A stretch of 64,000 nt of DNA, taken from positions 46,934,001-46,998,000 of the forward strand of contig OZ024742.1 in NCBI GenBank assembly GCA_964016885.1. Direction: 5' to 3'. The notes beneath the pieces are model-generated. The model did not search any database. It was not told the DNA's origin and saw nothing but the letters and a program-made list of their open reading frames with translations. This document shows positions 1 through 64,000 of this stretch, piece by piece. How positions within the stretch are numbered: the first letter of the stretch is position 1; every line of letters starts with the position of its first letter. The translations under genes and the position numbers were made by a program. Origin of the DNA: Eledone cirrhosa (Eukaryota).

Positions 1-2150
1 ATCCTTCTAGGTGGTGCACGCTACTGATACCTGTTCCTATCTATTTTCAAATTAGCTAGTCTTTGCCTATTAGATGTTTCATTAAAGAGTAATTGCCACT
101 GCAATCTTACTAGATAATATCAGCGGGAATAGTGGTTATTGTAAAATAAATTGTTATAAAGGAAAGAGTTTCTGTTTTACCCATGTTGATACCGTGTGTC
201 CCGTGTGCGTCTGCTTAGGGTTTGTGGCTTCGGTACATTGTCAGTTGATACTGGATTCTCTGTCTAAAGATTCTAACTCACATAGCTCCTAATTTACTAT
301 ATTGAAATTGTAGCTTGGAATTGACAAGGCCAGCGTATTTATTCAAAATGATCTTATTTAAGAATTATTGAGATCAGTTTTTAATATGTGTATAACTCTT
401 CTGTCGTATTATTTCTTAATTTTCCCTTTCATGTATTTGTGTTGTGTTTGAGCTTTTTCGTCTAACCCTTGCCTGGATGATTATCATCTAATTATCTATT
501 GAACTGTCAAAATCTAGTGTAATAATCTCAGCGCTGGTTAATATATTTTAAACTGACTTTGGCATATTTGTCTAATCCCATTCTCTCCCTAACGTCTTTG
601 CTACAACTATGAAGAACTTTTAGGTTTTCTAGTTCGGTAATGTTGTTTGTAAAGACTTTTAAGTCATCTACATGAATGAGATGAATTAAACTTTGTTTAT
701 TGCTTATGGGGTTTCGTTGAACAGGTATCTAAATGAGGCCAGAGTAAGATAAAACAAATAGGATAATAAGATGCATTGGAGAATTCCTCTTCTTATTTTA
801 TAAAACTGATTTAATAGTCTTTTATCATGGCAATCCAAAATATTTCTGCCGTGGTAATATTACTCTAGCAAATTCATGTGACCTATTACTATTTATATAT
901 TTTACTCTTTCTTTAGTTTTTTTATGACGCTAATGTTTAATTAGTCATATTGAATATAATACACACAATTGTATGTCATAGTTCAGCAGTGCCGAGGCTA
1001 CATTGTTTGTGGCGTAAGTCCAGTATCCGAGAACATGGAATGTTGAAAACCTTCTGTTAGATAATTCAGGTCATACTAAGATTCTTTTTCCTTTTTTTGC
1101 AGTAATGGCCAAATTCACCAGTAGTTACTATTTCCTGCTGTACTTTCCTCTTCGGCACCATCTATTAACACATTGTATTGTTATTTTCTAGATGTGTAAC
1201 CAGTAGCTTGTATATCATTGATGTAAGAGCTCTATATGTTGTTAGTATACATGTTATAGACCTTTGTGGTAGTATGGTGGCTTTCTTTTGGCGGATTAGA
1301 ATGGTTTGGGGTTGCTCGTATGAATCCCTTTTTTCTGTTTTTTTGTTCTGAAATCCCCAGTCACTGATTAGTTGCTTACTAGTTTGCGTCAGCATCGTTT
1401 TTTTTTTCGGAGATAATTTTGTCTCAGCGGTCGTCTAATTGCTCCATGCCTGCTGAATAGCTTTAGTTTCACGGCAGCATCATTTCCTTGTTTGAAGGTT
1501 TATATTGATTGAGTTCTATGGCGAAGTTTCTACATTTTTCTTGTAATTGAGGAAAGTGTTATGTTGGATCCGGGATCTAGATCTCTTGTAACTGAATATC
1601 ACCACGTTCTGCTCTGCTTTTTACATTTCAGTTTCATAAAATTAAATTTCAATCAGCCTTGAGATTCGAGCTACTTCACTATACGCTCAAATTAACGAAC
1701 GTGTTGGTTATGTTGTAAATCAATAATCACACTATTCATTAATATAATTCCTGAAAATAAAAACAATATATTTCAGACAACTATCCATATTTTATATTTG
1801 TTTTCTGATTGTATAAAATTATTTTAATAGAAATTCAAATATTTCTGTCGTGGTAACTTTGTTCTAAAACATTCATCTGACCAAATGCTATTTATATATT
1901 TTCCCTGTTACTGCTTTGTTTCAGACGCAAATGTTTAATTAGTCATATTGAATATAATACAGACAATTGTATTTAGATTTAATTGAAACATACATGGTTA
2001 AATAAAAATATCAAATATTAAATAAAAGCAAAATATTTCCTTTTAAGATATTTTCAAAAATATCATCAATAGTCTATTTTCGAAACAATATTTATATTCC
2101 TTGGGATAGGTGGTGGTGTTAAACAAGTTTCCATCTGAAATTGAGAAAAC
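1..2150 (-). pseudogene. Highly decayed non-LTR retrotransposon RT remnant (R4/NeSL-like)
   Basis: Minus-strand translation near 650-800 gives IRRGILQ and HLIHVDDLKVF, resembling IKRGIFQGD and HLLFMDDLKLF of the R4-type copies later in the window. There are many stops, and ~840-970 is imperfectly repeated at ~1840-1970. Limits are vague. Confidence 0.5.
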
Positions 2151-2702
2151 ACCTAATACTTTTGATGCATGAATTATAAATCTTGTCACAATAATCATTG
2201 ACAATTCTTAAATGTAACAATTATAAAGCACGCTAAATCACACAAAAAAAAGAATGTGTGAAACGAATTGACAGGACAGTTATCAGCTAATGTAAAATAA
2301 ACATACAAATTAATACCGTGGCATATCTACAATCAGCTCAAGTTTGGTTACCCTTTTATGTTTTTGTCCTCCACTTACTTTTATCATATAGATCCATGTC
2401 ATTATTTGATTCAAAGTAAGAAAAATACAAGCTGAACACCAGGAGTCATCGCTCGAATGAAAACCAGTCTTGAGAAAGCATTTCGTTCCTGTTAAGAAAC
2501 ATGATTTTCAATTCCGGAATTAACCAGCTTTCACAGTTAACAGCTAGTTAGGTAAAAATAGAGAGTGATAAAAGTGATAAAAATAGTAAAACAGAAGATA
2601 ATATTCTACTTCTAGTTCTGTACCTTCTGAGTTCGAATTCCAGTATAATTATATATTTTACTGTAACGCTTAATATTCATAAAGTATATATATATATTCA
2701 TA

Positions 2703-2705
2703 AAG

Positions 2706-2762
<57 letters not shown>

Positions 2763-2763
2763 T

Positions 2764-2855
<92 letters not shown>
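2703..2855. repeat. (TA)n microsatellite, one of dozens in the window
   Basis: Direct reading. Similar arrays occur at ~5007-5213, 5409-5498, 6324-6370, 9034-9303, 11057-11546, 16931-17002, 18709-18997, 25318-25443, 40606-40646, 49150-49445, 55020-55347, 56138-56341, 57014-57042 and 61205-61257. These arrays produce the YIYI-type spurious ORFs. Confidence 0.98.
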
Positions 2856-2857
<2 letters not shown>

Positions 2858-4400
2858 TTACAATAATCAAAGTTCAGTTTAGGTCATTTATTTGCTTACA
2901 ATTGTTTCCTCCAAACCGAGGTTTGGATTCTTCGGAGCAACTATTTACTGATCTATAACATACTTGACCTCCTTTTCAACCCAAGAGACACATAAAACAT
3001 ATGCGCATATTGATCAACAGTGGGGTGACATTCATCAAATGATATAGCATGGCAATTTACATGTAAAGGTTACAGGATAAAAATAAAAATAAAAATAAAA
3101 ATAAAAATAAAAGCAAGAATGAAAATAAAGATAAACATGAAGCGTTGGCAGTCTATGAAGATAAAGCAAGAGGAAAGCTTAGAGTAGTCAGTGTATGAAA
3201 CAATCTCACGTGTAGCATGCACGTGTGTCTTATTTATACATGATTAGAGTGCGTCAGAATGATATTTGCAGGGTCAGGCAGTTGAAGCAGACAATCGATC
3301 TTATTATGTGGGCTGAATTATTAAGTCATTTATTCTTATACATCTGTATGATATACAGTCTCGGATGCAGGGAAACACCAAAATATCAGAAACTTTCAAC
3401 ATACTATAAACCTTATTGTATCGTAGGCAAAGCCGTACCACTGTCTTCGCTCACACCACCACTCACATAATCCATGAGACGCAATATATAGAGCACGTGT
3501 CTATCGTATGATTCACGATGGTTCAGCATATATTCAAGTTATAAACCGTATCCAGTCGGTTCTTAATTAATAGATCATGCTGTCCAGATTCCGGAAGTGT
3601 CTGAATGACTAAGGGGAATTAATGCGTAAGGGGAGGTAACTAGCTAGTTATCTTAGTTAAATTACTATCCTAAAATACATTAATGGTGATTCAAATACGT
3701 GCCTATCATATGAAGTTATAACTAATTTCTAGAGTATGTTTCTCAAGTATAGGTTGGAGAGTTGTCCATTAAGAAGTACAAGGGTGTATATATTAGGATG
3801 ATTACCATACATTAAGGGGTGTCATATCCGAACATTCTATAAGAGGAGTCAGACTCTCAAGTCACTGTTCCATGCAAATGTAATATAACAGTAGGACCTG
3901 GTATGGTCCCGCTATTATATATGCCCCCCGGTAGGCTTCGGGTCATTGCATGTCTGAATCTCCTGTAAATCTTCGGTATGGTCCGGAGATCCAATTTCAC
4001 ATATAAAGGCACTAGTCTGGTCATCAAGCAATAGACAACCCCCATCTCATATATAAATCAATTAAGTATCACATCTACAAGTTAGAGTGGAGTCTATTAA
4101 TAGGTACTAAAGGAGTTCACATCAAGATGATTACAATCTGGAGATTAAATCTCTCATACCAGGGCACCTGTCTGGCCACCAAGCAATACATAAACCCACG
4201 TCCCACATATAGATCAGGTATCCCATCCACAAGTTAGAGTGGAGTCCAGTAACAAGTACTAAAGGAGTTCGTATCATGATGACTACAATCCAACATGGGG
4301 TGCCACACCCGGCCAATCCATAAGAAGAGTCAGACCACATAATTAATTACATGGGTCTCACTATCAGTAATGGTCTTATTATCATACATGACTCCCGGCG
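2856..4400 (-). mobile_element. Decayed Penelope-like element 3' part (GIY-YIG remnant plus pseudo-LTR)
   Basis: The minus strand gives degenerate NIYTL...YT*ET (YIGET-like, ~3735-3800) and RHF...LNHRESY..ASHGL (~3470-3610). An HHR motif lies at 2892-2940 and the 3' end abuts (TA)n. Confidence 0.45.
2892..2940 (-). ncRNA. Type I hammerhead ribozyme motif (U4C variant, probably decayed)
   Basis: UUGCU-CCGAAGA-A-UCCAAACC uc GGUUUGGA-G-GAAA-CAAUUG-UA-AGCAA: 5-bp stem I, 8-bp stem II and palindromic stem III. Confidence 0.7.
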
Positions 4401-5005
4401 AGATTCAGGTCGTAGTATGACTGCATCCCCAATAAATTCACCAGGGTGGTCCGGTGGCCGGTTCTCTCGTCAAAAGGTGTCAGTCAGGTCACCAGGCAAC
4501 ACAGAGGCTCCTAACTCATGCATCTCCTGTGCATAATTCATTGAACTGATCGTTTACAGTATATATTCACATAACAATACGATTATCTATCTAATCATCA
4601 ATCTATCTCTTGGTGGGAATCCATGCACAGGACTATGCTATCGCAACCAGTACCGTGTCCCCGGTTTATACTAATCTTATATTTGTGCAATGCAGATTAA
4701 GTAGTCCACGGTCGAGATATCAGAATTAGAGGTACAAGGGGATATTCCCAGGGTAGGTGGTACTAAAATGCTGCCAGTATTATCTTTAGAGTATACAAAC
4801 GGGTGTGGATGTGAGGTGTAAGGTGAGCTACTGATGTTAATTGCTATGGGTGGTGCCGGTTCCAGTCTGACATTATTATATATAGGGTTTAAAGTTTTGG
4901 AACGAGTGTCGGAAGCGGTGTTGGCAAGTTGCGAACACTTCTGATTTTTTATTAAGGAGATTATGTTTAGAGAAGATGATAGTATGGGTCTCTAGTAGAC
5001 AGAGG

Positions 5006-5057
<52 letters not shown>

Positions 5058-5127
5058 GACAGAGGTTATATATATATATATATATATATATGGATATATA
5101 TGTGTATATATATACATATATATATCC

Positions 5128-5165
<38 letters not shown>

Positions 5166-5179
5166 ATATATATAAATAA

Positions 5180-5211
<32 letters not shown>

Positions 5212-5334
5212 GTATTAATAAGAGGAATTCCAACTTTGTCTGATTTACTCGTTTTATTTACAATCCTTTAAAATATATATAATGGTATTATAATGCAATA
5301 GTATGATAGAATATTAAATTCTAAGTGTTAATTG

Positions 5335-5369
5335 AACAAGTACTTTCATGCTTTCGCAATCTTCAGGTT
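5335..5369 (-). ncRNA. Minimal type I hammerhead ribozyme motif
   Basis: AAC-CUGAAGA-U-UGC gaaa GCA-U-GAAA-GUAC-UU-GUU, with palindromic stem III AGUACU. It sits in a ~190-bp insert (5215-5408) between two (TA)n arrays. Confidence 0.7.
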
Positions 5370-5422
5370 TATGATATGTGGTGACAGTCGAGTTTGCAAT
5401 TTTCAACATATATATATATATG

Positions 5423-5497
<75 letters not shown>

Positions 5498-5499
5498 TA

Positions 5500-6322
5500 A
5501 TAAATACAATATCGGAGAAAGCTTTTTAGCGATACTCCGGCCAAATTCCAACTCACTCAACAAACATTAGGAAATAAGTGATTATATTCCCAACTATGCG
5601 TTCGGGGTGCTAACTAAAAGTATTGCGTGGAAAATTGGCTGTACTATTTCATATGAGACATATCGAATATATCTCTTCCCAGACGGACGTCTCGTTTCAT
5701 TATAGCATTCCTACAATTTGGGTTAAATTATACCAATTTATGTAGGAGCTTGTATACCATCAATAGATATATATTCAAGTGGGCTCCTATAATCCATCAG
5801 TGGGTGCCCCAATAATACTAATATTGATAATCTAACCAACATCAGTATTCAGCGATAATCATCATCTGTGCCTGAGGTATCTGTCAGGTTGCCAGTCCAG
5901 CAGTTCTAAAGAAATGCTCAAACTGATTCAAAAATGAGGAAGTAAATTACCGCAAAAAAAAAACAATACATGCGCATGACAATGAACTCTAAAAGGAATT
6001 CAGGCCACGTGCTAAGAACTCAATTAGAAATTGAAAAAAATCTATGTGTGTACAAGATTTGATGACACACACAGATATTTTCTCGGGCAAAATAACAGAA
6101 TGAGATATAAGGAACAATCAATATTCATATATAAAAAATAAACAAAGAAATTCTAACCTTATACCGGGAAAATTTCAAATCTGCTGCGCCAAGAGTAAAT
6201 AAATAAATACAATATCGGAGAAAGCTTTTTAGCGATACTCCGGCCGAATTCCAACTCACTCAACAAACATTAGGAAATAAGTGAGTATATTCCCAATTAT
6301 GCGTTCGGGGTGGTAACTAAAA

Positions 6323-6325
<3 letters not shown>
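5500..6325 (-). mobile_element. Non-coding element with ~123-bp terminal direct repeats (period ~703 bp), pLTR/retrozyme-like
   Basis: 5500-5622 is repeated at 6203-6325, with (TA)n on both sides. A decayed HHR-like fold lies at 5665-5776 (minus) and there is no ORF. Confidence 0.7.
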
Positions 6326-6369
<44 letters not shown>

Positions 6370-6376
<7 letters not shown>

Positions 6377-6480
6377 GTGAGGTTTCTTTTACAAAATGAA
6401 AAATAACCGAGGTGTCCTACACGAGTGAAAGTATAAAGAAAAAGAGATGAAATCGAAAATACAACTGGAGTCTTATTTTT

Positions 6481-6533
<53 letters not shown>

Positions 6534-6595
6534 TTGGTTCCTTTACCGGTTTCGCAGTTCTTCTGCTTTCCAAAAGGTGAGTTGAGATGGAGGGA
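6370..6595 (-). mobile_element. pLTR-like repeat family carrying a U3-A8 hammerhead (copy 1)
   Basis: The same sequence occurs at 24583-24945, 25940-26092 and 55348-55825. The HHR motif is at 6540-6577 (this copy reads UUGGAAA). The 3' end is at (TA)n. Confidence 0.8.
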
Positions 6596-6617
6596 AAAAT
6601 TTGTCAGCATATACATC

Positions 6618-9171
<2,554 letters not shown>

Positions 9172-9211
9172 CTTTATATATATAAATAAATATATATATA
9201 TATATATATAT

Positions 9212-9298
<87 letters not shown>

Positions 9299-9305
9299 TA
9301 TAAAT

Positions 9306-9824
9306 AAGTTAAAACAATGAAATAAAAAATCAAGTCATTAGAGATACACTTCACTGCTTTACGATCGTTTCTAGGTGATGATAATACATTGTAGCTATAC
9401 TCCGTTATTGATCTATGTAAGGTTAGTTACAAAATATCAGATAAAGGGAATATTTACTTACATTCATATCACCAGCTGTTTTCAAAAGCAATAATAATTT
9501 TATTCAGAATTAGTAGTATGTTAGTATCATGTCCTTATTTGGAAGTAGTTGAAGAACTAACCTATCAAATTGTTTTTTTCATATGGTGTTAAGATGAAAA
9601 GTAATACACTTTAGTTAAGGTCATGACCCTTTGAAAGGAATGGCTGAATGGTGTTAATAGTAGAATTGGCATAAACATCTATTAGGAGGAAAGGGATTGT
9701 CAAACTGATAGTTGAATGTATCTGGTATAGTGAAGTTTAAAAGGAATGTAAAAATAAATGGTGATTAGTGTTGTATTGAGTACACCTCTAATGGCTTGAT
9801 TTTTTATTTCATTGTTTTAACTTA
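9306..9824 (-). mobile_element. Decayed PLE-like 3' remnant with inverted terminal copy
   Basis: 9306-9350 is inverted at ~9779-9824. A half hammerhead motif GAAA-CGAUCG-UA lies on the minus strand at ~9358-9372, next to (TA)n. Confidence 0.4.
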
Positions 9825-9980
9825 TATCATGACTCTGTTTTCCTTTTAAATGTTTTATTGTTTTCTGGGATTTATCTTAACCTACAACATTTTCAACATA
9901 TGGATTACATCGAGTTCTTCATGCAGAATAGACCCCACAACTTACTGTGGATACCTCTGTATATATATATATATATATAT

Positions 9981-11052
9981 ATTACACAAATAGAAGTGTG
10001 TTACACAGTGAAATGTGTGTAAAGGATTATTACTAGTGATTTTTCCGTTACTGTATAGAAAACAATATCTACAGGTTTAGCAATTAAATAGAAAAAAACC
10101 TAAGTCAGAATTAAATTGCTGAAGTAGAGTTTTAAATTACTAACCTTATAACTATAAGTTTGCAGATACGAATTAAGTTCGTTTCGCCACAGAAATGTGA
10201 AGTTTAACAGCCATAGGTTCATCAGTCAGCAAATGTGGATTCTGTTTACGACACATTTAGCCTCATGGATAGAGAGAAAGCTAATATACACGCTGCCCAG
10301 GGTAGGGCAAAATCACGTGTTATTTGCATCAAATAACGGTTCTCGTGGATTGGGGAAAATGCTAGAGAGGGCAGCCCAACCATTCGAATTTATTAGCTCA
10401 ACAATTTGGAGCTCGTTAAGTACAAGGATCGGAATTAAGAGTATTCCGCAGTTCACAGTAATAATAATAATAATATTAGCTCAAAGAAGAATAGAGAATT
10501 TTCTTCTGAGCTCGGATACAAATATATTACACAAATAGAAGTGTTTACACAGTGAAATGTGTGTAAAGGATTATTACAAGTGATTTTTACCGTTACTGTA
10601 TAGAAAACAATATCTACAGTTTTAGCAATTAAATAGAAAAAAACCTAAGTCAGAATCAAATTACTGAAGTAGAGTTTTAAATTTAAGTTGGTTTCGCCAC
10701 AGACATGTGCAGTTGAACAGCCTCACTGCACATTTCTGTGGCGAAACGAACTTGATTCGTATCAGCAAACTTAAAGTTATAAGGTTAGTAATTTAAAACT
10801 CTACTTCAGTAATTTGATTCTGACTTAGGTTTTTTTCTATTTAATTGCTAAACCTGTAGATATTGTTTTTTATACAGTAACGGTAAAAATCACTTGTAAT
10901 AATCCTTTACACACATTTCACTGTGTAACACACTTCTATTTGTGTAATATATTTATATCCGAGCTCAGAAGAAAATTCTCTATTCTTCTTTGAGCTAATA
11001 TTATTATTATTATTACTGTGAACTGCGGAATAATACTCTTAATTCCGATTCT

Positions 11053-11057
<5 letters not shown>
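9981..11057. mobile_element. Non-coding hammerhead element: ~546-bp monomer, partial tandem copy and inverted copy
   Basis: The unit starts at 9981 and again at 10527; 10723-11057 is the reverse complement. (TA)n lies on both sides and there is no protein motif. Confidence 0.85.
10159..10233 (-). ncRNA. Type I hammerhead ribozyme
   Basis: UUUGCUGA-CUGAUGA-stem II-GAAA-CGAA cuuaa UUCG-UA-UCUGCAAA. The inverted copy at ~10742-10769 has UCAGCAAA, so the consensus stem I is a perfect 8 bp. Confidence 0.85.
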
Positions 11058-11116
<59 letters not shown>

Positions 11117-11165
11117 TATATAAATTAGAATTGTTGCTCTGAAATAGCTATATATATATGAATGT

Positions 11166-11327
11166 ATATATAGTGTATTTTGCAATACACTGTATGCTTA
11201 ATAAAAAGCATTTTTGAAGACCTTATGCTATTGTTTTAGAGTAGTCACTACTCTAAAACAATAGCATACGGTCTTCAAAATGCTTTTTATTAAGCATACA
11301 ATGTATTGCAAAATACACTATATATAC
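11166..11327. repeat. Near-perfect palindrome (~80-bp arms) between TA-rich arrays
   Basis: ...gctattgttttagagtag tca ctactctaaaacaatagc..., with arms that continue to pair outward. Confidence 0.9.
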
Positions 11328-11328
11328 C

Positions 11329-11372
<44 letters not shown>

Positions 11373-11386
11373 TATATTTATATATG

Positions 11387-11422
<36 letters not shown>

Positions 11423-11442
11423 CATATATATATTTATATATG

Positions 11443-11521
<79 letters not shown>

Positions 11522-11546
11522 GTATATATATATACATATATATATA

Positions 11547-11994
11547 TCTTATATATAAAGTGAAGTTGGGCGCTGTTTGATGTACCGAACTTGCATGCTA
11601 CACCGTTCATCCAATTTCCATGAAACCTCACATATATAAAACTCAACGCGTAGAGTGGAATAGGCTACGTGAAAATTTCGAAAAATCGATAATCGGGACC
11701 CCAGAAGACAAAAATCGATATTTTCAAAAATCGATGAAACTCGACGCAAGTGTGTATTTTGATCCGGGGATAAACCTGCGCTACATTAAATTTTCGAAAA
11801 ATCGATAATTGGATCACCAGAGGCAAAAATCAGGACAACTCTAACTTACTCTCTTTCCCTCTCTTCCACATCACTGGCGCAGCCAAAACCTCCTGCCTGC
11901 TGATAAAATACATACATAGATAAACACACACATATATAGTTATGTATATATGTATATGTGTGTATATATATATATATATGTGTGTGTGTATATA

Positions 11995-12039
<45 letters not shown>

Positions 12040-13272
12040 ATATATATGTCGTCCCACTGCATCGTCATGCCTCACCATGCCGCATCCATGCTCTGTCAGC
12101 CACCATGCCCTCCCCTTCCATCTCCCTTACCCGCACGACTTGGTCCTTCACGAGTGCCATGGTTCACCATGCGGAATCCCTGCAACCGTCAATCCCGGCC
12201 ATCTCCCTTCCCTGCACGCCGTCGTCCCACTGCATCGTCATGCATCACCATGCCGCATCAATGCTCTGTCAGCCACCATCCCCTCCTTGGCCCTTTCTTT
12301 TTTCTGACCGCAGTGCTCCTTCAAGACTGCCATGGATCACCATGCGGCATCCTTGCCACCGTCCACCCCTGCCCTCTTCCTTGCCTGCTGGCCGTCGCCC
12401 CACTACATCTTCATGCCTCAGGATGCCGCCTGCATGCACTGTCAGCCACCATCCCATCCTCGGCCCTTTCTTTTGCCTCACCGCCGTGCTCCTTCAAGAC
12501 TCCCATGGCTATCTATGCCGCATCAATTCCTTGCCACCCGCTTAAATGTCATCAGTATGGCTTATTGTTGCCTCATTTGATCACCGATTTTCGCAGGCTA
12601 AACACAATACCAACGTGCACGATAGTCCATGGTAAATCTTTTTAATTACATGTTCTTGAGGCTGTTGCAAAGGGCAATAACCCTAGACGCAATTTTGATC
12701 AACTTTTTTTCACATATAGAAAATTTACCGGGACAGGTCTTTAGCTACTCAAATCTACTTCAGAGGTCACGCGTTCATGTAAAAAATCAATAAAACTGAA
12801 GCGGGGGTTCGACTTTGCTCAAAAAACAAGGCAAAGTTGCAGATGGGATAATTTTTTACAGGAACGTCCGATTTTCATGAAAACTGTCGCAAATGAATCG
12901 TCCATTATGCCGCGATTCAGATAAAGTCCCTTTTATTTCTTCTTCTGCACATGTGAGCGCCAAAATTGTAAAGAAAAAAAAAATTTGAAAAAATCGACTT
13001 TTTCACCCTGCTTTAAAAATCAACTGAAAATTCAATTTCAAGTGAATTTGACTTCCGTCAGTCTTGCAAAGAACAATTTCAACGATACACTGTGAACCTA
13101 CAACTGAACCATTATTTATGGTCAATTACACACCTGCGTATACTAACCTCTGTTATTTTCCTTGAGGTTCGAAGGTTTTTGCACCTGTGATGCGCGGGAA
13201 GTAACTTTCAAACATTTTAACAACAGACCAAAGGTCGACTTACACCCGGGCAACGCCGGGTACTTCTGGTAG
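11547..13272 (+). mobile_element. Non-autonomous Helitron
   Basis: 5' TC (a|tcttatatataaag), a subterminal hairpin acccgg-gcaacg-ccgggt and a 3' end ctgGTAG|t (CTAG-like). It is inserted between A and T within (TA)n. Confidence 0.75.
12048..12545 (+). repeat. GC-rich tandem repeat, ~173-bp unit x ~3, inside the Helitron
   Basis: The unit start gtcgtcccactgcatcgtcatgc occurs at ~12048, 12221 and (diverged) 12393. Confidence 0.85.
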
Positions 13273-13309
<37 letters not shown>

Positions 13310-13368
13310 TCGCGTGACACACGAAGCTACAAGCACATATACATATGTATATGTATATACATATATAT

Positions 13369-13442
<74 letters not shown>

Positions 13443-14386
13443 ATGTAAATATATATGTGTGTGTGTGTGTGTGTGTATTAAACATTTTGGATGGCCGTTG
13501 ACTCTCCTGAGTTCCTCCGCCCTTTGACTGGTTTTATTTTTCATCCCGCAGGGTGTCCGAAATCCCCCTCGTCACTAACCAAGCTTTGTCGGGCCGCCGA
13601 TTTAGTCGCCGACGGCCCGACCATGCACAAGATCTACTGGGTTATATGGTACCAGTAGCACTGAACAGCGACCTGACACTTGACACCATATATATATATA
13701 TATATATGGTGTCAAGTGTCATATATATATATATATATATATATATAGGGAGGTAGGGAGATAGAGATAAGACAATATGGATATACATATAACACGTAGT
13801 TTGATTGAATATTGAGTGTTTGAAACTCGCAGCAGATTACTCACTTTTCACTGACTTATTCATATTTCTCAACTTGTATAAGTTTGTGTTGTCAAACATT
13901 AAGAAACCTATATGATTAAGTGATATTTAAATGGATAAGAACATGAATGTCTGTAGAATATTCTATTTATAACCAGAGTAATCTGCCTAGGAATGTGAGT
14001 ACATTCAATGTAGCATTAAAACATCGTCGCAATGGACATTTTGCCTATTTAATTCGAATCTTTCAGCTGTATTGGTTCTTGTTCTTGTCATGACATTCAA
14101 CCTGAGTAGAATCAACTAATATGGATCATTAAATACGTTGACTGTATAGAAACATTAAATATACAAGTCGGTGTGTTGGAATACTTTTATTGGTAGAGGA
14201 AAGGTAGAATTTGAACATTTGAAATGAAAGAAAACCTACTTAACGCTAACTCATAGATATTTATTTATGAGAGGATTTTAAAACATATCTCATGAGCTGC
14301 ACGTATCATCCACTTACAAACCAACAGAATTTTAATGGATTTTAAATAAAGTAGTTTAAAAAAAATCCAAACGCATTCCTGAATAT

Positions 14387-14421
<35 letters not shown>

Positions 14422-14427
<6 letters not shown>

Positions 14428-16400
14428 TTGTGTACACATTAGAAGAGCATTACCATTGCTAAAAGGTTGTTTTATAACTTTGTTCCTACGAACGTGAGAT
14501 CGACAGTGACGTTTGAAGCCGGTGAGATACTTACAGAATTTGCAGCAAAGACTGCAAACTAAATTCGTGTTTTCAGCCTGAGGATTAGATCTCTCGGATG
14601 GCGCATTATTATGGGCTTTCAAATATCTCATGAGACCGGAGAGACTCTTGCAGAATTTGTCGCATACATCACAGAGAAGCGCATCTGCATTAACGAAGTC
14701 AGCATAATCTGTTTGCAGGTTGCCCATGTGATTCTCGAGTTGGCTTTAGACTCCTGCATTTGATAAGCATATTAGGCCAGACTCATATCAAACAAATAGG
14801 GAAACAGCTGGGTTATTTCCTCTCTCTTCCGGGTAGCCCTTTTGGCCCTTTTCCTAGTTTATTCACTGCGCATGCAATGAGTGATATCCTCCGTATATTT
14901 GTTTTCTCTACCTTTTATCTGTCACCAGTCTTTACTTCCCAATCTCGATGGTCGAGATCGAATTGCGAGAGTGAATCTTCGACACATGACAAATTTTTAT
15001 CCAGACTGATTGTCCTACCAAAGGCTTTGCATGACTGGGACAGCGGCCATGCGCGAGACCAACTCGCAGCCAACGGCACAAAGATCGCGGACAAGAGTTA
15101 TAAGGACTTTCGATTTAGCAGCAAAGCGGCGTATGTTGAAAAGCTTGCTTGTACTGCCGCATCATACATACATACCTATGTATCTGAGTAGTGAAGTTAA
15201 TCAACATCAAGAGATTTTGGAAGCTTGATTGTCTCATATAACTGAGAAGGAGAGTTAATGGCCAAGCGCATCTTTGATCTAACCTGTGCGTGGTCCGTGT
15301 AACATTCTGAACCACTCAAAGAAAGGACAGTATAAACATCGTGCATCCGACAATCACGTTGTACACCAGGCGCCATTCCTTAGATCTTGGATGCATCCAT
15401 ATTCTTACACGGTTGCCTTCATGAAGTAATAGTGTGCTCGAAATAAACAGCTTAAACTCGGTGCACAGCTAGAGCAGGATTAAACCGTTGTCGTTTACAT
15501 TACCTACACCAAATTATTCAAGGCAGATCTATGTCCAACAATCCATGCTGATTCTGAAATTGAAATCACCAACAAGGATAATCTTGTCCGAATTAGGGAC
15601 AACGAACATTAGATTTCGGAGATTTTTGTAAAACAGGTTCTTGTCGTCCTCAATATTCACGAAGGCAGGTGGAATGAATGCTAATCAGGGTAGCATATCT
15701 ACCTTCATTTAGATGGAGACTGAATGTCACGTTTATGTCGCGAATACCGCAGGGCATCTCATACAGCTAAGATACTACGGTGTTACGGATTGTGAATCCA
15801 GCACCTACATCCCTATGATCCTTAAGCGTCCTACTTTCCCAGAGAAAGCTATAATCTCTAGCAGATTCTTATATTTGGCCATCGCCAGCATGTCTCTGAG
15901 CTGGCAGCTGTATCAGCAGAATATTGTTTGAGTTCTCTAGATATCAAGGTCTTTCTTCGTGCAGATGCGAATCCCCCAGAATTGTGAACGAGGGTCCTTA
16001 CCTTCAACAGTTTATGTTTAGCTTTACATTGAATCTTTTAGACATTTTGTCGTTTTGAACGCATAGTGGACATCCCCCAGCCGCACTAAACTGGACAGTT
16101 GGATTGAAGAGGCAGACGATATATAGGTTACCTTTTCTAGATATCTCCAGAATTACTAGTGAGCAGTGTTGTCCCTAAAAGGGCTGCTCAGTTAGCCTTC
16201 GAGCAACCGAAGGTCATTTTTGGCCCAGATCAATGCACTAAAGAATTTGTGTAGAGCAGCAGCGACATAACCCCAACTAGCACGTGCAGCCACTGGACTT
16301 CAAAACTTAAGAAGACAATATGTTAAGTGAAAGTGTGAGCAATGTCGGTGCAAGGGTTTAAAGTCGAATGTGGCTTACACAACACTACAACGACTGTCAC
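14422..16400 (-). mobile_element. Decayed RTE-clade LINE with C-terminal C2H2-type fingers
   Basis: ORF 14356-14727 has CDVCDKFCKSLSGLMRYLKAH and CSLCCKFCKYLTGFKRHCRSH. Upstream is a degenerate QG-like RT motif (DQRCAWPLTLL), and the 3' end is at (TA)n. The 5' limit is uncertain. Confidence 0.6.
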
Positions 16401-16928
16401 TAGCAATATCAAGAATTCTATCACTGAGTGTTAAAAGAATCGTGTTTTGAACAGTTCACCACGCTTATATATATATTTAGGCAGATCTTACGTCAGAGCT
16501 GAATCAATACAGCAATATGCAAAAACATATCCCAAAGAAGAGGACGGTGCTCGTTTAATCATGCAATGGAATTGAAAATGAACTCCATGTTACACGATCT
16601 GTTGCAAAATTATTGTAGTTAGGAGTTTCTCAAGCCATGTACATTTATTCGGTAGGAATTAGTAACGTGAAGAGTATATACGCCCAGAAATACCCTAGAG
16701 CAGTATAGGCTCACGATACACCATATGCATCAAGATCCTCTGATCATTCACTCTACCAAATCTCCCAATCCGCCCGCCACCCATTCTTTGATGAAACATT
16801 TATTAGACAAGTGTTTGTGTTTCACTTAGTAGGTGGTAAATAAGTTTTTAAAGAACAGCTTTAGTTGTGAAAATATAATATTGAGTATGACTCGAAGTTT
16901 CAGCCACCATATAGCAGTTACTAATGGA

Positions 16929-17010
<82 letters not shown>

Positions 17011-17433
17011 TATGCTTTCATAGGGTGTTTGCTAATTTTTAAAGATCAAATTATGATCATTCCCCAGATTGTATACGTTGTTGCACTGTTGAAGAGCGTA
17101 AAAACCAAGCATCAAGTGTCTAGGAAGCTAATTTGATCGCTTTTACACTCTGCACTCCCGTGTTCATAATTGGACCTTGAAACCTAAGGTAGGGATTTTT
17201 GTTCCGTGTATGAACATGGACAAATAATATAATATATCAGCTCTCATACCAGCTTGAGCACTGTTTTCTTTTTTCTTTTTTCACAGCCACCGAGAAACAC
17301 ACACAGACACAGACAGAAACACACACAGACACACAGACACACACAGTCAGACACAGACACAGAAACACACACAGTCAGACACAGACACAGAAACACACAC
17401 ACATACACATGTACACATGTATATGTATACACA

Positions 17434-17494
<61 letters not shown>

Positions 17495-17502
<8 letters not shown>

Positions 17503-18490
17503 TAGGTTTACATATACATAAACTAGACATATATCTGTGTTTTTGTTAACCCTTCACGGTGTGGCTCAATGACGAATAAATTAATTAAATAATCAACAAT
17601 CAGAGCAATATATAAGAAAGTAAGTCCATAGAATCATTTGATGAAATATATACAGTATTTCTCCTCCCAATAAGCATAATTAACCACACAAAAAATCAAT
17701 TAAACGAGGCTATAAGTTTAAAATGTACCTATGAAGAAACAGTAAATAAATAAATATCTATTTTATCCGCAATCACCAGCCACAGAAGATTTACCTACTA
17801 TTTCTAATAGCCTGTAGAAATTGACTAGACACATAGCCAACCATACACAATAGGTAAAAAATCAAGAAATTAGAAAAAAAATTTACATAAACATACCAAA
17901 ATTATGTTTCTATCCCATGAGGTTCCATTCGCTTTTTGGAAATATCCGATCATGGATAAATTCACGAGTTTCGAAATCATCAGGAAACAAACTCAATTGG
18001 ACAAAGATTTTTCTTAAATGATCTCCCGCCAGAAACGAATTCAAAATGGCTAAGAATTGTCACATGGCCAGTGGTCAAGTCAGGAAGTTTGTGATTGGTG
18101 CCTGACGGCGAGTAGGCTGGTTGCTAGAAAGCGCAGCCGAATACTGCCTAAATTGTTACTCAACCATATGGGAGTGTATAAAATATATAGGTTTACATAT
18201 ACATAAACTAGACAGAGCCATATATATATATATTTTTGTTTTTGGCAACCATTCACGGTGTGGCTCAATGACAAATTAATTTATTAAATAACCAATAATC
18301 AGAACAATATATAAGAAAGTAAGTCCATAGAATCATTTGATATATAGATACAGTATTTCTCCTCTCAAGTTTGTTTCCTGATGATTTCGAAACTCGTGAA
18401 TTTATCCATGATCGGATATTTCCAAAAAGCGAATGAAACCTGGTGGGGTAGAAACATAATTTTGTTATGTTTATGCATAATTTTGGTATG
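17495..18490. mobile_element. Non-coding hammerhead element: ~683-bp period direct repeat plus inverted segment
   Basis: 17495-17665 is repeated at 18178-18365, and 17885-17995 is inverted at 18366-18490. The element starts at (TA)n. Confidence 0.8.
18372..18456 (+). ncRNA. Type I hammerhead ribozyme with long stem II region
   Basis: UGUUUC-CUGAUGA-UUUCG...CGAAU-GAAA-CCU ggug GGG-UA-GAAACA. A second copy at 17905-17989 (minus) has GGAA instead of GAAA. Confidence 0.75.
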
Positions 18491-18704
18491 GATATGACCA
18501 TATACTGAATACCAACATAGTTTTTACACATTATAATTGACATTGAAAGCTAAGTAATCATTGATCATTTATTAGGGTGGGTGGGTGGGGGTGGGGGTGA
18601 ATAAATAAAATATTTTCTTAATTATATTTCCTGTAATTTTTTTCGCGATATGTACGATGTTCATATGACATTTTTTAAAAGTAATTACTCGTTGTCTTGT
18701 GTAT

Positions 18705-18705
<1 letters not shown>
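18489..18705. repeat. Dispersed repeat with an inverted copy at ~26130-26326
   Basis: ggatatgaccatatactgaataccaacatag...cgcgatatgtacgatgttcatatgaca matches the reverse complement of 26130-26326. Both copies end at (TA)n. Confidence 0.85.
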
Positions 18706-18787
<82 letters not shown>

Positions 18788-18900
18788 GCCTGCCTGCCCA
18801 GCCAGTGGGATGTCGTTATCTTATGGCTAAAACAGCACGAAGTGCTGTGACCAGTGGCACCGATTGGCGCCCGACAGACTGGTCGGTGAAGGTAATCAAG

Positions 18901-18997
<97 letters not shown>

Positions 18998-21900
18998 TTC
19001 GTTTCTGAATTTGTTTACCAAGATTCATTATCTGAAAACGTGTGTTGAAACGGATATTGTTATACTTTGGGAGGGTCATGTTGCCAATAAGAAACACACG
19101 CACCAGGTTCTTTCACTCCGATTTATTATAAATTAAATTATAAATGAAAAAATTTATAAATTTCCGGTTGGTTGGTTGGTTCCACAACCGGACGGTTGTT
19201 CATATATTGTCAAAGTTCTTTCGTCACACATTCTGTGACCTCTTCAGTGACTGGGGTTTCTTTTCTTTGTTTTGTGCCTCTCCTTTGTTCTATCCTACGC
19301 CATCTTGTTTTTGTGTGTGTTGTGTGCTTAGATTGCGCATGTGTTACATCCGGGTGTCTGTGTGTGTTTTTATTTGTTTATTTATTTGTTTCTTTACATG
19401 TTACTAGGGCCCTTCTAAATTTGTAAGCTAATTCACCTCTAGGGGTTGTATTAATGAACATTACACTCTGGTATTTATTGCTATCATACCATGAGTTTCT
19501 TCTATTAACCTTATTCCTACTTCTTTCTATTCTATTCCAAAATCTGCTCCTATACTAAGGGCAGGTCCCATTTGTATCATTATTTACCATTTTTTCCCAT
19601 TTGGTTCTGGCTCCTCTATATACTCTGATTTTATCTCTCTGATTGTAACCAGAGAACTGCATTCGGTGAATCAAATGTTGTATGTGTCTCTATAGTTCTT
19701 TGGGGTTGCACATGCGGGACACGTTGTTTCTTATCACCCGTACTAAATCCGCAATCCATATGTTGATTTTGGTGTGATCCGAAACAGCTGAGTTTCGGTG
19801 GATCAGATATTTGGAAGTCATAGGTTTGGCATAATGGGAATGGAGGATTGTTTTTTTTGTTATTAATAGTTTCTAACCAGAGAACTGTGTCTAGTACAGG
19901 TAATCGATGGTTGGGGTGTTTGCTTGGGTAATCTATAGTAACTCTAATACTCTGGTGGATGGAGTTAGCTATTTGCTGGATGCTTTCCGTGGTGTTTTTC
20001 TCTAATTGCTGACTGTTTTCTAGTGGGGGTGTTTTTACTACGATGTTTATATCATCAACGTAGCGAGAGTACATTATCAGGGTTAAGAGGTTGTTCTCTT
20101 CTAATTGTTCTTTAAGTGTATTGTCCCAGCATACCATGAATAGATTAGCTATGTCACCTGCAATGCTAACACCAATGGCTGCTCCTTACTCTTGGGCATA
20201 TGTTTTTCCATTAAATTTGAACATACGTTCCTTAATGGTTAGTTTTATAGTGGCTCCCACCGCATGTGCAATCATTTTCTTTAGTTCATCATGGTTTTCG
20301 GGGGTCTGTATGGCTCTGGTCCACCCGTTCTATCTTTCTGTGTGGGTTCTCTTGGTCATTAAGTTAATGGTCGGTGGTCTGCCTCTTGCTGGCCTTGTGG
20401 GAAAGAGGTTGCTAAGGTCATACGCATCTAGATAATTATTACTATAAGTAAGTTTAAGTAGGGGTCCCAGCTCACTGGTATCAATCCTTACGATCAGGGA
20501 GAGGAAGTAGGAAAGTCTGTAGCTACTAGCAATGTTAGCTCCACAGACTGGCCGTGTTGCTGGTCATGTGACTGGATCACTGTTCGTCTTATAGTCTTTT
20601 CGAAGCCCATACAACGCTGGCATTGTTCCAGGCCTGGAACTTGTTGGCAGTCCGTTTATTGGGCTGCATTATGTTTGTCCACATCATCATATGAGCGTTG
20701 AGGGTTTTCTCCCTCTCCTCATGCTTTTGTGGTGTTACTTCTCTTGTGTTAGTGATGTGAGGTTGCATTGCCTGGATGTAGTTTGACAGACTGTCAACCG
20801 ACATTCTGCCAGACTTGTCTGTTGGAAAGCATGCAATCTCTCCATCACGTGAGCGCTGCATGAGCTTACGCAAGCCATTTGCAGAATTTTCTCCCAGTTG
20901 CTGGGCTTACATTCTATTTTTCTTCTGTTCTGTAATATTTCTAAGTTTAGATCTAGCTATATTAAATTGTGATTATGTTTGTTCATCGACCTGCGACGGC
21001 AATTGCGTGCGCTTGTTAAAAGCTAAAGTCGTGGCGAGGACTCGTCGTAGGTCGAAGGACTTATCGGAAGGGTTATAAAAAGTAAAATTCCAGACTGCTG
21101 CGTTATGTGTTCTATTGCTATTGTTATTGTTAGTTGTGTTGTTTCTATTTCTATTTCCACCAACAGCCTCATGGTTGTTTCTATGTCTCTCATTATTACT
21201 CCTGTATCTTTCCTCTGGCTCATTGTTATTATCTACTCTATTTTGTGTGTCTGTATGTTCGTCCTGGTTATTTTGTCTGTCAGTATCGATAGTCTCCCTT
21301 CATCTTTCAATCCCATTACTTTCCCTTACATCTGTGTTACTGTCATTATCTGTTTTCTCTTGTCTGTGTGTCTGTTAAGATTGTGGTGGTGAGAGGCATA
21401 GGATGTGTGTGTGTTCTTGTTGATGTGTGTTGTTGTTGATGTGTGTTGTTTTTATTGTTGTTGTCTCTGTGTATGTTGTTATTATTGTTGTGTGTGTTGT
21501 TGTTGTTGTTGTTGTTTGTGTCTGTGTGTCTGTTGTTGTCTCTGTGTATGTTATTATTGTTGTTGTGTGTGTTGTTGTTGTTATCATTGTTTGTGTCTGT
21601 GTGTCTGTTGTTGTTGGGATGTGTGTTGTGTGTTGTGTGTGCGTATGTTTTTACTTTTGTTTTTGTTATTGTTTTTGAGGCTCGAACGTAATTTTGTAAA
21701 TTATTTTTCTATTTCTGACAAGCATCTTATTATGTGTTGCATATTTAGGTGGTAGCTGTAATATGGATAATTCATCAGGGTCTACTGTAGTGTTGCCGTA
21801 TATATTTGTGTTGTTGAATTCGTCCGTTAATGGTATGTCGGCCATGGTTATACCATCAATCCTATCTGGATATTTATGTCTATTCTCTGAAGTTTCTTGG

Positions 21901-22140
21901 TTTAGTTTCATCTGTTTGAGCCACGTTAATTTCTTGTTAAAGTGTTTGTTGCATTCTTGGATGATGTACTTTTATTTTTCGTGTATAATGTTTATGTATT
22001 CTAATTCTTCTTTTTGTGTGGTGATCTTAGTTATTTCCTATATTAGGTTACGCTTATGTTTTTCTTGATGACTTAATTCTCTGTAAATCTTTTTATGTTT
22101 AGAATTAGTATTCGTTTCAGCCTATCTGCTTGTTTTTCAT
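18998..22140 (-). mobile_element. Penelope-like element, inverted internally deleted copy (family A)
   Basis: LPPKYA, CFPTDKSGR and YSRYVDDI motifs, with a pLTR at 18998-19405 containing an HHR. The GIY-YIG region is missing at the ~19405 junction and there is a second deletion at ~20487. Confidence 0.9.
19209..19251 (-). ncRNA. Minimal type I hammerhead in family A pLTR
   Basis: GUCA-CUGAAGA-G-GUCACA gaaug UGUGAC-GAAA-GAAC-UU-UGAC. Homologues lie at 61011-61053 (+) and, with the core deleted, at ~24372-24403 (+). Confidence 0.8.
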
Positions 22141-24557
22141 GTCACACTACATCCAGGCAATGCAACCCCACATCACTAACACAAGAGAAGTATGAACACA
22201 AGAGCATGAGGATAGGGAGAAAACCCTCAACGCTCATATGATGATGTAGACACACATAATTCAGCCCAATAAACGGACTGCCAACAAATTCCAGGCCTGG
22301 AACAATGACGTGCCAGCGTTGTATGGGCTTCGAAAGCACCATAAGACAAACAGTGACTCAGTCACAAGACCACCAACACGGCCAGTCTGTGGAGCTAACA
22401 TTGCTAGTAACTACAGACTTTCCTACTTCCTCTCCCTGACCGTACGTCCCATCATTGATATGTCCCCGGATATATGTGACAGCGCGGAAGACCTCAGCAG
22501 AATCAGAGAAAATAACCGATCTAGGGACCTAACATACTGTATAATAGGTAGTATGGATGTTGTGTCCCTATACCCATCCATTGACGTGGAATTTGCTGTG
22601 GAGAAATGCGTAGAAATGATCAGTGAGAGAAATGTTGAATTCCCTGGGATTGATACCGGTGTGCTGGGTCTCCTACTTAAACTTACTTATAGTAATGATT
22701 ATCTAGATACGTATGACCTTACCAACCTCTGCCCCACAAGGCCAGCAGGAGGGAGACCACCTACCATTACCTCAATGGCCACGAAAACACACACAAAAAG
22801 ATAGAACTGGTGGACCAGAGCCATACGGACCCCCCAAAACCATGATGAACTAAAAAAAATGATTGCACATGCGGTGGGGGCCAGTATAAAACTAACCCTT
22901 AAGGAATATATGTTGAAATTTTATGGAGAAATATATGCCCAAGAGTAAGGAGCAGCCATTGGTGTTAGCATTGCAGGTGACATAGATAACCTATTCATGG
23001 TATGGTGGGACTTAAAGAACAATTAGAAGACAGCAACCTCTTAACCCTGATAATGTACTCTCGCTACGTTGATGATATAAACATCGTAGTAAAAACACCC
23101 CCACTAGTGAACAGTCAGGAATTAGAGAAAAACACCACGGAAAGCATCCAGCAAATAGCTAACTCCATCCTCCAGAGCATTAGAGTTATTATAGACTACC
23201 CAAGCAAAAACCCCAACCATCGATTACCTGTACTAGACACAGAGCTCTGGTTAGAAACTATTAATAACAAAAAACCAATCCTCCATTCCCATTATGCCAA
23301 ACCCATGACTTCCAAACATCTGATCCACCGAAACTCAGCTGTTTCGGATCACACCAAAATCAACATACTGATTGCGGATTTAGTACGGGTGATAAGAAAC
23401 GTGTCCCGCATGTGCAACCCCGAATAACTAGAGAGACACATACAACACTTCATCCACCGTATGCAGTTCTCTGGTTAAAATCAGAAAGATAAAATCAGAG
23501 TGTATAGAGGAGCCAGAACCAAATGGGAAAAAATGGTAAATAATGATACAAATGGGACCTGCCCTTAGTATAGGAGCAAATTTTGGAATAGAATAGAAAG
23601 AAGTAGGAATAAGGTTAATAGAATAAACTCATGGTATGATAGCAATAAATACCAGAGTGTAATGTTCATTAATACAACCCCTAGAGGTGAATTAGCTTAC
23701 AAATTTAGAAGGGCCCTAGATAAACTTAAACTAAATATTAATACAGTAGAAAGACCAGGTACCTTCATAAAAACACTTATTAGTAATACATACCCTTCTC
23801 AAAGACCTCCCTGTATAGATAAGAAATGCATAACCTGTAAACTAAGCCCCCATATTAACTGTAAAACTAGAAACATAGTATATAGCATAAGATGTACTGA
23901 AGGACACGGTAAAGATAAGAATATAGTGTACATAGGTGAGACAGTATAGTCGAACCATTAGATGAACACTGGCGAGACCTTCAAGATAGTAAAGAATCAT
24001 CTGTACTACACCAACATGCTAAAATAGAACATATGGGCAAATTAGAGAACATAGAAATAAAAATAAAATCTACACACAGAAAAGACGCAATGTTTAGACA
24101 AATCACAGAGGCAATAAACATAAATGAACTCCAACCAAATTAAATAGAAAACATGAATGGAATAGCAACATCACAACTTACAATTAAGGACAAAATGAAA
24201 ACCCACAGACATAAAACAAACAACCAACCAGTAACATGTAAATAAACAAATAAAACACACACACAGACACCCGGATGTAACACATGCGCAAACTAAGCAC
24301 ACAACACACACAAAAACAAGATGGCGTAGGACAGAACAAAGGAGAGGCACCAAACAAAGAAAAGAAACCCCAGTCACAGAATGTGTGACGAAAGAACTTT
24401 GACAATATATGAACAACCGTACGGTTGTGGAACCAACAAGCCAACCGGAAATTTATAAATTTTTAAATTTATAATTTAATTTATAATAAATTGGAGTGAA
24501 ACAACTGGTGCGTGTGTTTCTTATTGGGAACATGACCCTCCCAAAGTATAACAATAT
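22141..24557 (+). mobile_element. Penelope-like element (family A): RT and GIY-YIG fragments plus pLTR
   Basis: PALYGLRKHHK, PPTRPVCGA, SMDVVSLYPSI, YSRYVDDI, CxxxxCxxC and NIVYSIRC...YIGET, with multiple stops. The pLTR at ~24230-24557 ends in (TA)n. Confidence 0.92.
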
Positions 24558-24582
24558 GTATATATATATATATATATATGTG

Positions 24583-24945
24583 TTAGAAAGTGAGCTTTAT
24601 TTTACAAAATGAAAAATAACCGAAGTGTCCTACACGAGTGAAAGTATAAAGAAAAAATATGAAATCTAAAATGCAACGGGAGTCTTATTTAAAAATATAT
24701 ATATATATATATTTTATATATATATATTTTATATATATATATTTTATATATATATATTTTATATATATATATTTTATATATATATATATTTTATATGAGA
24801 TGGAGGGTCTGTTACCACAGACCCTCCATCTCAACTCTACTTTTGAAAACCAGAAGAACTGCAAAACCGGTAAAGGAACAAAATAAATATATATATTTAA
24901 ACAAAAATAAGACTCCAGTTGCATTTTCGATTCCATCTTTTTTTC
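24583..24945. mobile_element. Foldback of the U3-A8 pLTR-like family
   Basis: gagatggagggtctg ttacca cagaccctccatctc forms the centre. There is an internal (ATATATATATATTTT)-type repeat expansion and a decayed HHR at 24840-24876. Confidence 0.8.
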
Positions 24946-25006
24946 TATATATATATGTATATATATATATATAAAAGAAAATTTCGCTCTACATGGCTGA
25001 ATACAA

Positions 25007-25447
<441 letters not shown>

Positions 25448-25530
25448 AAGTTTTATTTAAATTGTTGGGTTACAACGAGTAAATATTTATAACTGATATA
25501 AAAGCACTCAACAAGTATTTGGAGTATATT

Positions 25531-25926
25531 TACGATATTAAATAAATGGAAACTATATTTATAAAACCATATTTATTTCATTATATATATTTCAGGGATA
25601 TCATATTTCATATCATAATTCTTCTTTCTATCTATCTCTCTATATCTATCTCTCTCTATTTAGTTGCATGCATTTCTTCTTTTTCTTCGTTTTTCTTTCT
25701 TTTTTCTTTCTTTTTATAACTGTCCCTAACATTTTTCACTACCAAATCAACTTTTTAAATGGAAGATGAAGTTGAAAGGTATGTCAAATCTATCTATTTA
25801 TAAGACTGTTTATATTGTATTTTGTCTGAAGAAGGCATAACATATTTTTAATATGATATCCCTGAAATATATATAATGAAATAAATATGGTTTTATAAAT
25901 ATAGTTTCCATTTATTTAATATCGTA
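25531..25926. mobile_element. Foldback element with ~77-bp inverted arms and a hammerhead
   Basis: 25531-25607 is inverted at 25850-25926, which ends at (TA)n. Confidence 0.8.
25818..25883 (+). ncRNA. Type I hammerhead ribozyme
   Basis: UAUUUUGU-CUGAAGA-AGGCAUAACAUAUU uuu AAUAUGAUAUCCCU-GAAA-UAUAUA-UA-AUGAAAUA, with palindromic stem III. Confidence 0.78.
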
Positions 25927-25980
25927 TATATATATATATGTGAGATGTGAGAAACACCACAGACCCTCCATCTCAACTCA

Positions 25981-26018
25981 CCTTTTGAAAAGCAGAAGAA
26001 CTGCGAAACCGGTAAAGG
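25981..26018 (+). ncRNA. Minimal type I hammerhead with U3-A8 core (UUGAAAA)
   Basis: CCUU-UUGAAAA-GCAG aagaa CUGC-GAAA-CCGG-UA-AAGG. There are five copies in the window. Confidence 0.8.
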
Positions 26019-26087
26019 AACCAAATAAATATATATATTTTTAAAAAAAATAAGACTTCAGTTGCATTTTCGATTTCATCCCTTTTT

Positions 26088-26130
<43 letters not shown>

Positions 26131-26914
26131 ATACATAAGACAAACAGTAATTATTTTAAAATAATGTCATATGAACATCGTACATATCGCGAAAACAATT
26201 ACTGGAAATATAATTAAGAAAATGTTTTATTTACCCCCCCCCCCCCCATGATTAATGATTACTTAGCTTTCAATGTCCATTATAATGTGTAAAAACTATG
26301 TTGGTATTCAGTATATGGTCATATCCGCTTTGGGAACGTGCTAAACAAAATGTTAAATTTATCGTACGGGCATGGCAGAATTACTGACATTTTCAAATTT
26401 TACGTGCCTTTTACACTTATTACGATTAGCCGGCGTTATATTTATGAATATCATTGTATCTCAAAATGTTATATTGCTAATACTTTCACTGTTTCACGCA
26501 TCTCTTTTGGTATATATCATATGAAATATTCGTTAACCTTTTCTGCAAATGGAAATTATATTGTAATGGTTGAGCACATCATAACAATAATATAATGGCA
26601 AAACCGCTTAAATTGTTTAGTTCATCCTATTTGAAGCCGTTTGACGTATTGTGATGTATTCTATCTATAATATTACAGTTGGTGTTCCTGCAGGTTTCTG
26701 TAGTTGGCCACATTTTAAGGAAAACATTGCAATTGATTTTGTACATAGTTTCCTGTCTGAAGCCCTTTTTGTTTACTCTGTTCTCATTCATTAAATTGCT
26801 ATCTCTGGTAATTACAATAAATATATATCATTTAATTATGTCATACTATATTAAACATTTACCTGATAATTCACAGTTTTTGACCACGTACAGAGAGAGA
26901 GAGAGAGGGAGAAT

Positions 26915-26949
<35 letters not shown>

Positions 26950-27029
26950 AGGGAGAGGGAGAGGGAGAGAGAAGAGAGAGAGAGAGAATTCCACGTATAT
27001 ATGTATATATATATATATATATATATTAT

Positions 27030-28013
27030 ATAGGGTCGGAACCCGACGGCTGAACTCTTGGAACTAACTGATTAAACGACAAGAACTCAGCCGTCGTGTA
27101 CCCATTTTTTACAATATAACCAAAGGATTTCCCGGTGAAACAAACCACCGCTGAAAATGTTTTCCCTTCGATTTATATGAAATTTAAACCATAGGTAAAT
27201 GACAAGATATGATGCCTATTCACAAAATTTCACAAAATTTCAATAATATTAAGACACCCTAATAAGGGTTAAACCCCCAATAGTCAACATTTTGGCCAAT
27301 AAATGGGACAATATGTGTTGTAACAAGATTGCATGAGAACTTGATTGAAGCAACCATTATATTCGGGGCTTACAAAGGTCAAGCTTTTCTCATTCCGAGG
27401 ATTCCACTTATACCAAGTGATAGCGAGCTGCCTTTTACATTTAAGAGGCAGCAGATCCCAGCGAGGCCATGCTTTGCCATAAGCATCAATAAGAGTCAAG
27501 ATCAAACTTTCAAAACTATTGGTATAGATCTGACGAACCCATGTTTCAGTCATGGCATGTTTTATGTGTCTGTTTCAAGGACTGGAACTTCAAAAAATCT
27601 CTACCTTTTAGCCAATCAAAGAAAGACAAGATTTGTTGATTACGCTGAAGTATGGGACAAAGTATGAAATATATTTACATGTATTTATGATATTAAAAAA
27701 TAAATAATTAAACTTTGAATTTCTAATTTGAAAATAATGCTTTACACAAAAATGAAATGATCAAGTTTTGAATTGATATTTTGAAAAAAAATATTTACAA
27801 GAAGGAAAATAAGAATAAGATTTGATAATGTAATTTTGATTTGATATATTACAAAAAAAAAGGTTTTCCAATTGTTGATGCATAACAACTTACATTGAGT
27901 CATATTGAAATGCAGAGTTTTTCTCCATAAATTATATCACTAATTTAAAATCAATCATCATTTTCTTACAAAAAATATGTGTGAAACACAGCAAGGCGCC
28001 GGTGATTCGGCTA
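27030..28013 (+). mobile_element. Internally deleted Helitron
   Basis: It contains the RepHel helicase C-terminus, followed by an AT-rich tract and a GC-rich end (gcaaggcgccggtgattcggcta). The termini are approximate. Confidence 0.75.
27329..27667 (+). pseudogene. Helitron RepHel Pif1-family helicase C-terminal fragment
   Basis: LIPRIPLIPSDSELPFTFKRQQIP..CFAISINKSQDQT...CFSHGMFYVSVSR (SF1B helicase motifs V and VI). Confidence 0.93.
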
Positions 28014-31000
28014 TATAAATATATTGGAAATCGAGAGTGGAGTATGCCAGGCAAACGAGCCAGTGGGAAATGAAGGTGAAGAGGTTGAGAGAACGGAGGA
28101 AACATCCGAAGCAGACAATGATCTAAATGCTGAAATAAATAATACCTGGAACAAAGATACGGTCATTGAGGAGATGAATGCTGACGGGCTAGGACAAGAT
28201 TTGGTTGATATTCTAAACTTAGTGGTAGATGAATTGAACAATGATAGTGGGAAACCTATGAACCTAAGATTTGTAGACAAGAAAAAGTTAAAAGGAACAA
28301 CAGCTAAGGTAAACAAAGTGATCCCATACATTGAGGCGAGGAGACTTCACCAGTGCAACAATATCCTCAAAGCAACAGCAAATGAGGTGAGGAAATTACT
28401 TGGCATAACAGCGAGAGGAAACAACAAACAAGAAAGATCAGAACCTTGGTGGAAGAAACGACTGAATGGTCAAATCAGGGAAATGAGAAATGACATTGGA
28501 AAGCTTGAGTCCCTACTGAATGGGACACTAAAAAACATAGACACTAAAAATAGACTGGAAATAAAGTACAAAACTAGGAGGAAAAAGCTAAATATTATCA
28601 TAGAGGAACTGAAGCAACGCATTTTAGCAAAGAGTGTAAAAATTAGGCGATACGAGAGCAGAGTCAGTCAGTATAGACAGAACCGCATGTTTGACAACAA
28701 CTAGAAGATGCTGTTTGGACAGCTTGAAGGGAAAGAAAGAGGCAACGACTTGATCCCTGAGGCGGAACAAACTAAGACATTCTGGAGAGGAATATGGGAG
28801 CAGGATGTTAATCATAATGACCAGGCAGTGTGGATTGAGACAGTACAAAAGGAGATTAGTGAACAGGTACACCAACAAACTGATTTGAGTATCACAGTTG
28901 AAACTCTTAAGAGGCAGGCAAAAAATCTAACCAACTGGAAATCACCAGGTCCAGATGGTGTGCAGGGGTATTGGATTAAAAATATAACATCCCTCCACCC
29001 GAAATTGACAATCATGTTCAATGACTGCTTGATGTCAGGTGAGGTACCAGAGTGGTTGACAAAAGGTACCACAGTTCTGGTAATGAAAGAACGAATCAAA
29101 GGTTATTATGTTACCAACTATAGACCTATCACATGTCTGTCCGTAATGTGGAAACCGTTGACAAGCATTGTGTCTGAGGAAATCTACCATCACCTCCACA
29201 CAAACAAGAAGTCACGTGGTATAAAGGACCAGTTACTTATTGATAAGATGGTAATGAAGAATTGCAAGAGGAGACACACTGGTCTTGCCATGGGATGGAT
29301 AGACTACAAAAAGGCATTTGATATGGTGCCTCATTCTTGGATCACCAAAAGCCTAGAGATCTTCAAGGTAGCAGATAACATCAGACAGTTGTTGGGCAAA
29401 AGTATAAAGTCCTGGAAAACAGAGTTAACATCAGCTGGAGATTCCTTGGGAGGCGTGAGGATCAAGAGAGGTATCTTCCAGGGAGTAGTCTGTCCTCCCT
29501 GTTGTTTGTCCTTGCCCTGATGCCCCTGACCATTATACTGCGAAAGGTGAGAGCAGGATACAAGTTGTGAAAGGGAGAGATTAACATCAATCACCTCCTC
29601 TTCATGGACGATCTTAAGCTCTTCGTGAAGAGTAAGACGGAGTTGGATGTGCTTGTTGACACTGTCCGTATTTTCAGCAATGATATATGTATGCAATTTG
29701 GTATTAGTAAGTGTGGAGTCCTTGTGATGAAGAGGGGCAAATTGAGCAGAAGCAACGGAATCCAGGTACCAACAGGTGAGATGACAAAGGAAATTGACAC
29801 TGAAGAAGGATACAAGTATTTGGGTGTTCTGGAGGCTGATGACATCAAGAACAAAAAAAAATGAAGGAATTGATAAGATCTGAATACATTCGGAGAGTAA
29901 GGAGCGTATTAAAGTCATATCTGAACAGTAGGAATACGATAAGTGCAGTAAATTCCCGAGCTGTGTCTATTATTAGGTACAGTGCGGGAATTCTGAGATG
30001 GAATGTTGCTGAACAAAAAGAAATGGATAGTAAGACTAGGAAGCTATTGACTATCTACAACATGTTCCACAAGAAGAGTGATGTCTACTTAAGGAGATCT
30101 AAAGGTGGAAGAGGTCTTATCAGAATAGAGGACTGTGTTCAGATGGAGAAAAACAACCTGAACAAATACGTGACTGGTAGTAAGGAGCCAATGCTCAGAA
30201 TTGTACTGAAGGAGAGGACAATAGACCAGGGGATGTCCAAGGAGGAAATAATAACAAGGAGAAAGAGCAGCCTTCATGAAAAATCCCTTCATAGTAGCTT
30301 TTTTGAGAAAACTGAATTCAGAGATCCACACACATGGAACTGATTGAAAAGAGGAGACCTTAAAAAGGCTACAGAAGGAATGCTAATGGCTGCGCAAGAG
30401 CAGGCCCTCAAAACGAAGTGGCTGAAACACCATATTTACAAGGAGGAGGCTAGCCCACTGTGCAGGATCTGTGGAGAGAGAGAGGAGACTGTGACTCACA
30501 TTGTATCCGAGTGAAAACACCTAGCCCAGACTCACTATAAAGGCTGGAGACATCATGTGATGGGCAGGGTGATCCACTGGCACCTATGCAAAGTAAACAA
30601 TTTACCACATTCTGAGAAGTGGTATTAGCATAAGCCAGAGTCGGTGATAGAAAATGATCAGGTGAAGGTGCTGTGTGATTTTACGATACAGACGGACAAG
30701 AAACTGGAACACAATAGACCTGACCTGGTTGTTTGGGACCAGGAAAAAAGATCGTGCCTGATTGTGCATGTGGCCTGTCCATTCGACACGAGAGTGCAAG
30801 AGAAGGAGAGGGAGAAAATTAACCGATACCAGGACTTAAAGTGGGAGGTAAAAAGGATTTGGAACTGCCATGAAGTCAAAGTGATCCCGATTGTCATAGG
30901 CGCACTAGGTACTATCTCAAAAAGTTTCCAGGGATGGTTAAAGAAAATTGGCCCCGCACCCCTTTTTGGAACGCTTCAAAAGGCATGCTTGCTGGGCACA

Positions 31001-31110
31001 GCAAGAACCCTCCGATACGTCATGAATATCTGAGGATGCAGGTAGTGGCTTGATATTTATTTCAACAAACTTTCCAGTTAACTAACGTAAATGACTGAGA
31101 CTCAAAGAAC

Positions 31111-31167
<57 letters not shown>
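28014..31167 (+). mobile_element. R4/Dong-type non-LTR retrotransposon (RT plus restriction-like endonuclease), copy 1, disrupted
   Basis: WKSPGPDG, NYRPITCL, WIDYKKAFDMVPH, RGIFQG, FMDDLKLF, a CCHC remnant and RPDLVV..ACPFD..EKINRY, followed by an (AAT)n tail at 31110-31167. Confidence 0.93.
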
Positions 31168-31168
<1 letters not shown>

Positions 31169-34100
31169 TTTTCTTTATTAACCACAAGGGTTTACATAAA
31201 GTTGACATTAAGGACAGTAGGACAATACAGGACGGTACAAATGGGCATTTCTGCGTGTAAAAAACAGAGGATGTAATAAAATAACAAAGAAAAATTCCCC
31301 AATAGGGGGGAGACTTCGGAGGGACATTTGTGGAGAAAGCCCAGTAAAAGGCCGCAGTGACCCTGACCACCAAGGCAAGTGCCCTCTCCCAGTTTTCTAC
31401 CTTTAATTTACAGATATATACTCAGAGTAGGCCCATTCACTCGGGCCATTTTTGCTTCTCTCACCCATCTTTCAACAAAATGCTGGGAAGAGAGCACTTC
31501 CCTCTCTACTCTGATTTTCCTTTTCAAATGAAATTTGAAAAAGTCAATCAGGGCATCACCGAAGAGGTAAGTGCTCGTCTTCACCCCTTTCAAACGTGTC
31601 CACCATACTATCTCTTTCGCCATGGCCACCAGACAGATAAAAACTGCCTGCCCTTCCCGGCTAAAGGAGGAGGGCGGGGCAATCCTCACGATGGACTCAG
31701 ATGATAGCCGGATCCATCCTACACGCGACAGCAGGTGTTCGACATAAACCCACAAGTCAGCAATTTTCGGACACTGGACGAGTGCGTGCAGGACGGTTTC
31801 GTCGCCCTGCGCGCATCTCGGACATGCTCGGCTGACAGCACCTCCATGCGTGTAGAGTTTATCCCGAACTGGCAAGGCTCCTCGGTAGCACTGCCAGGCC
31901 AGAGATTTCTGGAAATTGTCCATAGGCCCTGGCCCGAAAGTTCTTCCGAAGAGATTGGCTAGTTGATTTTCGTCAACGCCTAGAGTTTCCCCAAGTACGT
32001 CGTCGCTCTTCCCCTCCACTAATCCTCTATAGAACGCCGAGGTGGAGTTTCCACCGATCACATTGCCCGATTGGTCGAGGGCTGTGAGCGCCTGAAGACA
32101 TTCCAGTCTCCAGGCGCTCCCACTCGGTCTTCGCTTGACCCAGGACTGCAGCTCCGTCAAGGAAACGAGCTGGGTAAATACGTGTCTAGCAAACGGCGAC
32201 CGCACCTGATCACCGTCGAGGAAGAGGTGGAGATGTCGTAACCTGAGCGCGTGCCTGCGCATCATCAGCCACGGCATGCGCAGCCCTCCACGTAGCGGGT
32301 GTTGACAACAGATGGACCGCCTGACCATCGGAGCGCGTCCCTCCACAAAGAGCGAAAGAGTAAACGCTCCAGCACAGTCAGGTGAGGCTTAGGACAAGGT
32401 ACGACGGTCGGGCGGTAGCAGATGACAGACGCGATGTACGCGTTAGCCACCTCCGCTCGACCTTTCAGGGATAGCTTACTCTCCGCCCATTTCTGGGTGA
32501 GAGAAGCCACCCTGCTCGTCACCTCGTCCCACTTTTTGTCCGTCTGGAGGTCCGGACCGAACCAGACCCCTAGCAATTTTACCGGTCCGTCCGTCCAGCG
32601 CCCGACGACGCTGTTGGACGGCATGGACCTGCCACTCCAGGTGCCGAGCTGCATGCCCACTGACTTTTCCTGGTTGATCATTGCTCCTGTCACCACTTCG
32701 TATTTTCTTAGTGTATTGCCGATCGCCTCGATGTGTTTGGCGTTCGACACCACTACGGTGACATCGTCGGCATATGCTGACACGGATCTTCCGCATCCTA
32801 GTTCGCGCGGGACGCCCCTCAACGTCTCCAGTTTGTGCAGTAATGGCTCGAGAGTCAATACGTACAAGAGGGACGAGAGGGAACATCCTTGGCGGACCGA
32901 GCGCATGATGTTGAACGGTTCCGAAAGGTGACCGTTCACTCTCACCACAGAGCAGATGTCGCTGTGCATGGCAGCGATCCAGCCTCTGAAGACGGGCCCA
33001 AAGCCAACCGCCCTCAGGGCTGCCGCTAGGTAACGATGGTCGACCCTATCGAAAGGTTTCGACTAATCTAAATTGATCAAGGACCCACCCGTGCCAGGTT
33101 CCCTAGCTACCCTCTCTACGATGTATCGCATGAGGTGGAGGTTGTCGTGGATGGATCTCTCGGGAATGGCGCATGTCTGAGCCTCTCCCACCAGACCACC
33201 AACGACAAGCGCCAACCTCTTTGCTAGCACCTTGGCCAAAATCTTGAACTCTGTGTTTAGCAGAGTTATGGCTCTAAAATTATCTATGTTATCCCCCTTG
33301 TTGGGATCCTTTCTCAGCAGTGCCACCGCTCCTCGGCTCATAGAACTGGGAATTCTCCAGTTCTGTTACCAGTTGCAGTAGACGTCCGCCAAGAGGCCTC
33401 CAAACAAGTCTGGCATCTGTACGTAAAGTTCATAGGGCAGACCATCCAAACCAGGCGAGTTACCCCTTGTGCAGCCAGTCATTGCCTCCCTTACTTCAGC
33501 GGCTGTTATCGGCTTTTCGCAACACTCCGCCTCAGTGGCCGAGAGCCGCGGCAGTCCGTCGAGGTAGACACTAAAGTCCATCCCTCGACCTGGCCTACCG
33601 CTGCCTCCGAACAGCTGAGCGAAGTGTCGCTGAAAAGCTTCACACATTTGTCCGGGATCGAGTAGCATGAGCCCGTCGTGGTCCACCAAAGACCGGATCG
33701 TGGCTTTGTTGCCACGACGCGCCTCCGCCACTAGGGCCCATTGAACGGCTTTCGTCCCCTCGTGTCTGAGAGCACGCACCCTAGCTCTGACAACGCAGCC
33801 TTCGTGCTTTGCATTGAAGAATTGGTCAAGGACCAATTTCGCCGCAAGCACGTCGGTCGCAATGCCTTTGCTAAGCGCCTCGTCTAATTTTCTAACTAGT
33901 TCTCCCTCTGCTCTATTTTTCTCTATTGCTAAAGCCTTACTAAACCTAATGGATTCTATTCTAATCGCTCTTTTCAGAGCAAACCACCACTTGTTGTTGA
34001 CGATGGCCCCCGTCAACGCCCGCTTAACTAGTTCGCTAATCCGGTCTCTGTAGGCCTTGCGCGCTGGTAAGGACGCGTTTAGCTTCCAGTAGTCGGGTCC

Positions 34101-34773
34101 TCGTCTATGAAGCCTATCTAATTCAAGCACACAGATCACGAATTTGTGGTCCGTGTAGCTGACTATCTTGAATTGTGGACAGCCTATGCTAGACCTATCT
34201 ATTTCCCTACAAAATACTCTATCTAGATATGATCTGGATGAGCCTATGCGATTTGTCCAAGTCCACATTGGCACATTCGGGAAATCCAATCGGTACCTGT
34301 CAGACAGTTCAAAACGCCTGAGCAGGTTGGTGAGGCTCTTGCACCCTCCACCCCTATCCGCTAATCCCACACAGTCCCAGCGTGCATCTAAGATCCCGTT
34401 CCAGTCGCCCACTAACACTAAAGAGCGGGACGTTCCAAGAAAGGTCTTCAGACGCCGGAAGAAATCAGGCCGTCCTGCTCCTGTCGGGGCATAGACGGCC
34501 ACTAGCCTGAAAGCTTGCCCGACTGCGCTGGTCACGTCCAGCACCAACATCTTAGCCTCTGGGTCCAGGAAGATTGCCCGTATGGCGAGATCCAAACCTC
34601 TCCGAAAAACACAGCAACTCCTCCCCCCGATCCAGGACGGCTGGGAGATGCGTACACATCGTAGCCGCCGAAGATCGGTGCGAAGGCCCGTGCTTCGGAG
34701 ATTCTGGTCTCGCTGATGGCCACTACATCTATGTTTAGTGACCTGAGGTCGTTGAGCAGGTGACCCTGCTTCC
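31168..34773 (-). mobile_element. Tx1/L1-clade LINE ORF2 (APE endonuclease, RT, Cys-rich domain), frameshifted, ORF1 absent
   Basis: AISET, VYAP, GDWN, YLDRV, TDHK, SPGLDG, NFRAITLLN, RQGCSLS, AYADD and CPRC..ETVLHALVQC. An AATAAA lies just before the (TAA)n array at the 3' end. Confidence 0.93.
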
Positions 34774-37592
34774 ATGACGGCGAGGAGCCTTCACCAGTGC
34801 AACAATATCCTCAAAGCAACAGCAAATACGGCGAGGAAACTACTTTGTATAAAAGCGAGAGGAAACAACAGACAAGAAAGAGAAGAGCCTTGGTGGAAGA
34901 AACGACTGAGTGGTCAAATCAGGGAAATGAGAAATGACATTGGAAAGCTTGAGTCACTACTGAATGGGACACTAAAAAAATTAGGCACTAAAAGTAGACT
35001 GGAAATAAAGTACAAAACTAGGAGGAAAAAGCTAAATATTATCATAGAGGAACTGAAGCAACGCATTGTAGCAAAGAGTGCAAAAATCAGGCGATACGAG
35101 AACAGAGTCATTCAGTATAAACAGAACCGCATGTTCGACAACAACCAGAAGATGCTGTTTGGACAGCTTGAGGGGAAAGAAAGAGGCAACGACTTGATCC
35201 CTTTGGCGGAACAAAGTAAAACATTCTGGAGAGGAATATGGGAGCAGGATGTTAGACATAATGACCAGGCAGGGTGGATTGAGACAGTACAGAGGCAGAT
35301 CGGTGAGCAGGCACACCAACAAACTGATTTGAGTATCACAGTTGAAACTCTTAAGGAGCAGGCCAAAAAACTAACCAACTGGAAATCACCAGGCCCATAT
35401 GGTGTGCAGGGGTATTGGATTAAAAATATAACATCCCTCCACCCGAAACTGACAACCATGTTCAATGACTGCTTGATGTCAGGTGAGGTACCAGAGTGGT
35501 TGACAAAAGGTACCACAGTTCTGATAATGAAAGAGCGAATCAAGGGTAATGATGTTACCAACTATAGACCTATCACACGTCTGTCCGTAATGTGGAAACT
35601 GTTGACGAGCATTGTGTCTGAGGAAATCCACCATCACCTCCACACAAACAACTTGTTACCGGACGAACAGAAAGGATGCCGAAAGAAGTCACGTGGTACA
35701 AAGGACCAGTTACTTATTGATAAGATGGTAATGGGGAATTGCAGGAGGAGACACACTGATTTTGCCATGTGATGGATAGACTACAGAAAGGCATTTGACA
35801 TGGTGCATGATTCTTGGATCACCAAAAGCCTGGAGATCTTCAAGGTGGCAGATCACATCAGACAGTTGTTGGGCAAGAGTATGAGGTCTTGGGAAACAGA
35901 GTTGACATCAACTGGAGAATCCTTGGGAAGCGTGAAGATCAAGAGAGGTATCTTTCAGGGAGATAGCCTGTCCCCTCTGTTGTTTGTCCTTGCCCTGATG
36001 CCCCTGACCAGTGTACTGCGAAACGTGAGAGCAGGATACGGGTTGGGAAAGGGAGGGATTGCCATCAATCACCTCCTCTTCATGGACGATCTTAAGCTCT
36101 TCGGGAAGAGTGAGAAGGAGTTGGATGTGCTTGTTGACACTGTCCGTATTTTCAGCAGTGATATATGTATGCAGTTTGGTATTAGTAAGTGTGGAGTCAT
36201 TGTGATGAGGAGGGGTAGGTTGAGCAGAAGTAACGGAATCCAGATACCAACAGGTGAGATGATAAAGGAAATTGACTCTGAGGAAGGATACAAGTATTTG
36301 GGCGTTCTGGAGGCTGATTGCATAAAGAACAAAAAGATGAAGGAATTGTTAAGAACTGAATACATTCGGAGAGTAAGGAGCGTATTGAAGTCACATCTGA
36401 ACACCAGAAATGCCATAAGCGCAGTAAATTTCCGAGCTGTGTCTATTATTAGGTACAGTGCGGGAATTCTGAGATGGAATGTTGCTGACCAAAAAGAAAT
36501 GGATAGGAAGACTAGGAAGCTATTGACTATCTACAACATGTTCCAGTAGAGGAGTGATGTCGATAGACTCTACCTAAGGAGATCTGAGGGTGGAAGAGGT
36601 CTTATCAGCATAGAGGACTGTGTTCAGATGGAGAAAAACAACCTACACAAATACGTGACTGATAGTAAGGAGCCAATGCTCAGAACTGTACTGAAGGAGG
36701 GGACAATAGGCCAGGGGATGTCCAAGGAGGAAATAACATCAAGGAGAACGAGCAGCCTTCAGGAAAAAATCCCTTCATAGTACATTCTTTGAGAAAACTG
36801 AATTTAGAGATCCACAGACATCGAACTGGTTGAGAAGAGGAGACCTTAAAAAGGCTACAGAAGGAATGTTAATGGCTGCGCAGGAGCAGGCCCTCAAAAC
36901 GAAGTGGTTGAAACACCATATTTACAAGGAGGAGGCTAGCCCACTGTGCAGGATCTGTGGAGAGAGAGAGGAGACTGTGACTCACATTGTATCCGAGTGT
37001 AAACACCTAGCCCAGACCCACTATAAGGGCTGGAGACATGATGTGATGGGCAGGGTGATCCACTGGCACCTGTGCAAAGTAAACAATTTACCACATTCTG
37101 AGAAATGGTATGAGCATAAGCCAGAGGCGGTGATGGAGAACGATCAGGTGAAGGTGCTGTGGGATTTTAGGATACAGACGGACAAGAAACTGGAACACAA
37201 TAGACCTGACCTGGTGGTTGTGGACAAAGAAAAAAGATCGTGTCTGGTTGTGGATGTGGCCTGCCCATTCGACACGAGAGTGCAAGAGAAGGAGAGGGAG
37301 AAAATTAACCGATACCAGGACTTAAAGTGGGAGGTAAAAAGGATTTGGAACTGCCATGAAGTCAAAGTGATCCTGATTGTCATAGGCGCACTGGGGACTA
37401 TCTCCAAAAGTTTCCAGGGATGGTTAAAGAAAATCGGCCCCTTCACGCTTTTTGGAACGCTTCAAAAGGCATGCTTGCTGGGAACAGCAAGAACCCTCCG
37501 ATACGTCCTGAATATCTGAAGCTGCAGGTAGTGGCTTGATATTCATTCCAACGGACTTTCCAGTTAACTAACATCAATGACTGAGATTCAAG

Positions 37593-37623
<31 letters not shown>
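34774..37623 (+). mobile_element. R4/Dong-type non-LTR retrotransposon, copy 2, disrupted
   Basis: Same family as 28014-31167: QGDSLSPLLF, FMDD, CRICGEREETVTHIVSEC..RHD and RPDLVVVD..DVACPFD..EK, with an (AAT)n tail. Confidence 0.94.
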
Positions 37624-37814
37624 TGTTTCTACGTTAGGCACAAGGCCAGCAATTAACCAGTGTATTACTGGTACGTTATTTTATCGACCCCGTAAGGATG
37701 AAAAGCAAAGTTAACCTTGGCGGGATTAACTTTGCCTTTCATCCTTACCGGGTCGATAAAATAAAGTACCAGTAATACACTGGTTAATTGCTGGTATTGT
37801 GCCTGCAATTAACC

Positions 37815-37861
<47 letters not shown>

Positions 37862-38050
37862 TAAAATGATAATAATTAAAATGATAATAATAATTTGATT
37901 AAGTTAACAGGAGGCCGGACTGGTAATTATGGCCCTTTGCATTCTGAGTTGAAAACCGCCGAGGTTAACTTTGCCTTTCATCCTTACGAGGTCGATAAAA
38001 TTTAATACCAGTGGTGCAATGTGGGTTCCGCTCGCTTTGTGCCAAAAGCA
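37624..38050. mobile_element. SINE fragments (foldback pair plus one forward copy)
   Basis: The core actttgcctttcatcctt.cggggtcgataaa..aagtaccagt occurs in both orientations (37624-37805) and again at ~37940-38050. It resembles Nin-domain SINEs as recalled from octopus. Confidence 0.75.
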
Positions 38051-38429
38051 TAAAACATATTTCTTTAATATATATAGCGAGAGAGATAGAAAGAGAAAGT
38101 GAGAGGAGCTATGATGGAACTAATCTATTTGATGATAGGTCTCTTGTACCAGCAATTTATCACGTCAATTATTCTATTTTACGTTGAAATATTTTTATCA
38201 ACCATATTTATTCCTCGATTCGTTTCTGCTTTCTTTCTATCACCTCCCCCTCTCTCTCTCTCTTTCTCTTTCTCTCCCTCTCTCTGTGTAGCTTTTTCTC
38301 TTTTTCACAGATACTTAATCCGACATGCATTCATATGCACACATAAACATACACACATACACATACACACGTCCTTAATCACATACACACACATAGACAC
38401 GCGCAGAAAAAAATACAGAGAGAGAGATC

Positions 38430-38473
<44 letters not shown>

Positions 38474-38559
38474 CAATTATTATATTTATATATATATATG
38501 TAGGGATAGCTAGATAGATAGAGAAACAATTATATTTATATAAATATATGGAGCGATAG

Positions 38560-38700
<141 letters not shown>

Positions 38701-40603
38701 AACAGTCGTGGGCAGTGAAAATCGTACTGGCGTCCTTAACATTCTACGTCATAATTTCTTCACATTTCATTTACCAACATTGTTTACTGCCTGAATTCAG
38801 AGTATATTAGAATTCTTTAATAAATATAGACATTACACAATCAACTGAAATAAATACGTTGTCAAGGTAATATTTAGCAATCACTTTCTTAGATGTAGTC
38901 TTTGTTTTCTTTTCTCCTTCTTTTCATCTATCAATGTTTTCATTTGAATCAGCGTCACATTATTTTTTTTCAAACAATCCTTTTGTTGATGTTGAATTTG
39001 TCATTTCATTTCTAAATCTTCCATTAAAAAAAAAACAAAAAAAAAAACTATATTTCTATTTATCACGCGCACACAAATGCCCCCCCCCCTATAGATATAC
39101 GTACATACATATGCATACATAAACATACACACACATACACACACGCACACGCGCACACATATATATGTGTTTGTGCTCGCGCACGTGTGTATGTGTTTCT
39201 TTGTGTGCTTATGTGCACATACAGAATTATACTGTATCACAGATATTGACATGTTGCGAATGAAATAGTTATAATAAGAAACCTAAAACAATAATAATTA
39301 CCCTGACATATATTTGTTATTTCAGCATCGATCAATTCAATTATTAAACCATTAATTATTATTATCATAATTTACGACATTCATTTAATAGTTTTTCTAT
39401 ATATAACGTTTTAGTGATTGTTCCTCCTGCTATGTATTAACTACCCGACCAAAATCTCCGGTTAAATTTCTAGCCCTAGAAAATTTAACACATATCTGTC
39501 CACCACTAAACACTGGTTGTTTTAAGTTAATATCTATCTTCCTCCAGTGCTTTATTGATTGTCATTCAATAAACTTATCTAGCTTTTATATAACTTAGAG
39601 TAACTATTTGTTTATTATCCGTAACATTTTCTCCTACTTTGTTGCACTGTATATCTCTAACTTTCATGTGTTCTGCAGCGCCGAGTACTTTTATATTGTT
39701 CCTCCAATAAGACTGTTCCGCTTTTCAGCCTTTCCTCAAAACCTATTTTTATGTGAAGTGCCATAATTAACGTAGTTAGCATCAAATTTGCCGAACTTAT
39801 ATATATTTTTGTGTGAAAACGTTGCAAGTAATTTGTGAATAGAATGCAAGGGACTTGGATTGCTTCAGACACAAACCGTTATCTAGTATAGTTTCTCTTA
39901 ATTTTCATATCGTTATCTCTTTATTATCTATTTGCATATATTTCCTTTATAGGCTTAACGTTAATACCTTAACGTTAATACAAACGGTGATTATACTAAA
40001 CCGAGACGGCATTCTTATTTAAAAAAAAAAAAGAATCTACCGCAAAGACTTGTGCTGTAAAACCTAATGCATATGATTTTGAATTTATCAGTGAATATAA
40101 AGGACGGAACAAAAGAAGCCATTACTGACTAGGGTAATGATTGTAAAAAGCTACATTACTGCTAATACATGGCGATGCATAAATATTTCCTCTTAAAAGA
40201 AATCAGATGCCGTTTTTTCCCTGTCATTCTCACTTCAAATCTCAATTTTTCTCTCATACATCTCTGCTATTTCTTTTATTATTCAAAAGCAAAGAAATCA
40301 TTGAATGTTTAGTGTAGCATTTTTTTCTGATTATTTTCTTTCACTTGTTCTTTGTTATAATCGTTAAATGATGTAGTTTTTTTCTCCATTCTAATACTCA
40401 TACAAACACACAGCAAAGGGGAAGTCAGAATGAATGCTACGTTGAGTGATATCTGGGTATTTTTAAAATCATTGTAGCAGAGTAAAGTATATAACGAACA
40501 TTGAGGATTTTCGTTTTTCACAACGAGAGCTGTTCTTTAAAAACTTATTTACCACCTACTGGGTCTAACACAAACACATTTCTAATAAGTGTTTCATCAA
40601 GGG

Positions 40604-40646
<43 letters not shown>

Positions 40647-40648
<2 letters not shown>

Positions 40649-41366
40649 TAAAAATTAGCGAGAATCGAATTTCAGCCTATGAAATAACGAAAAAACACTT
40701 TCGAATTGTGAGGCAAGCGCTCAATAATTCAAAAGAATTAGAGCTTACAACTTACGTTAAAGGCCAAACACACTGAGATGGTGGTTAAACTAATTATCCA
40801 CACAGCGAAGATTCGATCTCCTATTTCAGGCCAAACAGATATACAGATATAAAAATATATGAAAGCATAAATGTTTTATACTCACCGGACCCCTGGAATG
40901 ATGGTAAAGTCCAGTGTTGGGGTTTCTGCGGCTCCATAAGTCATTTACTGTCCACTTACATAGAGGATGTTAAGTTTCTCGTATCCTGACTGAACTAGGA
41001 GTGCGCCTTATCAACGGGATTCAGTTCTAAAGACCACATAGATGTGTCTATAACTGACCCCACGTGGGGTTCAGCAAGGGAGGCAACACCTAAATTAGGC
41101 GCATGAATTCATCTGTGTATAATATTGCGAAAATGCAAAATATCACAAAGCGAATGAAGCTCTCGACAGAGTGGTTAAATATAACAAAGCTATTCGGCAG
41201 TCAATAGAATAGACCCAAACCAGTCAATAAAATTAACTGGCCAATAGCTAGACTCTGGAGATTAATACAAGTAAAAATTAGCGAGAATCGAATTTCAGCC
41301 TATGAAATAACGAAAAAACACTTTCGAATTGTGAGGCAAGCGCTCAATAATTCAAAATAATTAGAG
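40647..41366 (-). mobile_element. Non-coding element with ~98-bp direct repeats (period ~622 bp) and a decayed U3-A8 hammerhead
   Basis: 40647-40744 is repeated at 41269-41366, and the element starts at (TA)n. At 40947-41025 (minus): UUGAUAA...GAAA-CUUAACAU ccucu AUGUAAGU. Confidence 0.7.
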
Positions 41367-41944
41367 CACTTAATTTATTATATTAGGCACTTAATTTATT
41401 ATATCCAGTGGGAATAGTTAGAGACGGTTGCTTCTGACAAGACCCACTGAAAGGAGTGTTTGAGGACCCTGGACACCACGAACCTCTCTGGAATAAGCGA
41501 GCGGGGAAGGAGGTGGGACATGAGGAGGAGCAGGAGAAGAAGAAGAAGAAGAAGAAGAAGAAGAAGAAGAAGAAGAAGAAGAAGAAGAAGAAGAAGAAGA
41601 AGAAGAAGAAGAAGAAGAAGAAGAAGAAGAAGAAGAAGAAGAAGCCCTGTGATTTTCCACGTCTTCAAATACCAGCAAAATACCCCACAGATTAGAACCT
41701 GGATTTTGGGGTTAAGAATTTGACATGTATAATACACCGAGCTTTAACGCACCTTTTTATAACACAAGTTGACATATCCACTTTCAATTGTTCTCCTACT
41801 ATATATATGTATATATAAATTTATACATATAAATAGAAGCACACATATACACAGCTATAGAATTCAATTTTTAAATTCATTGGATTTTACTGCACTTGAA
41901 TATTTTACAACTTGGATTGAGTATTTGTTTGAATTCCTTTGCTA

Positions 41945-41948
<4 letters not shown>
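41360..41948 (+). repeat. Left arm of a large inverted repeat containing (GAA)n; right arm is 47818-48366
   Basis: Reverse-complement identity including (GAA)n at 41534-41644 and (TTC)n at 48117-48222. Confidence 0.92.
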
Positions 41949-42014
<66 letters not shown>

Positions 42015-42076
42015 TAGCAAAGGAATTCAAACAAATACTCAATGCAAGTTGTAAAATATTCAGGTGCAGTAAAATC

Positions 42077-42514
42077 TGTAGTGACTGAGATGGTCGCTTA
42101 GCAAATAGCAGTTGCCTCCCCTTAACAACTCTTCAGAGAGCGGAGGCAAGATACATCCGGTCACAGACGCGGACATGAACAGACGTGAAAGGATTCGCTC
42201 CTCAAAAAATATTGACCATGCTGGCTTCGTGAGGGATTATGTGTAAATGCCCTCCTTCGCATCAAGGACGCCACGATATCTCGACTAATATGCACTCGAT
42301 TATTCTTTCGTTGTTCCTGCACCGGAGAATATAATTACACTACTTCTATTAACCAACAAGGTATGTTTGAATTGATATTGTACATAATTTATTAAATGTC
42401 GCATTTAATAAAGGTTCGTTGATTTTTGACTGTTCACACCCATTCTGGAGTCATTTATTTCTACAAAGAGAAACGATGTATTATCCATTCATCCACAATC
42501 ATTCGTTTCCTTTA
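42077..42514 (+). repeat. 5' LTR
   Basis: Starts TGTAGTGAC, is near-identical to 47266-47694 and contains AATAAA at ~42407. Confidence 0.95.
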
Positions 42515-42515
42515 T

Positions 42516-42535
42516 TGGTGACCCCGACGTGATTC
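42516..42535 (+). promoter_or_regulatory. Primer binding site complementary to the tRNA-Trp 3' end
   Basis: TGGTGACCCCGACGTGATTC lies directly after the 5' LTR and matches the eukaryotic tRNA-Trp 3' end (...GAAUCACGUCGGGGUCACCA). Confidence 0.9.
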
Positions 42536-42886
42536 CAATACGCGGATACTAAAAAAAAAAAAATGTTTTCTTTGGTTTGAATCTAAACCTTTTCCAAAAA
42601 AAAAAACACTTAAATGCAAGCCTTCTAAAAAGGAAGAAGGAAAACAAGATGTCTAAACTCTGTTCGCTGTTTACACTGTGAACATTTTTCTTTCCTGATT
42701 TTCACCGCCATTTCCTCATGAAATTTTTTTAAATGGCCGACATTGTCCCGCCATTCTGCGTGTCTTCTTCCTTCTGCGGTTTTCCCGCGCACAGTGTATC
42801 TTCTTCAATCCCAGCAATCTGATTGGCTGCATCGTGCCACGTGACGGCGTCTTCACCAAAAGCATTTTTTTTCTCAACTGGCCATC

Positions 42887-43678
42887 ATGAATTGGCATAA
42901 TTTGCCGATATTTGCGGGCGATATTAAGCTCTGGTTTTCGCAGCTTGAATGCTATTTCGATTTAACCAAAACCAAAGAACAGCATAAACTGAAGGTACTA
43001 GTTAGTGGCTTGCCTGTGTCGTTGGCATATTCCGTGAAGGATGTGGTAACCAATTTAGTCGCAGACGTTACTTATGGCTCATTAAAACTAGAAATTCTTC
43101 GTAGGAATACTAGGTCTGTGGAGAGCCGTTTTCGGGAATTATTGGAGGATACACAGATGGGTGACAGAACGCCAGCCTTCTATTTGCGACATCTGCGTGA
43201 GCTGAGCGACTCCCAAGGAATTGATACATCCTTCATTTAACAGCTATTTTTCTCCTGTTTACCGCCAAGTGCGCAAATGGTCTTGGTCAATAATTTGGAG
43301 AGGGAGTCGTTAGATCAACTTGCCGCATCCGCGGATAGAATACTAGAGGTGGACTCTAACAGCAGTCGGCATAATCCTTGTGTGGCTTCTTCTTCTGTTC
43401 CCCCACGCAATTCTTCTGTGGCCGACAGCAAACTGTTGGAGATGATCGAAGCGCTCACCAAAAAAGTGGAGGATTTGACCGTACAACATAGAGAGCCTTC
43501 TCAACGTTTAAGGTACCGTTCGCCTCCGTCTGCTATTCCTCGAAACCGCTACGAGTACCGTTCGTCACAGTTCCTCGCCAACACTACACTTCAGGCAACA
43601 GTAATTCTTCGATTTGTTGGTATCATGTTAACTTTGGCAGTCGGGCGCAGCGCTGTCGGGCGCCTTGTAACTATATGA
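42887..43678 (+). pseudogene. gag: Gypsy gag (in-frame stop at ~43238 and a later frameshift)
   Basis: LPIF..IKLWFSQLECYF, MGDRTP..YLRHLR and LDQLAASADRILE. A CWYH..FG..A..C..PC knuckle lies in the shifted frame at ~43615-43670. Confidence 0.85.
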
Positions 43679-46600
43679 GTTCGGGAAAACGCCAATCAGA
43701 GCCACTAGGGGCGGCTAATGAACTCTGGGAAACTCGACCAAACCGTCATCTTTTTGTGTACGATCTGCAGTCAAAAAAATGTTTTCTTGTCGACACTGAC
43801 GCGTCACTAAGTATTTGGCCAGTCAGTTATCTAAAAAAACAACCCTTCTGTATCAAATATCAATTTACGAGCAGTCAACAACACGGCAATTCGAACGTAC
43901 GGGCAAATTTCGCTCCCTCTTCGGTTTAAAAATTTGCGTCGTAAATTGAAGTGGAAGTTTACTATCGCCGACTTGCCATACGCCATTTTGGGAGCGGATT
44001 TCCTCCACCATTTTTCCTTGTTTCTTGACATCCGCAGACAACGACTTTTTGATGCTAATACAGGCCTATCGTTCGAGGGTACAAAGCCGGAGATCGCCAG
44101 AGTAAGCCCTGCTTTTTTCTTGGCTGAAGTGGCAACCAGTATCACAGTTTGTTAAAATCATTCCCACAGCTGACGCAAGGAAGATTACGAATTGCTAGCC
44201 CGGATCATGTGATTGAACACTTTATATCCACTACAGGTCCACCTGTTTTCTCACGTCCTCGAAGATTGTCTGCAGAGAAGTTGAAAGCTGCACGTCTTGA
44301 ATTCGACCACATGCTGGAATTAGGAATAATTCGGCGTTCCACAAGTCCTTGGGCATCGCCTCTACATATGGTACTTAAATCTTCTGGTGATTGGAGACCG
44401 ACGGGTGACTACCGACGCTTAAACGCGATTACTGTGCCTGACCGTTATCCAATACCGCATTTGTAGGATTTTGCATTGTCATTGCAGGGTTGCAGAATCT
44501 TTTCTAAGCTTGATTTGATCCGCGCTTATAATCAAATTCCGGTTAAAAAGGAGGATATTCCAAAGACTGCTATTGCCACTCTTTTCGGATCATTCGAGTT
44601 CCTCATTATGCCTTTCGGACTTAGAAATGCTGCAAGTACCTTCCAACGATTCATGGATGATGTCACTCGTGGTCTCGATTTTGTTTATACGTATATCGAT
44701 GATGTACTGATTGCTAGTTCTTCTCCTGAACAACATTCCAAGCATCTGGATCTTGTATTTCGTCGTTTACAGAGATATAATGTTCGTATTAATGCTTCCA
44801 AGTGTGTTTTCGGCTCGACCTCACTAACATTTTTAGGCCATCTGATTTACGCCGATGGTATTCGACCTCTTCCTGAGAAGGTTAAGGCAGTATTGGATTT
44901 GCCTCCGCCAGGTTCACTGCGACAATTGCGTCAATTCTTAGGCCTTGTAAATTTTTATAGGCGATTCGTGCCTAATTGTTTCAACCTGCTGTTCTCGTTG
45001 ACAGACATTTTTAAAAATTGCCGGCGTAAGAATATGGACATTTCCTTAAATAAAACGCAGCTTGAGGATTTTAAAAAAGTGAAAAAGGCGTTAGCGAGCG
45101 CGTCTTTGCTCGCCCACCCAGTACCCAACGCCGAGCTATCGCTCTGCGTTGATGCGTCGGATACCGCCGTGGGCGCAGTCTTACAGCAGAAGTGTGAGGG
45201 GTTACAGCAACCACTCGAGTTCTTTTCGAGAAAGTTAAAGCCTGCCGAAACTCGCTATAGCACCTTTGGAAGGGAGCTATTAGCAATTTATTTATCAGTG
45301 AAACATTTTGTTCATGTACTAGAAGGTAGAACGTTCACTATTTTCACTGATCATAAACCTTTGACGTTTGCTCTTCGAACTAAAGCAGACAAATACTCGC
45401 CCAGAGAAACGAGACATCTGGACTTCATCTCAGAATTTACGAACGACATTCAACATATTCCGGGTTCTTTGAATACAGCGGCCGATGCGCTGTCTCGCCT
45501 GCCGATCGCATCGATTTCGTCTTCCGAGGAGATAGATTTACATCGAATGGCAGCTGCTCAACCCACTCTCGAATCGTTAGATGTTACATCGCCAGAGTTT
45601 GTACATTGCAAACTGAAATACATTCCGATCTCAACTGCTGACGGACAAATACTGTGTGACGTTTCGTTGGACTCACCACGACCTCTAGTCCCAGTGGAAC
45701 ATCGACGAACTGTGTTTCTCGCTTTACATGGCATTTCTCACCCAGGAGTATCAGCCTCAGTAAAACTCATAACAGCCAGATTTTTCTGGCCTGATATGAG
45801 ACGTGACATTGCTGCTTGGTGCCGTTCCTGTGTCGCTTGCCAAAAGTCAAAAGTTCATAAGCACGTTAAAACTCCTCTCGGAACTTTCACCTGTCCTGAT
45901 GCCAGATTTCATCACATTCATGTGGACATCGTCGGCCCGTGGCCGATTAGTCGTGGTTATTCGTATATTTTGACGATCGTTGACCGTTTTTCGCGTTGGC
46001 CTGAAGCCATCCCTATGACAGATATCACTGCCGAAACGACAGCGCGTACTCTCGTATCTGCATGGATCGCTCGTTTTGGAGTACCCACCACAATAACAAC
46101 AGACCGCGGTCGTCAATTTGAATCGAACCTCTTCCGTGAAATAACACAAATTATTGGCGCTACTCGCATAAGAACCACGGCATATCATCCAGCATCAAAC
46201 GGAATGGTGGAAAGATTTCACAGACAGCTTAAAGCCTCTTTAAGGGCTTCAATGGACTCTTCACGTTGGAGTGAGTACCTACCCATTGTGTTGTTAGGTA
46301 TTCGGTCGAAAATAAAGGTGGACCTTGGGTTCTCCCCGGCCGAATTGATTTATGGTACTCCTCTTGCGTTACCGGGACAAATGCTTGCTCCTGTTGATCT
46401 TGCTTCGCAGGATCCCGCTTCCTACGTGTCCCGGCTTCATTCTTACTTCCAGGATTTATCACCGATGGACACTAGGAAGCAAACTGTAAAAACTGCCGTC
46501 CCAAGGGAAATTGCCTTGTGGACACATGTGTTCGTTAGAGACGACGCCGTGAGACCCCCTCTTCAACGGCCGTACTCTGGACCCTATCGTGTGCTTGCTC

Positions 46601-46836
46601 GCACAGACAAACATTTCACACTGGACATTCGGGGTTCCAGGGAAACGGTTTCCGTTGATCGTCTCAAACGAGCAAACCTGGACAATGACACAATGACACT
46701 TGAAACTCAAATGCCACCTTCTTTTTCTTTGCCACATACGCCTATTTCTTCCCCCCCCCCCCACCATCAACATACAGAACTACGACCCGTTCTGGGCGAT
46801 GGGGGCATTGGCCCCGTAAGCTATGCAGTAATATAA
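43675..46836 (+). pseudogene. pol: Gypsy pol (protease, RT, RNase H, integrase), disrupted in its 5' part; 44476-46836 is open
   Basis: [87 protein letters not shown] and GPY. Confidence 0.95.
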
Positions 46837-47265
46837 ACTGAATTGTATTCTTTTCTTCTTCCAATTGTTTTTGCTGTATATTTCATTGTTGCTTTTTGAT
46901 TCATGACTGCCTACGGCAGTGTCAATATATGTTATTTTTCGTAACATTACGACTGTTGTCAATTCTGACAGTCCATTTTTTTAGTGCATTTTTATAGCTA
47001 TGCTACATATGGCATTTCCATTGCATAGCAAACATTTTTTTTTGTGTTTAACGCATTTGGGGCCCCTTTATTGCGAAGAGTGTTATCTTTTCATGCATTT
47101 TACATCTTTTGCTGTACATTTTTTCTGTGTTAATGCTTGAAGACATGAACCTATTTCTTTTTTTCATAATTTGTTGATACATGCTTCTACATTTTGTAAA
47201 CTACCTTTTTGGTCCTTCGCTTCATCGTTAACGATTTTTCGACACAAAATCTGCTCCGAGGTGAA

Positions 47266-47694
47266 TGTAGTGACTGAGATGGTCGCTTAGCAACTAGCAG
47301 TTGCCTCCCCTTAACAACTCTTCAGAGAGCGGAGGCAAGATACATCCGGTCACAGACGCGGACATGAACAGACGTGAAAGGATTCGCTCCTCAAAAAATA
47401 TTGACCATGCTGGCTTCGTGAGGGATTATGTGTAAATGCCCTCCTTCGCATCAAGGACGCCACGATATCTCGACTAATATGCACTCGATTATTCTTTCGT
47501 TGTTCCTGCACCGGAGAATATAATTACACTACTTCTATTAACCAACAAGGTATGTTTGAATTGATATTGTACATAATTTATTAAATGTCGCATTTAATAA
47601 AGGTTCGTTGATTTTTGACTGTTCACACCCATTCTGGAGTCATTTATTTCTACAAAGAGAAACGATGTATTGTCCATTCATCCACAATCATTCG
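47266..47694 (+). repeat. 3' LTR (about 10 nt shorter at its 3' end)
   Basis: Matches the 5' LTR up to ...caatcattcg; two mismatches were seen by eye. Confidence 0.93.
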
Positions 47695-47762
47695 ATTTTG
47701 GATTTTACTGCACTTGAATATTTTACAACTTGGATTGAGTATTTGTTTGAATTCCTTTGCTA

Positions 47763-47820
<58 letters not shown>

Positions 47821-48854
47821 TAGCAAAGGAATTCAAACAAATACTCAATGCAAGTTGTAAAATATTCAGGTGTAGTAAAATCCAATGAATTTAAACATTG
47901 AATTCTATAGCTGTGTATATGTGTGCTTCTATTTATATGTATAAATTTATATATACATATATATAGTAGGAGAACAATTGAAAGAGGATATGTCAACTTG
48001 TGTTATAAAAAGGTGCGTTAAAGCTCGGTGTATTATACATGTCAAATTCTTAACCCCAAAATCCAAAATCTGTGGGGTATTTTGCTGGTATTTGAAGACG
48101 TGGAAAATCACAGGGCTTCTTCTTCTTCTTCTTCTTCTTCTTCTTCTTCTTCTTCTTCTTCTTCTTCTTCTTCTTCTTCTTCTTCTTCTTCTTCTTCTTC
48201 TTCTTCTTCTTCTTCTTCTTCTCATGTCCCACCTCCTTCCCCGCTCGCTTATTCCAGAGAGGTTCGTGGTGTGCAGAGTCCTCAAACACTCCTTTCATTC
48301 GGTCTTGTCAGAAGCAACCGTCTCTAACTATTCCCACTGGATATAATAAATTAAGTGCTCTAATTAATTATATCGATAATATAAACATCTCTCGGAATCT
48401 CACCAGTCACTTGGTCCCATTATGTTATTATCCATAATATGATGACTATGGCTGAAGTGAAGCGACCGGCAAGGCCTGTAGTATATATGCCACTTGGTCA
48501 CAGATTGAGGCTTGAACAATCTCGGATTAATCAATTGGAATAAGGTGTAGGTTGTAAGACAGAAATATCGAGTGACTTTAAAATTCAACAATCATGATGT
48601 ATCCAAGGGTTCGCATCCTTGCACATGTGTAGAACTAGTCAAAGAAACAATTGTTCAGCGTATATATTGATTTAAACTGTTATTTGCTGAAAAAAATATG
48701 TCAAAACTTATATAATTTTTCAGACAATTAAAAAAGATTAAAAAAAAACCAACTTATTTTAAAACATACGGTAAAAATCGTGAGTGCATAAAAAACATTT
48801 ATTTAAGTAAATTCTATTTTATCATTACATCATGAATATTTGGCAGGTAATATT

Positions 48855-48926
48855 CAGTAAACATGATGAGTCTGTTTCCTAAAGAATCTACAACCATTCA
48901 TGAGACAGATTAAACGTCTCTAGCTG
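48855..48926 (+). ncRNA. Decayed hammerhead-like motif
   Basis: aUGAUGA-GUCUGUUUC...GAGACAGAU-uAAA-CGUC, with two core substitutions and a 9-bp stem II. It points toward the microsatellite at ~49075. Confidence 0.45.
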
Positions 48927-49084
48927 TATTTTATGAAATATTTCATTTCTATTGTTATGTTTCTATTGAGTTTTATTAATCAGTCTGCTTAATAAATATG
49001 TATGCATTCATTTAATTTTAGTATTGCAATTTGCAAAATACTGTCTTAAGAAATGTATTTTTTACACCTCTCAACACACACACA

Positions 49085-49214
<130 letters not shown>

Positions 49215-49357
49215 ATATATATATATATATATATATATATCTATATCTATATATATATATATATATCTATATCTATATATATATATATATCTATATATAT
49301 ATATATATCTATATATATCTATATATATATATATATATATATCTATATATATCTATA

Positions 49358-49432
<75 letters not shown>

Positions 49433-49445
49433 ATATATATATATA

Positions 49446-51395
49446 ACGAAGGAAATGTGGTAAGTAACCAGGTGGACCATTACGCACCAAAGTACTCAAT
49501 ACTTGAGGTAGTAGAGTGGGTAATAGGAACCAGTAAGACCCCGACAGCTGAGCTCAAGCCGTTTCGACGGCTAATTCTGGACTAAATGAAAATTTATCCT
49601 GGTATTTAAATAGCCGATCTTCTCAAGGGGTAATTCCATATATGGTCAAAGTGATTGTCAAAAATCAGTAGTAATTCTGTGGTTGCAAATTAGTAGGGGA
49701 GATGGTGGCTAAACCTGCCAGTAGGAGAAAGAGGGGAGGGGGTGGAGTAGACCCAATCAAGCGTTGGTAGTGCCAGCTACAGCTGGGCATGAAGTCAAAG
49801 AAGATACAGGGGAGGGGGAGGGGAGGAAGTCGGAACGGTAGGTGCAACAATGGGGGGGTAGAAATATATAGGAAAGAAAAAATACTGAGAGTGAAGAAAA
49901 GTGTAAAGAAAAAAGTAAAGTAAATTCTACGACCTAGGTCTCTAGCTATTGTTAGGCTAGAATAAATAAATAAATAAATAAAGAAAGAAGTAAAGAAGGA
50001 AATAAAGAAATAACGAAATAAGTAAAAGAACTAGGTGGGACGGATTAGGCAAGGACCCTTTTAAGAGGTATAAGTACGTAAATGATACGGTGACGGGTCA
50101 ACAAAAGGGGCCAAAATACTAAAGAGACTACCACGAAATAAACAATAAAGGTTTCCATCCCGGGCACAATGCCAGCAACCACCCAGTGCAGCAAAGTGAA
50201 CTAGTACGAGATAATAATTCTGAGTCCCGAGAAAAATATATACTAATGCTAACTCTAAAAGATCTAAAACAAGCTACATGAAAGTTCGTACGAAGTAAAG
50301 GTAGAATACGGAAAAATAAATTCAGAATCCACCCCGCCCAAAAGAAAAGCGAAGAAAGAAATACTGAAACGAAAAAATAAGGCATAAGTGCCACTAAGAA
50401 AAATATAGAGGGCACAGAGAATAGTGGGAGCGGTCGGAAAAAGGGGACAAGTATCCGGGGTCTAAACCAACTGCTATAAAGGGCGGAGTCCGCCAAATCT
50501 ATCATAGACTAGGGGAGGGGGTGGGGGTACTAAGGCTACAAGGGGCCAAAGGGCAGCCTCGGGTGGGCGAGAAAAGACGCCGACAAGGGAGAAGAGCTGG
50601 CGTAGAAGGACTAAGGAGAGAGGGGGGAAGGAAATAAAGGAAGCGATAAAAGAATACAAAGAAGATCTTACGTCTCCCTTGGCAAGCAGGGGTTACCCAT
50701 TGCAAAATCGGCAAGTGGGGTGTTATAGCCCTAGTCTACCCCCCCCCCCCACCCGGGTCATTATGGGGTTTGAGGGCGAGGTAAGTCCTACGCAATCTAT
50801 GTTTACATGCAGTAACCAGTTCATCTTTCTTGTTTAGGAGTTGGTCCGTCGAAAACAGCATTTGTAAAGTTTCCTCCGAGCATAAATTGCACGGACGGCG
50901 TCCTCCCGTGTAAGAATTGGCTCTGGACAGTAATCTCCAAGTGAGATCATAGGTGATGTTGTTGTCCTTGAGGTCCCATATGTGGCCCGAAAGTGTAGTG
51001 GCGTGACGCCGGGCCGGGTTTCGGAAGGTATGTCTATGTTGGTATAGCCGGGTCTTGAAGTCACATGCGGTAAGTCCTATATAGGCTTTGTTGGAGGTAT
51101 CCGTCCTCACGTTGCACTGGTAGATCACATTACGGTCTCTGCATCTATTGTCGAGTGGGCAAATGGATCTATCCGGGCAGTTACACCTCCTGGTCGGTTC
51201 TCCACTGCTATTTAGGTTATTTCTGCCATCGGGGTTGAGTTTTTTGTTGTTAGAGGAGACGATGTTTTGTGCGAAGTTTGGTGTAGTGCTGTAAGAGAGT
51301 TTGATGGTATTTTTGTTAATTATGTTGTGGTAGCGGTGTTGTAATGGGAAGTGTTTTTCAATGAGCCTAAAGAATAGTTTCCCGATGGGAAACTG
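49446..51395 (-). mobile_element. Penelope-like element family B, 5'-truncated (RT C-terminus, GIY-YIG, 3' region)
   Basis: KLSYSTTPN, CNC..ICPLDNRC, NVIYQC..AYIGLT..FKTRLYQH and CNLCSEE..LLNKKDELVTACKH (ORF 50736-51128 and upstream). The 3' end is at (TA)n. Confidence 0.9.
49538..49631 (-). ncRNA. Full type I hammerhead with U3-A8 core (UUGAGAA) and GUC cleavage triplet
   Basis: ACCCC-UUGAGAA-GAuCGGCUA[internal hairpin GGAUAAAU uuuc AUUUAgUCC]UAGCCGUC-GAA-ACGGCU ugagcuc AGCUGU-C-GGGGU. Confidence 0.85.
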
Positions 51396-54300
51396 ACGTA
51401 AAACTACCGGAAGAATTTACCAATGACCACACAGTAAATATCTATGGGAACACTTTAATCAGTAAACAGGAACAAAAAATCCTAAGGTTACCACCAAAAT
51501 TTGCCATCTACAAAAAGATTAACCCTATGGAATGCAAAACGGAGCTGGAAAAGTGTTTCACAAAAATACGTTGGAATGCAAAGGTAAACAACAACAACAA
51601 TAATAACAGTAGTAGTAATATAAACAATAACTCTGGGTATAGAAATAACAGCCATAACAATAACAATGGCAGGAAAGTGAGAAATAGTGATAATGGCAAT
51701 AATACTAGCGATAGACGGAACAACAACCACCATGATAATAATAATAGAAACGTTAACCACAGACACAGCAACAGTGACCACAGTAGTAATAACGGTAACA
51801 ATACGAACAACAACAACAGTGGTAATAATGGAAATAGTACATGTAGCAACATCAACAAAAACGAGAAACATAATAATAGTAACAACCACAATGGTAGAAA
51901 TAACAGTAACAACAACAACAATAACGGTGAAGTAAACAACAATACATCTAGCAATCATAACAATAATAATAATGCTAATGATAGAAACTACAACAACCAC
52001 CATGATAACAATAATAGCAACGCACACAACTATGACGATAGATATAACGACAACCCCTTAGAGAAACTATTTTTCAACCCAGCTGACAAAACATATAAGA
52101 TGGGTAATATCTATCCTACGAGGTTACCCTTTAATCAAAGAGTTTGCATACCACAGCAAATAGATGACGAGACGGAGGCACAGTTCACCATAGCTAGAAA
52201 TAAGATTAGACAAGTAGTAGACAGGTATACGATGAGACAGAGCAGACCAGAGGCCCAACAACTTGGGAGAAAACCTGTAGAAGGCATGGTTAGCCTCAAG
52301 CAGCGCACAAGGGATGGTGAGGTAGTGTGTCTACCCACAGATAAGTCTGGTAGGATGTCAATAGATAGCATGCCGAACTACATCGAGGCTATGCAACCCC
52401 ACATCACCAACACGAGCGAAGTTGCACAACAAACACACGATGGGAGAGAAAAAATCCTCAACGCTCACATGATGATGTGGACTGACATCCTAAAGCCAAG
52501 CAGACGCACTGCCAACAACTTCCAGGCGTCTAACAATGGCATACCACCCTTATATGGGCTCCGCAAAGACCACAAGACAGTCGGCGACCCGACAACAGGA
52601 CCACCAACAAGACCCGTATGCGGAGCTAATTTAGCTAGCAACTACAGGATCTCCTACTTCCTCTCAATGGTTATACGCCCCATAATACAGATGTCCCCAG
52701 ATGTATGTGAAAGTACAGAGGACCTCCTCAGCAGAATCAGTGAGTGCAACAAAAACAGGAGCCTATCCAACTGCATAATAGGCAGCATGGATGTGGTGTC
52801 ACTGTACCCATCCATTAACATTGATTTTGCTGTGGAAAGATGTGTGGAGATGATCATTGAGAGTGAGGTGGAGTTCTGCGACGTCGACACAGACGAACTG
52901 GGCCTCCTACTTAGACTTACCTACGACACTGACTACCTAGACAGCCATGACCTTAGATGTTTCTGCCCTAGTAGACCTATAAGAGGTAGACCCCCCACCA
53001 TAACCTCAATGGCTAAAAAGACTCCCATAGGAAGGTGGATTGGGTGGACCAAAGCTATATGGACCCCCCAAAAACACTGATCAGGTAAGAAAAATGGTCG
53101 CACATGCAATAGCGGCTAGTATCAAAACTACCCTAAAGGGCCACATATTTAAGTTCAATGAGAAAATCTACACCCAAAATGAGGGAGCAGCCATCGGCGT
53201 CAGCATAGCTGGTGATGTTGCCAACCTTTTCATGGTATGGTGGGATAGGAGACTTAAAGATCTCCTTAATGAAAGCTCCATAGACCTCATCATGTACTCT
53301 CGTTATGTAGACGATATCAATATAGTTATAAGAACACCCCCACTAGAGAGCACTAACAAGTTTGATTTAGAACGTAGCACGATGGAAAGCATCAAGCAGA
53401 TAGCTAATTCCATACACTAGAGTATAACTGTAACTATCGACTTCCCTTCCAAACACCCTAACAATAGACTACCTTTATTAGACACAAAACTCTGGATTAA
53501 CACTATAGACGAGAGAGCCCAAATTCTCCACTCACACCCATTAATACTATAGACGAGAGAGCCCAAATTCTCCATTAAACCCATGGCCTCCAAATACCTG
53601 ATACTCAAAAACTCAGCAATGTCCAGTAGTGCTAAGTTTAATATTCTGATTGCAGATTTGGTACGATTGATGAAGAATGTGTCCAGCATGTGCGACCCAA
53701 CAGAAATGGAAAGACACATCCAACACTTCATCAACCGCATGCAGTTCTTTGGCTACAACCAAAGAGACAGTGTCAGAGTATACGAAGGAGCCATGGAAAA
53801 GTATAAGACCCTCATAGAACTGGACATGAAAGGAATTTGCCCACTATACAGGAGCAAATCATGGAATAGCTTAGATAGGGCTAGACATAAGATAGGGAAG
53901 GCCACATCATGGTACGACAACCAGAGATATCAGAGTGTCATGTTTGTGGACGCCACCCCTGGAGGGAAATTAGCTAACCAGTGTAGAAAGGCCCTGAGAA
54001 AGACCCACTTAAAAATAAAGGTGGTAGAAAAGCCAGGAACCACCATAAAATCTCTGATCAGCAAAACCTACCCTTTTAAGAAAACCCACTGTACCAATGG
54101 GAAATGTATCATATGTAAGGTGAACCCCCGGATAAACTGTAAAACTAGAAACGTAGTCTATAGCATAAGATGTACAGAGGGTACTTGCAGAAACATGACA
54201 ACAACATACATAGGTGAGACAGCTCGTAGAATAGGTGAAAGGATAGACCAACACTGGGGGGAACTAAGAGGACGAAAAAACGGGTCAGTACTATACGAAC

Positions 54301-55020
54301 ATGCTAGACAACAACATGGCGGTAACATAGACAACATAGAAATTAGAATAATATCTAAACATAGGAATGACCCAGCAGATAGGCAAATCAGAGAGGCCAG
54401 TGAAATAGAAATTAGAAGACCAAAGCTAAACAGAAAGAATGAGTGGAACAACAACAACACCCAAACAAACAACACTGACCTAAGAGAAGTATAAATAAGT
54501 AAATAAAATAAAATAAAGTAAGATAAATAAATACATACACAAGCACAATAAGCACATAAACACACACTAGTCACCCAGCAGACACAACACTATACACACT
54601 AGTCACACAGCACACATAACACTATACACACACGCAAACGCATGCGCAAAGAAGACAAAATAAAATAAGATAAACAAACAAGCAAATAAATAAATAAATA
54701 TATAGACAGACTGAATAAAAAAAAATGGCGTAGACATACAACACAACAGGAGGAACAAAGAATATAACACCACTGACGATGTTGCAGATGTGCAACGAAA
54801 GATTTATATAAATTATGTAAACTATATATATGTGTTTGTGTCTATATTGTATCTGTATTATTTTTGACCGTCGGTCAGTCAATGGCAACATTGAGGACCG
54901 AGTAAGTTAGATCGCAGATATAAAAGACAGCGAGAAGCGAAAACCAACCAAACAGTGAGTGTGTTCTGTTATTAATTCTGGCAATATTACGCAAATATGA
55001 CCCTCCCCAAGTATAACAAT
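51396..55020 (+). mobile_element. Penelope-like element related to family A, near full length (two frame disruptions)
   Basis: ORFs 51527-53080, 53040-53420 and 53583-54494 carry TDKSGR, PLYGLRKDHK, DVVSLYPSI, GAAIG, RYVDDI and NVVYSIRC..YIGET..RIGERIDQH..RQIREA..LNRK. The pLTR has an HHR and ends cccaagtataacaat-(TA)n like family A. Confidence 0.95.
54773..54806 (+). ncRNA. Hammerhead core in PLE pLTR (stem I unclear)
   Basis: CUGACGA-U-GUUGCA gaug UGCAAC-GAAA-GAUU-UA. Confidence 0.65.
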
Positions 55021-55029
55021 ATATATATA

Positions 55030-55116
<87 letters not shown>

Positions 55117-55125
55117 ATATATATA

Positions 55126-55200
<75 letters not shown>

Positions 55201-55219
55201 ATATATATATATATATATC

Positions 55220-55252
<33 letters not shown>

Positions 55253-55347
55253 GTCTATATATCTATATATATGTCTATATATCTATATATATATATATAT
55301 ATATATATCTATATATCTATATATCTATATATATATATATATATATA

Positions 55348-55825
55348 AAGAAAAAGGGATGAAATCGAAAATGCAACTGAAGTCTTATTTTTTTTTTTAA
55401 ATATATATATTTATTTGGTTCCTTTACCGGTTTCGCAATTCTTCTGCTTTTCAAAAGGTGAGTTGAGATGGAGGGTCTTTGGTTTTTCTCACATCTGGTT
55501 GGTCTCTAAATTTATTATAATTATTGACAAACCAATCAAATTACTTCTCGAAAAACCTGGTTTTCGAGCCACTTTTTCCATATAAAACAAGTAACATTTA
55601 GAGACCAACCAGATGTGAGAAAAACCACAGACCCTCCATCTCAACTCACCTTTTGAAAAGCAGAAGAAATGCGAAACCGGTAAAGGAACCAGATAAATAT
55701 ATATATTTAAAAAAAAAATAAGACTTCAGTTGCATTTTCGATTTCATCCCTTTTTCTTTATACTTCCACTCGTGTAGGACACCTCGGTTATTTTTCATTT
55801 TGTAAAAAAAAACCTCACTTTCTAA
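55348..55825. mobile_element. Foldback of the U3-A8 pLTR-like family with two HHR copies
   Basis: 55348-55511 is inverted at ~55597-55760. HHRs lie at 55421-55458 (minus) and 55649-55686 (+), with (TA)n on both sides. Confidence 0.88.
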
Positions 55826-55833
55826 TATATCTA

Positions 55834-55874
<41 letters not shown>

Positions 55875-55876
<2 letters not shown>

Positions 55877-56134
55877 AAGGCGGGTAAAATTCCCGAGATC
55901 CATGGACGAGTTCTCTCCAGCGGTCTCTGTCCCTCATTATCGCTGCCATATCCTGCATCTCCAACAGACCAGTGTCTGTCCTTAGGGCATCAACATATGT
56001 TAACCTTGGTCTTCCTCTTCTAGTGTGTCCATGTACGGGCGCCCAAAGGAGCACTGAGTGCAATGTCAACTCTGGATGTCGGTGAGCATGTCCAGCCAAC
56101 CTCAGTCTCCTCTGTGTCACTTTTGAGCTGACTT

Positions 56135-56137
<3 letters not shown>
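55875..56137 (-). mobile_element. RTE-clade LINE 3' fragment
   Basis: [34 protein letters not shown], between (TA)n arrays. Confidence 0.85.
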
Positions 56138-56210
<73 letters not shown>

Positions 56211-56297
56211 ATATATATATATATCTCTATATATATATATATCTATATATATCTATATATATCTATATATATATATCTATATCTATATATATCTATA

Positions 56298-56340
<43 letters not shown>

Positions 56341-56346
<6 letters not shown>

Positions 56347-57009
56347 GTAGTTCCACAACTGTTAATTCACCATTTCGGAGAACAATTGTTTCACCTTACT
56401 CGCATCACAGCTCGGTTTAAATGAGAATATACGGAAAATTAGAAAATGAATTGCACAAATATGAATGTGCAGAATAAGTCACTTCTCAAAGGAGAGTCAA
56501 CCAACGTTAGATCGGTGCGGAGGAGAAAATACTGTGAAATCTCAAAATATAATAAATTATTCATGTTATTCGGTCCAGCATATAATAGAGTAATCATGTC
56601 TAAATTCAAGTAATGATCTTTTCTCGCGTTGTCCGAATGTTTCAAAACACCTATTACGTAATTTCAAAGCTCCAGACTGGCTAATATGATTAATCTATTA
56701 TATGCTGGACTGAATAACATGAATAATTTATTATATTCTGAGTTTTCACAGTCGTCTCACCCCACGAACCGATCTAACGTGGGTTAGTACTCTTTGGGAA
56801 GTGACTTCTTCTGCACATGCGTATTACTGCAACATTTTTTTTCCTTTTCCGTATAATCTCATTTAAACCGAGTTGATGATCCAACTAAAACTAAGGTGAA
56901 ACAATTGTTCACGGAAATGGAGAATAAACTGTTGTAGAACTACCTCTACCAATCTCGTCCCATCGACTGAGTGCTCTACTACTACGGATATAACGCACCA
57001 GTGTTCTAC

Positions 57010-57013
<4 letters not shown>
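56341..57013. mobile_element. Diverged foldback PLE-like remnant with two hammerhead copies
   Basis: 56341-56600 is inverted at ~56685-56945. HHRs at 56376-56415 (minus) and 56868-56914 (+) give the consensus CCGAG-CUGAUGA..GAAA-CAAUUG-UU-CUCGG. Confidence 0.72.
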
Positions 57014-57042
<29 letters not shown>

Positions 57043-57045
<3 letters not shown>

Positions 57046-57403
57046 AAAAATTAAACGGGAACAAAACAGAGAGGCAGTACGAACAAAGGTTTGGGGTGGT
57101 GGTGGGGAACGACGTTTCGGGCATAAGCCCTTCTTCAGGTGAAAAGTGTATGGGAAGAGAGTTCCAAGGGTGTGTAGGGGAGGGGTGGAGAGACATATAG
57201 AAAAAAGGGGGTGAGAGGAAACGGTACAAATGAAATTAAATATGAAAGCATAATAAAAATAAAAAAAATACAAATAAACATGAAGTAAAACAGGTGGTGG
57301 AAGGGTGTGAGGCGGGTAGGGGTGGTGGCGGGTGGAGTGGGGAGAAGGAGGCGGGGTGTCCGAGCGGGGAGGGCTGAAGGTGGTGGTGTGTGTGTAGGTG
57401 TAC

Positions 57404-57434
<31 letters not shown>

Positions 57435-60400
57435 AAAGTAAGAGTTGGGGGAAGAACGGGGTTGCATGTTCAGGAAGAGGTGTGTGTGGGATGGGGTGTA
57501 AGTGTGTGTGTGCTTGTGTGGATGGGGAGGGGTCAGAGGGGTGGGGGGAGTTGATTTCGGAGGCTGAGTGTGTAAATATGTGGTAGTACGCACGTGTGTA
57601 TGTGGTGTTTATGCATGTTGTGGATGTAGGTGGCGTGTGGGGAAACAATTTTTTTGAGTGTATGTCAGTGGGTGAGTCCTTAACGTAGTTCCGTAGAGGA
57701 TGTGGTAGAATGCTGGGTAATATCCTTGGGATGTGGTGGATTCTATGGATCGATGTTCAATATGTGTAATCCGTGGTTGGTCGGAAGAGGGGAGATGTGG
57801 GGTGCGCGCGCAACAGGAAGTGGTCAGAGGGTCAAGGCAGGAGGAGGGTTGTGTGTCTGTGTGTGCGGGGAGGTGGTCAGAGATAAGGGCATAGCAGCAG
57901 TCGGGTAGAATGGTAAGTGAAGAAAGTCGGTGTGTCAGTGTGTGCGGAGGTGCGGTGGACAGGGGTGAGGATGGGTAGGTGTGAAAGTTGGAGTGAGAAG
58001 GGGATGTGTGTGTATTAGTAGTGGGATGTTTGTGTGTGGGAAAGGGTGTGGGTGGAGCGGCGAGAGAAGGGTGTGGGGGACGGTGGAGAGAGTGTAGTGT
58101 ACAGGTGTGTGGGTGCGTGTTTGGATGAGTGTTTGTGTGGTGAAGGCGGTGTTAGTGGGTGTTAGTATACTGGAGGTGGGGAAAGGGTTGAATGCGGGTG
58201 TGAGTGGGGGTCAGTGGTGGTAGGGTGTGTAGAGTGAGTGGTGTAAGTGGGTGTGTGTGTTTGTGTGCGTAGGGTTGGGGGGTGTTAGTGATGTTAGTTG
58301 CGTGTAGAGTGGGTGGTGTAAGTGGGTGTGTGTGTTCGTGTGCGTTGGGTCGGGGGGTGTTAGTGATGTTAGTTGCGGGGTGGTGAGGTGGATGTGTGGG
58401 GGTGAGGGTTAGTGGTGGTAGTAGGGTGTGTGTTTAGTGTGAGCGCGTGTATATATGTACCGGTGGGTGTGTGCGTGTGATAAGGGGAGGGGGGAAGAAG
58501 GGAGGGATGTTAGTATATTAGTTGGGGAAGGGTGGTCGGGTATGGGTGGAGGTGTTAGTATTGTTAGTTGTGGGGTGGGCGGTGAAAAGGAGGGGTGTGT
58601 TAGTGGTGTTAGTGGGGGATATGTGTGGGGGGAGGGGGGCGGTCGAACGCTAAATAAATAAGGGTGGGGAGTTCAGGCCGGGGGAAGTGTGGGTCTGTAG
58701 GGTGAAGATGGTTTGTTGTTCGACCCTGAGAAGAAGAAGGGTGTTCCGTGGCATTGGAGTAGGCCACAGACTCTGAGGTGGTGTGCAGAATGTCCAGGGG
58801 CACCAAAGTGGCGGGCGATGGGGGAACTACCACCGAGACGAATATCTCGGAGGTGTTCGGTAAACCGGTCCGCCAGGCGACGTCCAGTCTGTCCGACGTA
58901 GGTTGCGCTGCACTCCCTGCAGCGAAGTTCGTAGACTAGGTTGGAGGAGGTGCAGTGGAAGGCATGTCGGACAGAGAGAGAGTGGCCGTTGGGACCCTGG
59001 AAGGTGGTGGTGTTGGTGATGTGGGGACAGGTGTTGCAGCGGGGCCTGGAACAGGAAGGGAACCGGGGGGGGGAGCGTGGGTTGGGGTAGGGAGCTGCGG
59101 ACGAGGAGGGTGCGGAGATTGCGTGCACGTTTGAAGGAGGGGAGTGGTGGGGCTGGGAAGATGTGGGAGGTGGAGGGGTCGGACTGGAGGCGTCGGAAGA
59201 GCGGAGGATGGTGCGGTGGAGGGCTATGGTGGAGGGGTGGTAGGTGATGGGGAAGGGGAAACGGTGGGTGGGTGGCGGTGGCGTGGGGTCAGGGTGGTGG
59301 AGCGGTGGACAGCACGGGCGCGGGTGAGAGCGGTGTGGACTAGAGAGGGGGGGGTAACCTCTGCTGATGAAATGGCTGACTAGGGAAAGGGCCTGGGACT
59401 CAAAGTCAGATCTCGGCTACAGAGGCGGCGGATCCTGAGGAGTTGGGAGTAGGGAATAGAGTGTTTAGTGTGTGTAACGGTGGGAAGAGGTGAAGTCGAG
59501 GTAGGAGTGGGAGTCGGTGGGTTTGAAGAAGGCGGAGGTGACGAGGGAGTGGTGGGACGGGTCGAAGACGACGGAGATGTCTAAGTAGTGGACGTGGGTG
59601 GTGGAGATAGAGGTGGTGAAGTGGAGGGAGGGGTGGAAGGAGCAGAAGAAGGAGAGAAAGGAGTCGAGCTGTTCTCGGGTGAGGGTCGTGGCTCCGATAC
59701 TGTCGTCGATGTAACGACCGTACAGTTTGCGCGTGAGGCCGGTGTACTGGAAAAAGGTTGGCATAGTTTGGGCCCATTCTTGTACCCATGGCTACCCCCG
59801 TGACCTGTTGGTAAAACTCACTCGAGAAGGAGAAACACTTGAGGGTGAGGACCAGCTCGGCGAGGCGAAGGAGGGTGGGGGTGGAGGGGATGGGGGAGGG
59901 GCGAAGGTCGAGGTAGTGCTTGAGGGCACGTAGGCCGTGGGCGTGGGGGATGACGGTATAGAGGGACTTGATATCTCGGGTGAAGAGGAAGGGCTGTGGG
60001 CCGGCTGGTAGGTGAAGGAGTCGAAAAGGCGCAGGGCGTAGTTGGTGTCGGAGATGTGGGAGGGGAGGGGGGTGACGTGGGGGCGAGGATGGTGTCAAGA
60101 AAGGCGGAGATGAGTTCGGTGGGGCAGTTGCAAGCGGAGACGATGGGGCGGCCGGGGTTGTCGGGTTTGTGGAGTTTGGGGAAGAAGTAGATGGTGGGGG
60201 TGCGGGGGGTGCAGACGATGAGGTGGGAAGTGGTGGGGGAGGAGGGAGGAGGAGACAAGGTGTTGGATGGTGGAGGAAACTTGTTGTTGGTAGAGGGGTG
60301 TGGGATCGGAGGGTAGAGGGCGGTAGATAAGAGGGTTACGGAGCTGTCTGAGGGCTTCGGTCATGTAGAGGTCCGCGTGTCACACCACCACGGCGCCTCC

Positions 60401-60552
60401 CTTGTCCGCCGGTTTGATGACGATGTCATTGCGGCTACGGAGGGAGCGGAGAGCGAGGAGTTCGCCCCGTGAGATGTTATTCCGTTTGGAACGGTGGCGG
60501 AAGTCGAAACGAATTACGGCGCTACGGCTGGCATCGACGAACGCGTCCAGGG
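57043..60552 (-). mobile_element. Penelope-like element family C (Neptune-like), frameshifted
   Basis: IKPADKGGAVVV, PKLHKPDNPGRPIVS, DIKSLYT, GVAMGTRMGPNYANLF, RYIDD, KPTD, CSRPRCNTC and NLVYELRC..YVGQTGRRLADRFTEH. The sense strand is strongly C-rich and the 3' end is at (TA)n. Confidence 0.95.
57109..57140 (-). ncRNA. Minimal hammerhead typical of PLE pLTRs
   Basis: AC-CUGAAGA-A-GGGC uuau GCCC-GAAA-CG-UC-GU, with a short stem I. Confidence 0.8.
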
Positions 60553-60656
60553 TATATATATATACATGCACTCACACACACACGCACACGAAATTTCTCT
60601 ATTTTTCTCCCATCCTCTCGCCTTCTCTCTCTCTCTCTCTTTATATATATATATAT

Positions 60657-61200
60657 TTCGTTTCTGAATTTGATTAGTAAGATTCTTTATCTGAAAACAT
60701 GTGTTGAAACCGATATTGTTATACTTTGGGAGGATTATGTTGCCAATAAGAAACACACGTACCAGTTGCTTTCACTCCGATTTATTATAAATTAAATTTT
60801 AAATTTTAAAATTTATAAATTTCCGGTTGGTTGGTTGGTTCCACAACCGGACGGTTGTTCATATATTGTCAAAGTTCTAAATTAACAAATAAAAACACAC
60901 ACAGACACCCGGATGTAATACATGAGCAAACTTAGCACACAGCACACATAAAAACAAGATGGCGTAGGACAGAACAAAGGAGAGGCACAAAACAAAGAAA
61001 AGAATCCCCAGTCTCTGAAGAGGTCACAGAATGTGTGACGAAAGAACTTTAACAATATATGAACAACCGTCCGGTTGTGGAACCAACCGACCAACCGGAA
61101 ATTTATAAATTTTTAAATTTATAATTTAATTCATAATAAATTGGAGTGAAAGCAACTGTTGCGTGTGTTTCTTATTGGCAACATGACCCTCCCAAAGTAT

Positions 61201-61205
<5 letters not shown>
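60657..61205. mobile_element. Solo foldback of the family A pLTR
   Basis: 60657-60878 matches 18998-19218, and 60883-61205 is the reverse orientation with an HHR at 61011-61053. TA arrays lie on both sides. Confidence 0.9.
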
Positions 61206-61264
<59 letters not shown>

Positions 61265-61641
61265 ATAAGTACATGTATATTTATATGTGTATTAATACTT
61301 ATTTCTTAAGTTTCCCCACTAACAACATTTTATGGGAAATTCATGATGTTTCATGAGTTTCCACTATGTATGGTGAGCATAGCAGCTTAGAAATGGCTTA
61401 TTGATTACTATTTGCTGTACAATGTTTAAAACTTTTGACCAGTCCCAAACGAATATTAGATATGCATACGTGTTTCTCTTATGTTCAGCTGTTGAATCAG
61501 ACGCATTATTAATACTCCCATACGTGGAAAATCGATTATAATTTCTACAATTCACACGTACACACACAAACAAATACCCCCATTGTATAGACACATACAC
61601 ACACACATGCACATACATACAAACACACACACATATACATA

Positions 61642-62075
61642 TATAAACAAGAAGCGTAACTCAACAGGGTAAAATTAGCTTCGTTATTCATATTAACTGC
61701 TATATATATTTCAGTGATGGCCATTATTCAACAGCTATGACCTCACCAGGCAGTAAGAACTTGAACAGAAAAAATAGGAAAACATGAGGTAATAGATTTT
61801 ACCTTGTTAATTCATTGATATGCCCAGCTCCAGGATGTGTTCTTAGTCCTCTAACGAACTGTTCAAGTTCTTACTGACTGATGAGTTCATAGCTGTTGAA
61901 TAATGGCTATCACTGAAATATATATAGCAGCGCATATGAATAAACGAAGCTATCTTACCCTAATTTTACGCTTCTTGTTTTTATATTACTCCGGAGTAAA
62001 CAGACCAACCTGGCACTCGTTGAGTGCTCCAACCAGCATACCAGGTGTCGGTAAACAGCCAACACATACAATTAT
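61642..62075. mobile_element. Foldback element with two hammerhead copies
   Basis: 61642-61768 is inverted at 61859-61984. At 61874-61930 (+): CUGA-CUGAUGA-long stem II-GAAA-UAUAUA-UA-GCAG. At 61697-61753 (minus): CUGC-CUGGUGA, so the two copies have complementary defects. Confidence 0.78.
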
Positions 62076-62985
62076 ATATATATATATATATATAATATAA
62101 GATCAAAAGATGGTTAAAGGAGTTCCATATATTTTATTATGCGCATTTCAAAAACAAACATCATCAAGCAATAATATTTGTGTTTTCATCAGATAAAACA
62201 GGAGAACATGATATGAAGGCTAAAAAACACTTGTTGATAGTGCAGTTTTAAATCAACATATGAAAAGTGGTTTTAGATTGATGTGTGATATTGGGAAAAA
62301 TATTTTATTTAGAGAGGGGGGGGGGGGATGAAAAGGGAAGGAGATGAGAGGGAGAGATGGGTGATAGAGAGAAAGAGATAGTTTTTATAACTGAGAGGAG
62401 ATATATTTTTTTACATAGAGGGGTTGAAAACCGTTGGAAGATACTGTATAAATTAAAAATTTTGAAAATTAACGAAGGGAGGATATGTGCGAGGAAAAAA
62501 TATTTTATTTAGGGAGGGGGGGTGGAAAGGATGAAAAAAAGGGGGGAGGAGATGAGAGTGAAGGTGGAGAGGGAGAGATGGGTGATAGAGAGAAAGAGAT
62601 AGTTTTTATAACTGAGAAAAAGATATATTGTTTTAATATAGAGAGGTTGGGAACCGTTGGAAGATAATGTATAAATTAAAGGAATTTGAAAATTAACGAA
62701 GGGAAATTATGTATGAAGATAGAGAGAAAAAAATAATAATTGTGGGTGAATATTCTAACGTCAAAAGAAGAAATGTATGTATTGTGGCAATTTCAAAATT
62801 AGCGAAGAGAAAAGTTGTTATGGTTTGTGTGTAGAAGGATTTGAGAAAAATAATGTGAAGTTAAAGTTTGTATATTGAATTGATATGTATTAATAATGAG
62901 TTCGTTGATGGGGAGAAAAAAATAATAATAAATTAAGGATGAAATTGAGATTAAAAAGATTTATGATAGAGAGAAAAAATAATAA

Positions 62986-63172
62986 TTGTTTCTACTTTTG
63001 GCACAAGGCCAGTAATTACCCAGTGCATTACTGGTACTTTATTTTATCGACCCCGTAAGGATGAAAGGCAAAGTCAACCTCGGCGGGATTTGAACTCAGA
63101 TCGTAAAGGGACGTAACTATGCTGGAAAGCATGGCGTCCGACCCTCTACTGATGCTGCCAATCCACCACCCT
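62986..63172 (-). mobile_element. SINE inserted in the PLE
   Basis: Same core as 37624-38050 plus a tRNA-like head (B-box-like gagttcaaatcc on the minus strand), flanked by the duplicated gagaaaaaataataat. Confidence 0.8.
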
Positions 63173-63907
63173 GAGAAAAAATAATAATGATTGCGGATGA
63201 ATATTCAAAATGTCAAAAACAAATGTTATTATTTTACGAGAAGATAGAATGAGGGTAATGAGTAAACGAGTATTATAGAGTGTATAATGCCCTTTAAAGT
63301 AAGGTAAGGTAGATGGGTATATTTTAAAGAGGTGTATGTATATGTGCCTTTGAGAAAAGATTCTAAATTGATAAAGAATTGAATATTAACTGTATACTTT
63401 GTGAAAAGTTCTATGGAATTTATGCAGGCAGATAGAAAACAAATCTGAGCGTCTGTTTATTATAGAATCTAGGTTAGAGATAATGGTAAATTTTTCATTT
63501 AGGCAGAGATTACAGATTTTAGATAGAGAGCTGTTCAAGTATGAGGATGCAGAAGAAATCTTTTTCTAAAAGATGTTCTCCTGCATTTTTTTCTCAATAT
63601 TTTTTCCTCGCACATATCCTCCCTTCGTTAATTTTCAAAATTTTTAATTTATACAGTATCTTCCAACGGTTTTCAACCCCTCTATGTAAAAAAATATATC
63701 TCCTCTCAGTTATAAAAACTATCTCTTTCTCTCTATCACCCATCTCTCCCTCTCATCTCCTTCCCTTTTCATCCTTTTCCTCCCCCCCCCCTCTCTAAAT
63801 AAAATATTTTTCCCAATATCACACATCAATCTAAAACCACTTTTCATATGTTGATTTAAAACTGCACTATCAACAAGTGTTTTTTAGCCTTCATATCATG
63901 TTCTCCT

Positions 63908-63976
63908 GTTTTATCTGATGAAAACACAAATATTATTGCTTGATGATGTTTGTTTTTGAAATGCGCATAATAAAAT
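63908..63976 (+). ncRNA. Type I hammerhead ribozyme (matching inverted copy at 62131-62199, minus)
   Basis: GUUUUAU-CUGAUGA-AAACACAAAUAUUAUU gcuu GAUGAUGUUUGUUUUU-GAAA-UGCGCA-UA-AUAAAAU, with a canonical core and palindromic stem III. Confidence 0.88.
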
Positions 63977-64000
63977 ATATGGAACTCCTTTAACCATCTT

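Follow-up and report, generated by a model that had tools for sequence, protein, structure and literature searches.

The closest described systems are the minimal hammerheads of PLEs. In Schistosoma mansoni, about 1,300 PLE minimal hammerhead motifs, most of them single, have been reported to carry U3-A8, and one PLE-linked row of the supplement has the heptamer UUGAAAA (PMC4209133). In the parts of that survey cited here, PLE minimal hammerheads were weakly active as dimers and inactive as monomers. Perreault et al. 2011 (PMC3088659) state that natural hammerhead cores with U3-A8 have activity in vitro. For position 17, C3-G17 pairing is the presumed reason why G17 impairs minimal hammerheads, and tertiary contacts overcome it (PMC3884650). 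A lizard PLE hammerhead cut only with the element protein, its mutants did not impair insertion in vitro, and the PLE tail was traced to two reverse-transcription start sites (PMC11167929). Naiad PLEs, which have an N-terminal GIY-YIG linked to the RT, use (TA)n targets and, according to the sections cited, spread without a canonical hammerhead; PLE insertions may consist of an inverted 5'-truncated copy with a tail of 30-40 bases at one end (PMC8557442).

In the 64,000-nucleotide stretch of DNA analysed here (the window), a 38-base motif on the plus strand (25981..26018) is built like a minimal type I hammerhead, with three helices and 11 out of 11 core bases. Stem I has 4 bp (CCUU/AAGG, 25981-25984/26015-26018). 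It is followed by the core segment UUGAAAA (25985-25991), in which U3 is 25985 and A8 is 25990, by a 4-bp stem II with a 5-base loop (GCAG/CUGC, 25992-25995/26001-26004, closed by G10.1-C11.1), and by the core segment GAA (26005-26007). The palindromic hexamer ACCGGU (26008..26013) is predicted to pair between two copies as stem III, and A17 (26014) ends a GUA triplet, with the predicted cut 3' of A17. Stems I and II and the palindromic stem III of this intact copy were found as the preliminary description of the window had drawn them. The motif carries all core elements of the PLE minimal class (the 3-8 pair, GAA, A15.1-U16.1, H17, and the three-way junction). Judged by these sequence features it is a member of the PLE minimal hammerheads, in which U3-A8 has already been published, and we regard its identity as a PLE-type minimal hammerhead as very probable. 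Neither the ribozyme nor the element represents a new class.

Allowing up to 3 mismatches, a 30-base pattern matched five places in the window and had no match in 100 shuffles. With a strict minimal-hammerhead descriptor there were two window sites and none in each of 20 shuffles, and with a loose one seven, versus 0-2 in shuffles. No hammerhead family was among the 128 matches up to E 5 in an Rfam scan of the window, and the folding energy of the 38-mer is ordinary (163 of 1000 shuffles were equally low). Since Rfam is silent and the fold energy alone is ordinary, the support for the motif comes from its core, its junction, and its context.

All five matches read U3 and A8, as had been claimed, and all five have the 6-base stem III palindrome. 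Four of the positions given earlier stand, but the second copy begins at 24839 and not at 24840, and the copies at 6540 and 55421 are on the minus strand. Moreover, the five motifs represent only four insertions, because 55421 and 55649 form one inverted pair. The 11 core bases are intact in three of the five copies. The core changes described for the other two are indeed there, namely A6G in 6540-6577 (-) and G10.1C and G12A in 24839-24876 (+), but the stem I change that accompanies the latter is a subfamily trait and not decay. The end of stem II is additionally changed in two copies, with a mismatch in 55649-55686 (+) and a G-U in 55421-55458 (-).

The hammerheads are embedded in a repeat of about 150-230 bases, whose five hammerhead-bearing copies are 90-98% alike, and (TA)n runs surround the copies. 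The copy with the intact motif (25943..26094, +) is whole but has no tail; it lies between (TA)n runs and stops at the first 3' end. Its 5' end equals a preferred 5' end of the family, which is 55611 in the longest copy (55596..55824, +). This longest copy contains the hammerhead 55649-55686, the first 3' end at 55762, and the optional tail at 55763-55824. Its inverted partner without tail (55344..55511, -) holds the hammerhead 55421-55458, and the segment between them (55512..55595, +) is an upstream part of the family that is present in fewer copies, not host spacer, and has no coding match. This segment was also tried as the end of a PLE protein, which was rejected as tblastn gave chance matches only. 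In the other inverted pair (24579-24951), a copy without tail (24814..24951, +), carrying the hammerhead 24839-24876, belongs to the subfamily without the outer stem I pair, while its partner (24579..24813, -) has the tail and a TA-rich minisatellite in place of the hammerhead. The remaining copy (6371..6594, -), with the hammerhead 6540-6577, is 5'-truncated and has the tail.

Three of the six window copies stop at the first 3' end and three carry the 62-base tail, which is one-sided in both inverted pairs (55344-55824 and 24579-24951), as published for PLEs (PMC8557442, PMC11167929). Two of the four insertions, at 6371 and 25943, are single arms with differing 5' ends. Among the window copies there are no head-to-tail tandem arrays, a trait of non-LTR retrozymes, in which every tandem unit has its own hammerhead. 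Miniature inverted-repeat DNA transposons have fixed terminal inverted repeats on every copy, whereas here the ends vary and the tail is one-sided. With 5' truncation, inverted pairs, an optional tail, two 3' ends, and (TA)n flanks, the copies look like PLE insertions. The (TA)n flanks agree with the target preference of Naiad PLEs. The 62-base tail exceeds the 30-40 bases published for PLE tails (PMC8557442).

The window is animal-like DNA rich in retroelement remnants, including several PLE-like ORFs. As stated in the preliminary description, no coding partner linked to the repeat family was found within the 64-kb window. When 50 ORFs from PLE regions were compared with the family, tblastn gave chance matches only (best E 0.021). 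None of the window's other PLE remnants qualifies as the parent, as they have no DNA similarity to the family and have C3-G8 motifs of their own. Two related remnants (19404-24230 and 51371-54494, 67-69% alike) contain RT and endonuclease-like pieces, with RWE and DKS motifs that by eye resemble those of the Hydra clade, and their C3-G8 motifs are at 19251 (-), ~61010 (+), and ~54773 (+). Another remnant (58673-60360, -) matches GIY-YIG weakly (E 0.0034), and a C3-G8 motif resembling a minimal hammerhead lies downstream of it at 57138 (-). An inverted pair (62107-62504 and 63596-64000, 98% alike) carries C3-G8 candidates with palindromic stem III at 62196 (-) and 63911 (+). A further C3-G8 candidate (25822-25878, +), in which a TA palindrome is combined with a long but imperfect stem II, lies 160 bases upstream of the 25981 motif, and 25525-25607 is a partial inverted copy of it. 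In addition, two related copies of an RT-endonuclease retroelement (28006-37623 and 42845-46836, 91% alike) surround a third, minus-strand element, and a gypsy-like pol is flanked by 432-base repeats (42077-42508 and 47266-47697); these labels were assigned by eye.

PLEs can hold introns inside the pLTR. At 55680-55777 (+), by eye and unscored, a splice-donor-like GT overlaps the cleavage triplet, and a pyrimidine tract in the tail ends in AG at 55776-55777. Such an intron, if real, would take out the cut site.

Beyond the window, 4 of 18 listed sequencing runs were aligned to 55512-55826, and the small-share runs X6 and X8-X15 were left out. Only run pieces at least 80% alike entered, and contigs lose rare variants. 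Run X1 consists of contigs of the best-matching organism, which need not be the window's species. In X1, 6692 contig pieces aligned, and their summed depth over 55622-55797 was 0.86-1.8 million versus 5-17 for the single pieces listed, a measure that is not a copy number. By this depth the family is very abundant. The depth drops stepwise toward the 5' side, down to 63,000, with one step at 55611. Five of the seven joints listed are strand switches near 55610-55615, and all seven are strand switches or skips. None of the listed runs containing the repeat holds RNA data. Runs X4 and X7, labelled as two other organisms, each have one low-depth contig near-identical to the window sequence at 55512-55717 (2 differences in 206 bases and 3 in 197). 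Cross-contamination is the simplest reading of these contigs; transfer between species is possible.

In X1, 23 places vary at 2% or more. None of the 22 that could be placed is a core base, and the remaining one is a C>T. No A>G occurs among the variable places, all five T>C places lie elsewhere than in the core, and A17 is invariant. All 11 core bases are kept at >98% in both subfamilies. Since C3 and G8 each stay below 2% by depth in X1, U3-A8 is the family-wide state. The claim that the variant is the state of the family and not decay is thus upheld, and on stronger support than the five window copies, which are insufficient for fixation: the flanks changed in 19 of 430 cells, and at this rate the probability that two chosen sites are unchanged in all five is 0.64, or ~0.76 with 11 in 405 cells when 5 columns beyond the first 3' end are left out (hand count). 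In the RAD run X16, six A>G and five T>C places come without position, and C3 or G8 may be among them. The most frequent polymorphism is an uncompensated change of the outer stem I pair from C-G to A-G, which accounts for 52% of the depth in X1 and 74% of the reads in X16. Stem I has 3 bp in about half of the family, a subfamily that includes the 24839 copy.

Conservation of the motif does not exceed that of its flanks. Among the window copies, changed cells were 2/55 in the core, 4/100 in the stems, and 19/430 in the flanks, and the X1 variable places (0/11 in the core versus 17/216 in the element) do not differ significantly. The preliminary description had named covariation of the stems across copies as a test of the motif. 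Among the window copies and the placed X1 and X16 variants of the family, no stem had changed on both sides in a compensatory way, and this expectation was not borne out.

We searched for related motifs with a pattern in which stem I, stem III, and GUA were fixed while either pyrimidine was allowed at position 3 and either purine at position 8, so that mixed pairs could be found. The pattern was found at 12 metagenome loci, which all belong to a single assembly (JAAUYA01) from another animal, and had no matches in viral contigs. The sole match in 596 Gb of prokaryote genomes (L013) is in an apparently bacterial coding sequence, has no stem II, and was rejected as a chance match. All 12 JAAUYA01 loci are C3-G8; they fall into about four families, with a differing and mostly weak or absent stem II. 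In the alignment, 12 rows have C-G as the 3-8 pair and four have U-A, and no row is mixed. As the rows are related, this counts as one change between two groups and not as sixteen events. The covariation score over the alignment, which contained four of the five window copies (6540 was left out), was not reached in any of 500 shuffles. We do not take this score as proof, because the search pattern itself fixed stems I and III, the 3-8 pair counts as one event, and the stem II columns are poorly aligned. Common descent with the JAAUYA01 loci outside the searched pattern was not established, since only one of 11 tested (L005, 4/500 shuffles) beat the shuffles; L002 was too short. A GIY-YIG ORF (Pfam E 4.7e-05) precedes one of the loci, L012, by 1.7 kb, with a zinc-finger ORF between. 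The contigs of L012 and L001 end and begin in the same hammerhead repeat, and L001 continues into a 579-residue ORF without a Pfam match.

The window contains another U3-A8 motif (49538-49630, -), a full-size type I hammerhead with C17, in which stem III is full, stem II has a long insert, and the cleavage site is GUC. It had been described as unrelated to the family, and the comparison agrees (local score 25 versus a shuffle mean of 23.8, with 169 of 500 shuffles as high). It lies ~1.1 kb downstream of an ORF (50736-51416, -) that is PLE-endonuclease-like by eye, without Pfam or BLAST support. Two U3-A8 families in 64 kb suggest that the variant is common in this genome. Because the two motifs are unrelated, C3-G8 has probably switched to U3-A8 repeatedly.

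In the isolated 38-mer, helices I and II have pair probabilities of 0.7-0.8, while stem I has a probability of 0.03 in a 152-base context. The modelled double hammerhead has -18.9 kcal/mol versus -12.8 for two monomers, and the palindrome 26008..26013 has pair probabilities of 0.92-1.0 in this dimer. The predicted stability is thus in favor of the dimer through the palindromic stem III that had been proposed. The inverted-pair copies are on opposite strands and thus cannot form a dimer within one transcript. The only same-direction copies are 24839 and 25981, which are 1142 bases apart, and the core of 24839 is broken. A pair between U3 and A17 is also predicted, at a probability of 0.56 for the monomer and 0.46 for the dimer, and would extend stem I over the cut site. 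This form is predicted to be stabler than the open one, both in the monomer (-6.4 versus -4.7 kcal/mol) and in the dimer (-20.3 versus -18.9 kcal/mol). By analogy, the U3-A17 pair may mimic the inhibitory C3-G17 trap. U3 with A17 in a hammerhead had no match in the literature searched, a search made without the main survey (Lunse et al.) and supplement file 1 of PMC4209133. It is conceivable, but in our view unlikely, that this is a self-throttled ribozyme in a very abundant PLE family, in which U3-A8 in a GUA-site hammerhead makes a U3-A17 pair covering the cut site and cutting is held off until an element protein or a dimer partner remodels it. If this is true and the parent is of the Naiad type, its hammerhead would have been overlooked by searches with the canonical CUGANGA core.

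We slightly favor the explanation that the repeat contains a PLE-type minimal hammerhead in a likely terminal repeat (pLTR plus tail) and that this hammerhead would cleave measurably, but as predicted weakly, after GUA. An autonomous PLE outside the window would have provided the reverse transcriptase that made the copies. This parent would carry the motif in its terminal repeat, and two motifs of a tandem transcript would pair through the palindrome to form stem III. The paired motifs might then cut the parent RNA weakly after GUA, as a dimer or perhaps with an element protein. The window copies would be reverse-transcribed, truncated, passive stubs that decay neutrally. Another explanation keeps this origin but makes the motif an inert passenger, with U3-A17 covering the cut site, no cutting, and an element that spreads without cleavage. 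This is possible, and we hold it to be less probable. The predicted U3-A17 pairing is analogous to the C3-G17 trap (PMC3884650), about half of the family has lost one stem I pair, and the comparison of copies has no signal of selection. Furthermore, PLE insertion in the lizard system was unimpaired by hammerhead mutants in vitro (PMC11167929), and Naiad PLEs are described as spreading without canonical hammerheads (PMC8557442). However, the core is kept at >98% at 11 of 11 bases in both subfamilies of X1, and the two-base compensatory state at 3 and 8 argues for past selection on the catalytic fold. An A-U trap is also weaker than a G-C trap, which counts against a motif that does not cut at all. 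Moreover, stabilisation of the core by tertiary contacts lets G17 variants cut well (PMC3884650).

The preliminary description had proposed an independent origin or an old lineage of U3-A8 hammerheads, distinct from the known PLE ribozymes. This proposal did not hold up well, and we regard it as quite unlikely. It would account for the lack of a sequence relation to the motif at 49538, for the weak downstream similarity to the 12 C3-G8 loci, where only L005 of 11 beat the shuffles, and for the absence of the extra base that the published consensus has after A9 (PMC4209133). However, copies that are 90-98% alike point to a young expansion, the stems have no compensatory changes, about half of the family is without the outer stem I pair, and at the JAAUYA01 loci identical stems I and III go with C3-G8. 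U3-A8 has been published in ~1,300 Schistosoma PLE motifs, including the row with the same heptamer, and the form with no bulge, a 4-bp helix II, a 6-base palindrome, and A17 has been published for shrimp PLEs (PMC4209133). The two unrelated U3-A8 motifs in the window also point to repeated switching rather than to one old lineage. A chance look-alike in a repeat that is not a PLE, e.g., a miniature inverted-repeat DNA transposon at TA, is very unlikely. The long inverted repeat at 55344-55762 with TA-run flanks would fit such an element, the motif has no Rfam match and an unexceptional fold as a 38-mer, and the search pattern did occur once by chance in 596 Gb of prokaryote genomes (L013, without stem II). 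On the other hand, the arms occur singly (6371 and 25943), their 5' ends differ, the tail is asymmetric, and the depth declines toward the 5' end. In addition, the strict descriptor had no match in 20 shuffles, and the same junction is found in several repeat families of another animal.

The PLE-type hammerhead family described here would be one more high-copy example of PLE hammerheads that switch between C3-G8 and U3-A8, and it indicates that searches with a canonical core miss whole hammerhead families. Moreover, the natural combination of U3 and A17 bears on the restriction at position 17 in minimal hammerheads and on the need of PLE ribozymes to cut.

Compared with the hammerheads of Perreault et al. 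(PMC3088659), the 25981 motif has the same core covariation, but their passage covers hammerheads generally and not PLE stubs with a minimal stem III. Like the animal non-LTR retrozymes (bioRxiv 10.64898/2026.07.22.740005), the family resembles non-coding type I hammerhead repeats from PLE pLTRs, but the retrozymes are described as head-to-tail tandem units and the window copies are single or inverted. The Cercyon PLE hammerheads of Schistosoma mansoni (Cervera and de la Pena 2014, PMC4209133) are also type I with U3-A8 and include one UUGAAAA row. They share with the family the mostly single dispersed copies, the opposite-strand pairs 100-700 bp apart, and the palindromic 15.2-16.2 region. 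Unlike them, the 25981 motif has no extra base between A9 and G10.1, a helix II of 4 bp and not 6-8, a 6-base palindrome, and A17, where two Schistosoma U3-A8 rows of that paper have G and U. The Cercyon hammerheads also differ in that the 25981 family is known from the repeat alone, without a linked ORF. The short-helix-III hammerheads of shrimp (Marsupenaeus), Drosophila, and mosquito PLEs have a similarly small palindromic helix III, and the Marsupenaeus row shares with the 25981 motif the absence of a bulge, the 4-bp helix II, the 6-base palindrome, and A17, although the rows from all three carry C3-G8 (PMC4209133). Finally, the motif is like the small PLE-associated variants of Lunse, Weinberg and Breaker (as described in PMC6765202) in its diminished palindromic stem III, its probable PLE association, and the proposed cleavage as a dimer.

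Follow-up and report, generated by a model that had tools for sequence, protein, structure and literature searches.

A hammerhead fold with a changing 3-8 pair, likely an attenuated ribozyme, in the terminal repeat of a young Penelope-like element of Eledone cirrhosa

What the hammerhead ribozymes of Penelope-like elements (PLEs) do is treated as an open question (PMC8557442, PMC11167929). Hydra-clade PLEs were described by their DKT, RW(K/R), and CxCX5C motifs, a single ORF for reverse transcriptase (RT) and endonuclease, and (TA)n targets (PMC8557442). The headline feature of the motif analyzed here, U3-A8 in a Penelope hammerhead, is already known, and about 1,300 Schistosoma matches have been published (PMC4209133). 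Natural U3-A8 covariation was reported as active in vitro (Perreault et al. 2011, PMC3088659), and in another hammerhead, subjected to a full mutational scan, activity was restored by the G3-C8 swap alone (PMC9901934). The hammerhead of the Anolis Poseidon element PAc cleaves only with protein, and its dead-ribozyme mutants still insert in vitro (PMC11167929). Further literature consulted was PMC6765202, PMC7151607, and bioRxiv 10.64898/2026.07.22.740005.

The Eledone motif resembled the hammerheads of Hydra-clade PLEs (Craig et al. 2021, PMC8557442) as a type I motif on the sense strand, downstream of a single ORF. Palindromic stem III, inverted truncated copies, a tail, and G10.1-C11.1, which occurs in several Hydra-clade PLEs, were also shared (PMC8557442). 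However, all 26 Hydra rows of File S2 carried C3-G8, whereas the Eledone family carried U3-A8, U3·G8, or C3·A8. Stem III measured 3-4 bp with a loop of 1-3 nt in the Hydra rows and 5-6 bp with a 7-nt loop in the Eledone family, and a Hydra loop II of at most 10 nt contrasted with a 54-nt arm (PMC8557442).

The minimal hammerheads of Schistosoma mansoni Cercyon (Cervera and De la Pena 2014, PMC4209133) were similar in having U3-A8 in Penelope terminal repeats, a long helix II, a short helix I, and many truncated single copies. In Cercyon hammerheads, helix III is not stable and dimers are considered necessary, whereas the Eledone motif is able to form helix III even as a monomer; it also does not have the extra base between positions 9 and 10.1 (PMC4209133). 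The PAc hammerhead (Frangieh et al. 2024, PMC11167929) is C3-G8 and was tested experimentally, whereas cleavage of the Eledone motif is predicted.

Host element of the motif

The window is a stretch of 64,000 nucleotides of Eledone cirrhosa DNA, and the coordinates of the focal features are listed in Table 1. As the original prediction had proposed, the motif lies in a PLE 3' end; the copy was 96-98% identical to intact copies. The motif stands 96 nt before the end of this copy, which adjoins the (TA)n tract. All 150 scored genome matches to the endonuclease part were 98-100% identical; therefore, the family is young.

Table 1. Features of the focal Penelope-like copy and its hammerhead motif, in window positions
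Feature	Position	Strand	Remarks
5'-truncated Penelope-like copy, 1.94 kb of 3.55-kb unit	49447..51390	minus	Hydra-clade motifs, young
C-terminal ORF part: CxCX5C linker and GIY-YIG-type endonuclease	50736..51390	minus	motifs as in PMC8557442
Tail past motif	49447..49537	minus	5' leader of next ORF in tandem copies
(TA)n-rich tract, inferred target	49153..49446		at element's 3' end
Type I hammerhead-shaped motif, 94 nt	49538..49631	minus	sense strand of Penelope-like element
Stem I 5' strand	49627..49631	minus	5 bp, pairs with 49542-49538
Stem I 3' strand	49538..49542	minus	
Core positions 3-9, U3 U4 G5 A6 G7 A8 A9	49620..49626	minus	U3 = 49626, A8 = 49621, A9 = 49620
Stem II arm, 54 nt	49566..49619	minus	G10.1-C11.1, small internal loop, at most 9 further pairs, long variable loop
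Core G12 A13 A14	49563..49565	minus	
Stem III, 6 bp, with 7-nt loop	49544..49562	minus	49562-49557 pair with 49549-49544
C17	49543	minus	predicted cleavage 3' of C17, 49543|49542
Zone where most short copies begin	49577..49588	minus	34-45 nt before C17
Conserved initiator-like pentamer	49585-49581	minus	A at 49583

The eight long copies fetched all carried an open frame of 786-819 codons. The ORF was flanked by hammerhead motifs spaced 3,545-3,558 bp from each other, and its start codon followed about 200 nt after the motif. The unit measured 3.55 kb, with a 3' UTR of 1.1 kb. The protein contained DKT, RWR (R for K), CxCX5C, CxxC, and CxH motifs; its RT and endonuclease domains were recognized by motif and by eye against the sequences of PMC8557442. 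Pseudo-LTRs, partial tandems, an inverted 5'-truncated copy, and an optional tail were all present. The short copies were head-to-head inverted pairs with the 3' half only, unlike non-LTR retrozymes, in which non-coding repeats with a whole hammerhead in each unit follow one another head to tail. By these motifs the element would be filed as Hydra-like, with which the (TA)n insertion agrees; the unit of 3.55 kb exceeds the "generally under 3 kb" of the Hydra clade, which is a tendency and not a strict criterion. Pfam returned no match for the ORF or for four other PLE frames, bar one weak RVT_1 match. A protein search gave 1,472 matches, with 38-52% identity and uninformative names among the 120 matches listed.

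Other repeats were noted in the window. A different, frameshifted Penelope-like element (51390-55017, plus strand) with a DKSG motif, a C-terminal GIY-YIG, and a long asparagine-rich insertion joins the focal copy head to head at a short palindrome near 51390. Comparison of this element with the focal ORF showed no similarity, and related copies of it at 22138-24174 and 19404-20906 were 67-74% identical. An LTR-retrotransposon pol frame of 789 codons with RT, RNase H, and integrase lies at 44467-46836 (plus strand), and a 2.8-kb direct repeat, 91% identical, at 28335-31137 and 34779-37623.

Predicted fold and its conservation

The motif position, the predicted cut, and the minus-strand core were as originally proposed, and so were the 5 bp of stem I and the 6 bp of stem III in the window copy. 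The stem II arm was shorter than the approximately 58 nt first given (Table 1). Loop III, described as self-complementary, does hold a palindromic hexamer, but this makes up six of its 7 nt and not the whole loop. An inner hairpin in the stem II arm was predicted for the window copy, as had been claimed; 67% of its cells paired across the family, and a conserved inner hairpin was rejected since it was missing from the family consensus fold (RNAalifold).

The core positions U4 G5 A6 A9, G12 A13 A14, A15.1-U16.1, and H17 were complete, and three helices were present around the junction. Canonical C3-G8 was absent from the window copy, which has U3-A8 instead, and position 7 differed among subfamilies (G, U, C, A). 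Stem I is open-ended in the window copy. One of the stem III pairs there is a G·U; across the family, just 33 of 94 copies form the outermost pair of this stem. With 5-6 bp in the family, helix III lies outside the "absent or 1-4 bp" of the minimal dimer-dependent PLE hammerhead. The variable loop of the stem II arm was of near-constant length across the family.

The three-way junction was the minimum-energy fold of the window copy at a length of either 94 or 124 nt, and most stem probabilities were 0.6-0.97; the predicted fold of its subfamily was the best in the family. When 150/91 nt of flank were added, the predicted fold dropped to 0.04-0.29. A competing hairpin across G12-A14 can form (at least four of five pairs) in 89 of 94 copies, with a mean probability of 0.41 in young C3·A8 copies versus 0.17 in young U3-A8 copies. 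For the stem III 19-mer, the predicted self-duplex reached -26.3 kcal/mol versus -4.9 kcal/mol for the hairpin, a value matched or bettered by 72 of 630 loop permutations.

The reading of the motif as a chance or decayed product of a single copy was refuted, and we give it practically no credence. It drew on the folding energy, which was no better than that of shuffles (z -0.30), and on Rfam, which gave no match at gathering scores in the whole window and also missed the canonical C3-G8 motifs there. A descriptor of equal strength found one match in 30 approximate dinucleotide shuffles of the window on both strands. However, the motif occurs in thousands of copies, 22 of 159 sampled motifs were identical to that of the window, and stem II covaries.

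The covariation check suggested with the original prediction was run on 94 distinct copies, chosen from 201 of normal length among 212 stored motifs. Paired cells amounted to 81%, compared with 28-44% in slid-partner controls. Three stem II pairs had changed on both sides, in 39, 14, and 43 of the 94 copies, these double changes being a few inherited events and not independent ones. RNAalifold (16 copies) recovered all three stems unaided. Stem I was paired in 85% of cells without real covariation; stems I and III gave no covariation signal because both barely vary.

Comparison of majority letters between old and young groups showed no difference in ten core columns or in ten stem I columns, and 15 differences in 23 variable-loop columns. 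Identity of the UTR upstream of the motif was only about 50%, and the tail was conserved as well as the motif. U4, G5, A6, A9, G12, A13, A14, A15.1-U16.1, and C17 were fixed while the protein diverged by 30-35%. This invariance was partly imposed in the alignment, as the collecting patterns fixed part of the core for many copies; the same core was found in loci chosen by coding sequence. As judged from these comparisons, the hammerhead fold is under selection. Promoter or protein-binding roles could cause sequence conservation without catalysis.

Copy ends and the edge zone in the stem II arm

Family copies ended at +20 (49523) or +96 (49447) from C17. Both points lie within the 5' leader, 76 nt apart, and we infer that they are two RT start sites. 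They match the two start sites shown for PAc (PMC11167929), where two copy end points past the cut likewise define a tail, the templates are uncut at the site, and the targets are AT-rich. The start sites of PAc lie 111-118 nt into the ORF, with a tail of 30-40 nt, which differs from the leader position and the spacing of the Eledone ends (PMC11167929).

All 30 loci selected by the tail ran through the predicted cut, and none began within -3 to +5 of it. Instead, 26 of them began 19-52 nt upstream of the cut, inside the stem II arm; two began at -6 and -8, and two contained the whole motif. An inverted partner was present in 23 of the 30 loci, ending at +18 to +22 and starting mostly at -34 to -45. 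Among copies in 30 loci chosen by the 3' half, 35 of 43 started inside the arm. A tally of 561 copies was biased and imperfectly de-duplicated, and only its 30-locus set was used. Genome-wide, the pattern for the 3' half of the motif gave 60,234 matches and that for the 5' core about 7,400, a ratio that is rough because the two patterns differ. Copies that are cut at the site, whatever the rate, might never integrate.

The 5' edges peaked around 49583. The pentamer there, in alignment columns 50-54, was retained in the young groups as well as the old ones, with 88-98% conservation per column, and we take it to fit the initiator consensus. The edge zone suggests a transcription start, or a stall of the reverse transcriptase, inside the ribozyme motif. 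An internal promoter with an initiator is described for Drosophila Penelope (PMC2377424). A TATA box 29 nt before the edge zone was considered and rejected as a conserved feature; it is present in the group of the window copy and missing in the old groups. Breakpoints of the short inserts differed and the inserts carried subfamily-specific letters; therefore, they look newly made and not amplified as a unit. Self-priming on an antisense template, by which head-to-head palindromic junctions were earlier interpreted (PMC3846280), would be a third option for the head-to-head short inserts. The literature searched, as far as it was available to us, contained no report of copy ends clustered in loop II. 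The clustered 5' ends sharply predict a transcription start inside the ribozyme.

A copy with an intact ORF (L140, near 2945) also had its 5' end within the arm of stem II, in the zone where the short copies begin.

States of the 3-8 pair and candidate explanations

A single pattern collected 7,162 young copies for a tally of positions 3 and 8. U3-A8 was the family norm (5,388 copies, 75%), followed by the unpaired C3·A8 (1,742, 24%); G8 occurred in 32 copies, of which 22 were U3·G8 and 10 C3-G8. The family consensus is thus not C3-G8, and U3-A8 is no chance double mutant, which the original prediction had named as its possible undoing. The older clade gave 249 matches with A8, with U3 in all 100 among the matches listed, and 29 matches with G8, 20 with U3 and nine with C3, several of the latter a base short.

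A motif was also held by 24 of 30 loci chosen by coding sequence, and 27 motifs spanned the core; among these were 10 with U3-U7-A8, nine with U3-G7·G8, and one with C3-G7-G8. The oldest group in these loci comprised the nine U3·G8 motifs and the one with C3-G8 (with G7). The U3·G8 subfamily contains at least a few dozen copies. No examined subfamily had C3-G8 as its main state.

Subfamily groups were named from the trees and from reading of the copies. The DNA trees formed a ladder from U3·G8 to old U3-A8 groups, to U3-A8 with C7/A7, and then to C3·A8, which made up a long grade. Nested within this grade on starred branches was the youngest of the U3-A8 groups, to which the window copy belongs. 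Terminal branches shortened along the ladder (0.05-0.14, 0.04-0.10, 0.03-0.07, 0.01-0.04, and 0-0.04; 39 of 48 loci in this tree). The protein tree, from which six of 28 rows were dropped as short, mixed, or duplicate, united C3·A8 with the youngest group (93/97), while its root among the older groups was weakly supported (25/33). A topology uniting groups X and Y, both U3-A8, to the exclusion of C3·A8 was only marginally rejected (p-AU 0.0497). In light of these trees, reconstructed from the sampled copies, the 3-8 pair is shown to have been lost and then regained. From terminal branch lengths only, we infer that U·G would be the earliest state within the family. C3-G8 is likely the ancestral state because the 26 Hydra rows and the one motif shared by three metagenome relatives (36% protein identity) are all C3-G8.

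Reading the C3 copies as a core that lost position 7 and gained an extra A was rejected, as it misfits the U3 groups with their U, C, or A at position 7; in the C3·A8 subfamily, where G7 dominates, the reading could still apply. A small branch of the C7/A7 group (L085, L086, L106) had G8 in three of four sampled copies and is possibly a minor U3·G8 sub-lineage. One motif (L229:1430-1524, minus strand) had a 5' half like the oldest group and a 3' half like a younger one, a possible template switch inside the arm.

The original prediction took a 3-8 pair to be required and the motif to be a functional ribozyme on that ground. This argument was unsupported, as the C3·A8 and U3·G8 subfamilies were both amplified. 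Of the functional compensated ribozyme as a whole, the selected hammerhead fold and U3-A8 as the norm stand, but subfamilies with unpaired 3-8 positions spread, and none of the 30 copies starts at the cut.

The reading that we favor, by a modest degree, is that the hammerhead fold, which sits in the terminal repeat of this young Penelope-like element, is likely an attenuated ribozyme; cleavage is predicted. Given the copies that read through the cut to +20 or +96, the RNA that gets copied would be uncut. The start sites lie downstream of the cut; therefore, fast cleavage would presumably part them from the coding RNA, and this loss would favor a ribozyme that is slow or gated by protein. Cleavage would be slowed both by a weak 3-8 pair and by the competing hairpin across G12-A14. 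Residual cleavage would trim tandem or read-through transcripts, possibly through a dimer via the palindromic stem III or with the aid of the element's protein. For attenuation, the stems and most of the core were kept while the 3-8 pair shifted among U·G, U-A, and C·A, and all subfamilies spread; the protein-dependent cleavage of PAc is a published parallel (PMC11167929). Against it, the subfamily of the window copy has the best predicted fold and is back to a Watson-Crick 3-8 pair, and real activity could be selected there.

This regained pair would also suit an efficient monomeric hammerhead, in which U3-A8 fully substitutes for C3-G8 and tandem transcripts are cut to unit length. The complete core, the stem III of 5-6 bp, the active junction as the minimum-energy fold of the window copy, the motifs spaced by one unit around intact ORFs, and the reported in vitro activity of U3-A8 (PMC3088659) all agree with it. 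We nevertheless consider it improbable: the C3·A8 (1,742 copies) and U3·G8 subfamilies were amplified, no copy of 30 starts at the cut, U-A was no rescue in the full mutational scan of another hammerhead (PMC9901934), and the motif is without a stem I loop for tertiary contacts unless the flanks provide one.

Similarly doubtful, in our view, is a catalytically dead relic, retained because its fold would serve the protein of the element as a binding or folding element and would also house an internal promoter. Such a relic would explain why C3-G8 is the main state in no examined subfamily, why two subfamilies with a non-Watson-Crick 3-8 combination were amplified, and why the tail is as conserved as the motif; the 60,234 or so matches to the 3' half versus about 7,400 to the 5' core also point to a protein that copies RNA with or without the whole motif. 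However, the core positions from U4 to C17 listed above stayed fixed at 30-35% protein divergence, the main states keep a pyrimidine at 3 and a purine at 8, and position 7 varies like that of active hammerheads.

The attenuated ribozyme can be joined with the edge zone in a single account, which we offer tentatively and hold to be possible but not probable: transcription would start in loop II of the element's own hammerhead, and the single whole 3' hammerhead would be kept slow. The long arm would house the initiator, so that the 5' end of the RNA would hold half a ribozyme and no cut in cis could occur there. RT primed at two internal sites near the 5' end would run off after 55-140 nt, and pairs of run-off products joined head to head would account for the tens of thousands of short palindromic inserts. 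With a slow 3' hammerhead, the 3-8 pair of the lineage could have changed from U·G to U-A and then C·A and returned to U-A while the element stayed mobile.

The literature searched, with the supplements of PMC8557442 as the only supplements covered, contained no amplified C3·A8 or U3·G8 subfamily, and Lunse et al. may already describe such variants. Likewise, the part of PMC3088659 available to us lists no amplified C3·A8 or U3·G8 family among its natural core variants, whereas the Eledone family has both. Within this single lineage, which was mobile throughout, the core variants form a natural series ordered by age (U·G, U-A, C·A, U-A), and this series could show whether cleavage rate matters to the element.

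Other hammerheads were observed in the window. A second, unrelated minimal family occurs at 25985-26014 (plus), 55454-55425 (minus), and, as a third copy, within 55611-55762 (plus). Its motifs carry U3-A8 and a stem III that is short and palindromic. They gave 11,263 genome matches, often arranged as close inverted pairs, with U3-A8 in all 100 among the matches listed. Canonical C3-G8 hammerheads of other repeat families lie at 25826-25875 (plus), 63915-63969 (plus), 62192-62138 (minus), and 19247-19213 (minus), the pair at 62-64 kb being inverted. By eye, a minimal hammerhead-like motif with a canonical core and a 2-bp stem I was seen at 57111-57138 (minus), at the end of a GT-rich repeat. 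On the minus strand of another sampled locus (L103), a U3-A8 hammerhead of a third kind, in which stem III is longer, was seen once.
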